A DNA stretch of 34,588 nucleotides from an uncultured Anaerolineales bacterium (GTDB lineage: Bacteria > Chloroflexota > Anaerolineae > UBA1429). The notes beneath the pieces were generated by a model, which searched no databases, was not told the DNA's origin, and saw nothing but the letters and a program-made list of their open reading frames with translations. The first letter of the stretch is position 1, and every line of letters starts with the position of its first letter. The DNA lies in NCBI GenBank assembly GCA_964624695.1, contig CAZUZB010000014.1, positions 1 to 34,588 on the forward strand. Direction: 5' to 3'. Position numbers and translations under genes: made by a program. Of the stretch, positions 1-34,588 are shown piece after piece.

Positions 1-357
1 ACGCGAAGGGATCGCCGCCTGAGATGGCCTCATCCACAACATTTGACAATATCTCACCCTGGCATTATGCCTGCATCAGTTCCAGTCGAGTGGGCCGTTG
101 TCGCTACTGGAGGGCGAGGGCGACTATGCTGACGTCACGGCCCCGAGCGTGTGGGCCGTGGAGCTAGCGCACTACAAGAAAACCCTGGCGTCCCTAACCG
201 GCTCAAGCAGAGGATGACCAGGCGCCATAGGCAAGCTAATGAGGGCTACCTCGAGGCACCGCCTTCCCTTCGGTAGCCCCCAATGCCGAAACACGCCACT
301 TCAGCCCCCATGCACACGCAGAGAGACCCCGACGCACTCGATCTAGGCCAGCGGCAG

Positions 358-1080
358 CTAAGCGACGCCCATCATCCTCTTTGCCAGCGTTGCCGCGCCC
401 GCTGCATCGCGCGAGTACCCGTCCGCGCCGATCTCGTCGGCGTACTTCTGGGTGACAGGCGCCCCACCGATGAGGATCTTGACCTTGTCACGCACGCCAG
501 CCTCAATCAACGCATCGATGGTGTCGCGCATGCTGGGCATGGTGGTGGTGAGCAACGCCGAGAGGCCAACCAGGTGCACGTTCTTCTCCTGGACGGCTTC
601 CACGAACTGCTGCGGCGCCACATCGACGCCCAGGTCCACCACGTCAAACCCGGCGCCCTCAATCATGATGCCGACCAGGTTCTTGCCGATATCGTGCAGG
701 TCACCCTTCACGGTGCCCAAGGCGATCCTGCCAACCGGCTCAACGTCCTCTTCCACGAGCTTGGGCCGGATGATGGCCAGGCCCGCCTTCATGGCACGCG
801 CTGCGATGAGCATCTCGGGCACATAGTACTCGTTGATCTCAAAGAGACGTCCTACCTCTGCCATGCCAGGGATGAGCGCCTCGTACAGCATCTCGCTGGC
901 CGACATCGCCTCGCCCAGGGAGGCGGCCACATGCTCTGTGACCAGATCCCGATCCCCTTCCAGGATGCTTGGGTGGATCGGTTCCCACTGATCCAACCCG
1001 AGCGTGCGAAGGTAGCTCGATAGTGCCGACGTTTGCTGAAGACCGTTGCCTAGCCGCCCGCGGCCTTGCGCAGGTAGCAC
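358..1080 (-). CDS. Corrinoid (cobalamin)-binding protein, MtaC/MtbC-like methyltransferase partner. Start uncertain: GTG at 1080 or TTG at 996; the ATG at 1299 in the ORF track is probably not used.
   Basis: The C-terminal ~215 aa of ORF 358..1299(-) show a helical B12-binding cap (ILEGDRDLVTEHV...EALIPGMAEVGRLF). This is followed by a Rossmann B12 domain with the His-ligand motif GDLHDIGKNLV, then SALLTTT and ILIGGAP. The first ~75-95 codons of the long ORF (GRRRRHELCTVPALGGPIGTGG...) are Arg/Gly/Pro-rich and not protein-like. Confidence 0.8.
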   Translation of the reverse strand: MLPAQGRGRLGNGLQQTSALSSYLRTLGLDQWEPIHPSILEGDRDLVTEHVAASLGEAMSASEMLYEALIPGMAEVGRLFEINEYYVPEMLIAARAMKAGLAIIRPKLVEEDVEPVGRIALGTVKGDLHDIGKNLVGIMIEGAGFDVVDLGVDVAPQQFVEAVQEKNVHLVGLSALLTTTMPSMRDTIDALIEAGVRDKVKILIGGAPVTQKYADEIGADGYSRDAAGAATLAKRMMGVA

Positions 1081-1291
1081 CACACGGGTTGATCGAGCCA
1101 GAGAGCATGTAGCTGTTACCACAGCTCTCCCGTACCATGCTGGGCGGGATACGCTCGCCGGCCCCCCAGTCCCTATTGGACCTCCGAGGGCGGGCACCGT
1201 ACACAACTCATGCCTCCTCCGGCGTCCACACAATAAGGCACAACCGTACCGAAAGCCATTACCAGCCAAGGTTCCAGATAAAGGTTCACTC

Positions 1292-2392
1292 TCAGCCATA
1301 TCGACCGTAGAGGTCGACCAGCTCTGCTACGCGCGCCACCCGGGCTCGAAGGCCATCAGGAGGCACCTGATCGGCAACACCGAGCACCATGCGGCCGTCC
1401 CGCACCATTGTCACGATTGTCTCGCGCACAAATCGTTCAAACTCGTCGTCATCGACTAGGGGCGTGAAGTAGATTCCCGGGAGTCCGCCCCAGAGCACCG
1501 GACCCGATCGCGCTCGAGCTCGCGCAGCTTCGATCGACATATCGCCGACTGGCACGGGCGTGAAGGCCTCGATCACATCGAAGCCGGCGGCGGCAACCTG
1601 ATCGATGAGCCCCAGTGTGCCGTCCATATGGATGAAAGAGTGCTTGCCAGCTTGTCGTATGCGAGCGGTCCACTTCTCTTCCCAAGGCCGCACGTACTTA
1701 CCATAGAAGCGACCGACTACCTCCGACGACAGGTTCTCCGGGATCATGAAGCAGTCAGCCGGCACCGCGAGGGAGGCCTCCGCCGCCTCATCGAATCGCT
1801 CGCCCAGAAGCTGAAGGGTTTTCTCAAACTCAGACCGGTGATCGGCCCAGAAGCTAACCAAGTTGGAGATCCCAGTCAGTGCAGCATTCATCTCCTGGAA
1901 AGGGCTGCGAGGCAGGTAGCAGAGTACGACACCATGATCGCCAACCAATGGACGGCGCCGCAAAGCTCCTTCAAGATCCGGACGAAAATCGGTGTGCTCC
2001 CACCAGTACCGGAGGATCCGAAGATCCTCCCACGAACTAACGAGGTGGCGGGTGATGGCGTGGGTGAATGCCTCGGGCAGATACCTGGTCTCCTCTCGGA
2101 GAGTTCCCAACGGCGTGTGCACTAACCGTAAGGAGCAACCCCTTTCCTCTCGTGTCTCGACCAAGACACTAGCATCTGTGCTGGTGCTGAATGCCCAGTC
2201 GCCCTGAAGGTAGAACCCTACCCCAAGATCGCGTTGGAACCGATAGTACTCTTGCGTACGCTGCCACCCAGGGGGAACCTCGCCCCGCATCTCCATGGCG
2301 TACGCCCAATACGCCAAGTCACCGAACCAGGGTAGTCGATCCGGTGTACCACCCGTCAGCAGCGTCAACACGCGCTCGCGATCGTTCATCAT
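1292..2392 (-). CDS. Uroporphyrinogen-decarboxylase (URO-D) family protein, MtaA/CmuA-like methyltransferase fold (paralogue 1)
   Basis: ORF 1292..2458(-). GGAGG (rc of 2397-2401) lies 4-7 nt before ATGATG at 2392/2389, giving MMNDRERVLTLL... Length is ~366 aa. The N-terminal RERVL and C-terminal GVADQVPPD motifs are shared with the two URO-D paralogues at 17082 and 18197. The gene sits directly upstream of a corrinoid protein gene. Confidence 0.8.
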   Translation of the reverse strand: MMNDRERVLTLLTGGTPDRLPWFGDLAYWAYAMEMRGEVPPGWQRTQEYYRFQRDLGVGFYLQGDWAFSTSTDASVLVETREERGCSLRLVHTPLGTLREETRYLPEAFTHAITRHLVSSWEDLRILRYWWEHTDFRPDLEGALRRRPLVGDHGVVLCYLPRSPFQEMNAALTGISNLVSFWADHRSEFEKTLQLLGERFDEAAEASLAVPADCFMIPENLSSEVVGRFYGKYVRPWEEKWTARIRQAGKHSFIHMDGTLGLIDQVAAAGFDVIEAFTPVPVGDMSIEAARARARSGPVLWGGLPGIYFTPLVDDDEFERFVRETIVTMVRDGRMVLGVADQVPPDGLRARVARVAELVDLYGRYG

Positions 2393-2892
2393 TCTACCTC
2401 CCCATGTGACACTGCGGCTGCCTCTATTCAGAGAACTGTCGCACGCAGCGTTGCCCACAAGACCATGACGCCCAAAGCGAAAGGCGGCGTAATGCCCGGC
2501 CGATGAGAAAAGCGGGCTGGACCGCCGGCCAACCTGGTGTTGGGCGGCCAGCTGTTAGCTCCAGCCCTATGGTTCGTAGTGGTCCAGCACGGTACGGGAG
2601 TTCTCGAGGGCATGCGTTCGAACGCGCGGAGCGAGGTCCAAGGCATGTATGCTCCGCCTGGCTCGGCCTGCTTCATGAGACAGCGAGCCGACTCACGGAT
2701 TCTCGCTTTGACCACATGCTGCGGCAGGAACGATTGTGCGATCCCCTTGGGGATCAGCCCATCTCTGCACTCGCCCTCGGCTGCCGATATGTCCATATTG
2801 CCCTGCGGGTCGCTAATTTGGTGTCGCGTAAGACCGGGTGGTACCAGTTCGGCGAGTTCCGCAGGCAGGTCGCGGTCCGAATGCAGCAGCGC

Positions 2893-3402
2893 CTAGGCGC
2901 CAAATCCATGTGTTGAGTCGAAACTACTTGCCAGCTAAGGCGCACAGACTCTGCATCAGTCCTAAGGCTGGCCAACGGTCCCTGAATCCACTCATAGTCG
3001 CTGTCGACGCAGATAGGGTCCACATCCTGGCCAATCAGCATCCTTGTCAGTGCGGTGGCGTCGTCGTTCTTCCGTTTGGCCTACGCGCGTAGATCCCTCA
3101 AATGCTCGAACAGCTCGAAGGCCCACCCCGTCATCTTCTCTTCTAGAAGCATGCAGAAGGTGTCCTGCCCCGTTCCCGCGTTGGGTCAGCGCCCGATGGC
3201 TAAGGCGCCGAACGCCTACCAAGACAACCTCACCTGTGGAGCGGCCATGCATATCGGCCGGCAACGGTTTGCTCAATGGATCGCGGCGGTAGAGTGCCGC
3301 CTCGCAGATGCCATAGGATCTGCGTAGTCGTCCACTTCGCCCCATGGAGATAGCGTGATCCATCTCCACCGTCGTCGGCCCGATTTCACCAAAGGCTTCT
3401 GC
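2893..3402 (-). pseudogene. Decayed coding remnant, possibly the C-terminal part of a Tn3-family transposase (approximate bounds)
   Basis: Minus-strand reading gives ...MGRSGRLRRSYGICEAALYRRDPL...RSTGEVVLVGVRRLSHRAL, then a frame change, then GQDTFCMLLEEKMTGWAFELFEHLRDLRA, an in-frame TAG, then AKRKNDDATALTRMLIGQDVDPICVDSDYEWIQGPLASLR. The spacing GE..R....W..Y....LR..G....D..L..L......I.L.(G/S)DY.W recalls the Tn3 TnpA C-terminus. I found no convincing 38-bp GGGG...TAAG inverted repeat. Confidence 0.3.
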
Positions 3403-3830
3403 TTACAGCTGAAAGACGAGTTTCATGTGGCATAGTCCGGGAGTTTTCCCCGTTCTGCACCGCCTATAGGCGCTTTCTGCCGTTCCCCGTTCGCTCCCTG
3501 AAGACGATTCTCCTAGCACCTTGGGGCGCGCTGTTGTCCCTGCCAAGCCACTCTGAGCGCATACCCTTTAGGGGCGCGACGAGTATGGGTCTGTCTTGGT
3601 CTCCGATGATGTAGCCGGCCTTATCTCTCGCACCAACCGGTCAAGCCTAGAGACATACCAACGTTGCGGCCGGGCATCTGTCTTTCGCTAGATCAGCGTC
3701 TCCCCGTCACACTCTGAGCCGCTCGATGCTACTCTGACTCAGGCTGGCGGGTACTCTCTCAGTGGCCAGAATCTCAGCTAGATGCGCTTGCCGATCAGTA
3801 GTTGAGATCCTATCGCACGCATGTGTCTTG

Positions 3831-5250
3831 TCAAGTAGTGTAGAAGAAGATTCGGTCGTCCTGGGCATGGCTGACGCTCAGTGCCTGGCGAGCGGGCTCA
3901 TGTGGTGCGGACAGCCTGAGCATCGCTTCCTGACAGGTACAGCGCGACGCACATGCCACTCGCCATGGTTGCCCGCACAAAGCGTCCCCGGCAGACGCTC
4001 TGTGGATCGGTCCTCCGGGCAGATGCCGGGCGCCCCTTGCTCGCGCCCGCGTCAGCACGTCGCCCGATCTCCTTGTTCAGCGGCCAGAGTGGGTTGGTGG
4101 AGCAGACACAAGTCCAGTGCTCGGTTGGGAAGGCCATGCAGGCCCACGGCTCCGCTCCCGTTGGCCGAAGACTCTCCGCTGCCTCTGGCCAGCGCGGGGC
4201 AATGCCCTAGGCGACCATGGCAGGTTGCTTGTCGCCCAAGGCGCGATCGGGGTGGGCGAAAACGATGCGCAGCGGCGCAGAGACTATCGAGCCGTCCGCC
4301 CCAGTAGCACGGTCCAGGAGGTCGCGCAGAAAGCGTACTCGGCAGCGCTGCACACCCTACCACAGAGCCCCTAGCCCAGTGCCAGGTTGCGTCTTGCGAG
4401 GGCGTCGTTGACAACCGGTTGCAGTCGATACAGGACACGACGAATCAGGTCACACACGAACTCCTTCCACAAGAATGCATTCCGCGGGCTCCCAACGCCC
4501 AGCTAAGTCCCTCTCGCTCCTCTGTCTCGCGTACCGCAATGGCAACGGCCGCAGCGGCCTGACGATGTGAAGGTGCTGACGCGGCTTCAGGCAGGTAGCG
4601 ACCAGTCAGCAGGACGGATAGTCCCCATCCAGTGTCGGCTCACCGAAGGTCCCGACTAGCAGACTCAAGACGTAGAGCATGTGGCTGACTTCGATCCTGT
4701 AGATGCCGGTGAGGTCAAACGACAGCAATAGGCTGGCCACTCAGATGGTAACGTCTCCCTCCACGTAGGCACTCGACCACTGCCAGCAAAGCCCTCTCCG
4801 CCTTGTGGCCGGGTTCGAGGCTAGGCGGGAAGCAGCTCTCCTCCCGCAGCTTGGGTAGTCGCAGCGTCAGCGCTCCTGCGCGTGTGTCGTACCGCAGTTA
4901 GCGGTAGCCGTTGCGCTGAGGGAGCTGCCCGGGGCTGCGCTCGTAGCGTGCGGCGCCGATGCGCTGCGTCACCCGCACCTCGACGGCTGGCCGACTCGGG
5001 ACTTGAACTCATGTGCTCACAAAGCCCTCCTCGATCTTCAGGTGGAGCCTGCTCGGTTGCTCAGTCAGTGTCTTCGTAGACTCCGTCATCTCGTGTCCTT
5101 GTCGCGTTGGTTGCCCCCTGAGAACAAGGCGCGCGGTGACCGATCCGGCCACATCGTGCTACACCACCACCTAAGACATCATCGACTTTCGTCGTAGGCA
5201 TTCGGTAGGTTCCAGACCCTTCCTTCGCTTGCAATACGTCAAGACATAGG
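3831..5250 (-). mobile_element. Remnant IS256-family insertion sequence (approximate ends)
   Basis: The element encloses the transposase pseudogene. Candidate degenerate terminal inverted repeats are: left, inward from ~3831, ATGTGTCTTGTCAAGTAGTGTAGAAGAAGATTC; right, reverse complement inward from ~5250, CCTATGTCTTGACGTATTGCAAGCGAAGGAAGGGTC. They share the TGTCTTG core and GAAG-rich tails. The ~1.4 kb size fits the family. No target duplication was recognised. Confidence 0.45.
3898..5089 (-). pseudogene. IS256 (mutator) family transposase, heavily decayed
   Basis: Reading the minus strand across frames recovers the whole IS256 layout. MTESTKTLTEQPSRLHLKIEEGF.. / EVRVTQRIGAARYERSPGQLPQRNGYR*LRYDTRAGALTLRLPKLREESCFPPSLEPGHKAERALLAVVE / AYVEGDVTI*VASLLLSFDLTGIYRIEVSHM...LDGDYPSC*LVATCLKPRQHLHIV / AVAIAVRETEEREGL / WKEFVCDLIRRVLYRLQPVVNDA / VQRCRVRFLRDLL...AFPTEHWTCVCSTNPLWPLNKEIGRRAD...RFVRATMASGMCVALYLS. 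There are at least 5 in-frame stops and at least 5 frame changes. Confidence 0.85.
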
Positions 5251-5810
5251 CTACAAACTGCATCAGTCTGCGACTGCTCCCAGTTAGCCACGCACATGCG
5301 TGACCAACGCCGACAGGCATCCGCCTGGATCTCCGGTGTGATCGGGTGTGGGCAGCGGCCAAGCAGCTTTCCTACCAGACGGCTCGGGATCCGGCCATGC
5401 CGCGCAGTCGAGGCGCTGGAGCGGGGACTCTGGCAGCATCATGGCGCAGGGCGCCAAACCGGCAATGCTTGGCGGCTTGGATACCCAGACCGTAGAGCGC
5501 CTCATGGGTGTGACCTATGGAGTGTGGGGATCAGTGCGACGGGCGGGAATCGGCCCGTCCGCAGTACGACGGCGAATGGGGCCATCTGATGCGAACAGCA
5601 GAACCTGAGCCCTGTACACAGTGGCTTGCGCCTTGGATGCCAATGAGCGGGTCCTGGGGGGAGCATGATCGGTTCTGCTGCCTGCCTTCTTGGATCCACT
5701 CAACCAGAAGAGCCACTCTTTGGCGCCCGATGGCAGATAGGGTGTGGGCAAAGCTCGCTTGACGTCGGAGCATGATTGGGTTGAGGGTATGAGGCGGCGA
5801 GGAGGTAGCG

Positions 5811-7952
5811 ATGGCGCGAAGTGCCAACCAAAGTGGAGCTCTAGAACGGGGTGACTTTGAGGCTCGACTTGTGCGACGAGTCGCCGTTCTCACCTGCCTT
5901 GTTGCCTGGTTCCTGTGGTACTGGGCATCGACTCGCCAGTTCGGCAGCGACTCGGTCGGAGTTGCGCTGGCCCTAACCATTGCGGTAGCGGCAGCGGCTG
6001 CTTACAAGTCACCTCAGCACCATCGCTTGGGGTCAGTCGCGCTAGTGCTTTACGGCATGCTAGTTGTTGTCTTTTTGTTTTCCGTTGTTGGTATAAACGA
6101 GGCCCCGTATTTGTTTCTATTCGTTATTCTTTTTAGTAGTTTACTTATGAGAATATCCTTCTTAATTCTTTGCACTTTTTTTATAGCCGTATTAATTTAC
6201 TGGCTCAAGCCTTTTGGATCGGATGGCTTGTTAATCGCAGTGATTGCATTGGCTTTGTACCAAAGTGTTTGGGTTTTGACCGTTAACGGTGCTCTTGAGG
6301 AGGCTTGGGCCCATAGTGTGATGGCTGCGTCCTTGGCACAAGAGGCCCAGCTGAGACGGGGGGAGGTCCTTCGCCTGAACCAAGCCCTTGGCTCGGCCAA
6401 CAGCCAGCTTGCCCAAAGCAACACCAAGCTCGACGTCGCACGCAGAGAAGCTGAATCCGCACGATCCATGAAGGAGCAGTTCGCACTGCAGGTCAGCCAC
6501 GAACTACGTACGCCCCTCAGCATCATACTTGGCTTTCTCGAGGTGATGCAGCGGTATCCGGAAGTCTATGGGCCTATGAAGTGGCCCCCGGCACTTCGTC
6601 AGGATCTGGCAGAGGTGCAGTCGAATGCGCGTCATCTCGCGGATCTGGTAGACGACATTCTCGATCTAGCTCGCATCGAGACTAGGAGGATGCCCGTCAG
6701 GCGCGAACACTCCGACCTCGGCGATGTCATTCAGGAGGCCTGCGCGCTCGCACGCCGCCTCCTGCGAGGGAAGATGGTGCAGCTGGATGTTGTCCTGCCG
6801 ACAGGTCTGCCGCCCCTGTTCATCGACCGCACGCGTGTTCGCCAGGTCCTTCTCAACCTGCTAGCGAACGCCAGCAGGTTTACGTTGCAGGGAGAGATAG
6901 TCGTCAGCGTGCAACAAGAGGGGCAGGAAGTAATCGTCTCTGTGTCGGACAGCGGCGTGGGTATCCCAGAGGAGCAGCTAGCTAGTCTGTTCACCCCATT
7001 CCAGCGAAGTGTTTCACCGTCCGAGACCTCGCCGGCCGGCAAGGGCCTGGGGCTCGCCATTGCCAAGCGCTTTGTCGAGATGCACGGTGGCCGGATCTGG
7101 GCAACGAGCCAAGTAGGCAGAGGAAGCGTGTTCTCCTTCTCGTTGCCAGTCGTACACCAGTATCCCCCTTTCCTGACATCCACCGGCGAACTGCCTGATG
7201 TCGCTCCAGCAGAATCGCCCACCCTGGTGGTAGCAGGCGACGCGGAGAGCAGCGCGTACCTAAGACGGCGCTTGGAGTGCTGCAAGGTGCTGGACGCGGC
7301 TGATCTCTCGGAAGCAGTGGAGCTTGCGTCGGCGAGCCGCCATGGCACCGTCTTGCTTAACGTGGCACCTGACTCACCTGAGGCCAGTCACATCGCTCCC
7401 GCACCCATCCTGCCCACTGGCGTGCGTCTCATCCAGTGCTGTCTGCCAGTGGGCCCTTGGCTCGTGGACCGCGAGCTATATGATGCTTGGCTAGTCAAAC
7501 CCGTCCGGAGCGAACGCCTGTTGGCAATGGTTCATCATTATCTACCGATGGGCAAGCTCCTGGTAGTTGATGACGACGCGAGTTTCGTGCAGCTTGTAAG
7601 AAGGATCATGGAGGCCGAGAGCTGCCATCACGTGGTGAGCGCAGCCCACGACCTCGCCTCGGCAACGTCGCTGCTTGCCACCGAGTCTTTCGGCCTGGTG
7701 ATCCTGGATATCTCGCTTCCCGATGGTGACGGACGCAGGCTGGCACGTCATCTACGTGACAGCGCAAGCGGCAAGGACATCCCTGTCATGGTCGTAAGCG
7801 CGTGGCTGCCCGAGCCCATGAGTGGGAGCGCTGGTAGATCGTGTGGCCTGTCGGTGACCACGGCAGAAGGCTTCGAGGAGGAGCAGTTGCTTGGGCTTAT
7901 CAGGGCGACGACTCATCAATCGCGTCGTTCTCAGGACGCGCAAAGCGCATGA
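5811..7952 (+). CDS. Hybrid sensor histidine kinase (membrane N-terminus, coiled coil, HisKA, HATPase_c, pseudo-receiver, receiver)
   Basis: GGAGG lies 6 nt before the ATG at 5811. The hydrophobic N-terminus has several TM helices. H-box: FALQVSHELRTPLSIILGF. N/G boxes: LLNLLANASRF, DSGVGIP, GKGLGLAIAKRFVEMHGGRIW. A first REC-like domain has Asn at the acceptor position (TVLLNVAPD, LVKPV). A second, canonical REC follows (LLVVDDD...LVILDISLPDGDG...VMVVSAW). Confidence 0.9.
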   Translation: MARSANQSGALERGDFEARLVRRVAVLTCLVAWFLWYWASTRQFGSDSVGVALALTIAVAAAAAYKSPQHHRLGSVALVLYGMLVVVFLFSVVGINEAPYLFLFVILFSSLLMRISFLILCTFFIAVLIYWLKPFGSDGLLIAVIALALYQSVWVLTVNGALEEAWAHSVMAASLAQEAQLRRGEVLRLNQALGSANSQLAQSNTKLDVARREAESARSMKEQFALQVSHELRTPLSIILGFLEVMQRYPEVYGPMKWPPALRQDLAEVQSNARHLADLVDDILDLARIETRRMPVRREHSDLGDVIQEACALARRLLRGKMVQLDVVLPTGLPPLFIDRTRVRQVLLNLLANASRFTLQGEIVVSVQQEGQEVIVSVSDSGVGIPEEQLASLFTPFQRSVSPSETSPAGKGLGLAIAKRFVEMHGGRIWATSQVGRGSVFSFSLPVVHQYPPFLTSTGELPDVAPAESPTLVVAGDAESSAYLRRRLECCKVLDAADLSEAVELASASRHGTVLLNVAPDSPEASHIAPAPILPTGVRLIQCCLPVGPWLVDRELYDAWLVKPVRSERLLAMVHHYLPMGKLLVVDDDASFVQLVRRIMEAESCHHVVSAAHDLASATSLLATESFGLVILDISLPDGDGRRLARHLRDSASGKDIPVMVVSAWLPEPMSGSAGRSCGLSVTTAEGFEEEQLLGLIRATTHQSRRSQDAQSA

Positions 7953-9123
7953 GCGTGGATATGAGGGCGACTCGCGACAATGGCTTTGGGAGGCTGGCCG
8001 CAGCACCTAGGTCGGCCGCGAGTTCGGGGTCACTGACGACGGAGCAGACGATAACAGGGATGTGGGCTGTGCCGGGCGTCAAGCGGAGAGTCTGGAGCAT
8101 ACTCCATCCGTCAATGTCCGGCATCAGCACGTCTAGCACAATCGCGGCGGGTTGAATGGCGACCGCCACTTCATCCAAGGCCCGGCCTTCGGGGGGAAAT
8201 ACTGCCTGCCATCGTGTTCCTTGTAGGTACCGCCTAAGCAAATCGCGCATGCCTGGATTGTCATCCACGATCAGAACGGTCTGCGGCTGAAAGAGAGGCA
8301 TCGATAGCTCGATCGAGCACAGACCCCGCGGCATATGTTGCGTTCGACACTCCAGGTTTACAGACTCACCAACAAGCCGTGCGGTCTCTCCAAGCTTATC
8401 CACGGGCAACGGGGCCGTGGCAGGGGGCGAAATCCGCACGATCGCCGTGTCGCCTTCCTCAAGAAGCGCAACTCCAAGTGTCTGAGCGGAGGCAGCGCGG
8501 ATAGCCATGCTCAGAACTCGTACCAGAATGTGGCCCAGCGCTCCGGCGGTTGCCATCACTCGCATCGGCACACGATGCTCAGTAACCTCGATGGTCACTC
8601 CGCACTCCTCTGCGAGCGGCTGTAGGGTTCTGATGGCCCGATCGAGCACCTGGGCCAAGTCGGTCTCCTGCTGAGACCCAAGCAACGCATCAAGCTCATC
8701 GCGCAGAGCGTTACCTGAAGGGCCGCCGGCGGTTGCGTTCTCCCTTGAAAGCCGTGCGCGTAGCACCTCGGCCAGTTGCTCCTCTGCTCGCCCTAGATCA
8801 CGATACACTTGTCGCTCGCTCAGGGCGAGCCGCTCTGAGATCTGACGGACCTGTAGCTCCGACACATAGCGAAGACAGAGAACCCGGTAGTAACGGAATG
8901 AGGCGGTCTCGACTGAGCCTGTCCCGGAAGGACGAAGTGCTTCTATGCCGTCTAGTAGCCAGCTACGCAGTGCCTGGGCGCGTTGGACGGGATCATGCAG
9001 CACCGCTGCACTAGGGCGTTGCGGCAAAATGGTGGAACTGGCCAGCTCAACGTTGGAGTAGAGATGCTGGAGCGCCTCGTGTACCAAGTCCACATGAAGC
9101 TCAGATTCCCCGGCATTGGTCAT
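7900..9123 (-). CDS. Atypical response regulator: N-terminal sigma-70 region-4-like HTH, degenerate HATPase-like middle, C-terminal receiver
   Basis: HTH: YRVLCLRYVSELQVRQISERLALSERQVYRDLGRAEEQL. The middle segment resembles a kinase N-box region (LGHILVRVLSMAIRAAS...GDTAIVRISPP) but lacks the Asn and the G1/G2 boxes. The C-terminal REC is intact: VLIVDDNPGMRDLL...IVLDVLMPDIDG...IPVIVCSV...LPKPL. Confidence 0.8.
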   Translation of the reverse strand: MTNAGESELHVDLVHEALQHLYSNVELASSTILPQRPSAAVLHDPVQRAQALRSWLLDGIEALRPSGTGSVETASFRYYRVLCLRYVSELQVRQISERLALSERQVYRDLGRAEEQLAEVLRARLSRENATAGGPSGNALRDELDALLGSQQETDLAQVLDRAIRTLQPLAEECGVTIEVTEHRVPMRVMATAGALGHILVRVLSMAIRAASAQTLGVALLEEGDTAIVRISPPATAPLPVDKLGETARLVGESVNLECRTQHMPRGLCSIELSMPLFQPQTVLIVDDNPGMRDLLRRYLQGTRWQAVFPPEGRALDEVAVAIQPAAIVLDVLMPDIDGWSMLQTLRLTPGTAHIPVIVCSVVSDPELAADLGAAASLPKPLSRVALISTLMRFARPENDAIDESSP

Positions 9124-9163
9124 TTCCCGGCCTCAACTTGTGCAAAGTGGATGTCTGTCGCTG

Positions 9164-9193
9164 GTCAGGGTGGAAGCAAACAGGCACCCTGAC
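9164..9193. promoter_or_regulatory. Inverted repeat GTCAGGGTG-N12-CACCCTGAC in the divergent intergenic region
   Basis: Perfect 9-bp arms at 9164-9172 and 9185-9193, about 40 nt upstream of the regulator ATG (9123, minus strand). This could be an operator or a 5'-UTR hairpin. Function is not established. Confidence 0.25.
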
Positions 9194-9660
9194 AGCCGTC
9201 AGAGCGCTTGTTGGTCAGAAGCTGTCACAGACATGGCAGTTCGGAGTCAGTTCGATTGTGCTAAGATCGCAATGGGTCGGCCCTTTCGGCTGTTCACCGT
9301 CTAGCAGTGGTCAGTGCTTCCGAATGCTATGGTTCGCCAGACACTTTGTCAAGGCATCGCGGCGTTTGTGCGCCGGGATATGCTTGAGGGGTCGTCAACA
9401 CGCAGGCTGCACATGCTCCGGAGCCACTCCGAGTGCCACCTGGGCTGGTGATTCTGGCCTAACCCTGTACGAGGTGGGCTGCGTCGATTGCCGATTTCGC
9501 GAACAGAGCGGGTTGTCGCCTTGGGAGCATGGCGACGCTCAGCGTAAGCATCCCGTGTGCTCGGGGAGAGCGAGGTGGGCCTCAGACGATCGCGGATGGC
9601 CTGGGTATCATGACGTGACCGAGAGTCTATCAGCCCGACAAGCAATATGGGAGGAGACAG

Positions 9661-11037
9661 ATGTCGAGCATGAAGCTATCCCGGCGGGGATTCCTTCGAC
9701 TCATGGGCGTGTCGACAGCCGTGGCGGTGGTAGCAGCCTGCAAGCCTCGGCCACCTGCCCCTGGCCCTGCGGCTACTGAGAAGCCGGTGGAGGCCCCGGT
9801 TGCCGCCACCGAAAGCTTAAGGGGCAAGAAGATCACGACGTGGACATGGGGTGGTGTTCGCTTCTGGGAGCGAGGCGATGACCAGCCAATCTCGACGCGC
9901 GAGATGTTTGACGAGGACTCGGGTGGGATCGAGGTTGAGGTTGTTGTCTACCCTTATGCAGACTACCTTACAGCACTCAAGACAGCACTACCTGGTGGTA
10001 CGGGTCCAGATGTCTTCGAGGTAAACTGGCAAGTAGTGCAGCCCTACGTTTCCGCTGACCTGCTTCGCCCCCTTGACGATCTGGCGAGCGCCACATGGGG
10101 CGAGTGGAAAGACGCGTTTCTGAAGCCCGTGATCGACGAGATCATGCGGCTCGGGAAGGAGGATGGGTCTGGTAACGCCTATATGCTAGCCACCAACTGT
10201 GACGTTGCGGGCTACATGTGGTACAACATCCCTGTGTTTGAGGAGCATGGCATCAGCGTTCCCAAGGACTGGGCAGAGTTCGAGTCGATCTGTGAGGAGC
10301 TCAAGAGCGTCGAGGTGCTTCCCATCGTCATGGGTGGCAAGGACCAGTGGCAGCATCAGTGGTGGTGGCTAGCGCTTGCTGAGGTCTTGGCCCCAGGGAA
10401 GATGGCCAAGGTCGAGGAGTTTGAGATCAGTTTTGTGGACGATGACCTGGAAAGGACAGCCGTAACGTACAAGAGCATGTTTGACAACCACTGGTTCGCT
10501 GAGGGCACCATGGGCATGGACGTGTGGACTGGCGCCATGCCTCTGTTCTGGCAAAGCGAGGCGGCGATGTTCATGGCTGGATCTTGGGCCATCTACTGGA
10601 CCGGTTCATTTGTGTCCGAGGAGGTTAACAAGGCGACTGAACACATGGGTTGCTTCCTGCCGCCTGGGGGGAAAGGCCTGTCAACCGTGTCGACGGCCTG
10701 GTCGATGACTCAGACTGCTAAGGAGCCCGAAGCGGCTTGGGAGTTCATCAAGTTCTGGGTCGATGGTCGGGGAGCTGAGGTCGTGGCGACCTTCACTGGC
10801 CTGCCCGCTAGCAAGCGTCTCCCCCCCAAGAGCACCGGCACGCCATTCGACAAGAACATTATCGAGCCCAGCATCAAGCAGATGTTTGAGGGTGAGAATG
10901 CCTTTGCCAACCCCCGCTGCGCCACCCTCGCTGAGGCGATCGGCAACAGTTGTCAGGGCTTGGCTTTGGGCCAGTTGACGCCTGAGCAAATGCTAGTTGA
11001 TCTGCAGAGTGTCAACGACAGCCAGTGTAAGAGATAG
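9661..11037 (+). CDS. ABC transporter substrate-binding lipoprotein (family-1 / CUT1 sugar type) with Tat signal
   Basis: GGGAGGAG lies immediately upstream. The N-terminus MSSMKLSRRGFLRLMGVSTAVAVVAAC carries a twin-arginine motif and a lipobox Cys, followed by a Pro/Ala linker. The body is Trp-rich and typical of an SBP. Two permease genes follow. Confidence 0.9.
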   Translation: MSSMKLSRRGFLRLMGVSTAVAVVAACKPRPPAPGPAATEKPVEAPVAATESLRGKKITTWTWGGVRFWERGDDQPISTREMFDEDSGGIEVEVVVYPYADYLTALKTALPGGTGPDVFEVNWQVVQPYVSADLLRPLDDLASATWGEWKDAFLKPVIDEIMRLGKEDGSGNAYMLATNCDVAGYMWYNIPVFEEHGISVPKDWAEFESICEELKSVEVLPIVMGGKDQWQHQWWWLALAEVLAPGKMAKVEEFEISFVDDDLERTAVTYKSMFDNHWFAEGTMGMDVWTGAMPLFWQSEAAMFMAGSWAIYWTGSFVSEEVNKATEHMGCFLPPGGKGLSTVSTAWSMTQTAKEPEAAWEFIKFWVDGRGAEVVATFTGLPASKRLPPKSTGTPFDKNIIEPSIKQMFEGENAFANPRCATLAEAIGNSCQGLALGQLTPEQMLVDLQSVNDSQCKR

Positions 11038-11049
11038 AGGCTAGGGATA

Positions 11050-11087
11050 GCATGACGGCACTTCCACGAAGGGAGGTGCCGTCATGC
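11050..11087 (+). terminator. Strong stem-loop 13 nt after the SBP stop (attenuator/mRNA-stabilising hairpin; no U-tract)
   Basis: GCATGACGGCAC (11050-11061) pairs perfectly with GTGCCGTCATGC (11076-11087). Four more pairs are possible inside, leaving a 6-nt loop. Confidence 0.5.
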
Positions 11088-11528
11088 CATGACCCTATCG
11101 GCGGAGGAGGCAGCGGCGGGCAACCCCCGCCAAGACGGTTGGGCCTTGCGCCCAGATCGGGATCAGTGCACGAGCCAGTCTTCGTTGGCGATCGGGCGCC
11201 CTGGTGTGCCGCGGCTGGAATCGCTTCGATTTGTGAGAGCGGGAGTCGGAGTCTGCAAAGGTCGGGGGCCGTTGATCCGAGTTGGGCACCAGGGAGCAGA
11301 CTCGGGTCACCATCGGCTGCGGGGCACAAGAGGCAGCCGCAGCTCCGTTGCTCGCCTGCTCCATGAGGTGGGGGCGAGGAAAGACCGTTCATCCGGGCCG
11401 GCGTGATCCGGCGGGCCCTTGCTCACGGGATCCTTGGAAGGCTTGGGCATGCCGTTCTCGGATCCTCTGTCCCGCCACTAGGAGGCTTGCTCGGGCTGTA
11501 TGGATTCGCTCAAAGGGGGGACGACGGC

Positions 11529-12488
11529 ATGAACACGCACGAAGGCAGCGTGATCCTGGGGATGTGGCGCCGTGTCGACATTCATTGGTCTACGCTGCGG
11601 CGAGTTGCTCGCCGTCATAACCTGAACTCCAACATCCTGTACGTTCTGCCGGCCCTGATCGTTTATCTGCTGTACGTCGCCTGGCCTATCATCTCAGTGT
11701 TCCGCGACAGCCTCTACCGTTGGGACGGCATCAGTCGGGATAAGGTCTTTCTGGGCTTTGCCAACTATCGCGAGCTGCTATTCGCCGATCGCTTTTTCCG
11801 AAATGCGATTACAAACAATGTGCTATGGTTTTTTATTACTGTTGGTCTATGCATTTTGTTTGGTTTCATTCTGGCCTACGTTCTTAATATGTCTATTCGC
11901 TTTCGTAATATCTATCGCACCCTGATCTTCTTGCCTTTGACTGCTTCGGGCGTCGTCGTAAGCTTGGCTTGGAACAATATCTACAACTTTCAGTTTGGCA
12001 TCGTGAACGTTAGCTTGCGCAGCATAGGCCTAGGCGGTTTGGTCCAGGATTGGCTCGGTAATCCCAGCCTTGCGCTATATGCGATCCTTGTCGCGGCAGT
12101 CTGGCGCGGAACAGGCTCACACGTCATCATGTACCTGGCCGCCTTGCAGGGCATCTCGACGGAGATGCTAGAGGCAGCTATGATCGACGGGGCCAACGGC
12201 CTGCAACGCATGTGGTACATCGCGATCCCGCTCGTGCGTGGGACGACCGCGGCGCTCCTGATACTCGGAGCCATCGGTGCGGTGGGCGCTTTCGATCTGG
12301 TGTACCTGATGACTCGTGGCGGCCCCTATCATGCAACTGAGCTGATTGCTTTGCGGGTTTTCGACCTAGCCTTTGTTACGCACCGCACTGGCTACGCCTC
12401 CGCGCTCTCGGTTTTACTAGTTCTCATTGCTGGCGTTATCACTGTTTTCCAGGTGCTCCGCTACCGGGGAGCACCTGGGGCGCAGTAG
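11529..12488 (+). CDS. ABC sugar transporter permease (MalF/UgpA-like, BPD_transp_1)
   Basis: ORF 11403..12488. I prefer the ATG at 11529, preceded by AAGGGGGG, giving ~319 aa. Six hydrophobic segments are present. The EAA-type loop reads EAAMIDGANGLQRMWYIAIPLVRG. Confidence 0.88.
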   Translation: MNTHEGSVILGMWRRVDIHWSTLRRVARRHNLNSNILYVLPALIVYLLYVAWPIISVFRDSLYRWDGISRDKVFLGFANYRELLFADRFFRNAITNNVLWFFITVGLCILFGFILAYVLNMSIRFRNIYRTLIFLPLTASGVVVSLAWNNIYNFQFGIVNVSLRSIGLGGLVQDWLGNPSLALYAILVAAVWRGTGSHVIMYLAALQGISTEMLEAAMIDGANGLQRMWYIAIPLVRGTTAALLILGAIGAVGAFDLVYLMTRGGPYHATELIALRVFDLAFVTHRTGYASALSVLLVLIAGVITVFQVLRYRGAPGAQ

Positions 12489-12502
12489 GGAGGAGCAAGC
12501 AC

Positions 12503-13342
12503 ATGCCTACTCTTTGGGCCAGGCCGATCCAGCGCGTCATTCTGCATTCAATGCTGATGGTGGTCTCTTTTCTATTTCTGTTTCCCATGCTCTACATGGT
12601 CAGCACAGCGGTCAAGGCCCCGGGAGAGACCATGATTAACCCGGGCATCATTCCTCACTCCGTTGACTTGGCCAAGTTCGTCGACGTATGGCAGCGCGCC
12701 GGCGTGGTAAGGCTGGGGCTGAATAGCCTCTTTATCACTGTTAGTACTGTGGGGTTGGTTTTGTTGCTAGGCTCGCTCGCAGCATTTGCTTTTTCTCGTT
12801 TGAACTTTTTTGGCAAAAGTATCCTCCAAGTTCTTTTCTTAGTGAGTCTTATGATACCATTTGCTTCTGTAATTGTTCCTTTGTATCAACTTAATCGTTC
12901 ATTATCCACCATGAACACATATATGGCGGTGATCGGTCCATATGTTGCATTCGGTCTTCCTTTTGCTATTCTGTTTCTTCGCTTTTACTTTGATACTCTG
13001 CCACAGGAATTGGAGGAGGCAGCACGCATTGATGGTGCGCCGACGTTCATCATCTACTGGCGCGTGCTCCTACCGTTGACCACGCCTGCCTTGGCGACCG
13101 TCGCGATCTTTCAGGCCTTGGGCGCTTGGAACGAGTTCCTGCTAGCTTTGCTGTTTCTGACTAGGTCGGATCTTCGTACGCTCCCTACGGGGGCAGTCCA
13201 TTTTCAGATGATGTTCGGACGACAGTTTGAGCACATGTGTGCCCTGCTTCTGATTATTTCGTTTCCCGTAGTGGTGCTGTTTCTAGTGCTGCAGAAGCAG
13301 TTTGTGGCGGGTCTCACTACAGGTGCGATCAAGGGCAGCTAG
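12503..13342 (+). CDS. ABC sugar transporter permease (MalG/UgpE-like)
   Basis: GGGAGGAG lies 7 nt upstream, and the start is 14 nt after the previous stop. The EAA loop reads EEAARIDGAPTFIIYWRVLLPL. Hydrophobic throughout. Confidence 0.9.
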   Translation: MPTLWARPIQRVILHSMLMVVSFLFLFPMLYMVSTAVKAPGETMINPGIIPHSVDLAKFVDVWQRAGVVRLGLNSLFITVSTVGLVLLLGSLAAFAFSRLNFFGKSILQVLFLVSLMIPFASVIVPLYQLNRSLSTMNTYMAVIGPYVAFGLPFAILFLRFYFDTLPQELEEAARIDGAPTFIIYWRVLLPLTTPALATVAIFQALGAWNEFLLALLFLTRSDLRTLPTGAVHFQMMFGRQFEHMCALLLIISFPVVVLFLVLQKQFVAGLTTGAIKGS

Positions 13343-13763
13343 GGGGCACGTGTTTCTAACGCTGCATGGGCAGCCCGCAACGGCGATTGAGCGTAGGCTA
13401 CGGTACGAGGGGCAACAGGGCGACGATCTGGTCTCACTGCGCCACACTGGTTTTTGGGAATCCGCAGCAGAGGGAGCTTCGCACTGCTCCCGGAGGTTCA
13501 GGAGCGTCGTCAGCTTCGCGGTGCCTCAGTCTGCACACGGACGCGGCAGCGGCATGTTCGGAAGCTAACACACGCAACGCTGGTAGATTCCAGGCAGAAG
13601 CGTCGTAGGCCGGCCCGGCGCTCAGAACCCGGTGTCGCGTGATGGCTGGAGACCCGATGCAGCGATGATTGCGCAGTATTGCCGACTGCGAGGAGGCAGC
13701 CCTGGGGTTCGTCACTAGTCACTTCGAGGTGGAGAACCGCATGGGCTCAACAAGGAGGATGTC

Positions 13764-14603
13764 ATGAAGATCGGCCATTTCCAGGTTGAGTGTCTGCCAG
13801 GTGACCATGAGGCGAACACCGCCAAGGTCATATCGTGCCTGCAGCTCGCCGATGCCGAGGGTGTAGAGATCGTCAGTTTTCCAGAGGGCATGCTCACTGG
13901 CTGGCATGACTCCGAGGCCCAGAATCGTCGCCACAGTCTGGCTGCAGACGGGCCCGAGATAGCGGCCTTACTCGACGAGAGTTCCCGGTTCAGCACCACG
14001 TTCATCGTTGGTTTTGGCGAAGTCCGAGGATCTAGGCTCTTCCAATCAGCTCTTGTTGCCGAAGGCGGCGCACTACTGGGAGTCTACAGCAAGGCGATCC
14101 CATGGTTCAGTTGGCATACACCTGGAAGGGATTTCCCAGTCTTTGAACGGAAGGAGGTGAAGTTCGGCGTGATTCTGTGCAATGACGGCTGTTTCGTGGA
14201 GCCCTCACATATCCTTGCACTGAAAGGTGCCAGAATCATCTTTGCCCCCCACTACACCTACCTTCCCAAGGAAATCCTGCTCCCGCACTTTCTCAGTGTT
14301 CGTGCTCAGCATACCGCCAGAGCAATCGAGAACAACGTATGGTTCCTTCGGGGAAGCAATGTGGTTCTCGGTGAGCGCGATCCCTGCATGCCATCTGTTG
14401 ACGGTGTGGGCTACGGAGATAGCTACTTGATGGATCCATACGGGGAGTTGCTCGTCCGCAGCCAGCGGAACGTCGAGTGTTTCGTCCACTATGATGTCGA
14501 TGTCTCGGCGGTCGCGGCAAGGCAGTGGCCGTGTACAACGGCTGCACAGGAACTCGGGTCGATTATCCAGGGGATTCTGAAGGATGAGCCCCTCGAACGC
14601 TGA
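13764..14603 (+). CDS. Carbon-nitrogen hydrolase (nitrilase superfamily)
   Basis: AAGGAGG lies 5 nt upstream. A Glu-Lys-Cys triad is present in the expected contexts: VSFPEGML, VYSKAIPW, FGVILCNDG. Confidence 0.85.
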   Translation: MKIGHFQVECLPGDHEANTAKVISCLQLADAEGVEIVSFPEGMLTGWHDSEAQNRRHSLAADGPEIAALLDESSRFSTTFIVGFGEVRGSRLFQSALVAEGGALLGVYSKAIPWFSWHTPGRDFPVFERKEVKFGVILCNDGCFVEPSHILALKGARIIFAPHYTYLPKEILLPHFLSVRAQHTARAIENNVWFLRGSNVVLGERDPCMPSVDGVGYGDSYLMDPYGELLVRSQRNVECFVHYDVDVSAVAARQWPCTTAAQELGSIIQGILKDEPLER

Positions 14604-14806
14604 CGTTTCTCAGAAGGCGGTGCCCGGTTAGTTCCGGGAGAGGGTAATCCTGGCGCTTCTGGGAGCAGCGTGATTATGTAGAGCCAGCACAGGATGGGGA
14701 AATGGATGAGCCTCGGAAGCGATCTGATCTCCTGCCGATTCGTCTGATTCGGGGAAAGCAAGACGGGACGGCTGCATGATCGAGCTCAGTCCTTAGGAGC
14801 GAAAGT

Positions 14807-17053
14807 ATGCCTAAGCCAGAAGGGATCGTGTTGCGCACTGCTACGGACGTACTGGTCTTTGACCGCTGCTCAGCCCAGCTGGTTTCCTTCCGCGGCCTAG
14901 CGGCCACCGAGCTTGAGTTCGTATGCTCTGGAGTCTGCCCGCCGGTCTTCGTCGTCCAGTACCTTGATGCAGATCACCGCTTCGGCCAACTGACCTCTCA
15001 ACAGGCGGAAGACGTTCAGGTGGATGTGGAGTGGTTGCGTGAGCAGACCATCCTGACCGCAACGTTCCGCCGGTTGGCAGGGCTCGAGATTGACGTGACC
15101 GTGACTGTCCGGGCTGCCGCAGATGATCGCTTCAGTCACTGGTCCCTAGGCCTGCGTAACGGGGCCGATATGCGGATCACTGATGTCCAGTTCCCGTTTC
15201 TTGTCCTGCCCTACCACCTCGGCGGCATGCCTGGCAGCGAGGCTTTGGTCTGGCCCATCAACTCAGGCATCTTGCTACGCTCACCTCGCCCCGACCAACT
15301 CGCTCCCGATTGCCCTCACACCTGGCAGATGCGACCGGAGAACGGGAACTACAACCACTATCCCGGACACATCTTTGCGCAGTTCCTGGCGTACCACAAT
15401 GATCGTGCGGGAATCTTCGCGAGTTGCTTGGATGCCTGCGGACGGATCAAGCTTATCATCCCCGTCCATCACGAGCCCGGACTGCGCCTAGGCTTCGCCC
15501 ACGTTGGTGACTGGCCAGTGAGTGGCGAGCGCAGCATCGAGTATGATGTGATCGTTGGGAGCTTTCAGGGTGACTGGTATGACGCAGCGGAGCTGTATCG
15601 CCAATGGAGTTTGCAGCAGCCTTGGGCCCAGGCTCCTCTGCACACTCGCGTCGATCTGCCCTCTTGGCTTCTGGACTCGCCACCGCACATCATCCTGCGC
15701 ATGCAAGGCGAACTTGATGTCGGTCCCACCACGCCGAACCATGCCTTCCTGCCCTACGCCAAGGCCATCCCCATGCTGGAGGAGGTTGCCCAGCGCGCTG
15801 GGGCGCCGTTGGTGCCGGTGATCATGTCATGGGAGCGGCCGGGGCCTTGGATCTACCCAGACTGCTTCCCGCCCGTTGGGGGGGAGAAGTCCTTGCGCGA
15901 GTTTGTGCAACTCGCGTGGGAGCGAGGTTGGCACGTCGGGACCTTTTGCAACGGCACTCGGTGGGTGACGGGTCACTACTGGAGTGGTTACGATGGCGAG
16001 GACTTTTTCGCCCAACGAGATGGAGGACGATGCGTCTGCCGCGCACACGATGGCGCCCTGTGGGAGGAGGGCTGGAGCTGGCGTCCGAGCTACTCCTGCT
16101 GCTTAGGCGTGCCCATGACTCGTGAAATCGCCCTCGAATTCGTGCGCACCCTTGTGGGTTGGGGCCTGGACTGGATCCAGTTCCTAGATCAGAACGTTGG
16201 CTGCTGCACACTGCCCTGCTTTGCCGGCGACCATTGCCACCCGTCGACGCCGGGCCATTGGATGACAGACAGTATGCACCTCATGCTTGACAGCTTCAGG
16301 GAACTGGCTGCGCAGGAACTAGAAAGGAGTGGCGGCGTCCGGCAGATCGTCTTCTCGGTGGAGAGGCCACCGAACGAGTACTTTATGCCCTACTTTCCGA
16401 TCTGCGACGCGCGCGTCGTCCCGCCAGGCCATGGACACCCGGCATATCAGGGGCAGGAATTCATCCCCCTCTTCCACTATCTGTACCACGAGTTCGTGCT
16501 ACTACAAGGCGGTTTTGGTCTAGGCCCCGAGCCCTATCACCTGCCAATCCGCAATGCCTACAACCTGGTAATTGGCCAGATTCCTGGGGCCGTGCTGAAA
16601 GATAACGGGCAGCTGCTGAACCGCGACACTGAGAACTGGGCGGCGTGGGGGCCCGAGGTGGGTTCAAACGAGGATGCTCTACAGATGCTGCGAGCAGCGA
16701 CAGCTCTCCGGCGAGGGCCCGCCAGAGAGTTCCTGGTATACGGCCGCATGCAGCCCCCGGCGGCTCTCGATGGGATCAGAACCATCCGTTGGCAATACGG
16801 GGGTCATGTTCATCGTATCCCGGCAGTGTTCCACGCCGCGTGGGATGCTCCAGACGGGCGCCTTGGTCTCGTGCTCGCGAATTGGACGACTCGGCAGTTC
16901 CGACTGCGGGTAGAGGATGGACGCCTGGGCTCTGAGGTCGCGCAGCACCTGGCCACAGACGGCGTCCATTCGGCGCCTCGGTCTGCCCGTGGAGGTGGGA
17001 TCTCCATCACCTTGCCTCCGCTGAGCTGTATGCTGTTGGAGTCCCGAGCTTAG
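14807..17053 (+). CDS. Large cytoplasmic protein of unknown function (748 aa); possibly a glycoside-hydrolase-like enzyme, judged only from its position in a sugar-uptake locus
   Basis: TAGGAG lies 7 nt upstream. There is a single long open frame with protein-like composition and no signal peptide. A Trp/aromatic-rich central region includes GDWYDAAELYRQW. A dense Cys cluster reads CVCRAHDG...SYSCCLG...VGCCTLPCFAGDHCHPSTPGHW. I cannot name the family with confidence. Confidence 0.75.
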   Translation: MPKPEGIVLRTATDVLVFDRCSAQLVSFRGLAATELEFVCSGVCPPVFVVQYLDADHRFGQLTSQQAEDVQVDVEWLREQTILTATFRRLAGLEIDVTVTVRAAADDRFSHWSLGLRNGADMRITDVQFPFLVLPYHLGGMPGSEALVWPINSGILLRSPRPDQLAPDCPHTWQMRPENGNYNHYPGHIFAQFLAYHNDRAGIFASCLDACGRIKLIIPVHHEPGLRLGFAHVGDWPVSGERSIEYDVIVGSFQGDWYDAAELYRQWSLQQPWAQAPLHTRVDLPSWLLDSPPHIILRMQGELDVGPTTPNHAFLPYAKAIPMLEEVAQRAGAPLVPVIMSWERPGPWIYPDCFPPVGGEKSLREFVQLAWERGWHVGTFCNGTRWVTGHYWSGYDGEDFFAQRDGGRCVCRAHDGALWEEGWSWRPSYSCCLGVPMTREIALEFVRTLVGWGLDWIQFLDQNVGCCTLPCFAGDHCHPSTPGHWMTDSMHLMLDSFRELAAQELERSGGVRQIVFSVERPPNEYFMPYFPICDARVVPPGHGHPAYQGQEFIPLFHYLYHEFVLLQGGFGLGPEPYHLPIRNAYNLVIGQIPGAVLKDNGQLLNRDTENWAAWGPEVGSNEDALQMLRAATALRRGPAREFLVYGRMQPPAALDGIRTIRWQYGGHVHRIPAVFHAAWDAPDGRLGLVLANWTTRQFRLRVEDGRLGSEVAQHLATDGVHSAPRSARGGGISITLPPLSCMLLESRA

Positions 17054-17081
17054 CGGGTGCATTGCAGTAAGGAGGAAGACG

Positions 17082-18173
17082 ATGGATACAGCCCGAGAGC
17101 GCTTCATGCGGACTCTGGACTTCATGGTCAGCGACCCTCCGTTCGTACGATTTGGTGCCGAGTACGTGTGGGAGGAAACGATCGAGCTCTGGCGGCAACA
17201 GGGCTACGACGGCCGACCGCTTGAGCAGGTCTTCGGAACCGATACCCTCATCGATCTGGGCGTCAACTACGGTCCGGCACCCGAGTTCTCGCGCCAAGTA
17301 CTGGCCGAGGACGTTCGCACTGTCACATACGTCAATCACGAGGGCATCGTCGTGCGTGAGTTCAAGGGTCACCACATGGCCAGCATGCCCCAGTTCGTCC
17401 GCTTCCCAGTTGAGACGGAAGCGGACTTCGCGCGCTTGGCGGGCGAGCGCTTGGGCCTGAATGTGGAGGAACGCTTCTCTGATGAGTGGAAGGGAAAGCT
17501 TCCCGCCTGGAAAGACTCGGAGCAACCCCGCCGTTGCTGGGCCAACCGCTGGGGCGGCTTTTTCGGCGCTCTCCGAAACCTCATGGGTCTCGAGGGGTTG
17601 TGCGTCGCAATCTATGAGCAGCCCCGGCTCGTCGAGAGGATGATGGCCGAGCGCGCCGAGGCGATCATCACCGTTACCGACGAGGTTCTACGCCACAGCG
17701 ATTTCGAGACCTTCTGGTTCTGGGAAGACATGGCCTACAACCATGGCTCGCTGGTTGATCCTCGCCTTTTCCGTCGGCTGGCTCTCCCTCACTATCGGCG
17801 AGTGTGTGACTGGCTACGCTCTCGTGGGATCCGGCATATCTGGCTCGACAGCGACGGTGACATTCGTGAGCTGATCCCCGTCTGGCTCGAAGGTGGAATC
17901 AACGGCCTATGGCCCTTCGAGGTACAGGCGGGCATGGACGTAGTTCAGGTGCGTCGGGAGTATGGCCACGACCTGGCACTGGCGGGCGGAATCGACAAGC
18001 GCGCGGTTGCCCAAGGGGGAGGGGCGATGCGAAGCGAAGTCGAGCGCGTGATGCCTCTCGTGGCCGATGGCGGCTACCTTCCCGAGCTGGACCATGGGGT
18101 GCCGCCCGATATCTCATGGCCAAACTACCGTGAGTATATGGGGTACCTACTGCAACGCTTGCAGCGTGGCTAG
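17082..18173 (+). CDS. URO-D family protein (paralogue 2)
   Basis: AAGGAGG lies 6 nt upstream. The motifs RERFMRTLDF..., WFWEDMAYNHG, IWLDSDGDIRELIP, GGIDKRA and LDHGVPPDISW are shared with the neighbouring paralogue. Confidence 0.85.
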   Translation: MDTARERFMRTLDFMVSDPPFVRFGAEYVWEETIELWRQQGYDGRPLEQVFGTDTLIDLGVNYGPAPEFSRQVLAEDVRTVTYVNHEGIVVREFKGHHMASMPQFVRFPVETEADFARLAGERLGLNVEERFSDEWKGKLPAWKDSEQPRRCWANRWGGFFGALRNLMGLEGLCVAIYEQPRLVERMMAERAEAIITVTDEVLRHSDFETFWFWEDMAYNHGSLVDPRLFRRLALPHYRRVCDWLRSRGIRHIWLDSDGDIRELIPVWLEGGINGLWPFEVQAGMDVVQVRREYGHDLALAGGIDKRAVAQGGGAMRSEVERVMPLVADGGYLPELDHGVPPDISWPNYREYMGYLLQRLQRG

Positions 18174-18196
18174 GCTCAAGTACGGAGGGAATCCAG

Positions 18197-19318
18197 GTGT
18201 CAGCAATCAACAACCGGGAGCGCTTCCTGCGGATGCTAGACTTTTCCCCTGTTGACCGCGGCTTCAACCACGAGTTGCCCTTGTGGGTGCAGACCTACGA
18301 TCGTTGGCACACCGAGGGCATGCCGGACGACGTCCACATCGGTGATCTGATGGCGGGCTGCGCGTTTTTTGGTGTCGATCGGGTGGGTTATCTGCCGCTG
18401 AGAGTGACGGAGATGATGCCTCCTTTCAGGGTCGAGGTGCTAGAAGAAGACGAGCGCTACCGCGTCATGCGGTTCGCCGACGGGCATATCACGCGTGCAC
18501 TCAAGGAGGGAGAGTCGGGGGGCATGCGCATGTCCATGGACCAGTACCTCTCCTTCCCGGTCGTCGATCGCGATAGCTGGCAGGATGTCCGACGCCGCTA
18601 CAACCCGCGCTCTCCGGCCCGCTACCCCGAGTGGTGGGAGGACCTCAAGCGCTGTCTAGCGGGGCGCGACTATCCCCTTTACTTGACCCGTAATGGTTGT
18701 TTTGGTCTTTATTCCTTTCTAAGACGTTTGATGGGGACAGAGCTTGCCTGCACAATCTTCTATGACGATCAGGCTCTTGCCGATGAAATACTCGACTACC
18801 TGACAGACTATCTCATCGAGCTCATCCACCCCGTGCTAGACCAAGTAGAGGTTGACGTCTTCAACTACTTTGAGGATTTTGCCTACAACGCCGGCCCGCT
18901 GATTGGGCCCACCATCTTCCGCCGGTTTCTGTTTGCCAGATACCGCCGGATCAACGATCTCTTACGTGCCCATGGTGTGCGACACATATTGCTGGACAGT
19001 GATGGGAACTCAAGTGTTCTGCTCCCACTGATGATCGAGGCCGGGATCACTTGTCACTGGCCTCTGGAGCGGACTACGATGGACCCTCTCGCCGTGAGAG
19101 CAGAGTACGGGCATGATCTGGCCCTCATAGGAGGAATCGACAAGCGCGCCCTAGCTCGAGGAAGAAAGGCGATCACAGCGGAGCTATACCGAATCATACC
19201 CCCTCTGATCGAGGATGGTGGTTACATCCCCACCCTCGATCACGCCGTCCCTCCGGACGTATCGTACGACAACTGGATGTACTACATGGAGTTGAAGCTC
19301 AGGTTACTAGGTAGCTAG
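18197..19318 (+). CDS. URO-D family protein (paralogue 3, tandem duplicate of the previous gene)
   Basis: GTG start with GGAGGG 7 nt upstream. Motifs NNRERFLRMLDF, YFEDFAYNAG, ILLDSDGNSSVLLP, GGIDKRA and LDHAVPPDVSY are colinear with 17082..18173. Confidence 0.85.
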   Translation: MSAINNRERFLRMLDFSPVDRGFNHELPLWVQTYDRWHTEGMPDDVHIGDLMAGCAFFGVDRVGYLPLRVTEMMPPFRVEVLEEDERYRVMRFADGHITRALKEGESGGMRMSMDQYLSFPVVDRDSWQDVRRRYNPRSPARYPEWWEDLKRCLAGRDYPLYLTRNGCFGLYSFLRRLMGTELACTIFYDDQALADEILDYLTDYLIELIHPVLDQVEVDVFNYFEDFAYNAGPLIGPTIFRRFLFARYRRINDLLRAHGVRHILLDSDGNSSVLLPLMIEAGITCHWPLERTTMDPLAVRAEYGHDLALIGGIDKRALARGRKAITAELYRIIPPLIEDGGYIPTLDHAVPPDVSYDNWMYYMELKLRLLGS

Positions 19319-19748
19319 CACCGAGTCCAGCTCTCCCAGCCAGCTGATGCCATCGTGCTGTGTGGTGGTCGCGTTGAGCCATCAGGGACGAACCCGGCGA
19401 CGCGTCGTGCCTTCACCTCAGGAGCATTGCCGTCCGACGGGAGCATCAGGCATAGATCCTCACCGGGATTAAGGGTGTCGCCCTTTCTAGGCATCCGTTG
19501 TGGGAGGCATAGACAGGGCGCCCATGGGCTCACCGCGGCCATAGGCCGCGAGGCAGTTGCGGCCGACGCGATCGGCCAGGTGGTCACGCCAGGGCCAAGA
19601 GCTATGCCCCGCCTTTGTCTTGCGGCGTATTTGGACGGTCTCCCGTTGCTGCTCAGCCGCCTTGGCTAACATAGCGTCGGGCCATAGGACTTGTGCGCTA
19701 ACGGCTATCTACCGATCCCCTTCGCCAGAAAGACAAGGAGCAGTGCCC

Positions 19749-21047
19749 ATGCGTACCAACGCCCCCTGCTACGACGCTCTACGTGCCTACATCGAGGATG
19801 TCCCCATCATAGATTGTCACGACCACACGGCTGAGTGCGGCCCCAAGTACGAGGATCCCCTTCACGTGCTCACCAATAGCTACTGTGTATGCGACCTACA
19901 CAGCGCTTCGGGCGATGACGACGTTCAGTACATGCAGAACCGGAGCGTGTCCTGGGAGGAGCGATGGCCCGTGTTCGAACGCGTCTGGAAGCGCACCTGC
20001 CACACCGGCTACGCTCGCGTTAGTCGTATGGTGATGGCCCACTTCTACGGTGAGGAGGAGGTGACCCTCGCCGCGGCCCGACGCATCAAGGGCAGGCTGC
20101 TCGATCTGACGGACCGCGGGACTTTCGATGCCATCTTGGAGCAGGCTGGCATCGTCGCTCGCCTCGAGAACGTTTCACCGCCCTTGCTCTGTGTGCTCAA
20201 TGGGACCTTCCAGCTCAGTCCGCGCGGACGACTGGTCGTCTCGCTGCCCGCCCTCCATGCCATCCACTCGCGCCAATCCATCAGCGAGACGCAGCTCGAG
20301 CAAGCCCTAGGCCTGACCATCACGTCCCTGGACGATTACGTCGATGCTTGCCGCCGCGCTTTCGTCGTCCTCAAGGACGCTGGCGTCGTGGCCTTCAAAG
20401 ACTGGAGTGCCTACACGCGTACGCTGGCCTACGGCAACCCGAACCGCGCCGAGGCCGAGGTTGTCTTCAACTGGTTCATTGAGGACCCCCGCCGTTCCGC
20501 CAGCTACCCGGACCAGATCCGCCCCCTGGACGACTATCTCATGCACGCCTTCATGCGGATGGCCCGTGACCTGGACCTCCCGGTCCAGATACACACCGGG
20601 CACATGGCTGGCTTCCGGAACGATATCGCAAAGACCAATGCTGCGCATCTCACGCGTCTGATCGAGCTGCACTCCGACGTCCGATTTGATCTGTTCCATG
20701 CCAACTGGCCTTACGACGGCGACCTGATCTACTTGGCCAAGAACCATCCAAACGTGGCGATCGACTTCTGCTGGGCGCATATCATCGATCCGATCTACTG
20801 TCAACGGATGCTTCAGCAGGTCGTCTCGGCGGTGCCCCACGCCAAGGTGCACGGCTTCGGCGCCGACCATGCTGGCAACGCCGACCGTACCTGGGCACAT
20901 GCCAGCATCGCTCGCGCCAACATCGCCATCGCGCTGTCGCAACTGGTGGATGCCGAGTGGTTTGGTCTGGATGAGGCCAAAGGGATCGCTTGGGCATGGC
21001 TATTCGAGAACCCCAACGCGTTCTTCAATCTGGGCATCGAGGCCTAG
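19749..21047 (+). CDS. Metal-dependent amidohydrolase-fold protein
   Basis: ORF 19557..21047. I prefer the ATG at 19749 (AAGGAG 8 nt upstream), giving MRTNAPCYDAL... Motifs seen: HxH (PIIDCHDHT), QIHTGH, FDLFHANWPY and a late Asp/His region (HGFGADH). Confidence 0.8.
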   Translation: MRTNAPCYDALRAYIEDVPIIDCHDHTAECGPKYEDPLHVLTNSYCVCDLHSASGDDDVQYMQNRSVSWEERWPVFERVWKRTCHTGYARVSRMVMAHFYGEEEVTLAAARRIKGRLLDLTDRGTFDAILEQAGIVARLENVSPPLLCVLNGTFQLSPRGRLVVSLPALHAIHSRQSISETQLEQALGLTITSLDDYVDACRRAFVVLKDAGVVAFKDWSAYTRTLAYGNPNRAEAEVVFNWFIEDPRRSASYPDQIRPLDDYLMHAFMRMARDLDLPVQIHTGHMAGFRNDIAKTNAAHLTRLIELHSDVRFDLFHANWPYDGDLIYLAKNHPNVAIDFCWAHIIDPIYCQRMLQQVVSAVPHAKVHGFGADHAGNADRTWAHASIARANIAIALSQLVDAEWFGLDEAKGIAWAWLFENPNAFFNLGIEA

Positions 21048-21136
21048 TCGGAGACAGAGACCAAGCTGGCTGCGCTGCTGCGGTCAGGTCGGCGATAGCT
21101 CCGGCGCGGGCCACCGTTGTGAGGGGGGAACTGAGT

Positions 21137-22293
21137 CTAGCGCCAGGGCAATCGCTTTCTGACTCCGAGGACTTTGAGGAGGTAATCCGAGTCGCAGCCC
21201 GCCCTGAGGCGCTTGGTCTTGACGCCACGCTTGCTCGTTTTCTACTGTTTAAGCAGATTGAGGGCGATACGTCGCAGCACCGCGAGATTCTCGTCTGCAT
21301 GACTCTGACGCACCCCACAGTCGTCCTCGCGGAAAGCGATGTCCAATACCCAATGCAAGCAGTTCGCAGTGCCCCAATGGCCGCGGATCGCTTGGGCGAG
21401 GGCCTGGGCGTCTCCTGCCAGGCTGGAGATATCGTAGCGCCGCTCCCGGCTGACGTCTTCGCCTACCCGTCGCTCAGTCTCCACCATGGCAACGCTACGA
21501 AGCCCAGGCCATTGGTCGCCCCGACTGAAATAGCGCAGATACTGTTCCTCGCCGATGGTCCAGTAACGACGGATCTCCAGACGCCCGTGACCAATGTCGA
21601 CCGTCTTACGCTGGTCATGGGCCACACCTCGAAAGTCAGTCGATAGGGCCTCTTCAGAGGCCAAGACCACATCCTGGTACAGACTGCCCCGATTCTCCTT
21701 GAGGGCCAGCCCATAGCCCGCCTGCTGATTGCGAATGATCTGCGCGATAGCCATCTGACAGCCGACGGCGTTGATAGTTACGATGCAGCCTTCCAGGTAT
21801 GACAGGCGCAAAAGAGGGGATAGAGCGGAGGTCTCGTTGGCCTTGTCGTCGCCCCTGACCTGTCCAGCACCAGCCCATAGTGGGTGGCCCAGGCGCTAAA
21901 CATATGGATAGCGGCTTTGTCACGCGTCCCGTCATGGTAACGGCGCAGTGCCTTGCAGTCCAACGCCACGACTTGTCCCTCGGTCCACACAGAGACGGCT
22001 GCGATCCACGACCGGAAGCAGGCTTCGATCTGTATCAGGTTGTCGGGGCCAAACACCCGCCCGAAGGTATCGTGGCTAGGAATGCCATGGGGCAGTTCTC
22101 AAAAGCCCTGCAGCCAACGTTCCTTGGCCTCCCCAAGCGTTTGCACATCCTCCCAGCCGTCAGCACCGCAGATCACAGCGCAGATAGCGATGACGATGCC
22201 ATCCAGAAGACGATGCCGTGTGCCCTGTGGCCGCTGCGGGTCTTCGAGATCGCCAAAGTGGTCCGCAATGTCGGCTGGCACCGTATCCGTCAT
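21137..22293 (-). pseudogene. ISAs1-family (H-repeat type) transposase, inactivated
   Basis: Colinear family motifs: DHFGDLEDPQRPQGTRHRLLDGIVIAICAVICGADGWEDV..., ELPHGIPSHDTFGRVF, QVVALDCKALRR, AIHMFSAWAT, IVTINAVGCQMAIAQ, WPGLRSV, RRYDISSL, HWGTANCLHWVLDIAFREDD, ALNLLKQ. The frame is interrupted by an in-frame TGA (22099-22101), a frameshift near 21810-21860 and an in-frame TAG (21242-21244). Confidence 0.85.
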
Positions 22294-22407
22294 GGTGCAC
22301 CTCAACCCCCCAAGACCGAGCCGGTACCGTGATGATGGATTCACCGGTGAGGTACCGCAACCAGATCGCGAGTGCCCTAGTGCAACCGCGATTCCCAGCG
22401 TGTCCAG

Positions 22408-22430
22408 TCAAATGAAAACGTCACCGAGGG
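22408..22430. repeat. IS terminal inverted repeat, left: TCAAATGAAAACGTCACCGAGGG
   Basis: The reverse complement of 23721-23743 is TCAAATGAAAATGTCACCGAGGG, a 22/23 match. A second degenerate copy (CCATTTGAAAACGTCACCGG, 22442-22461) lies 34 bp further in and overlaps the last codons of the transposase. Confidence 0.8.
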
Positions 22431-22439
22431 CATCTCGTT

Positions 22440-23714
22440 CTACCATTTGAAAACGTCACCGGAGAGCAGGGCCTCCTCCTTTCGCAGTGTGGTTGGGTAC
22501 AACGGATGATCGGGTAGTAGCGTAGCGAAAACGTCCTCGCTCCGATGTGCCTGAGCACCCGGTAGCGCAAAGAAGGTGCGGACGTCCTCCTCTAGCTTTT
22601 GGCTGAAGGTCAGTGGATCGGTTTGGTCGTAAAGGCGCTGCAGCTGATCGGCTACCGCTGCGCTCATCGTGCCCGAGGCCAGCAGACGCTGGAAGGGAGT
22701 ACGGGGCCTATCCCAGTGACGTCGCACCCGCTGGGTCTCACGGTCGTAGGTCTTGTGTGTCAGCCGCATGACCGGCTGAAAGAGGTTATGGTAGATGCGC
22801 AGCTTCTCGTAGAAGGCGTTGAGAGCCCGGGCCTGCTCGGCCGAGTCCAGGCGATCGTGACCAATCCAGCCTCGGATCAAAGCCCCGTTGCGATGCTCGA
22901 CGAAACGGTTGTCGTTCTTTTGCCAGGGGCGGCTGCGTGAGAGATGGGCGCCCGCGAAGAGTTCTCCAAAGAACTGCACGAGATGCGCATTGAAGAACTC
23001 ACTGCCATTATCCGGATGAATCTCTAGCACCGAGAAGGGCAAACGCTGGGCACACCGCTGAAACCCGTCCTGCATCACCAGATAGCTGCGTCCCAGCACC
23101 GCAGCCATCTCGCTCCAGCCGCTGGCGACGTCCACCAGATGCAAGGTATGCACATACTCTCCGCCCGCACGGCGGCCGCAGTGGTGTACCAAGTCCACCT
23201 CCAGATGCCCAGGGGTGGCGGCATCCCAGGGGATGCGCCCTGCTGGAACCCCCGCCAATAACCCATTGCGCGTGAGCCCAGGACGGCGCTGGCGCCGCGG
23301 CTCGTCCTGTCGGACCCGTTGCAGGATGCGTCGCACGGTCGAGACACTGATGCGCTCCAGTTGCTCCTGCAGGGCCGGCGTTACACGAAGATGCCCGTGT
23401 TGTGCCAGCTTTTCGGCATAGTCCGCCAGGTTTGGCGCCAGCCGCTCGGCGCAGATACCGTCGTAGGCCCGGTAGACGATGCGCACCGCATCGTCTACCT
23501 CAGGGCCGTAGCTGCGACCTCGCCCTTTCCTGCGGCGCTTCCGCTGGCAACTGCCATTCAGGCGTCGGATGATGGTCTTGCGGTCCAGCCGCGTGGTTGT
23601 CTCGAGCGCGTCCAGAATCCGCCCCTTTCCGGTCCGTGAAGCTTTGCGATAGGCTCCTTGCTGCATTCGCAGCACTTTCAGACGTTCTTCCAGGTCCAAC
23701 TTTTCTGTGGCCAT
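22440..23714 (-). CDS. Intact DDE transposase with rve (integrase-core) domain, 424 aa; IS family not assigned (IS481/ISNCY-like)
   Basis: Uninterrupted ORF. It has an N-terminal basic HTH region and catalytic-core motifs HLEVDLVHH, LEIHPDNGSEFFN and RPWQKNDNRFVEHRNGALIR. It is flanked by inverted repeats. Confidence 0.9.
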   Translation of the reverse strand: MATEKLDLEERLKVLRMQQGAYRKASRTGKGRILDALETTTRLDRKTIIRRLNGSCQRKRRRKGRGRSYGPEVDDAVRIVYRAYDGICAERLAPNLADYAEKLAQHGHLRVTPALQEQLERISVSTVRRILQRVRQDEPRRQRRPGLTRNGLLAGVPAGRIPWDAATPGHLEVDLVHHCGRRAGGEYVHTLHLVDVASGWSEMAAVLGRSYLVMQDGFQRCAQRLPFSVLEIHPDNGSEFFNAHLVQFFGELFAGAHLSRSRPWQKNDNRFVEHRNGALIRGWIGHDRLDSAEQARALNAFYEKLRIYHNLFQPVMRLTHKTYDRETQRVRRHWDRPRTPFQRLLASGTMSAAVADQLQRLYDQTDPLTFSQKLEEDVRTFFALPGAQAHRSEDVFATLLPDHPLYPTTLRKEEALLSGDVFKW

Positions 23715-23720
23715 GCTGTC

Positions 23721-23743
23721 CCCTCGGTGACATTTTCATTTGA
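23721..23743. repeat. IS terminal inverted repeat, right: CCCTCGGTGACATTTTCATTTGA
   Basis: Partner of 22408-22430. Further GGTGACATTTT-like copies lie outside it at 23757-23778 (CCCCGGGTGACATTTTGGATGA) and, more degenerate, at 23787-23800 (CCCAGTTGACATCG). Confidence 0.8.
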
Positions 23744-23791
23744 GAGAACATCGTGCCCCGGGTGACATTTTGGATGAAAGAGCACGCCCAG

Positions 23792-23820
23792 TTGACATCG
23801 CCAGAGATCCAGGTTACACT
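23792..23820 (+). promoter_or_regulatory. Candidate sigma-70-type promoter for the GntR/RLP operon: TTGACA-N17-TACACT
   Basis: TTGACA at 23792-23797, a 17-nt spacer, then TACACT at 23815-23820, about 55 nt before the regulator ATG. The -35 hexamer lies inside the third IS-end-like repeat. Confidence 0.45.
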
Positions 23821-23827
23821 GGTGTTA

Positions 23828-23841
23828 CTTGTACGTACAGG
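23828..23841. promoter_or_regulatory. Candidate GntR/HutC operator: palindrome CTTGTACGTACAGG (perfect core TGTACGTACA)
   Basis: The 10-bp perfect palindrome at 23830-23839 starts ~10 nt after the putative -10, so it overlaps the expected transcription start. Its GT...AC half-site character is typical of GntR-family operators. Confidence 0.35.
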
Positions 23842-23874
23842 TACCTATCTTTCATCCTGAAGAGGCATCTTCCT

Positions 23875-24612
23875 ATGTCCGCAGTTGATCCGAAGAGCCC
23901 CCTCCCCTACTACCAACAGATTGCAGATGCTCTACGCGCCGAGATCGAAGCGGGCGTGTCTAGGGGCAACGGTTTTCGCCTGGCATCCGAACACGAGCTC
24001 TGTGAGCGCTTTGGCGTCACGCGGACCACGGTTAGGAGCGCCTTGGATGTACTGGAGCGCGAGGGGCGGATCTACCGCCAGGTCGGCCGCGGCACCTTTG
24101 CGGCTGCCAGGCGTCTTGAGCAGAACGTCACCGAACTGGTCTCGACGACCGAGGATATGCGCCGGCGCGGGCGGAGCATCACGACGCGCGTGCTCTCGCT
24201 TGAGCGCATACCAGCCACGGGAAAGGTCTGCGGTGCGCTAGCCCTCGGTGCCGCGCAAGTGGTCTACGAGTTGACGCGTTTGCGGGAGGCGGACGGTGAG
24301 CCGATCAGCCTCCAGACCTGCTACCTCCCCGCGCAGCTCTGTCCGGGCTTGGAGGAGCATGATCTCAGCGTGTCGCTGTACCGCTTGCTGGAGAGCGAGT
24401 ACAACTTCTACCTATGGACGGCACGAGAGACGCTCAGCGCACGGCGAGCCACGAGCGCGGAAGCCGGATTGCTTGGGATGCCCGTACGGGACGCGGTGCT
24501 CTACGCCGAGCGCGTGACCTACACCGCCGACGATACGCCGGTAGAGTACCTCGAGGCCGTGTGGCGCGGCGATCGGTATAGCTTCCAGATCAACCTGTCG
24601 CGACCGCAGTAG
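23875..24612 (+). CDS. GntR-family transcriptional regulator, HutC subfamily (winged HTH + UTRA effector domain)
   Basis: ORF 23740..24612. I prefer the ATG at 23875, because the upstream part runs into the IS end. HTH: PLPYYQQIADALRAEIEAG...LASEHELCERFGVTRTTVRSALDVLEREGRIYRQVGRGTFAA. A UTRA-like C-terminal domain follows (...EYLEAVWRGDRYSFQ). Confidence 0.9.
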   Translation: MSAVDPKSPLPYYQQIADALRAEIEAGVSRGNGFRLASEHELCERFGVTRTTVRSALDVLEREGRIYRQVGRGTFAAARRLEQNVTELVSTTEDMRRRGRSITTRVLSLERIPATGKVCGALALGAAQVVYELTRLREADGEPISLQTCYLPAQLCPGLEEHDLSVSLYRLLESEYNFYLWTARETLSARRATSAEAGLLGMPVRDAVLYAERVTYTADDTPVEYLEAVWRGDRYSFQINLSRPQ

Positions 24613-24628
24613 GCAAAGGAGCAAGGCC

Positions 24629-24841
24629 ATGGGTGTCATCGAAGGGTTCGTCGACTATCAGCGCCGCGAGTACTGCAAGGATATCGTCTGCCCGATCCAG
24701 CTGCTGCTAGAAGAGGCGGAAGCCGGATCGCCCGCCTACGATTATATTCGGTCCATCTGTCAGACCGCGTGCATCCATTCGACGTATGAGTTTCACCACT
24801 GGCTGATCGACAAGGGCTACCTGGTGGTAAGGCCGGCCTGA
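24629..24841 (+). CDS. Small conserved-looking Cys4 protein (70 aa), function unknown
   Basis: AAAGGAG lies 7 nt before the ATG, which is 16 nt after the gntR stop. Cys pattern: C-x4-C...C-x3-C (YCKDIVCP ... ICQTACIH), plus His50/56/57. The composition is protein-like, but I do not recognise a family. Confidence 0.55.
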   Translation: MGVIEGFVDYQRREYCKDIVCPIQLLLEEAEAGSPAYDYIRSICQTACIHSTYEFHHWLIDKGYLVVRPA

Positions 24842-24913
24842 CCTGAGACCGCAGCGAGCGCGCCCAGAAGAGCAAGAGCCGCCGCCAACCTGGACGGGGC
24901 AAGGAGCAAGCGG

Positions 24914-25990
24914 ATGCTAACCGCGACGCATCACCTGTTGCTGGCCGAGCAGCGTCAGGCCGTATCCGAGGCCGTGGGCCTGCCGGTACTGCTGACCGCG
25001 TACCCCGGCCTGATCCGCCACGACGCCCTGTTGGAGGCCATCGGCCCCGCGGCCGGGCGAACCTGCGGCGCGGTCTGGGTGGAAGGGGCCGGAGTCTGCG
25101 CCTTTGGGCGATCGGCGGCCGAGCTACAGATGGTTGCGACGACCTATAGGGCGACAGCGGTCCGCGGCGAAGGCGCCGACCAACTGAGACGGCGCCTTGA
25201 TAGAGTCGCTGAGGGAGCGGGGGCAGGTGAGCTCTTTGCCGGCGAGGTGGTCCTGATCACCGGCGCGGCATCGGGCATCGGCAGGGCCTGCGTCGATGCC
25301 TTTCTCGAGCGCGGGGCGGCGGTCGTGGGCCTGGACATCAACCCGGCCATCGTCGATCTCTCTGAAGCACCGGCATACTTGGGTCTGGCATGTGACGCCG
25401 CCGACGAGGCGGCGGTAGTGGACGCGCTAGGCCAGGTAGTGCAGACGTTTGGCGGGCTGGATATGCTGGTGCTGAACGCCGGCGTGTTCCCGGCAGGTTG
25501 TGACATCGCCGCATTGGAGCTGGCCGAGTGGCGTCGTGTCATGCGCATCAACCTGGATGCCGGGCTGATCATGCTGCGCCACGCGCATCCCCTGCTCAAG
25601 CTCGCGCCCCGGGGCGGTCGGGTGGCGGTGAACGGCTCGCGCAACGTCCTGGCGCCGGGGCCGGGGGCGGCGGCCTACTCCTGCTCCAAGGCGGCCCTGA
25701 CGCAACTGGCGCGTGTCGCGGCCCTGGAGTGGGGGACGGACGGCATTCGCGTGAACGTCTTTCACGCGCACGGCGTCTTTGACACGGGCATCTGGACCGA
25801 CGAGGTGCTGGCGGCTCGCGCGCGTCACTATGGGAAGACGGTGGAGGAGTACAAGCGTAACAACCTTCTCAAGACGGAAGTGACCAGTCGCGACGTGGCC
25901 GAGCTGGCCGCGGCGATGTGCGGGCCGCTGTTCGCCAAGACGACCGGCGCCCAGGTCCCCATCGACGGCGGCAGCGACCGCGTGGTGTAG
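24914..25990 (+). CDS. Short-chain dehydrogenase/reductase with ~105-aa N-terminal extension resembling the tail of a class II aldolase/adducin domain (truncated YuxG/RhaD-dehydrogenase type)
   Basis: AAGGAG lies 7 nt upstream. The SDR motifs are present: VVLITGAASGIGRA, LVLNAG, YSCSKAAL. The N-terminal segment ...GAVWVEGAGVCAFGRSAAELQMVATTY resembles the ...HG..TWG...E.. end of class II aldolase domains. The Zn-binding part of that domain is absent. Confidence 0.85.
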   Translation: MLTATHHLLLAEQRQAVSEAVGLPVLLTAYPGLIRHDALLEAIGPAAGRTCGAVWVEGAGVCAFGRSAAELQMVATTYRATAVRGEGADQLRRRLDRVAEGAGAGELFAGEVVLITGAASGIGRACVDAFLERGAAVVGLDINPAIVDLSEAPAYLGLACDAADEAAVVDALGQVVQTFGGLDMLVLNAGVFPAGCDIAALELAEWRRVMRINLDAGLIMLRHAHPLLKLAPRGGRVAVNGSRNVLAPGPGAAAYSCSKAALTQLARVAALEWGTDGIRVNVFHAHGVFDTGIWTDEVLAARARHYGKTVEEYKRNNLLKTEVTSRDVAELAAAMCGPLFAKTTGAQVPIDGGSDRVV

Positions 25991-26043
25991 CAGAGGGCCA
26001 GGGCGGGCGCGCACCGCCTGCCAACTGGCGTAGGAGGATCATC

Positions 26044-27027
26044 ATGCCGAGTGAGCTGCGCTTTTCCGCCAATATCAACACCTTTAACGCCTGTGCCGAC
26101 CGCTACGTCCTATCGGGCTATGGCGAGCGGCTGTCCACAGAGCAGCTGATCGAGGCTGCCACCAAGGTGGAGGGCCTATCCGGCGTGGAGGTCGTGGGAT
26201 TTTGGCACGTGAACGACGACAACGTCGTCCAGGTGAACCGACAGATCCGCGACGCCGGGCTGGAGGTGACCTGCGTGACGCCGGACATCTGGGCCTCGGC
26301 CAAGTGGGGTCGGGGCTCCTTTGCCTCCAACGACCCCAAGATCCGCCGGGCGGCCATTGACGAGGTAAAGCGCTCCATGGAGTGGGCGCAGCAGATGGAT
26401 TGCCAGGTGGTCGACCTCTGGTTCGGCCAGGACGGCTACGACTATCCTATGCAGGCCGACTATCTCTCGGCCTGGGATCGCCTGATCGAAGGGACCATCG
26501 AGTGCGCCGAGCATCTGCCCGGCGTCAACCTGGTGATCGAATACAAGCCCAAGGAGCCGCGCACCCACTGCTTTATTGGTACCGTGGGCAAGACACTGCT
26601 GCTCCTGGAAAAGGTGAACAAGCCCAACGTCGGCGCCATGATCGACGTAGGACACGCGCTGATGGCCTACGAGGTCACGGCCGAATCGGCCTCGCTGCTG
26701 CACTATTTCGGCAACAAGCTGTTCTACATGCACTTTAACGACAACTGGCGCCTTTGGGACGACGACATGACGGCTGGCTCGATCCACACCATCGAGCTGT
26801 TGGAACTGCTCTACTGGCTGGACCGGCTGGGCTACGATGGCTGGTACGCCCTGGACATCTTTCCCTACCGTGAGGACGGCATCGTGGCCGCCACCGAGAG
26901 CATCCGCTGGATCCAGGCCTTGCACGGCCTGCTGGACAAGATCGGCCGACCGCGCATCGCGGCGCTGATCGCTGAGAGTGACGCCATGGGGGCCTCGCGG
27001 GCCATCCGCGAGGCGCTCCTGGGATAA
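26044..27027 (+). CDS. Xylose-isomerase-like TIM-barrel sugar isomerase/epimerase (metal-dependent aldose-ketose isomerase type)
   Basis: ORF 25918..27027. The ATG at 26044 is preceded by AGGAGG. Motifs: LVIEYKPKEPRTH (compare EPKPKEP of xylose isomerase), IDVGHALMA, YMHFNDN. Confidence 0.88.
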   Translation: MPSELRFSANINTFNACADRYVLSGYGERLSTEQLIEAATKVEGLSGVEVVGFWHVNDDNVVQVNRQIRDAGLEVTCVTPDIWASAKWGRGSFASNDPKIRRAAIDEVKRSMEWAQQMDCQVVDLWFGQDGYDYPMQADYLSAWDRLIEGTIECAEHLPGVNLVIEYKPKEPRTHCFIGTVGKTLLLLEKVNKPNVGAMIDVGHALMAYEVTAESASLLHYFGNKLFYMHFNDNWRLWDDDMTAGSIHTIELLELLYWLDRLGYDGWYALDIFPYREDGIVAATESIRWIQALHGLLDKIGRPRIAALIAESDAMGASRAIREALLG

Positions 27028-27065
27028 TACGGACGTCGAGACGAACACACAGAAAGGAACTACAC

Positions 27066-28415
27066 GTGACCAAGCAACTCTATGATCCCAACATGTTCAA
27101 CTATATGTGGGAGAGCCTGGACCAGGATCGCTTTGTCGTCGGCACTTATTATGTGGAGGACATCAAAGAGGGCGTCGACTTCATCGACCATCTGGCGCAG
27201 ATCCAGCGCCTGGCCCTGGAGGGCTCGACCGCCAGCTGGATGGAGATCAAGGAGGAGACGCCAGAGGTGCGGGAGCGGCTCTCCAGCAAGATTCTGAACT
27301 ATCTGGAGATCCCGGCCGACAAGGGGACCAAGAAGGCGATCGTGCAGATGGCGTTCCCCATCGCCGCCTGGGAGGAGAACGTCAACGTTCCCATGTTGCT
27401 GCTTTCCATCATGGGAAACATCCCCGCCTTTCCAACCAACATGCGCATGCTGGACCTCTACGTTCCCCCCAGCGTGGCGGCCAAGTTCCAGGGACCAAAG
27501 TACGGCATCGAGGGCCTCCGCGCCAAGCTAGGCGTCCATGGCCGGCCACTGACGCTGCAGATCATCAAGCCCAAGATGGGCATGACGCCGGAGGAGACGG
27601 CAGCGCAGGTGTACCAGAGCGCCTTGGGCGGGGTGGACCTGGTCAAGGACGACGAGATGTGCAGCGAGCTTTCCAACTGCTCGTTCGAGGCGCGCTTGGA
27701 GGCGGTGCTCGAGGCGCTGGAAAAAGCCGAGCGCGAAACTGGCCAGAAGACGCTGTACATGGTGAGCATCACCGATGAGGTGGATCGGGTGGCGGACAAG
27801 TGTCGGCGGGCCGTCGAGCTGGGGGCCACGGGGCTGCTGTTTGCCTACTCGGCCGGCCTCTCGGCGCTCAAAGTGATCGCCGACGATCCCGCCATCGACG
27901 CGCCGATCCTGCTGCATGTCTCGCATATGCTGGCACTGCTGCCGCGCATGAACTTCCCCGTGCTCTCCAAGCTCTGCCGCCTGTGTGGCGCCGACATGAT
28001 GCTGACCCCCTCCATGTGGTCCAGCATCCCGGTGGCCTCGGTGGAAGAGTCCTTGCGGGTGACCCAGACACTGGTGGCGCCGTTCTACCATATCAAGAAG
28101 ACCTGGCCCATGCCCGCCGCGGGCATGTATCCCGGTTTGATCGACGTGCTGATCCAGGAACACGGCGTCGACTTTATCGTGCCCGCGGGCGGCGGCATGC
28201 TGGGCCATCCCATGGGCTACAAAGCCGGTGCCATGGCCTGGCGGCAGGCCATCGACGCGGTGCTGGCCGGCAAGACGCTACAGGAGGCAGCAGCCGAATA
28301 CCCCGAGTTCCGGGCGGCCGCCGAGCTGTGGGGCATCCGCGAGCGTCCCAAGACGGTGTGGGGCTACTCGGGGCCGGACTATCATCCGGGCTTTGCGCCG
28401 AAGAATCTGACTTAG
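27066..28415 (+). CDS. RuBisCO large-subunit-like protein (form IV RLP), not a carboxylase
   Basis: GTG start. The sequence is colinear with RbcL: ALEGSTASW (compare AAESSTGTW), MGNIPAF (Asn123), GRPLTLQIIKPKMGMT (Lys175/177), GGVDLVKDDEM (Lys201, Asp203, Glu204), PAGGGMLGHPMG (Gly403/404). The CO2-fixation residues are replaced: LHVSHMLA for HIHRAMHA, CGADMMLTPS for GGDHIHSGT, no Lys334, PAAGMY for ASGGIH. Confidence 0.9.
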   Translation: MTKQLYDPNMFNYMWESLDQDRFVVGTYYVEDIKEGVDFIDHLAQIQRLALEGSTASWMEIKEETPEVRERLSSKILNYLEIPADKGTKKAIVQMAFPIAAWEENVNVPMLLLSIMGNIPAFPTNMRMLDLYVPPSVAAKFQGPKYGIEGLRAKLGVHGRPLTLQIIKPKMGMTPEETAAQVYQSALGGVDLVKDDEMCSELSNCSFEARLEAVLEALEKAERETGQKTLYMVSITDEVDRVADKCRRAVELGATGLLFAYSAGLSALKVIADDPAIDAPILLHVSHMLALLPRMNFPVLSKLCRLCGADMMLTPSMWSSIPVASVEESLRVTQTLVAPFYHIKKTWPMPAAGMYPGLIDVLIQEHGVDFIVPAGGGMLGHPMGYKAGAMAWRQAIDAVLAGKTLQEAAAEYPEFRAAAELWGIRERPKTVWGYSGPDYHPGFAPKNLT

Positions 28416-28435
28416 CCATCTAGTTTCGATGTCGT

Positions 28436-28468
28436 GCCCAGCAGGTTGCTCGGACCAACCTGCTGGGC
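28436..28468 (+). terminator. Intercistronic stem-loop between the RLP and E1-alpha genes (no U-tract; attenuator or processing/stability element)
   Basis: CCCAGCAGGTTG (28437-28448) pairs perfectly with CAACCTGCTGGG (28456-28467), with a 7-nt loop and one flanking G-C pair. It lies 21 nt after the RLP stop and 45 nt before the E1-alpha start. Confidence 0.5.
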
Positions 28469-28512
28469 GTCCGTAATGCCGATCGCCGTCCCACCGGAGG
28501 GAGAGAAGGCCC

Positions 28513-29484
28513 ATGCCACAGAGCAACCCGCCGTTGCTAGAGCTGTACCGCACCATGCTGACCATCCGGCGCTTTGAGGAGCGCTGCAACCATCTGTTCA
28601 TGCAGGGGCGGATCCCGTCCACGCTGCACCTGTACATCGGCCAGGAGGCCGTGGCCACAGGCGTGTGCGCGCACCTGAAAGATACGGATTATGTGTTGAG
28701 CACGCATCGCCCCCACGGACACGCTATCGCCAAGGGGGTGACGCCACGCAGCATCATGGCCGAGCTGTTCGCCAAGGCCACCGGTTGCTGCAAAGGCAAG
28801 GGCGGCTCTATGCATGTCGGCGACATGCGCGTGGGGATGCCGCCGGCCATCGCTATTGTGGGCGGCAACGCGCCCATCGCCTGCGGCATGGCCCTGGCCC
28901 AGAAGCGTTTGGGCAACGGCGGCGTGACGGTGTCCTCTTTCGGCGACGGGGCGGCCAACGAGGGCGCGGTGCACGAGGCCCTGAACATGGCCGCCATCTG
29001 GGATCTGCCGGCGATCTTTGTCTGCGAGAACAATCTCTACGCGGCCTCGACGGCCTTTGCCACGGCCTTCAAGATCGACGATGTGGCCGCCAGAGCCGCC
29101 GCCTACGGGATGCCCGGCATCGTCGTGGATGGCAACGACGTGTTGGCAGTCCACGAAGCGGCCGCCGCGGCCATCGCGCGCGCGCGGGAGGGCGGCGGGC
29201 CGACGCTGATGGAGTGCAAGACCTATCGCCTGTGCGGCCACTCGCGGAGCGACCCCCTGACCTATCGAACCAAAGAGGAGGAGGCGCGCTGGCTGGAGCG
29301 GGAGCCCATCGGGCGGCTGGCGGCGCAGATGCGCGAGCAGGACCTGGTCACAGAGGAGCGCCTGCGAAAGATCGAGGAGGTGGTGGTCGCCGTCATCGAC
29401 GACGCGGTGGCCTATGCCGAGGCCAGCCCGGATCCCCTGCCCAGCGACGCGCTGCAGCACGTGTTCTACGGACAGGAGGCGTGA
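28513..29484 (+). CDS. TPP-dependent 2-oxoacid/acetoin dehydrogenase E1 component, alpha subunit
   Basis: GGAGGGAG lies upstream. TPP motif: FGDGAANEGAVHEALNMAAIWDLPAIFVCENNLYA. Also YRLCGHSRSDP and LYIGQEA. Confidence 0.92.
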   Translation: MPQSNPPLLELYRTMLTIRRFEERCNHLFMQGRIPSTLHLYIGQEAVATGVCAHLKDTDYVLSTHRPHGHAIAKGVTPRSIMAELFAKATGCCKGKGGSMHVGDMRVGMPPAIAIVGGNAPIACGMALAQKRLGNGGVTVSSFGDGAANEGAVHEALNMAAIWDLPAIFVCENNLYAASTAFATAFKIDDVAARAAAYGMPGIVVDGNDVLAVHEAAAAAIARAREGGGPTLMECKTYRLCGHSRSDPLTYRTKEEEARWLEREPIGRLAAQMREQDLVTEERLRKIEEVVVAVIDDAVAYAEASPDPLPSDALQHVFYGQEA

Positions 29485-29486
29485 GC

Positions 29487-30500
29487 ATGGCCAAGATGAG
29501 CATCGCCGAGGCGCTGCGGCAGGCCATTCGCGAGGAGATGGTCCGCGATCCGCGCGTCTTCTGTGTGGGCGAGGATATCGGCGTGGAGGGCGGCTTTGGC
29601 GGGGCCTTTACCGTGACCCTGGGACTATCAGAAGAGTTCGGCCACGAGCGCATCCTGGACACACCCATCTCCGAGATCGGCATCGCCGGCGTGGCCATCG
29701 GGGCGGCCATGGCCGGCCTGCGGCCCATCGCCGACGTGCAGTATGGCGATTTTCTGTTCTGCATGATGGATCAACTGGTGAACCAGGCAGCCAAGATGAC
29801 CTACATGTCGGGCGGGACGGTGAGCGTCCCCATGGTCATGCGGGCGCCGGTGGGCTCGACCCGACGCGGCGCCCAGCACGCCCAGAGCCTGGAGGCCTTT
29901 TTCACCCACGTGCCCGGCCTGAAGGTGGTAGCCCCGGCCACCGCCTACGATGCCAAAGGCCTGCTGAAGAGCGCCGTGCGCGATGACAACCCGGTCCTGG
30001 TGTTTGAGCACAAGCTGCTGTACGGCTCCAAGGGGCCGCGTTCGGAGGCCGGAGCGCTGAGCCCGGTGGGCGAGGTGCCGGACGAGGAGTACCTGGTGCC
30101 CATCGGCAAGGGCATCGTCCGGCGCGAGGGCAGCGACGTGACCATCGTCGGCAAGCTCTTGACGCTGTACCGCGCGTTGGGCGCGGCGGAAAAGCTGGCG
30201 GCCGAGGGCATCAGCGCCGAGGTGATCGACCCGCGCACCCTGGTGCCGCTGGACAGGGAGCTGATCTTGGAGTCGGTGCGCAAGACCGGCCGGCTGGTGA
30301 TCGTCGAGGAGGACAACCTGACCGGCGGGTGGGCCGCCGACATCGCCGCCATCGTGGCGGAGGAGGCTTTCTTCTACCTGGACGCCCCGATCGTGCGCGT
30401 CTCGGCGCCGGACACGCCCGCGCCCTTTGCGCCGGTGATGGAGGCCTTTTACGTACCTTCGGAGGAGCGGGTGATCGAGGCCGTCCGGTCGACGCTGTAG
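29487..30500 (+). CDS. 2-oxoacid/acetoin dehydrogenase E1 component, beta subunit
   Basis: The ATG is 2 nt after the alpha stop, suggesting translational coupling. The upstream 274 codons of ORF 28665..30500 are an out-of-frame artefact. Motifs: VFCVGEDIG..GGAF, DTPISE, VQYGDF, PVLVFEHKLLY. Confidence 0.92.
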   Translation: MAKMSIAEALRQAIREEMVRDPRVFCVGEDIGVEGGFGGAFTVTLGLSEEFGHERILDTPISEIGIAGVAIGAAMAGLRPIADVQYGDFLFCMMDQLVNQAAKMTYMSGGTVSVPMVMRAPVGSTRRGAQHAQSLEAFFTHVPGLKVVAPATAYDAKGLLKSAVRDDNPVLVFEHKLLYGSKGPRSEAGALSPVGEVPDEEYLVPIGKGIVRREGSDVTIVGKLLTLYRALGAAEKLAAEGISAEVIDPRTLVPLDRELILESVRKTGRLVIVEEDNLTGGWAADIAAIVAEEAFFYLDAPIVRVSAPDTPAPFAPVMEAFYVPSEERVIEAVRSTL

Positions 30501-30552
30501 CGAGGGAAGAAAGGCATTGCCGTGAGTGCAATCTGTGGCGGTGGGGGTTAGC

Positions 30553-31713
30553 ATGGCTCATCCGGTACTGGTGCCGCCTTTGGGGCAGACGGTGGACACC
30601 GTGACCATCGTGACCTGGTACAAGCGAGAGGGCGAGGCGGTCCGTGAGGGCGAGCCGCTCTACGCCATCGAGACCGACAAGGCCGTTCTGGACATCGAGG
30701 CCCAAGCGTCTGGCGTGCTGCGGGGCGTGACCGCCACCGAGGGCGACGAGGTGGAGGTGTTGCGCGCCATCGCAGAGATCGCCACCGCGGCAGAGGGCGG
30801 GACGGTCGGAACGACGGCTGAGGCGGCCGACGGCGCCCCCGAAGTCGCCCCATCGGAGAGTAGTGTTGCGGCGAGGGCGGTCACGCCGGTGCGCCGTGGT
30901 CCGCGTCAGTTCGTCTCGCCGCGCGCTCGCCGCCTGGCGGAGGCCGAGGGCGTTTCGCTGGAGGAGGTGGCGGGCAGCGGCCCAGAGGGCGCCGTCGTCG
31001 AGCGCGATGTGCGCGCATGGCTGGAGCGGCGCTCCAGCGCCCAGGAGACGCCGCCTCGCGAGCTCGCGGCGCCCGCGGCGGCGGTCAGCGAGGTCGTTGT
31101 CGCGCAGATGGGTGCTAAGCTCGCCGGCGCGCCGTTGGTCACCTTGGACGTCGAGGCCGATGCCAGCGCCTTGACGGGCCTGCGGGCCCAGTTGGCGGCC
31201 GCCGAGGTGGAGATAGCCGACACCGATCTCTGGCTGTGCGTGCTGGGGCGGGCTCTGCGCGACCAGCCGGCGCTGAACGCCTCATTGGAGGGGGACGTGC
31301 TGCGTCGTTGGCCACGGGTTCAGGTTGGCCTGGTAGTGGATACCGGCGACGGCCTGGCCGTGCCCGTGGTGCGCGACGTGGATCAGAAGCGGCTGGCGCA
31401 GCTAGCGCGGGAGACCAGGGAGCTGCGGGCGCGAGCGCACGAAGGCGCGCTCACGGCGGAGGATCTGAAAGGCGCGACCTTTACCCTGGCGGACCTGGGG
31501 GCTGCGGGCATCGACACCTTCACCCCGTTCCTGGACGCGCCCACCACAGCGATGATGGGGGTGGGGCGGATCCGAAAGGGCGGGGGAGCCGCGGATGCCA
31601 CGGTGTGGCTCTCGCTCAGCTACGACCGACGCCTGGTCGATGCTGGACGGGCCTCGCGCTTCTTGCGGCAGGTGGCACAGCTCATCGAGCAGCCCTACCG
31701 TCTGCTGGCGTGA
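30553..31713 (+). CDS. Dihydrolipoamide acyltransferase (E2)-like protein with lipoyl and subunit-binding domains but substituted catalytic residues
   Basis: Lipoyl domain with LYAIETDKAVLDIEA. PSBD: FVSPRARRLAEAEGVSLEEVAGSGPEGAVVERDV. The catalytic-domain fold is recognisable, but GGTFT(I/L)SN reads GATFTLAD (Ala codon 31489-31491) and DHRxxDG reads DRRLVDA (Arg codon 31627-31629). The alternative GTG start at 30526 is less likely than the ATG at 30553. Confidence 0.88.
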   Translation: MAHPVLVPPLGQTVDTVTIVTWYKREGEAVREGEPLYAIETDKAVLDIEAQASGVLRGVTATEGDEVEVLRAIAEIATAAEGGTVGTTAEAADGAPEVAPSESSVAARAVTPVRRGPRQFVSPRARRLAEAEGVSLEEVAGSGPEGAVVERDVRAWLERRSSAQETPPRELAAPAAAVSEVVVAQMGAKLAGAPLVTLDVEADASALTGLRAQLAAAEVEIADTDLWLCVLGRALRDQPALNASLEGDVLRRWPRVQVGLVVDTGDGLAVPVVRDVDQKRLAQLARETRELRARAHEGALTAEDLKGATFTLADLGAAGIDTFTPFLDAPTTAMMGVGRIRKGGGAADATVWLSLSYDRRLVDAGRASRFLRQVAQLIEQPYRLLA

Positions 31714-31738
31714 GGCGAGCGCGAAAGGGGGGCTAGCG

Positions 31739-33232
31739 ATGCCGAAGACCATCTCTTGTCTGGCGATGGACATCGGCGCGGAGAGCGGCCGCGCCATGGT
31801 GGGAAGGTTCGACGGGGAGTGGCTGACCCTGTCGGAGGCGTATCGCTTCGCCAACGGCTCGGTGCGCCTGCCGGACGGGCTGCACTGGGACCTGTTGCGG
31901 ATCTGGGCCGAGGTGCAGCACAGCCTGGCGCTGGTGGCCCATGAAGCGGGCGAAGCTCTCCGGAGCGTCGGCATCGACACCTGGGGCGTGGACTATGGCC
32001 TGCTGGATCGCACCGGCGCACTGATCGCCAACCCGTTCCATTACCGCGATGGTCGGACCGATGGCATGCTGGACGAGGCCGCCCGGCACATGTCGCACGC
32101 CGAGCTGTACCAGCGCACGGGCATGCCTCCATCCCAGCTCAACACCCTCTACCAGCTGCTATCCATGGTGGTGGGGCGGGACCCCGTCCTGGAGATCGCC
32201 GAGACCTTTTTGATGACGCCGGACTTGCTGCATTACTGGCTGACCGGCGTCAAGGGCTGCGAGTTCACCATCGCGACGTCGACGCAGTTGTACAGCCCCA
32301 GCCTCGACGGCTGGGACCCGGCCATCCTGGAGGCCATGGGCATTCCGGCGCGCCTCTTCCCGGCGCTGGTCCGGCCGGGAACGCGCTTGGGCGGCCTGCT
32401 GCCCTACGTCGCGCAGGGGTTGGACCTAGAGGGGCAGGCGCTCTCGGTCATCGCGCCGGCCTGCCATGACACCGCCTCGGCGGTGGCGGCGGTTCCCATG
32501 CGCGGCCCGGGCTGCGCCTGGATCAGCTCGGGCACCTGGTCCGTCGTGGGGACCGAGCTGGAGGCCCCCATCATCGATGCCGCGACGCAGGCCTACCACC
32601 TGGCCAACGAGGGGGGCGCGAGCGACACCTTCTTCCTCTGTCAAAACGTGATGGGCCTGTGGCTGGTGCAGCAATGCCGCCAGGCCTGGGCCGGTCAGGG
32701 CCAGGAGATGTCCTACACTCAACTGACGCAGCTTGCTCGCGAGGCCAAGCCGTTCCAGGCGGTCATCGATCCAGATGATGGCGCATTCTTCAAGCCGGGC
32801 GACATGCCCGCGCGGATCCAGGCCTATTGTCGGCGAACCGGCCAGACAGTCCTCGAGACGCCGGGGGGCATCATCCGCTGCGTGCTGGAGAGTCTGGCCC
32901 TCAAGTACCGCTGGGCGCTGGAGCGGCTGGACGAGGTGGTGGGGGGACGGCTGGAGCCGGTGCACCTGGTGGGCGGCGGGACGCAGAACACCCCGCTCAA
33001 CCAGCTGACGGCGGACGCAACCGGACGGCTGGTGCTGGCCGGTCCCATCGAGGCCACGGCCCTGGGCAACGTGCTGATGCAGCTCTTGGCGTTGGGGGAG
33101 ATCGGATCGCTGCAGGAGGGGCGCGAGCTCCTGCACCGCTCCTTTGCCCTGGAGGAGTACCTGCCCCGAGGCGGGGCCGAGGAGGCGTGGGAGCGCGGAT
33201 ACGCGCGGCTGTGCGAGCTTGTGTCGAGTTGA
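31739..33232 (+). CDS. FGGY-family carbohydrate kinase, rhamnulokinase (RhaB)-like
   Basis: The ATG at 31739 is preceded by AAGGGGGG; the upstream part of ORF 31595.. overlaps the E2 gene. Motifs: LAMDIGAESGRAMVG, IDTWGVDYGLLD, FHYRDGRT, QLNTLYQL, LMTPDLLHYWLTG, VHLVGGGTQN. Confidence 0.9.
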   Translation: MPKTISCLAMDIGAESGRAMVGRFDGEWLTLSEAYRFANGSVRLPDGLHWDLLRIWAEVQHSLALVAHEAGEALRSVGIDTWGVDYGLLDRTGALIANPFHYRDGRTDGMLDEAARHMSHAELYQRTGMPPSQLNTLYQLLSMVVGRDPVLEIAETFLMTPDLLHYWLTGVKGCEFTIATSTQLYSPSLDGWDPAILEAMGIPARLFPALVRPGTRLGGLLPYVAQGLDLEGQALSVIAPACHDTASAVAAVPMRGPGCAWISSGTWSVVGTELEAPIIDAATQAYHLANEGGASDTFFLCQNVMGLWLVQQCRQAWAGQGQEMSYTQLTQLAREAKPFQAVIDPDDGAFFKPGDMPARIQAYCRRTGQTVLETPGGIIRCVLESLALKYRWALERLDEVVGGRLEPVHLVGGGTQNTPLNQLTADATGRLVLAGPIEATALGNVLMQLLALGEIGSLQEGRELLHRSFALEEYLPRGGAEEAWERGYARLCELVSS

Positions 33233-33285
33233 GCACGCCTGTGAGGGAACGAATCGGTTACTATCAGAGAAGGGAGAGCGACGAG

Positions 33286-34092
33286 ATGGACTGGGGCAAG
33301 AAGAATCGTCTATCGCAGCTGCTGCCCGGTGGGCACGCCTACTACCTGCCCATCGACCACGGGTACTTTTTGGGGCCGACCCGCAAGTTGGAGAAGCCAG
33401 GCGAGACCATCGCGCCGCTATTGCTCTACTGCGACGCGCTGTTCGTGACCCGCGGGGTGCTGCGCGCTTGTGTCGAGCCGGTGGGCAGCCTGCCTATCAT
33501 CCTCAGGATCTCGGGCGGTACCAGTATCGTGGGGCCCGACCTGGCCCATGAGGCGCTGACCACGTCCATCGAGGACATCATCCGCGTCAACGCCGCGGCG
33601 GTGGGGGTCTCGGTGTTCATCGGCAGCGAGTATGAGCGCGAAACGCTGCTGAACCTGACGGACGCGGTCAACCAGTGCCAGGACTATGGGATTCCGGTGA
33701 TGGCGGTGACGGCAGTGGGCAAGGAGCTCGAGAAACGTGACGCTCGGTACTTGGCCCTGTGCTGCCGTATCTGCGCCGAGCTGGGCGCCGACGTGGTCAA
33801 AACCTACTGGTCAGAGGATTTCGAGAAGGTGGTCGAGGGCTGCCCGGTGCCAGTGGTGATGGCAGGCGGCCCCAAGTGCGAAACCAACCGCGAGGCATTC
33901 GAGTTCGTCTACGACGGGATGCAGCGAGGGGCGGCGGGCATCAACTTGGGGCGTAACGTCTGGCAGAACCAGAATCCGGTGCCCATGGCCAAGGCGCTGC
34001 GGGCCATCGTCCATGAGGGCGCGGACGTGGACGCGGCGGTCGCGATCTTTGACGACGCCATGCGTGGCGCGGCCAAGGCGCAGGGGCTGTAA
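33286..34092 (+). CDS. Class I (DhnA/LsrF-family) aldolase; closest in my memory to LsrF, 3-hydroxy-2,4-pentadione-5-phosphate thiolase
   Basis: The ATG at 33286 is preceded by AAGGGAG. The first 153 codons of ORF 32827..34092 overlap the kinase gene out of frame. The sequence is colinear with E. coli LsrF as I recall it: DWGKKNRLSQL, IDHGYFLGPT, IAPLL..CDALFVTRGVLR, SIVGP, VSVFIGSEYE, IPVMAVTAVGK, GADVVKTYW (Schiff-base Lys), GCPVPVVMAGGPK, GINLGRNVWQ. Confidence 0.88.
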   Translation: MDWGKKNRLSQLLPGGHAYYLPIDHGYFLGPTRKLEKPGETIAPLLLYCDALFVTRGVLRACVEPVGSLPIILRISGGTSIVGPDLAHEALTTSIEDIIRVNAAAVGVSVFIGSEYERETLLNLTDAVNQCQDYGIPVMAVTAVGKELEKRDARYLALCCRICAELGADVVKTYWSEDFEKVVEGCPVPVVMAGGPKCETNREAFEFVYDGMQRGAAGINLGRNVWQNQNPVPMAKALRAIVHEGADVDAAVAIFDDAMRGAAKAQGL

Positions 34093-34118
34093 CGCGCCGC
34101 GATACAGGGTCGATGGAG

Positions 34119-34155
34119 CTCCCTCCGGGGGCAGTGTGCCTGCTCCTGGAGGGAG
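34119..34155 (+). terminator. Strong hairpin 27 nt after the last operon gene; probable transcription terminator (weak U-tract)
   Basis: CTCCCTCCGGGGGCAG (34119-34134) pairs with CTGCTCCTGGAGGGAG (34140-34155). The stem is 16 bp including two G-U pairs, with the 5-nt loop TGTGC. Confidence 0.5.
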
Positions 34156-34588
34156 ATTCCCGAGAACTGAGACGTGCTTCACAAGGTCGTGAGAGGATGG
34201 CTTCCTGGGCCCCCGGCCGTCCCTTGCCAAGGCGACCGTTATTAGGGAGCAGCCCGTGACCTTGTTGCGCGCCATGTTCAAGCGCCTATGGAGCCATCCG
34301 ATACATCGGGCCTTTCCCCTTTGCTTCTCGCTCACGCGACGGGTAGCTATCCTGTGCGGCATCGTTCCTCTAAACTGGCAAGAGCATCTCGAGCATCATA
34401 CTACAAGACATCTGGGTTCGCACCCCACCCGCGAATTCTCGGCAAGTATCTAGAATAACCGGCATCTAGCGCAGCCGGACGCTCTTCGGGACAGTTCAAA
34501 GATCAGGAAGCCCTGACGCAGGAGATATAACCAAAAAGTTGTGGATTGGTAGAGGAAGAAAGGCGGCGTATCCTGGGAGTTGCGACGA

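Follow-up and report, generated by a model that had tools for sequence, protein, structure and literature searches.

What does a RuBisCO-like protein (RLP) do in an operon that also encodes a sugar isomerase, a kinase and a TPP-dependent E1/E2 system? The question is raised by a stretch of 34,588 nucleotides from an uncultured Anaerolineales bacterium (hereafter the window), in which nine co-directional genes (24629-34092; all features given here are on the + strand) lie 3' of a gene for a GntR/HutC-family regulator (23875..24612) with a GntR helix-turn-helix domain and a UTRA effector domain (52 and 142 bits with Pfam). An earlier sequence-only reading had described this run, with short gaps and a Shine-Dalgarno motif for each gene. 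After revision of two start codons, among them that of the regulator, all genes are found at the coordinates listed here, a purine-rich Shine-Dalgarno-like motif precedes every start, and the intergenic gaps range from 2 to 97 nt (from the regulator onwards, 16, 72, 53, 38, 97, 2, 52, 25 and 53 nt). That the run closes at a 16-bp hairpin also holds: 27 nt past the last stop codon, a 16-nt inverted repeat (34119..34155; 88% complementary) forms a fold more stable than all of 200 shuffled sequences (z = -4.3). A consensus intrinsic-terminator scan did not call it, since no T-run follows the repeat. Another stem-loop (28436..28468), in which a 16-nt inverted repeat (94% complementary) folds into 13 pairs, occupies the 97-nt gap between the RLP and E1 alpha genes, which folds at -43.3 kcal/mol (z = -3.3). 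It is possible that this is a processing, attenuation or stability element. Further upstream, a module identified with Pfam (9661..19318) encodes a CUT1 sugar ABC transporter, a CN-hydrolase, a DUF6259 protein and two URO-D-like proteins. Between this module and the operon lie an amidohydrolase-like ORF and IS remnants; the two are probably linked, and homologues of the DUF6259 or URO-D-like proteins occur near the RLP cluster in seven other loci.

Does the association recur? An RLP relative is encoded in 208 genome loci, 80 of which were examined, and the RLP/E1 cluster occurs in dozens of bacteria, mostly uncultured, among the Anaerolineae and several other phyla. Of the 80 loci, 59 have E1, and in 44 of 55 the E1 alpha gene begins 4-323 nt past the RLP stop codon. 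Among 29 well-flanked related loci (at least 5 kb on each side of the RLP gene), the isomerase is found in 25, GntR in 23, E1 in 21, E2 in 16 and the kinase, within 10 kb, in only 13. In most related loci the GntR gene comes ahead of those for the isomerase and the RLP. The linkage of RLP and E1 is kept, although the genes are ordered differently, in four loci from Aerophobetes, Clostridia, Actinomycetota and MAGs of unclassified bacteria. Such co-occurrence is far above chance. What is conserved is a unit of GntR, isomerase, RLP, E1 alpha and E1 beta, often with E2 and the kinase; because this core persists in phyla that differ in its gene order, a functional coupling of the RLP with the TPP enzyme follows from their neighbourhoods. 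Recurrence is borne out for the RLP, both E1 subunits, the XylA/RhaI-like isomerase and the RhaB-like kinase, but not for the nine genes as one unit, the small-protein, LsrF-like and SDR genes being present in 5 of the 80 loci.

The RLP itself (27066..28415; Pfam RuBisCO_large and RuBisCO_large_N) is a form-IV protein that scores under every NCBIfam cut-off, including those of the MtnW, form III and OiaX models (138 bits for OiaX, against a cut-off of 700); the closest solved RLP structure is MtnW (234 bits). On these scores it falls outside the characterised RLP families compared (MtnW, form III, OiaX). Its place in the RLP tree is in an uncharacterised clade. We mapped the active site in spinach numbering over 63 aligned family members. 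E60, W66, N123, K175, P176, K177, K201, D203, E204, G381, G403 and G404 are invariant and H294 is kept too, while R295, H298, H327 and K334 are lost. The alignment indicates that the RuBisCO residues for Mg2+, the carbamate lysine, the C1 (P1) phosphate, the C2 carbonyl and C3 hydroxyl, and abstraction of the C3 proton are all retained, and that the second phosphate site, the loop-6 (carboxylation) lysine and the MtnW catalytic lysine are gone: where the general base Lys98 of MtnW sits, at the N123 position, all 63 members have Asn. Like the model scores, this absence of the MtnW lysine sets the RLP apart from the characterised families compared.

How is the carbon chain broken? Neither Pfam and NCBIfam searches nor alignment to a full-length fusion revealed a class II aldolase in the window. 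The SDR (24914..25990) matches the 'bifunctional aldolase/SDR' model NF006196 with 420 bits, but over profile positions 402-657 only, and aligns to residues 342-656 of a 656-aa full-length homologue from another of the loci; it corresponds to the C-terminal half of that family, and the aldolase is missing, as had been noticed. Another enzyme must therefore break the C-C bond. In the explanation that we favour, and to which as a whole we give a little less than an even chance, the operon serves to catabolise a free monosaccharide, possibly a deoxy sugar, with the RLP at its centre. The xylose-isomerase-like TIM-barrel protein (26044..27027; Pfam AP_endonuc_2), a probable aldose-ketose isomerase that is 73-85% identical over most Anaerolineae-type loci, would convert the aldose to a 2-ketose, and the rhamnulokinase-like FGGY kinase (31739..33232; 441 bits with TIGR02627, whose cut-off is 528, and only 50 bits with the LsrK model), a probable ketose C1 kinase, would yield the ketose 1-phosphate. 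The RLP would then enolise this compound at C3 and shift the carbonyl towards the unphosphorylated tail, leaving an alpha-hydroxyketone beside that tail, which is probably deoxy or methyl. E1, with its TPP, would split this acyloin into a triose phosphate and acyl-TPP, and lipoyl-E2 would hand the acyl group on to CoA; a 5-deoxypentose would give acetyl-CoA and a 6-deoxyhexose lactyl-CoA. This order of events (ketose 1-phosphate, carbonyl shift, TPP cleavage) had been put forward in the sequence-only reading, and it fits both the conserved core and the active-site pattern of the RLP.

A bona fide RhaA gene adjoins the RLP-E1-E2 genes in two loci (L031 and L086), and an Fe-ADH is found in another; these hint at deoxy-sugar or aldehyde chemistry.

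The E1/E2 genes bear on this explanation and on its strongest rival. E1 alpha (28513..29484; Pfam E1_dh, 300 bits), of the heterotetrameric PDH/acetoin/BCKDH type, scores 368 bits with TIGR03182, just under the cut-off of 394, and its closest structure is human PDH E1 alpha (230 bits). E1 beta (29487..30500; Pfam Transket_pyr and Transketolase_C) passes the PDH E1 beta model NF006667 (370 bits, cut-off 321) and belongs to the most strongly conserved part of the cluster, with 60-93% identity between loci. The system thus looks PDH-like; it had been called acetoin-dehydrogenase-type, a label for which we found no specific evidence, and an acyloin-specific E1 is a candidate assignment for subunits that resemble PDH, a 2-oxoacid enzyme. 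The window's E2 (30553..31713) has lipoyl, E3-binding and catalytic domains by Pfam, but its catalytic motif is degenerate, DRRLVDA (codons GAC CGA CGC for the first three residues) against DHRxxDG, so that the catalytic histidine is lost. It is a divergent outlier among its homologues, most of which are classical lipoyl/PSBD/catalytic proteins with DHRxxDG. Six close relatives have E1 and no adjacent E2. The acyl-CoA step may for these reasons depend on a different E2, or the reaction of E1 may be non-oxidative. Profile searches with Pfam and NCBIfam found no E3 or lipoate-ligase gene in the window's cluster. Some loci carry extra E1/E2 sets beside the RLP-linked one.

Could E1/E2 be a genuine 2-oxoacid or diketone dehydrogenase, fed by an RLP that makes or helps to make a 2-oxoacid or 1,2-diketone through enediol dehydration/beta-elimination, hydrolysis or decarboxylation? 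The PDH-like E1 subunits and the mostly classical E2 homologues would suit such a role. So would the neighbours of sister RLP clades, among them phosphatases (HAD and ComB-like), an MtnB-like class II aldolase-fold protein, a 2-hydroxyacid dehydrogenase and E1/E2. The phosphatases, the class II aldolase-like gene and the aminotransferases that accompany these sister clades also speak against the carbonyl shift, in that RLPs of this branch may well catalyse different reactions. The RLPs of D-apionate catabolism decarboxylate or hydrolyse beta-keto acids, as Carter reportedly described in 2018; the RLP result of that paper is cited in PMC6302742. However, the conserved core has no oxidoreductase to bring a sugar to the acid level, the loop-6 Lys334 is kept by the sister clades and absent from this family, and the OiaX score is far from its threshold. 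We consider this alternative unlikely, about half as probable as the carbonyl shift.

The remaining genes form a small-protein/LsrF/dehydrogenase cassette. The 70-aa small protein (24629..24841) has 192 homologues at 60-80% identity, in which no Pfam domain was found. Their alignment has invariant Cys16, Cys21, Cys44, Cys48, His50, His56 and His57, a Cys4/His set that is probably a metal site; the AF2 model (pLDDT 82) has four short helices and gave no fold match in the PDB. In other phyla this gene also adjoins LsrF-like and dehydrogenase genes. The LsrF-like protein (33286..34092), a DhnA-family class I aldolase/thiolase, passes the LsrF model NF006081 (333.5 bits, cut-off 297), matches E. 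coli LsrF with 237 bits and, judged by eye from the alignment, roughly 50% identity, and keeps the Lys of VVKTYW at the position that we take to be the Schiff-base lysine of LsrF. It had been proposed that the SDR oxidises the ketose phosphate and that the resulting diketone phosphate is tautomerised by the RLP, in the manner of MtnW or LsrG, and cleaved thiolytically by the LsrF-like enzyme. The LsrF match, the closeness of MtnW among solved RLPs and the position of the cassette, embedded within the operon where present, favour this. Yet the cassette is a rare add-on, found in only 2 of the 29 well-flanked loci, all of which have the RLP; it also occurs with a Zn-ADH and without RLP in Aminicenantes and elsewhere, and this cannot therefore be the general function of the RLP. 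The replacement of Lys98 counts against it too, and it gives no role to the universally linked E1; we hold it to be improbable. The point of insertion of the cassette varies between five loci, and five of six LsrF-cassette clusters carry E1 as well, so a strictly 'alternative' role is unsupported. Under the carbonyl-shift explanation, the cassette could be an accessory NAD+/CoA-dependent branch that would oxidise the hydroxyl beta to the ketone, giving a 3-hydroxy-2,4-dione phosphate, the LsrF substrate type, and split it to DHAP and an acyl-CoA.

Does the operon serve a further variant of the catabolism of a branched sugar, D-apiose or another, in which an ApsI-like isomerase gives apulose, a kinase phosphorylates it, and the RLP and a TPP enzyme, E1 taking the place of the AptAB transketolase, complete the cleavage? 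The isomerase, described earlier as XI-like, does match XylA and RhaI weakly (89 and 74 bits), but among structures it is closest to 3ktc (209 bits), and it would be a paralogue of the 3ktc/putative D-apiose isomerase (ApsI) family, its nearest relatives. In Rhizobium, a cluster of TIM barrel, split transketolase, FGGY kinase and TpiA has a TIM-barrel gene that 3ktc matches with 420 bits; this cluster corresponds to the published apsI/aptAB/aplK apiose pathway (PMC13001218). RLPs are already placed in apiose catabolism (PMC6302742). In L086 a split transketolase adjoins the isomerase, and three further loci have one too. However, the apiose-type cluster has a GlpK-like kinase to which the RhaB-like one is unrelated (38 bits), the OiaX score is low, and no similarity links the binding proteins to the Rhizobium locus. 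Moreover, apulose 1-phosphate should have no C3 proton, whereas the RLP keeps the full apparatus for abstracting one. We therefore put little weight on this variant. Least plausible of all is that E1/E2 is a housekeeping pyruvate dehydrogenase merely adjoining the RLP with no common pathway: its PDH-like E1 sequences and the lack of E3 and lipoate-ligase genes agree with this, but the adjacency outlasts changes of gene order between phyla, some loci have further E1/E2 sets alongside, and such an enzyme could not tolerate what is seen in the window's lineage, an intact E1 with an E2 that is degenerate or absent.

Full-text searches of the literature covered found no description of an RLP in this E1/isomerase/kinase context, in line with the claim that its pairing with a TPP-dependent E1/E2 is unlike known contexts; this, together with the recurrence of the pairing, makes it probable that the cluster represents a sugar-degrading route not yet described. 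The carbonyl shift that we propose has a parallel in Rhodospirillum rubrum, whose RLP moves the carbonyl of 5-methylthioribulose 1-phosphate and is, to our knowledge, the one RLP known for such a carbonyl walk; the likeness drawn here is one of reaction.

Ten genes running in the same direction on the forward strand span the region 23875-34155 of the window. They encode, in order, a GntR/HutC regulator with GntR and UTRA domains (23875-24612), a 70-amino-acid protein that matches no family (24629-24841), a short-chain dehydrogenase (SDR; adh_short, 24914-25990), a xylose-isomerase-like TIM barrel (AP_endonuc_2, 26044-27027), a form-IV RuBisCO-like protein (RLP; RuBisCO_large and RuBisCO_large_N, 27066-28415), E1alpha (E1_dh, 28513-29484), E1beta (Transket_pyr and Transketolase_C, 29487-30500), E2 (Biotin_lipoyl, E3_binding and catalytic 2-oxoacid_dh domains, 30553-31713), an FGGY kinase (FGGY_N and FGGY_C, 31739-33232) and an LsrF-like protein of the DeoC/LacD family that passes the NCBIfam LsrF model (33286-34092). 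The genes are separated by 16, 72, 53, 38, 97, 2, 52, 25 and 53 nucleotides, and a purine-rich, Shine-Dalgarno-like motif precedes every start codon. The gene content, order and coordinates proposed in the sequence-only reading were accurate, and two start codons alone had to be corrected. The 16-bp hairpin that it placed at the end of the run is also present: a 16-nucleotide inverted repeat at 34119-34155, 27 nucleotides past the last stop, folds with z = -4.3 relative to shuffled sequence. This repeat has no run of U residues after it, and the consensus scan for intrinsic terminators, which returned none, did not flag it. The promoter consensus scan gave a single promoter-like site upstream of the GntR gene, no more than expected by chance, and an Rfam scan of the entire window at gathering thresholds gave nothing. 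A further stem-loop occupies the 97-nucleotide gap between the RLP and E1alpha genes (28436-28468, with 13 pairs in the fold, from a 16-nucleotide inverted repeat; z = -3.3 for the gap) and may divide the operon into two expression units.

How much of this arrangement recurs elsewhere? A pattern scan for relatives of the RLP, restricted to one genome per GTDB species, returned 208 loci, 80 of which were retrieved and probed by tblastn with the ten window proteins. The conserved unit comprises the GntR regulator, the isomerase, the RLP and both E1 subunits, with E2 and the FGGY kinase often coming next. Among the 29 loci in which the RLP gene is flanked by 5 kb or more on each side, the isomerase was found in 25, GntR in 23, E1 in 21, E2 in 16 and the kinase in 13. 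E1alpha starts 4 to 323 nucleotides past the RLP stop codon in 44 of 55 loci. Most loci come from metagenome-assembled genomes of Anaerolineae or other Chloroflexota; the RLP and E1 genes are also linked, in other gene orders, in Aerophobetes (locus L065), Clostridia (L074), Actinomycetota (L078) and an unclassified bacterium (L076), and a Bathyarchaeia locus (L072) has a partial E1 about 9 kb from the RLP gene on the opposite strand. That this linkage survives rearrangement argues for a shared function. In Anaerolineae-type loci, tblastn identities are mostly 75-93% for E1beta, about 73-85% for the isomerase and 58-88% for the RLP, so that E1beta and the isomerase are conserved at least as well as the RLP itself.

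Unlike the core, the genes for the small protein, the LsrF-like enzyme and the SDR are found as a set in just five further loci (L013, L027, L028, L032 and L047), and their insertion point within the operon differs among the carriers. The association of RLP, E1/E2, LsrF and FGGY kinase whose recurrence had been suggested for checking holds for the core with E1, often with E2 and kinase, but only rarely extends to the LsrF cassette. The idea that LsrF and SDR simply replace E1/E2 was weakened, E1 being present in five of the six cassette-bearing clusters. The window's nine genes form one operon, made of an evolutionarily conserved core and a mobile accessory cassette. A full-text literature search, in which coverage of subscription journals was thin so that an earlier publication is possible, returned no description of a cluster combining an RLP with a TPP-dependent E1.

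Upstream of the operon, the block at 9661-19318 encodes a CUT1 ABC transporter, a CN-hydrolase, a 748-residue DUF6259 protein and two URO-D-like proteins. Seven other loci have DUF6259 or URO-D homologues in the neighbourhood of the RLP cluster, and in one of them (L034) these stand directly upstream of GntR; the block may form a single catabolic island with the RLP operon. Between these sugar genes and the GntR operon lie an amidohydrolase-like ORF (19557-21047), frameshifted fragments of an ISAs1-like transposase (21778-22344, reverse strand) and an rve-integrase gene (22440-23714, reverse strand). At the other end of the upstream region, a B12-binding corrinoid protein (358-1299) adjoins a URO-D-like protein (1292-2458), both on the reverse strand, and two further URO-D-like genes are located at 17082-19318. 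Set amid sugar-uptake genes, the corrinoid protein and URO-D-like genes look like a corrinoid-dependent methyltransferase or O-demethylase system.

The RLP exceeds the Pfam gathering scores for both RuBisCO large-chain domains (147.8 bits for PF00016, 48.3 bits for PF02788) and falls below the cut-off of every NCBIfam model compared: 286.5 bits against the MtnW model NF007095 (cut-off 409), 242 bits against the MtnW model TIGR03332 (513.6), 232 bits against the form III RuBisCO model (497) and 138 bits against the OiaX model NF042437 (700). Its closest solved structure is Geobacillus kaustophilus MtnW (234 bits), followed by form III RuBisCOs and the Chlorobium RLP at about 188-195 bits. When 1.84 billion cluster representatives were searched exhaustively with HMMER, only two 50%-identity clusters proved close, at 64% and 50% identity, and the one after them stood at 43%; the nearest clusters have been named by automatic annotation at most. 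In a rough neighbor-joining tree of 50%-identity representatives, the family sits within a large unnamed radiation of RLPs, apart from the MtnW clade; with spinach RbcL and a G. kaustophilus MtnW fragment as its only anchors, this tree speaks only to the separation from the MtnW clade.

We numbered the active site on the spinach RbcL sequence, in which all 22 canonical residues fell at their expected positions. Twelve positions are invariant in 63 family members (E60, W66, N123, K175, P176, K177, K201, D203, E204, G381, G403 and G404); H294 is kept and T65 is Ser or Thr, while R295, H298, H327 and K334 are replaced. In the window RLP, K194, D196 and E197 are the equivalents of K201, D203 and E204, and the substitutions include R295 to V, H327 to L and K334 to S. 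The roles of these positions are well established from RuBisCO structure-function work. Read in this way, the RLP appears to retain its metal site, the carbamate that serves as base for abstraction of the C3 proton, the ligands of the C2 and C3 oxygens and the C1-phosphate cradle, and to be without the distal phosphate site and the lysine of loop 6 on which carboxylation depends. This pattern leads us to expect a substrate whose tail bears no phosphate, a 2-keto-3-hydroxy 1-phosphate, and enolisation as the first step.

The position of N123 is Asn118 in the window protein and Asn in 63 of 63 relatives, whereas MtnW-clade representatives have a Lys there, the general base of MtnW (Lys98 in G. 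kaustophilus). JGI annotation gives this RLP and dozens of its homologues the name '2,3-diketo-5-methylthiopentyl-1-phosphate enolase'. Since the catalytic lysine of MtnW is absent and the model cut-offs are missed, this name is a propagated mis-annotation.

Other RLPs turned up alongside the family. Two sister clades at 42-43% identity (represented by loci L084 and L085) retain Lys334; both RLPs are accompanied by a ComB-like phosphatase, a HAD phosphatase, an aminotransferase and an FGGY kinase, to which L084 adds a 2-hydroxyacid dehydrogenase and L085 a class II aldolase-fold protein, an aldehyde:ferredoxin oxidoreductase and E1/E2. These sets may represent an anaerobic variant resembling methionine salvage. 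Locus L046 holds, besides an FGGY-isomerase-GntR group and a family RLP, a second and very divergent RLP of 470 residues whose best NCBIfam match is OiaX at 73 bits, adjoining a DhnA/ADH-synthase-like aldolase and a GH127 beta-L-arabinofuranosidase (2084-6364, reverse strand). A cupin-like ORF just after the RLP gene in L067, L070 and L072 gave only weak matches to ureidoglycolate lyase; having no significant PDB match, it is a doubtful candidate for a methylsulfurylase of the Rhodospirillum rubrum type and was set aside.

The E1 and E2 proteins of the window display the full architecture of a 2-oxoacid or acetoin dehydrogenase, with E1alpha, E1beta and a three-domain E2. E1alpha is closest to human PDH E1alpha (230 bits) and E1beta scores 370 bits against NF006667, above its cut-off of 321. 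No Aco-specific model or structure appeared among the E1 matches, which PDH E1alpha tops, and the AcoC model NF011457 covers only the lipoyl end of E2 (72.8 bits, cut-off 307). The E2 of the window is a divergent outlier, with at most 55% identity to the others, which share 66-81% among themselves. The catalytic motif DHRxxDG, kept in 28 of 30 homologous E2s, reads DRRLVDA in the window, with His replaced by Arg and Gly by Ala (residues 356-365, about nucleotides 31618-31647); the codons are GAC CGA CGC, so that the loss of His is not a single-base error. The closest relative, the E2 of L003, is likewise degenerate, and in six close relatives (L007, L008, L009, L043, L062 and L079) E1beta is followed by the kinase with no E2, a short unassigned ORF standing between them in L079. 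A degenerate or missing E2 in this lineage points to a cis-encoded acyltransferase that is decaying while E1 is maintained. As the lipoyl and E3-binding domains of the window E2 look intact, it may be either a decaying acyltransferase or a lipoyl carrier only.

We consider it very probable that these clusters encode a conserved, undescribed pathway in which an RLP and a TPP enzyme act together on a ketose phosphate. Because the core has neither an aldolase nor an oxidoreductase, the TPP enzyme must cut the carbon chain at the oxidation level of a sugar phosphate. Judging by family similarity, the isomerase would convert an aldose to a 2-ketose and the RhaB-like kinase would phosphorylate it to a ketose 1-phosphate. 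The RLP would then enolise this compound and relocate its carbonyl; the R. rubrum RLP reaction is, to our knowledge, the only RLP reaction on a ketose 1-phosphate without a second phosphate. E1, with TPP, would cleave the resulting acyloin to a triose phosphate and an acyl group, the latter being handed to CoA by a lipoyl-E2, whether that of the operon or one encoded elsewhere. A 5-deoxypentulose 1-phosphate would in this manner become 1-deoxypentulose 5-phosphate and yield acetyl-CoA and glyceraldehyde 3-phosphate; a 6-deoxyhexulose 1-phosphate would yield lactyl-CoA and glyceraldehyde 3-phosphate. The specific chemistry of this scheme is put forward tentatively, its chances being below even. 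An undescribed route, widespread in Anaerolineae, in which the RLP walks the carbonyl along a (deoxy)ketose 1-phosphate and a PDH-type TPP/lipoyl E1(E2) cleaves the acyloin directly to triose phosphate and acyl-CoA, is a possible reading, though less likely than not.

Several neighbouring genes bear on the identity of the sugar. Loci L086 and L031 both encode a bona fide L-rhamnose isomerase, RhaA (692 bits), which adjoins the RLP-E1-E2 genes in the former (2713-3990) and follows the kinase in the latter (at about 6312). In L086, a split transketolase and a second E1alpha/beta set follow right after the xylose-isomerase-like gene (11747-15502), which concentrates several TPP enzymes in one sugar locus. 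Ribose/rhamnose-type ABC transporters are found beside several related loci, ADP-ribosylglycohydrolase genes in L028, L032, L055 and L056, and an Fe-alcohol dehydrogenase with a class III aminotransferase in L011. A deoxy or furanose-only sugar is a plausible candidate substrate; these hints do not fix the sugar.

Could E1 instead act as a true dehydrogenase, on a 2-oxoacid or diketone produced by the RLP? The complete E1/E2 architecture and the leading match to PDH E1alpha are what such an enzyme would display. Against it, the core has no oxidoreductase that could bring a sugar to the acid level, and we judge this reading unlikely.

Another scheme, proposed from the sequence alone, gives the central role to the cassette: the SDR oxidises the ketose phosphate, the RLP tautomerises the diketone phosphate and the LsrF-like enzyme cleaves it. 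The LsrF-like protein scores 333.5 bits against NF006081, above the cut-off of 297, and 237 bits against Escherichia coli LsrF, with about 50% identity judged by eye from the alignment; the lysine of IIKTYY in E. coli LsrF, which we take to be its Schiff-base Lys, is aligned to that of VVKTYW in the window protein. The window SDR corresponds to residues 342-656 of a 656-residue aldolase-II/SDR fusion, intact in L013 and L047, and scores 140 bits against the RhaEW model TIGR02632 (cut-off 568), of which the SDR half alone is covered. The window copy is without the aldolase-fold domain, in line with the class II aldolase having been noted as missing. The 70-residue protein belongs to a strongly conserved family of 192 proteins with seven invariant residues (Cys16, Cys21, Cys44, Cys48, His50, His56 and His57); it has no NCBIfam match, its homologues carry no Pfam domain and Foldseek gave no match with E < 1. 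The family is widespread in several phyla (homologues include L081 4020-4244, L087 10001-10210 and L086 10001-10210), and after its gene there usually come an LsrF-like member of the DeoC family and a dehydrogenase, either an SDR or a Zn-dependent alcohol dehydrogenase. Aminicenantes and another lineage have it in a cluster with an LsrF-like gene and the gene of a Zn-dependent alcohol dehydrogenase, in a neighbourhood that lacks an RLP; L086 has it flanked by GntR and the isomerase, and there no LsrF-like gene goes with it. These three genes are an uncharacterised cassette independent of the RLP, and with so few RLP loci carrying it, the cassette-centred scheme is improbable. In the preferred reading, where the RLP product is cleaved by E1, the SDR/LsrF cassette would be an extra branch: the hydroxyl beta to the ketone, on the ketose 1-phosphate or the RLP product, would be oxidised to a 3-hydroxy-2,4-dione phosphate. 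With five carbons this compound would be exactly the LsrF substrate, and its cleavage would give DHAP and acetyl-CoA.

A variant of the apiose type has similarly little chance of being right. The isomerase, weakly similar to actinobacterial XylA and to Gram-positive RhaI (74 bits against TIGR02635, cut-off 531), scores 209 bits against PDB 3ktc, a Pectobacterium 'xylose isomerase', and 3ktc in turn scores 420 bits against the TIM-barrel gene of a Rhizobium plasmid cluster that also encodes a split transketolase, a GlpK-like FGGY kinase and TpiA. The published apsI/aptAB/aplK route for D-apiose has the same arrangement (PMC13001218, which cites Carter 2018). These matches, together with the published route, make the window isomerase a paralogue of a probable apiose isomerase family. 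The kinase of the window, however, is unrelated to the Rhizobium-type (apulose-type) GlpK-like kinase (38 bits), the binding proteins of related loci have no similarity to those of the Rhizobium apiose-type locus, and no transketolase is encoded in the window; split transketolase genes are present in L023, L051, L068 and L086, adjoining the isomerase gene in the last. That a housekeeping PDH adjoins the RLP by mere coincidence is very improbable given the persistence of the linkage across divergent gene orders, its PDH-like E1alpha being the point in its favour.

If true, the proposed route would take the place of the class II aldolase step in rhamnose, fucose and 5-deoxyribose breakdown and retain the energy of cleavage in a thioester; RLPs would gain a new reaction context, and E1 enzymes a new class of physiological substrate. 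We know of few established RLP functions: the MtnW enolase, the R. rubrum isomerase and two enzymes of apionate pathways. The present clade is common, with 208 species-level genome matches and hundreds of metagenomic proteins. Solving its function would provide a new reaction for the RuBisCO superfamily, reveal how abundant, mostly uncultured Anaerolineae fermenters process a sugar, possibly by an aldolase-free, thioester-conserving cleavage, and mend the widespread 'DK-MTP-1-P enolase' annotation error. With RuBisCO-like first-shell residues kept (N123, K175, K177, E60 and W66), the clade is also informative on the origin of the carboxylase from enolase or isomerase ancestors.

By the membership tests run, the window system falls outside the MtnW, OiaX, Lsr and Rha systems and probably outside the apiose systems. 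MtnW/YkrW, the 2,3-diketo-5-methylthiopentyl-1-phosphate enolase (PDB 2oek and 2zvi), shares the KDDE motif and K175 with the window RLP, which differs in having Asn for the catalytic Lys98 and in keeping K177, lost in MtnW; no MtnB, MtnX or MtnD gene is present in the window. The Lsr pathway for AI-2 (LsrK, LsrG and LsrF) has counterparts in the FGGY kinase and in the LsrF-like protein. However, the kinase scores 49.9 bits against the LsrK model (cut-off 528), LsrG, LsrR and LsrACDB are all absent from the window, and at other sites the partners of the LsrF-like gene are a small Cys4 protein and a dehydrogenase. The L-rhamnose pathway of Gram-positive bacteria and Chloroflexi, which Rodionova is said to have described in 2013, reportedly consists of RhaI, RhaB and a bifunctional RhaEW aldolase/dehydrogenase. 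The resemblance to this module seen in the sequence-only reading stands for the kinase (441 bits against the rhamnulokinase model TIGR02627, cut-off 528) and the SDR, which are clearly paralogous to RhaB and to the dehydrogenase half of RhaEW, but is weak for the isomerase; all three are below the equivalog cut-offs, and the RLP and E1 take the aldolase's place.

Two systems come closer. For D-apiose, Carter et al. are said to have reported in 2018 an ApsI/AplK/AptAB transketolase route along with apionate routes that contain RLPs. The former shares the logic of an isomerase, a kinase and then TPP-dependent cleavage of a carbon-carbon bond, and in D-apiose catabolism, too, RLPs take part in sugar breakdown. 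The kinase, though, is RhaB-like in the window and GlpK-like in the apiose type, and the TPP enzyme is an E1alpha/beta with a lipoyl-E2 instead of a split transketolase. As to the apionate routes, the RLP is not OiaX-like, at 138 bits for a cut-off of 700, and neither the window nor the related loci have DUF1537 kinase and oxidoisomerase neighbours. The R. rubrum RLP (IV-DeepYkr) is reported by Imker in 2008 and Erb in 2012 to be a 5-methylthio-D-ribulose-1-phosphate 1,3-isomerase of the MTA-isoprenoid shunt; it is said to act by RuBisCO-type enolisation on a ketose 1-phosphate without a second phosphate and to give a 1-substituted ketulose 5-phosphate. In its residue pattern the window RLP fits this precedent, with enolisation and P1-phosphate residues kept and the P2 site lost. 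The contexts differ: a cupin methylsulfurylase, of which the window has none, and MTA salvage genes in R. rubrum, against an isomerase, an FGGY kinase and a TPP-dependent E1/E2 here; and while the R. rubrum product feeds isoprenoid synthesis, that of the window RLP would be cleaved. By analogy, the window system would work most like the R. rubrum MTA-isoprenoid shunt and the D-apiose transketolase pathway. It is of a known kind, that of RLP-containing pathways for sugars or SAM by-products; what is new is the RLP clade and its unprecedented E1 partner.

Follow-up and report, generated by a model that had tools for sequence, protein, structure and literature searches.

An E2 homologue with a degenerate acyltransferase centre and conserved lipoyl and subunit-binding domains in a sugar operon of an Anaerolineae bacterium

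The stretch of DNA analysed here (the window) comprises 34,588 nt of contig CAZUZB010000014.1 (assembly GCA_964624695.1) from an uncultured Anaerolineales bacterium (Chloroflexota, Anaerolineae, UBA1429), and the E2 gene with which this report is concerned sits within a sugar-utilisation operon. The genes of the operon, with the matches on which their assignment rests, are as follows.

23878..24612, + strand: GntR/UTRA regulator, operon head (Pfam; position kept in related loci)
24914..25990, + strand: SDR with a 100-aa N-terminal extension (Pfam adh_short; NCBIfam NF006196, profile positions 402-657, 1.5e-125)
26044..27027, + strand: xylose-isomerase-like TIM-barrel protein, putative sugar isomerase (Pfam AP_endonuc_2 1.8e-28; weak NCBIfam matches to xylA and RhaI)
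27066..28415, + strand: RuBisCO-like protein (RLP, form IV), MtnW-like (Pfam RuBisCO_large; PDB 2oek 3.7e-68; synteny)
28513..29484, + strand: E1 alpha, 323 aa (Pfam E1_dh 2e-89; TPP motif and YRLCGHSRSDP loop intact)
29487..30500, + strand: E1 beta, 337 aa (Pfam Transket_pyr and Transketolase_C)
30553..31713, + strand: E2 homologue, 386 aa, with lipoyl, one subunit-binding and degenerate acyltransferase domain (Pfam; PDB phmmer alignments)
31739..33232, + strand: FGGY kinase, rhamnulokinase-like (Pfam FGGY_N, FGGY_C; NCBIfam rhamnulokinase 441 bits, below the cutoff of 528)
33286..34092, + strand: DeoC/LsrF-like class I aldolase-fold protein (Pfam DeoC 9.4e-28; NCBIfam LsrF equivalog NF006081, 329 bits, above the cutoff of 297)

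The RLP scores 286 bits against the NCBIfam model for DK-MTP-1-P enolase, below the cutoff of 409, and in most related loci its gene lies directly 5' of that for E1 alpha. E1 alpha scores 368 bits against PDH_E1_alph_y (cutoff 394) and has human PDH E1alpha as its nearest solved structure (2.9e-67), and E1 beta, with 370 bits against the PDH E1beta subfamily, lies above the cutoff of 321. Both E1 subunits had been described in the initial annotation as intact, which is borne out by the GDG-x26-NN and YRLCGHSRSDP motifs of E1 alpha and by E1 beta, where 0 of 169 invariant columns are altered. The SDR is the counterpart of the C-terminal half of bifunctional aldolase/SDR proteins. An integrase gene separates the operon from an upstream ABC transporter, URO-D-like proteins and a corrinoid protein, and these upstream genes of the window gave no hint of what the substrate is; the literature was also searched for RLP together with LsrF, with rhamnulokinase, and with FGGY or acetoin dehydrogenase, and nothing relevant emerged. 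The operon was also correctly said to lack an E3 gene, since no E3-like gene is present in the whole 34.6-kb window, though this absence is uninformative.

The E2 protein (P0001) occurs as an identical record on six contigs, and the sequence upstream of its ATG reads GGTGGGGG. Its domains and altered motifs map as follows.

30553..30786, + strand: lipoyl domain, aa 1-78 (Pfam Biotin_lipoyl aa 5-76, 1.3e-14)
30910..31014, + strand: peripheral-subunit-binding domain, aa 120-154, SPRARRLAEAEGVSLEEVAGSGPEGAVVERDV (Pfam E3_binding 6.9e-12)
31072..31707, + strand: CAT-fold catalytic/core domain, aa 174-385 (Pfam 2-oxoacid_dh 1.8e-45, profile positions 8-231 of 232)
31489..31494, + strand: Ala313-Asp314 (GCG GAC) in place of the Ser/Thr-Asn of GGTFT(L/I)(S/T)N(L/I)G, the window E2 reading GATFTLADLG
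31603..31710, + strand: C-terminal 36 residues, a strand and a helix ending ...QPYRLLA (omega, alignment)
31621..31644, + strand: YDRRLVDA in place of FDHRLVDG, with Arg359 (CGA, 31627-31629) and Gly replaced by Ala364

The protein therefore contains the (E/V)TDK(A/V) lipoyl turn, the subunit-binding domain and the CAT-like fold of the E2 family, and lacks the His and Gly of DHRxxDG and the Ser/Thr-Asn of the GGTFT(I/L)(S/T)N(I/L)G loop. The lipoyl-lysine, Lys43, is encoded by AAG at 30679-30681 within an intact IETDKA motif, and the AlphaFold2 (AF2) model of the lipoyl domain has pLDDT above 90. A single subunit-binding domain is present, whereas most canonical orthologues carry two. The core domain was modelled with pLDDT mostly above 90 and matches E2 cores in Foldseek with TM 0.7-0.84, although the input alignment consisted mostly of canonical sequences and so biases the model toward the canonical fold. 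The domain is confidently predicted to keep the E2-core fold around an active centre that is degenerate.

The register of the substitutions was established by phmmer alignment against solved E2 structures, which places 'lslsydrrlvda' opposite 'lpltydhrlidg' (9y7v) and 'lslsfdhrmidg' (3duf), and 'gatftladlgaag' opposite 'ggtftitnigsqg'. Profile and pairwise alignments agree in putting Arg359 at the catalytic His and Ala313 at the Ser/Thr, as the initial annotation had it, and the codons that it gave (CGA at 31627-31629, GCG at 31489-31491) and the change of the motif Gly to Ala are right as well. Replacement of a CAY codon by CGA at the catalytic His takes two base changes. Both positions are canonical in 112 of the 120 closest database relatives, which carry FDHRLVDG or close variants. 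It had been suggested that orthologues sharing the DRR and TLAD changes be sought, and one was found: P0002, 65% identical to the window E2, carries the same substitutions, with an identical YDRRLVDA. The occurrence of the same protein on six contigs together with P0002 excludes a sequencing error, and misregister or sequencing error was ruled out by the PDB alignments, the codon check, the six contig copies and P0002 taken together. On these alignments the loss of catalytic residues exceeds chance. The surroundings are altered as well. The normally invariant 25-residue substrate loop reads GATFTLADLGAAGIDTFTPFLDAPT in the window E2 and takes yet another form in P0002 (GATMMLADLALLGIDAATALLDEPT), and six residues are deleted ahead of the strand bearing the His; Asp358, Arg360 and Asp363 of the motif are kept.

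Conserved columns were defined as those at least 95% conserved in the 112 canonical relatives. In the catalytic domain 18 of 78 such columns are altered in the window E2, about 18 times the typical count for a canonical bacterial E2; among the canonical relatives (n=112) the median is 1 altered column, and none has more than 7. None of 29 columns is altered in the lipoyl domain and none of 16 in the subunit-binding domain, and the description of the ETDKA motif and the binding domain as intact thus holds. The claim that two catalytic residues have been lost is correct for both residues and understates the extent of the change, which reaches far beyond them. Counted this way, the decay spans the whole catalytic domain and amounts to more than two point changes.

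The same division of the protein is seen in evolutionary rates. When dN of the catalytic domain is divided by dN of E1 beta, canonical pairs (n=153) give a median ratio of 2.1 and degenerate pairs (n=10) one of 8.5, and the comparison of the window with the related locus L065 gives 16.8. The catalytic domain of the window, taken relative to E1 beta, evolves some 4-8 times faster than that of canonical orthologues. The corresponding ratio is unchanged for the lipoyl domain (2.3 vs 2.5) and stands at 2.9 vs 3.5 for the binding domain. Between the window and L065 the neighbouring genes are 87-97% identical with omega of 0.05-0.21, and E2 is 68% identical. Omega is 0.17 for the lipoyl domain against L065 (0.12 against L067) and 0.20 for the binding domain. 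In the catalytic domain omega is 0.37 (CI 0.25-0.52) and in the last 36 residues 0.06 (window vs L065), with the reservation that dS of E2 (0.58-0.64) exceeds that of the neighbours (0.27-0.46) and that with the neighbours' dS the catalytic omega becomes about 0.6. Because the catalytic domain is not neutral and its model shows a confident E2-core fold, a structural role persists. The C-terminal 36 residues are nearly invariant in the window's clade and for this reason are likely to form an oligomerisation element. The change of Thr to Ala is common to the window, L065 and L067 and so predates their split, after which the lipoyl domain is still constrained. Normal purifying selection still acts on the lipoyl arm and the subunit-binding domain, and on both subunits of E1.

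Degenerate relatives carry R, S, P or Q in place of the His and A, L, M, V or I in place of the Thr, and the whole His motif is lost in L003 and L058. This variety of replacements looks like decay without a new active site, and neofunctionalisation was rejected on that ground. A pure pseudogene was also rejected, given the intact ORF, omega below 1 in all domains, and the constrained lipoyl, binding and C-terminal parts. Purifying selection has continued to act on the lipoyl domain, the single subunit-binding domain, the C-terminal segment and the CAT-like fold, and has been lifted from the substrate loops and the residues of the active centre.

The initial annotation held that the core probably cannot pass an acyl group to CoA, which is too strong a statement, since E. 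coli E2o mutants retain activity (PMC5986005). Replacement of His375 in that enzyme by Ala, Cys or Asn leaves 0.5-2% activity, His-less mutants of E2o and E2p taken together retain 0.5-6%, and His375Trp and Thr323Ala retain 60% and 45%, respectively; the authors of that study favour hydrogen bonding over acid-base catalysis (PMC5986005). Since such mutants are active, since Asp358, Arg360 and Asp363 are present and since Arg359 could donate a hydrogen bond, some self-catalysis is possible in the window E2. The enzyme might then still work, only slower, with Arg359 replacing His as the hydrogen-bond donor to the tetrahedral oxyanion, at a rate that is reduced yet sufficient for a minor sugar pathway. 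The YDRRLVDA motif shared with P0002 and the low omega of the C-terminal segment would fit with this. The substrate loop, however, is altered differently in the two orthologues, the six-residue deletion precedes the His strand, 18-27 of 78 conserved catalytic columns are changed with dN raised 7-17 fold relative to E1 beta, and in further degenerate relatives the His is replaced by S, P or Q or the motif is lost entirely. We consider continued catalysis on this scale unlikely, and the published mutants suggest by analogy that the core's own transfer to CoA would not exceed a few per cent of the wild-type activity.

Related loci were collected by a search of the genome collection with the RLP, each locus extending about 10 kb per side. 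The operon GntR-isomerase-RLP-E1alpha-E1beta-[E2]-kinase was found in 64 species genomes, nearly all of Chloroflexota and mostly of Anaerolineae, which marks the RLP-E1alpha-beta module of Anaerolineae sugar operons as conserved and uncharacterised. About 23 of these loci, L053 and L054 among them, have a canonical E2. Degenerate E2s occur in no fewer than two separate clades of the E1 tree, for example in the MAGs JAAYDC01 and JAJFUJ01, and at least 12 loci spanning at least six separate lineages of that tree have no E2 in the operon, as in DAOTYI01 and CAYMKL01. The E1 alpha motifs, including the GHS loop, and the 169 invariant E1 beta columns are kept whatever the state of E2. The loss of the operon E2 with E1 kept in related genomes is a point that the initial annotation did not contain. 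As E1 is conserved at loci with a degenerate E2 or none, it evidently works without a catalytic E2 encoded in the operon, and the repeated loss suggests supply in trans or dispensability, in which case a new dedicated discharge enzyme is not required.

The loci without E2 could also be read as a sign that E1 has no need of a lipoyl acceptor. E1alpha-beta would then release the C2 unit or pass it on in the manner of a TPP lyase or a transketolase, and the E2 would be a functionless relic nearing deletion. In addition to the at least 12 orthologous operons that keep E1 without E2, L003 is followed downstream by an Aldedh-family aldehyde dehydrogenase and BMC shell genes; the dehydrogenase, if CoA-acylating, could handle a released aldehyde. 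A relic is nonetheless hard to reconcile with lipoyl and binding domains that stayed under clear purifying selection after loss of the active site (omega 0.12-0.20, 0 conserved columns changed) and that evolve relative to E1 beta at the rate of canonical E2s. The GHS loop and the invariant E1 beta columns are moreover the same in E2-less genomes, and about 23 of the 64 loci retain a fully canonical E2. This makes an acceptor-free E1 doubtful.

The initial annotation had proposed that the co-encoded LsrF-like protein, a non-E2 enzyme, discharges the acyl-lipoyl arm of a dedicated carrier E2 to CoA. The DeoC-family protein does score above the NCBIfam LsrF cutoff (329 vs 297), and its gene comes after the kinase gene in both the window and L067, each with a degenerate E2. 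Across the loci, however, the linkage does not track the state of E2: DeoC (with SDR) accompanies a canonical E2 in L026 and L027, is present without an adjacent E2 in L013 and L030, and is missing from L003 and L058, both with a degenerate E2, in which the place of DeoC and SDR is taken by a class II aldolase and an SDR. This pattern looks like a swap between ordinary aldolase modules. The lsr context (LsrK kinase, LsrG isomerase, LsrACDB transporter) is likewise wanting; the operon contains no LsrG-like ORF, and its kinase is rhamnulokinase-like (441 bits) and matches the AI-2 kinase model at only 1.9e-13, and so is not LsrK-like. LsrF acts through a Schiff base and cleaves a beta-diketone in a retro-Claisen reaction, which is distinct from thioester exchange. 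The LsrF-like protein was rejected as the discharger for want of co-variation with E2 state, and we regard its participation as very improbable.

The likeness to eukaryotic E3BP drawn in the initial annotation is apt, since animal E3BP is distinguished from E2 by its missing His (PMC10156792), and the window protein is likewise an E2 paralogue that has the lipoyl and binding domains and lacks the transferase His in its core. Human E3BP (6h60) aligns to the window E2 at 2.8e-35, with 'sdsrvvdd' opposite 'ydrrlvda'. E3BP (protein X) is E2-derived and has the same lipoyl, subunit-binding and E2-like core domains; human E3BP keeps the Ser/Thr, however, which the window E2 has lost too. Common descent with E3BP is not indicated: the nearest relatives of the window E2 are canonical E2s of the same Anaerolineae operon (50-55% identity), so its origin is independent and bacterial, and the gene, unlike that of E3BP, is dispensable in sister lineages. 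In its three-domain architecture, its fold and the position of its gene directly after those of E1alpha and E1beta, it resembles Geobacillus stearothermophilus E2p (3duf, 1b5s), and it departs from canonical bacterial E2s in the replaced His, Ser/Thr, Asn and Gly and in the deletion before the His strand.

Two further systems bear comparison. In Corynebacterium and Mycobacterium OdhA/KGD uses the lipoyl domains of the E2p proteins AceF/DlaT, a bacterial precedent for carrier and transferase on separate polypeptides cooperating in trans. There the transferase domain is without a lipoyl arm, whereas in the window E2 an arm is joined to a dead transferase domain. The protein also resembles AcoC, a comparator named in the initial annotation, in being the E2 partner of a PDH-like E1alpha-beta, the E1 of AcoC cleaving a non-acid substrate. 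Against the NCBIfam AcoC model NF011457 (372 positions) it scores 72.8 bits (cutoff 307), matching by aa 1-160 only (profile 2-128), and the operon, with its sugar kinase and RLP, is without the acoL/E3 or acoR of acetoin dehydrogenase systems.

We favour, with a probability of roughly 0.55, the explanation that the window E2 is a non-catalytic or weakly catalytic, E3BP-like protein that evolved independently, with CoA transfer occurring in trans or being dispensable. It would be a pseudo-acyltransferase derived from the canonical bacterial E2 of the same operon, separately from eukaryotic E3BP. E1alpha-beta would dock on its binding domain and reductively acylate Lys43, and the protein would oligomerise via its core domain. 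Acyl transfer to CoA and re-oxidation by E3 would come from a competent E2 and E3 encoded elsewhere and acting in trans, either within a mixed core or through visits of the lipoyl arm to a different core, and any activity remaining in the window E2 would be small. If CoA transfer is supplied in trans, the operon E2 is partly redundant, and this would explain loss of the second binding domain, then of the active site, and often of the whole gene.

It is also conceivable, though rather unlikely, that the protein serves a new sugar pathway as a dedicated adaptor, carrying acyl groups on its lipoyl arm and being discharged outside its own core. The MtnW-like RLP would then make a 1-deoxy-ketose phosphate or related alpha-hydroxy-ketone, which the PDH/acetoin-type E1 would cleave to put a C2 unit on the lipoyl arm, and discharge would fall to a foreign E2 core, in a bacterial mixed complex of E3BP type, or to a non-E2 enzyme of the regulon.

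To our knowledge, lipoyl-bearing non-catalytic E2 paralogues are textbook knowledge only for eukaryotic PDH (E3BP), and our literature search for bacterial non-catalytic E2s found only work on eukaryotic E3BP and the E. coli mutagenesis paper. In bacteria one E2 is thought to cover all roles by means of a shared binding domain. An E3BP-like function of the window protein would mean that the same division of labour has arisen independently in bacteria. Its stages stand side by side in related genomes, from an E2 with two binding domains through one with a single binding domain and one with a dead active site to loss of the gene. They would constitute a natural experiment as to which E2 functions (arm, dock, scaffold, transferase) are separable and which are redundant. 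The automatic label 'dihydrolipoamide acetyltransferase' overstates the role of such genes.

The reading frame and domain limits (Pfam) of the E2 homologue in the window are as follows:

30553-31713, + strand: 2-oxoacid dehydrogenase E2 homologue, 386 aa
aa 5-76: lipoyl domain
aa 120-154: E3_binding, or peripheral-subunit-binding, domain (PSBD)
aa 174-385: 2-oxoacid_dh catalytic domain, full length (1.8e-45)

In phmmer comparisons with solved E2 structures, 'LSLSYDRRLVDA' lies opposite 'LPLTYDHRLIDG' of 9y7v and 'LSLSFDHRMIDG' of 3duf, and 'GATFTLADLGAAG' lies opposite 'GGTFTITNIGSQG'. As judged from these alignments the register is unambiguous, so the catalytic His position is taken by Arg359 (CGA, 31627-31629). 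The Ser/Thr position is Ala313 (GCG, 31489-31491), the Asn that follows it is replaced by Asp, and the motif Gly by Ala. The change from His to Arg requires two base changes, and six public contigs carry an identical protein. The lipoyl-lysine turn IETDKA is unbroken, E1alpha retains both GDG-x26-NN and YRLCGHSRSDP, and no E3-like gene was found anywhere within the window. The PDB register, codons and motifs thus bear out every detail of the initial annotation, which had reported the lost His and Ser, the intact lipoyl turn and E1alpha motifs, and the missing E3.

Canonical motifs are present in 112 of the 120 closest database relatives, and the positions at least 95% conserved among these 112 provided a column test of each domain.

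Changed columns at conserved positions (catalytic, of 78; lipoyl, of 29; PSBD, of 16)
Window E2: 18; 0; 0
P0002 (closest orthologue): 27; 0; 0
P0023 (database relative): 22; 0; 1
L003 E2: 46; 1; 0
L058 E2: 47; 2; 0
Canonical relatives: catalytic median 1, maximum 7

The substrate loop, near-invariant among canonical relatives, reads GATFTLADLGAAGIDTFTPFLDAPT in window E2 and is different again in the closest orthologue, and six residues are deleted ahead of the His strand. By these comparisons decay spans the whole catalytic domain. An AF2 model has confident lipoyl, PSBD and core domains, with confidence dropping only at residues 321–330 and 341–350, which correspond to the degenerate loop and the deletion; its core superposes on solved E2 cores with TM 0.7–0.84, which is weak evidence for the fold because the alignment used mostly canonical sequences.

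The two substitutions alone do not justify saying that the core cannot transfer, and a claim of no activity is overstated, since E. coli E2o mutants remain partly active: 2.1% for His375Ala, 1.0% for His375Cys, 0.5% for His375Asn, 60% for His375Trp and 45% for Thr323Ala (PMC5986005). Residual acyltransferase activity of window E2 is therefore a live alternative, but, given how widely its catalytic domain has decayed, such activity is unlikely to be substantial.

Between the window and L065, a metagenomic contig with the same operon, neighbouring genes are 87–97% identical with omega 0.05–0.21, whereas the E2 proteins are 68% identical. Domain dN was normalised to E1beta dN of the same genome pair for 153 canonical and 10 degenerate pairs.

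Normalised dN (medians for canonical; degenerate pairs)
Catalytic domain: 2.1; 8.5 (window versus L065, 16.8)
Lipoyl domain: 2.3; 2.5
PSBD: 2.9; 3.5

The catalytic-domain omega of 0.37 (bootstrap CI 0.25–0.52) indicates that this domain is not neutral, and the last 36 residues are near-frozen in the window's clade (omega 0.06). For the same pair (window 30553-31713, L065 5595-6770), E2 dS is 0.58–0.64 against 0.27–0.46 in flanking genes, so that the true catalytic-domain omega is perhaps nearer 0.6; the raised dS could reflect relaxed codon-usage selection, or an effect of recombination or mutation. The Thr to Ala change is common to the window, L065 and L067 (a second metagenomic contig), which dates the loss of the active site to before their divergence. 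The substitution patterns indicate that lipoyl arm and dock have been maintained since that loss. Selection on window E2, which descends from an E2, has been lifted from the transferase centre but maintained on the lipoyl arm, a single PSBD, the overall fold and the C-terminus.

The window operon runs GntR/UTRA, SDR, xylose-isomerase-like TIM barrel, MtnW-like RuBisCO-like protein (RLP), E1alpha, E1beta, E2, rhamnulokinase-like FGGY kinase and LsrF/DeoC-like protein. With RLP as a probe, 64 species-level genome loci were found, nearly all from Chloroflexota and mostly Anaerolineae MAGs, and most have the core order GntR-isomerase-RLP-E1alpha-E1beta-[E2]-kinase. A canonical E2 (His and Thr) is present in about 23 of the 64. 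Degenerate E2s are found in L003 (LTADSAKIG) and L058 (VSADPSALS), and in the same operon on L065 (P0002; YDRRLVDA) and L067 (P0023; FDSRLVGV). E2 is absent from at least 12 loci, where the gene 25–120 nt after E1beta is the kinase (L007, L008, L009, L041, L062) or unrelated (L018, L024, L045, L050, L052, L059, L060). When the loci are placed on a neighbour-joining tree built from E1alpha and E1beta together, the degenerate E2s belong to no fewer than two distinct clades: the window and L065 are sister to canonical L054, and L003 and L058 sit elsewhere. Loci without E2 represent at least six lineages, and some of them are nested among close canonical-E2 kin (e.g. L018 within L022/L048).

The E1alpha TPP motif and YR..GHSRSDP loop are retained in loci with a canonical E2, a degenerate one or none, and E1beta likewise has 0–4 changes among 169 columns invariant in canonical-E2 genomes; the exception is the distant L059, with no loop match and 19 E1beta columns changed. 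E1 function therefore persists, apparently unaltered, where the operon encodes no catalytic E2. We propose that E1 would dock on the PSBD of window E2 and acylate Lys43, that the core would still oligomerise, and that a competent E2/E3 encoded elsewhere would perform acyl transfer to CoA and re-oxidation in trans, with residual activity of window E2 contributing little at most. Transfer in trans would explain why the E2 gene is deletable in sister lineages. The initial reading as a pseudo-transferase, carrier or scaffold resembling the E3-binding protein (E3BP) of eukaryotic PDH stands to this extent. Animal E3BP is recognised by its missing His (PMC10156792). The proposed mechanism matches its functional logic, and window E2 would be an independently evolved bacterial analogue, with related genomes showing both intermediate and final stages in the loss of E2.

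Most canonical E2s of the operon (L011, L025, L029, L035, L037, L042, L053 and most P-sequences of about 440 aa, compared with window 30910-31014) have two unlike tandem PSBD-like domains, an arrangement suggesting that E1 and E3 dock at different sites. The first, SPRARRLAE...GPEGAIVERDV, is without the usual loop Arg, and the second, TPVARRMAEEAGLDW...GRITRDDV, is of the classical type. Only the first is kept in every degenerate E2 and a few short canonical E2s, suggesting that the second was lost first.

The suggestion that the LsrF-like protein discharges the acyl-lipoyl arm did not hold up. This DeoC-family neighbour scores past the NCBIfam LsrF cutoff, and its linkage is independent of E2 state; in L003 and L058 the equivalent position is filled by a class II aldolase and SDR, which looks as if one ordinary ketose-1-phosphate aldolase module had replaced another. 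No LsrG was found and the kinase is rhamnulokinase-like, and for these reasons together arm discharge is unlikely. In this second clade (L003 11208-16499; L058 15956-18199) the aldolase is RhaD/FucA-type and the SDR differs from that of the window; L003 also has BMC shell genes and an aldehyde dehydrogenase, and the region resembles fucose or rhamnose microcompartment loci. The window SDR (24914-25990) matches only the C-terminal half (positions 402–657) of NCBIfam 'bifunctional aldolase/short-chain dehydrogenase'; it lacks the class II aldolase half, its 100-aa N-terminal extension has no aldolase domain, and the operon instead has a DeoC-type aldolase gene at 33286-34092. The isomerase, kinase, aldolase and SDR, with MtnW-like RLP and PDH/acetoin-type E1, suggest deoxy-sugar catabolism. 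By analogy with Rhodospirillum rubrum RLP and acetoin dehydrogenase, our guess is that RLP would shift the ketose-1-phosphate carbonyl to give a 1-deoxy-ketose phosphate, which E1 would cleave to an acetyl unit and an aldose phosphate.

The RLP gene directly precedes the E1alpha-E1beta pair in the window (27066-30500) and most of the 64 loci (L003-L064), usually preceded by the GntR regulator and xylose-isomerase-like protein and followed by the kinase; a literature search found no paper on this module or its conserved adjacency. RLP orthologues up to 88% identical have no downstream E1 genes in L001, L004, L013, L030 and L057, so RLP can occur without an adjoining E1 module; L030 has its E1 genes past the kinase and on the other strand. 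In L068 a related degenerate E2 (4203-5414, P0109; TLANLG / FDQRLVDG) is flanked by a CorA gene and unrelated genes, and is an orphan lipoyl-bearing pseudo-E2 with no E1 nearby. An rve-family integrase/transposase gene (22440-23714, - strand) separates the GntR-led operon from the upstream cluster, so the two probably do not function as one unit. That cluster encodes a corrinoid (B12-binding) protein and three URO-D-like proteins of MtaA/MtbA methyltransferase fold (358-2458, - strand; 17082-19318, + strand), which may form a corrinoid-dependent methyl-transfer or demethylation system, and nearby are an ABC sugar-type transporter (9661-13342), a CN-hydrolase, a DUF6259 protein and an amidohydrolase.
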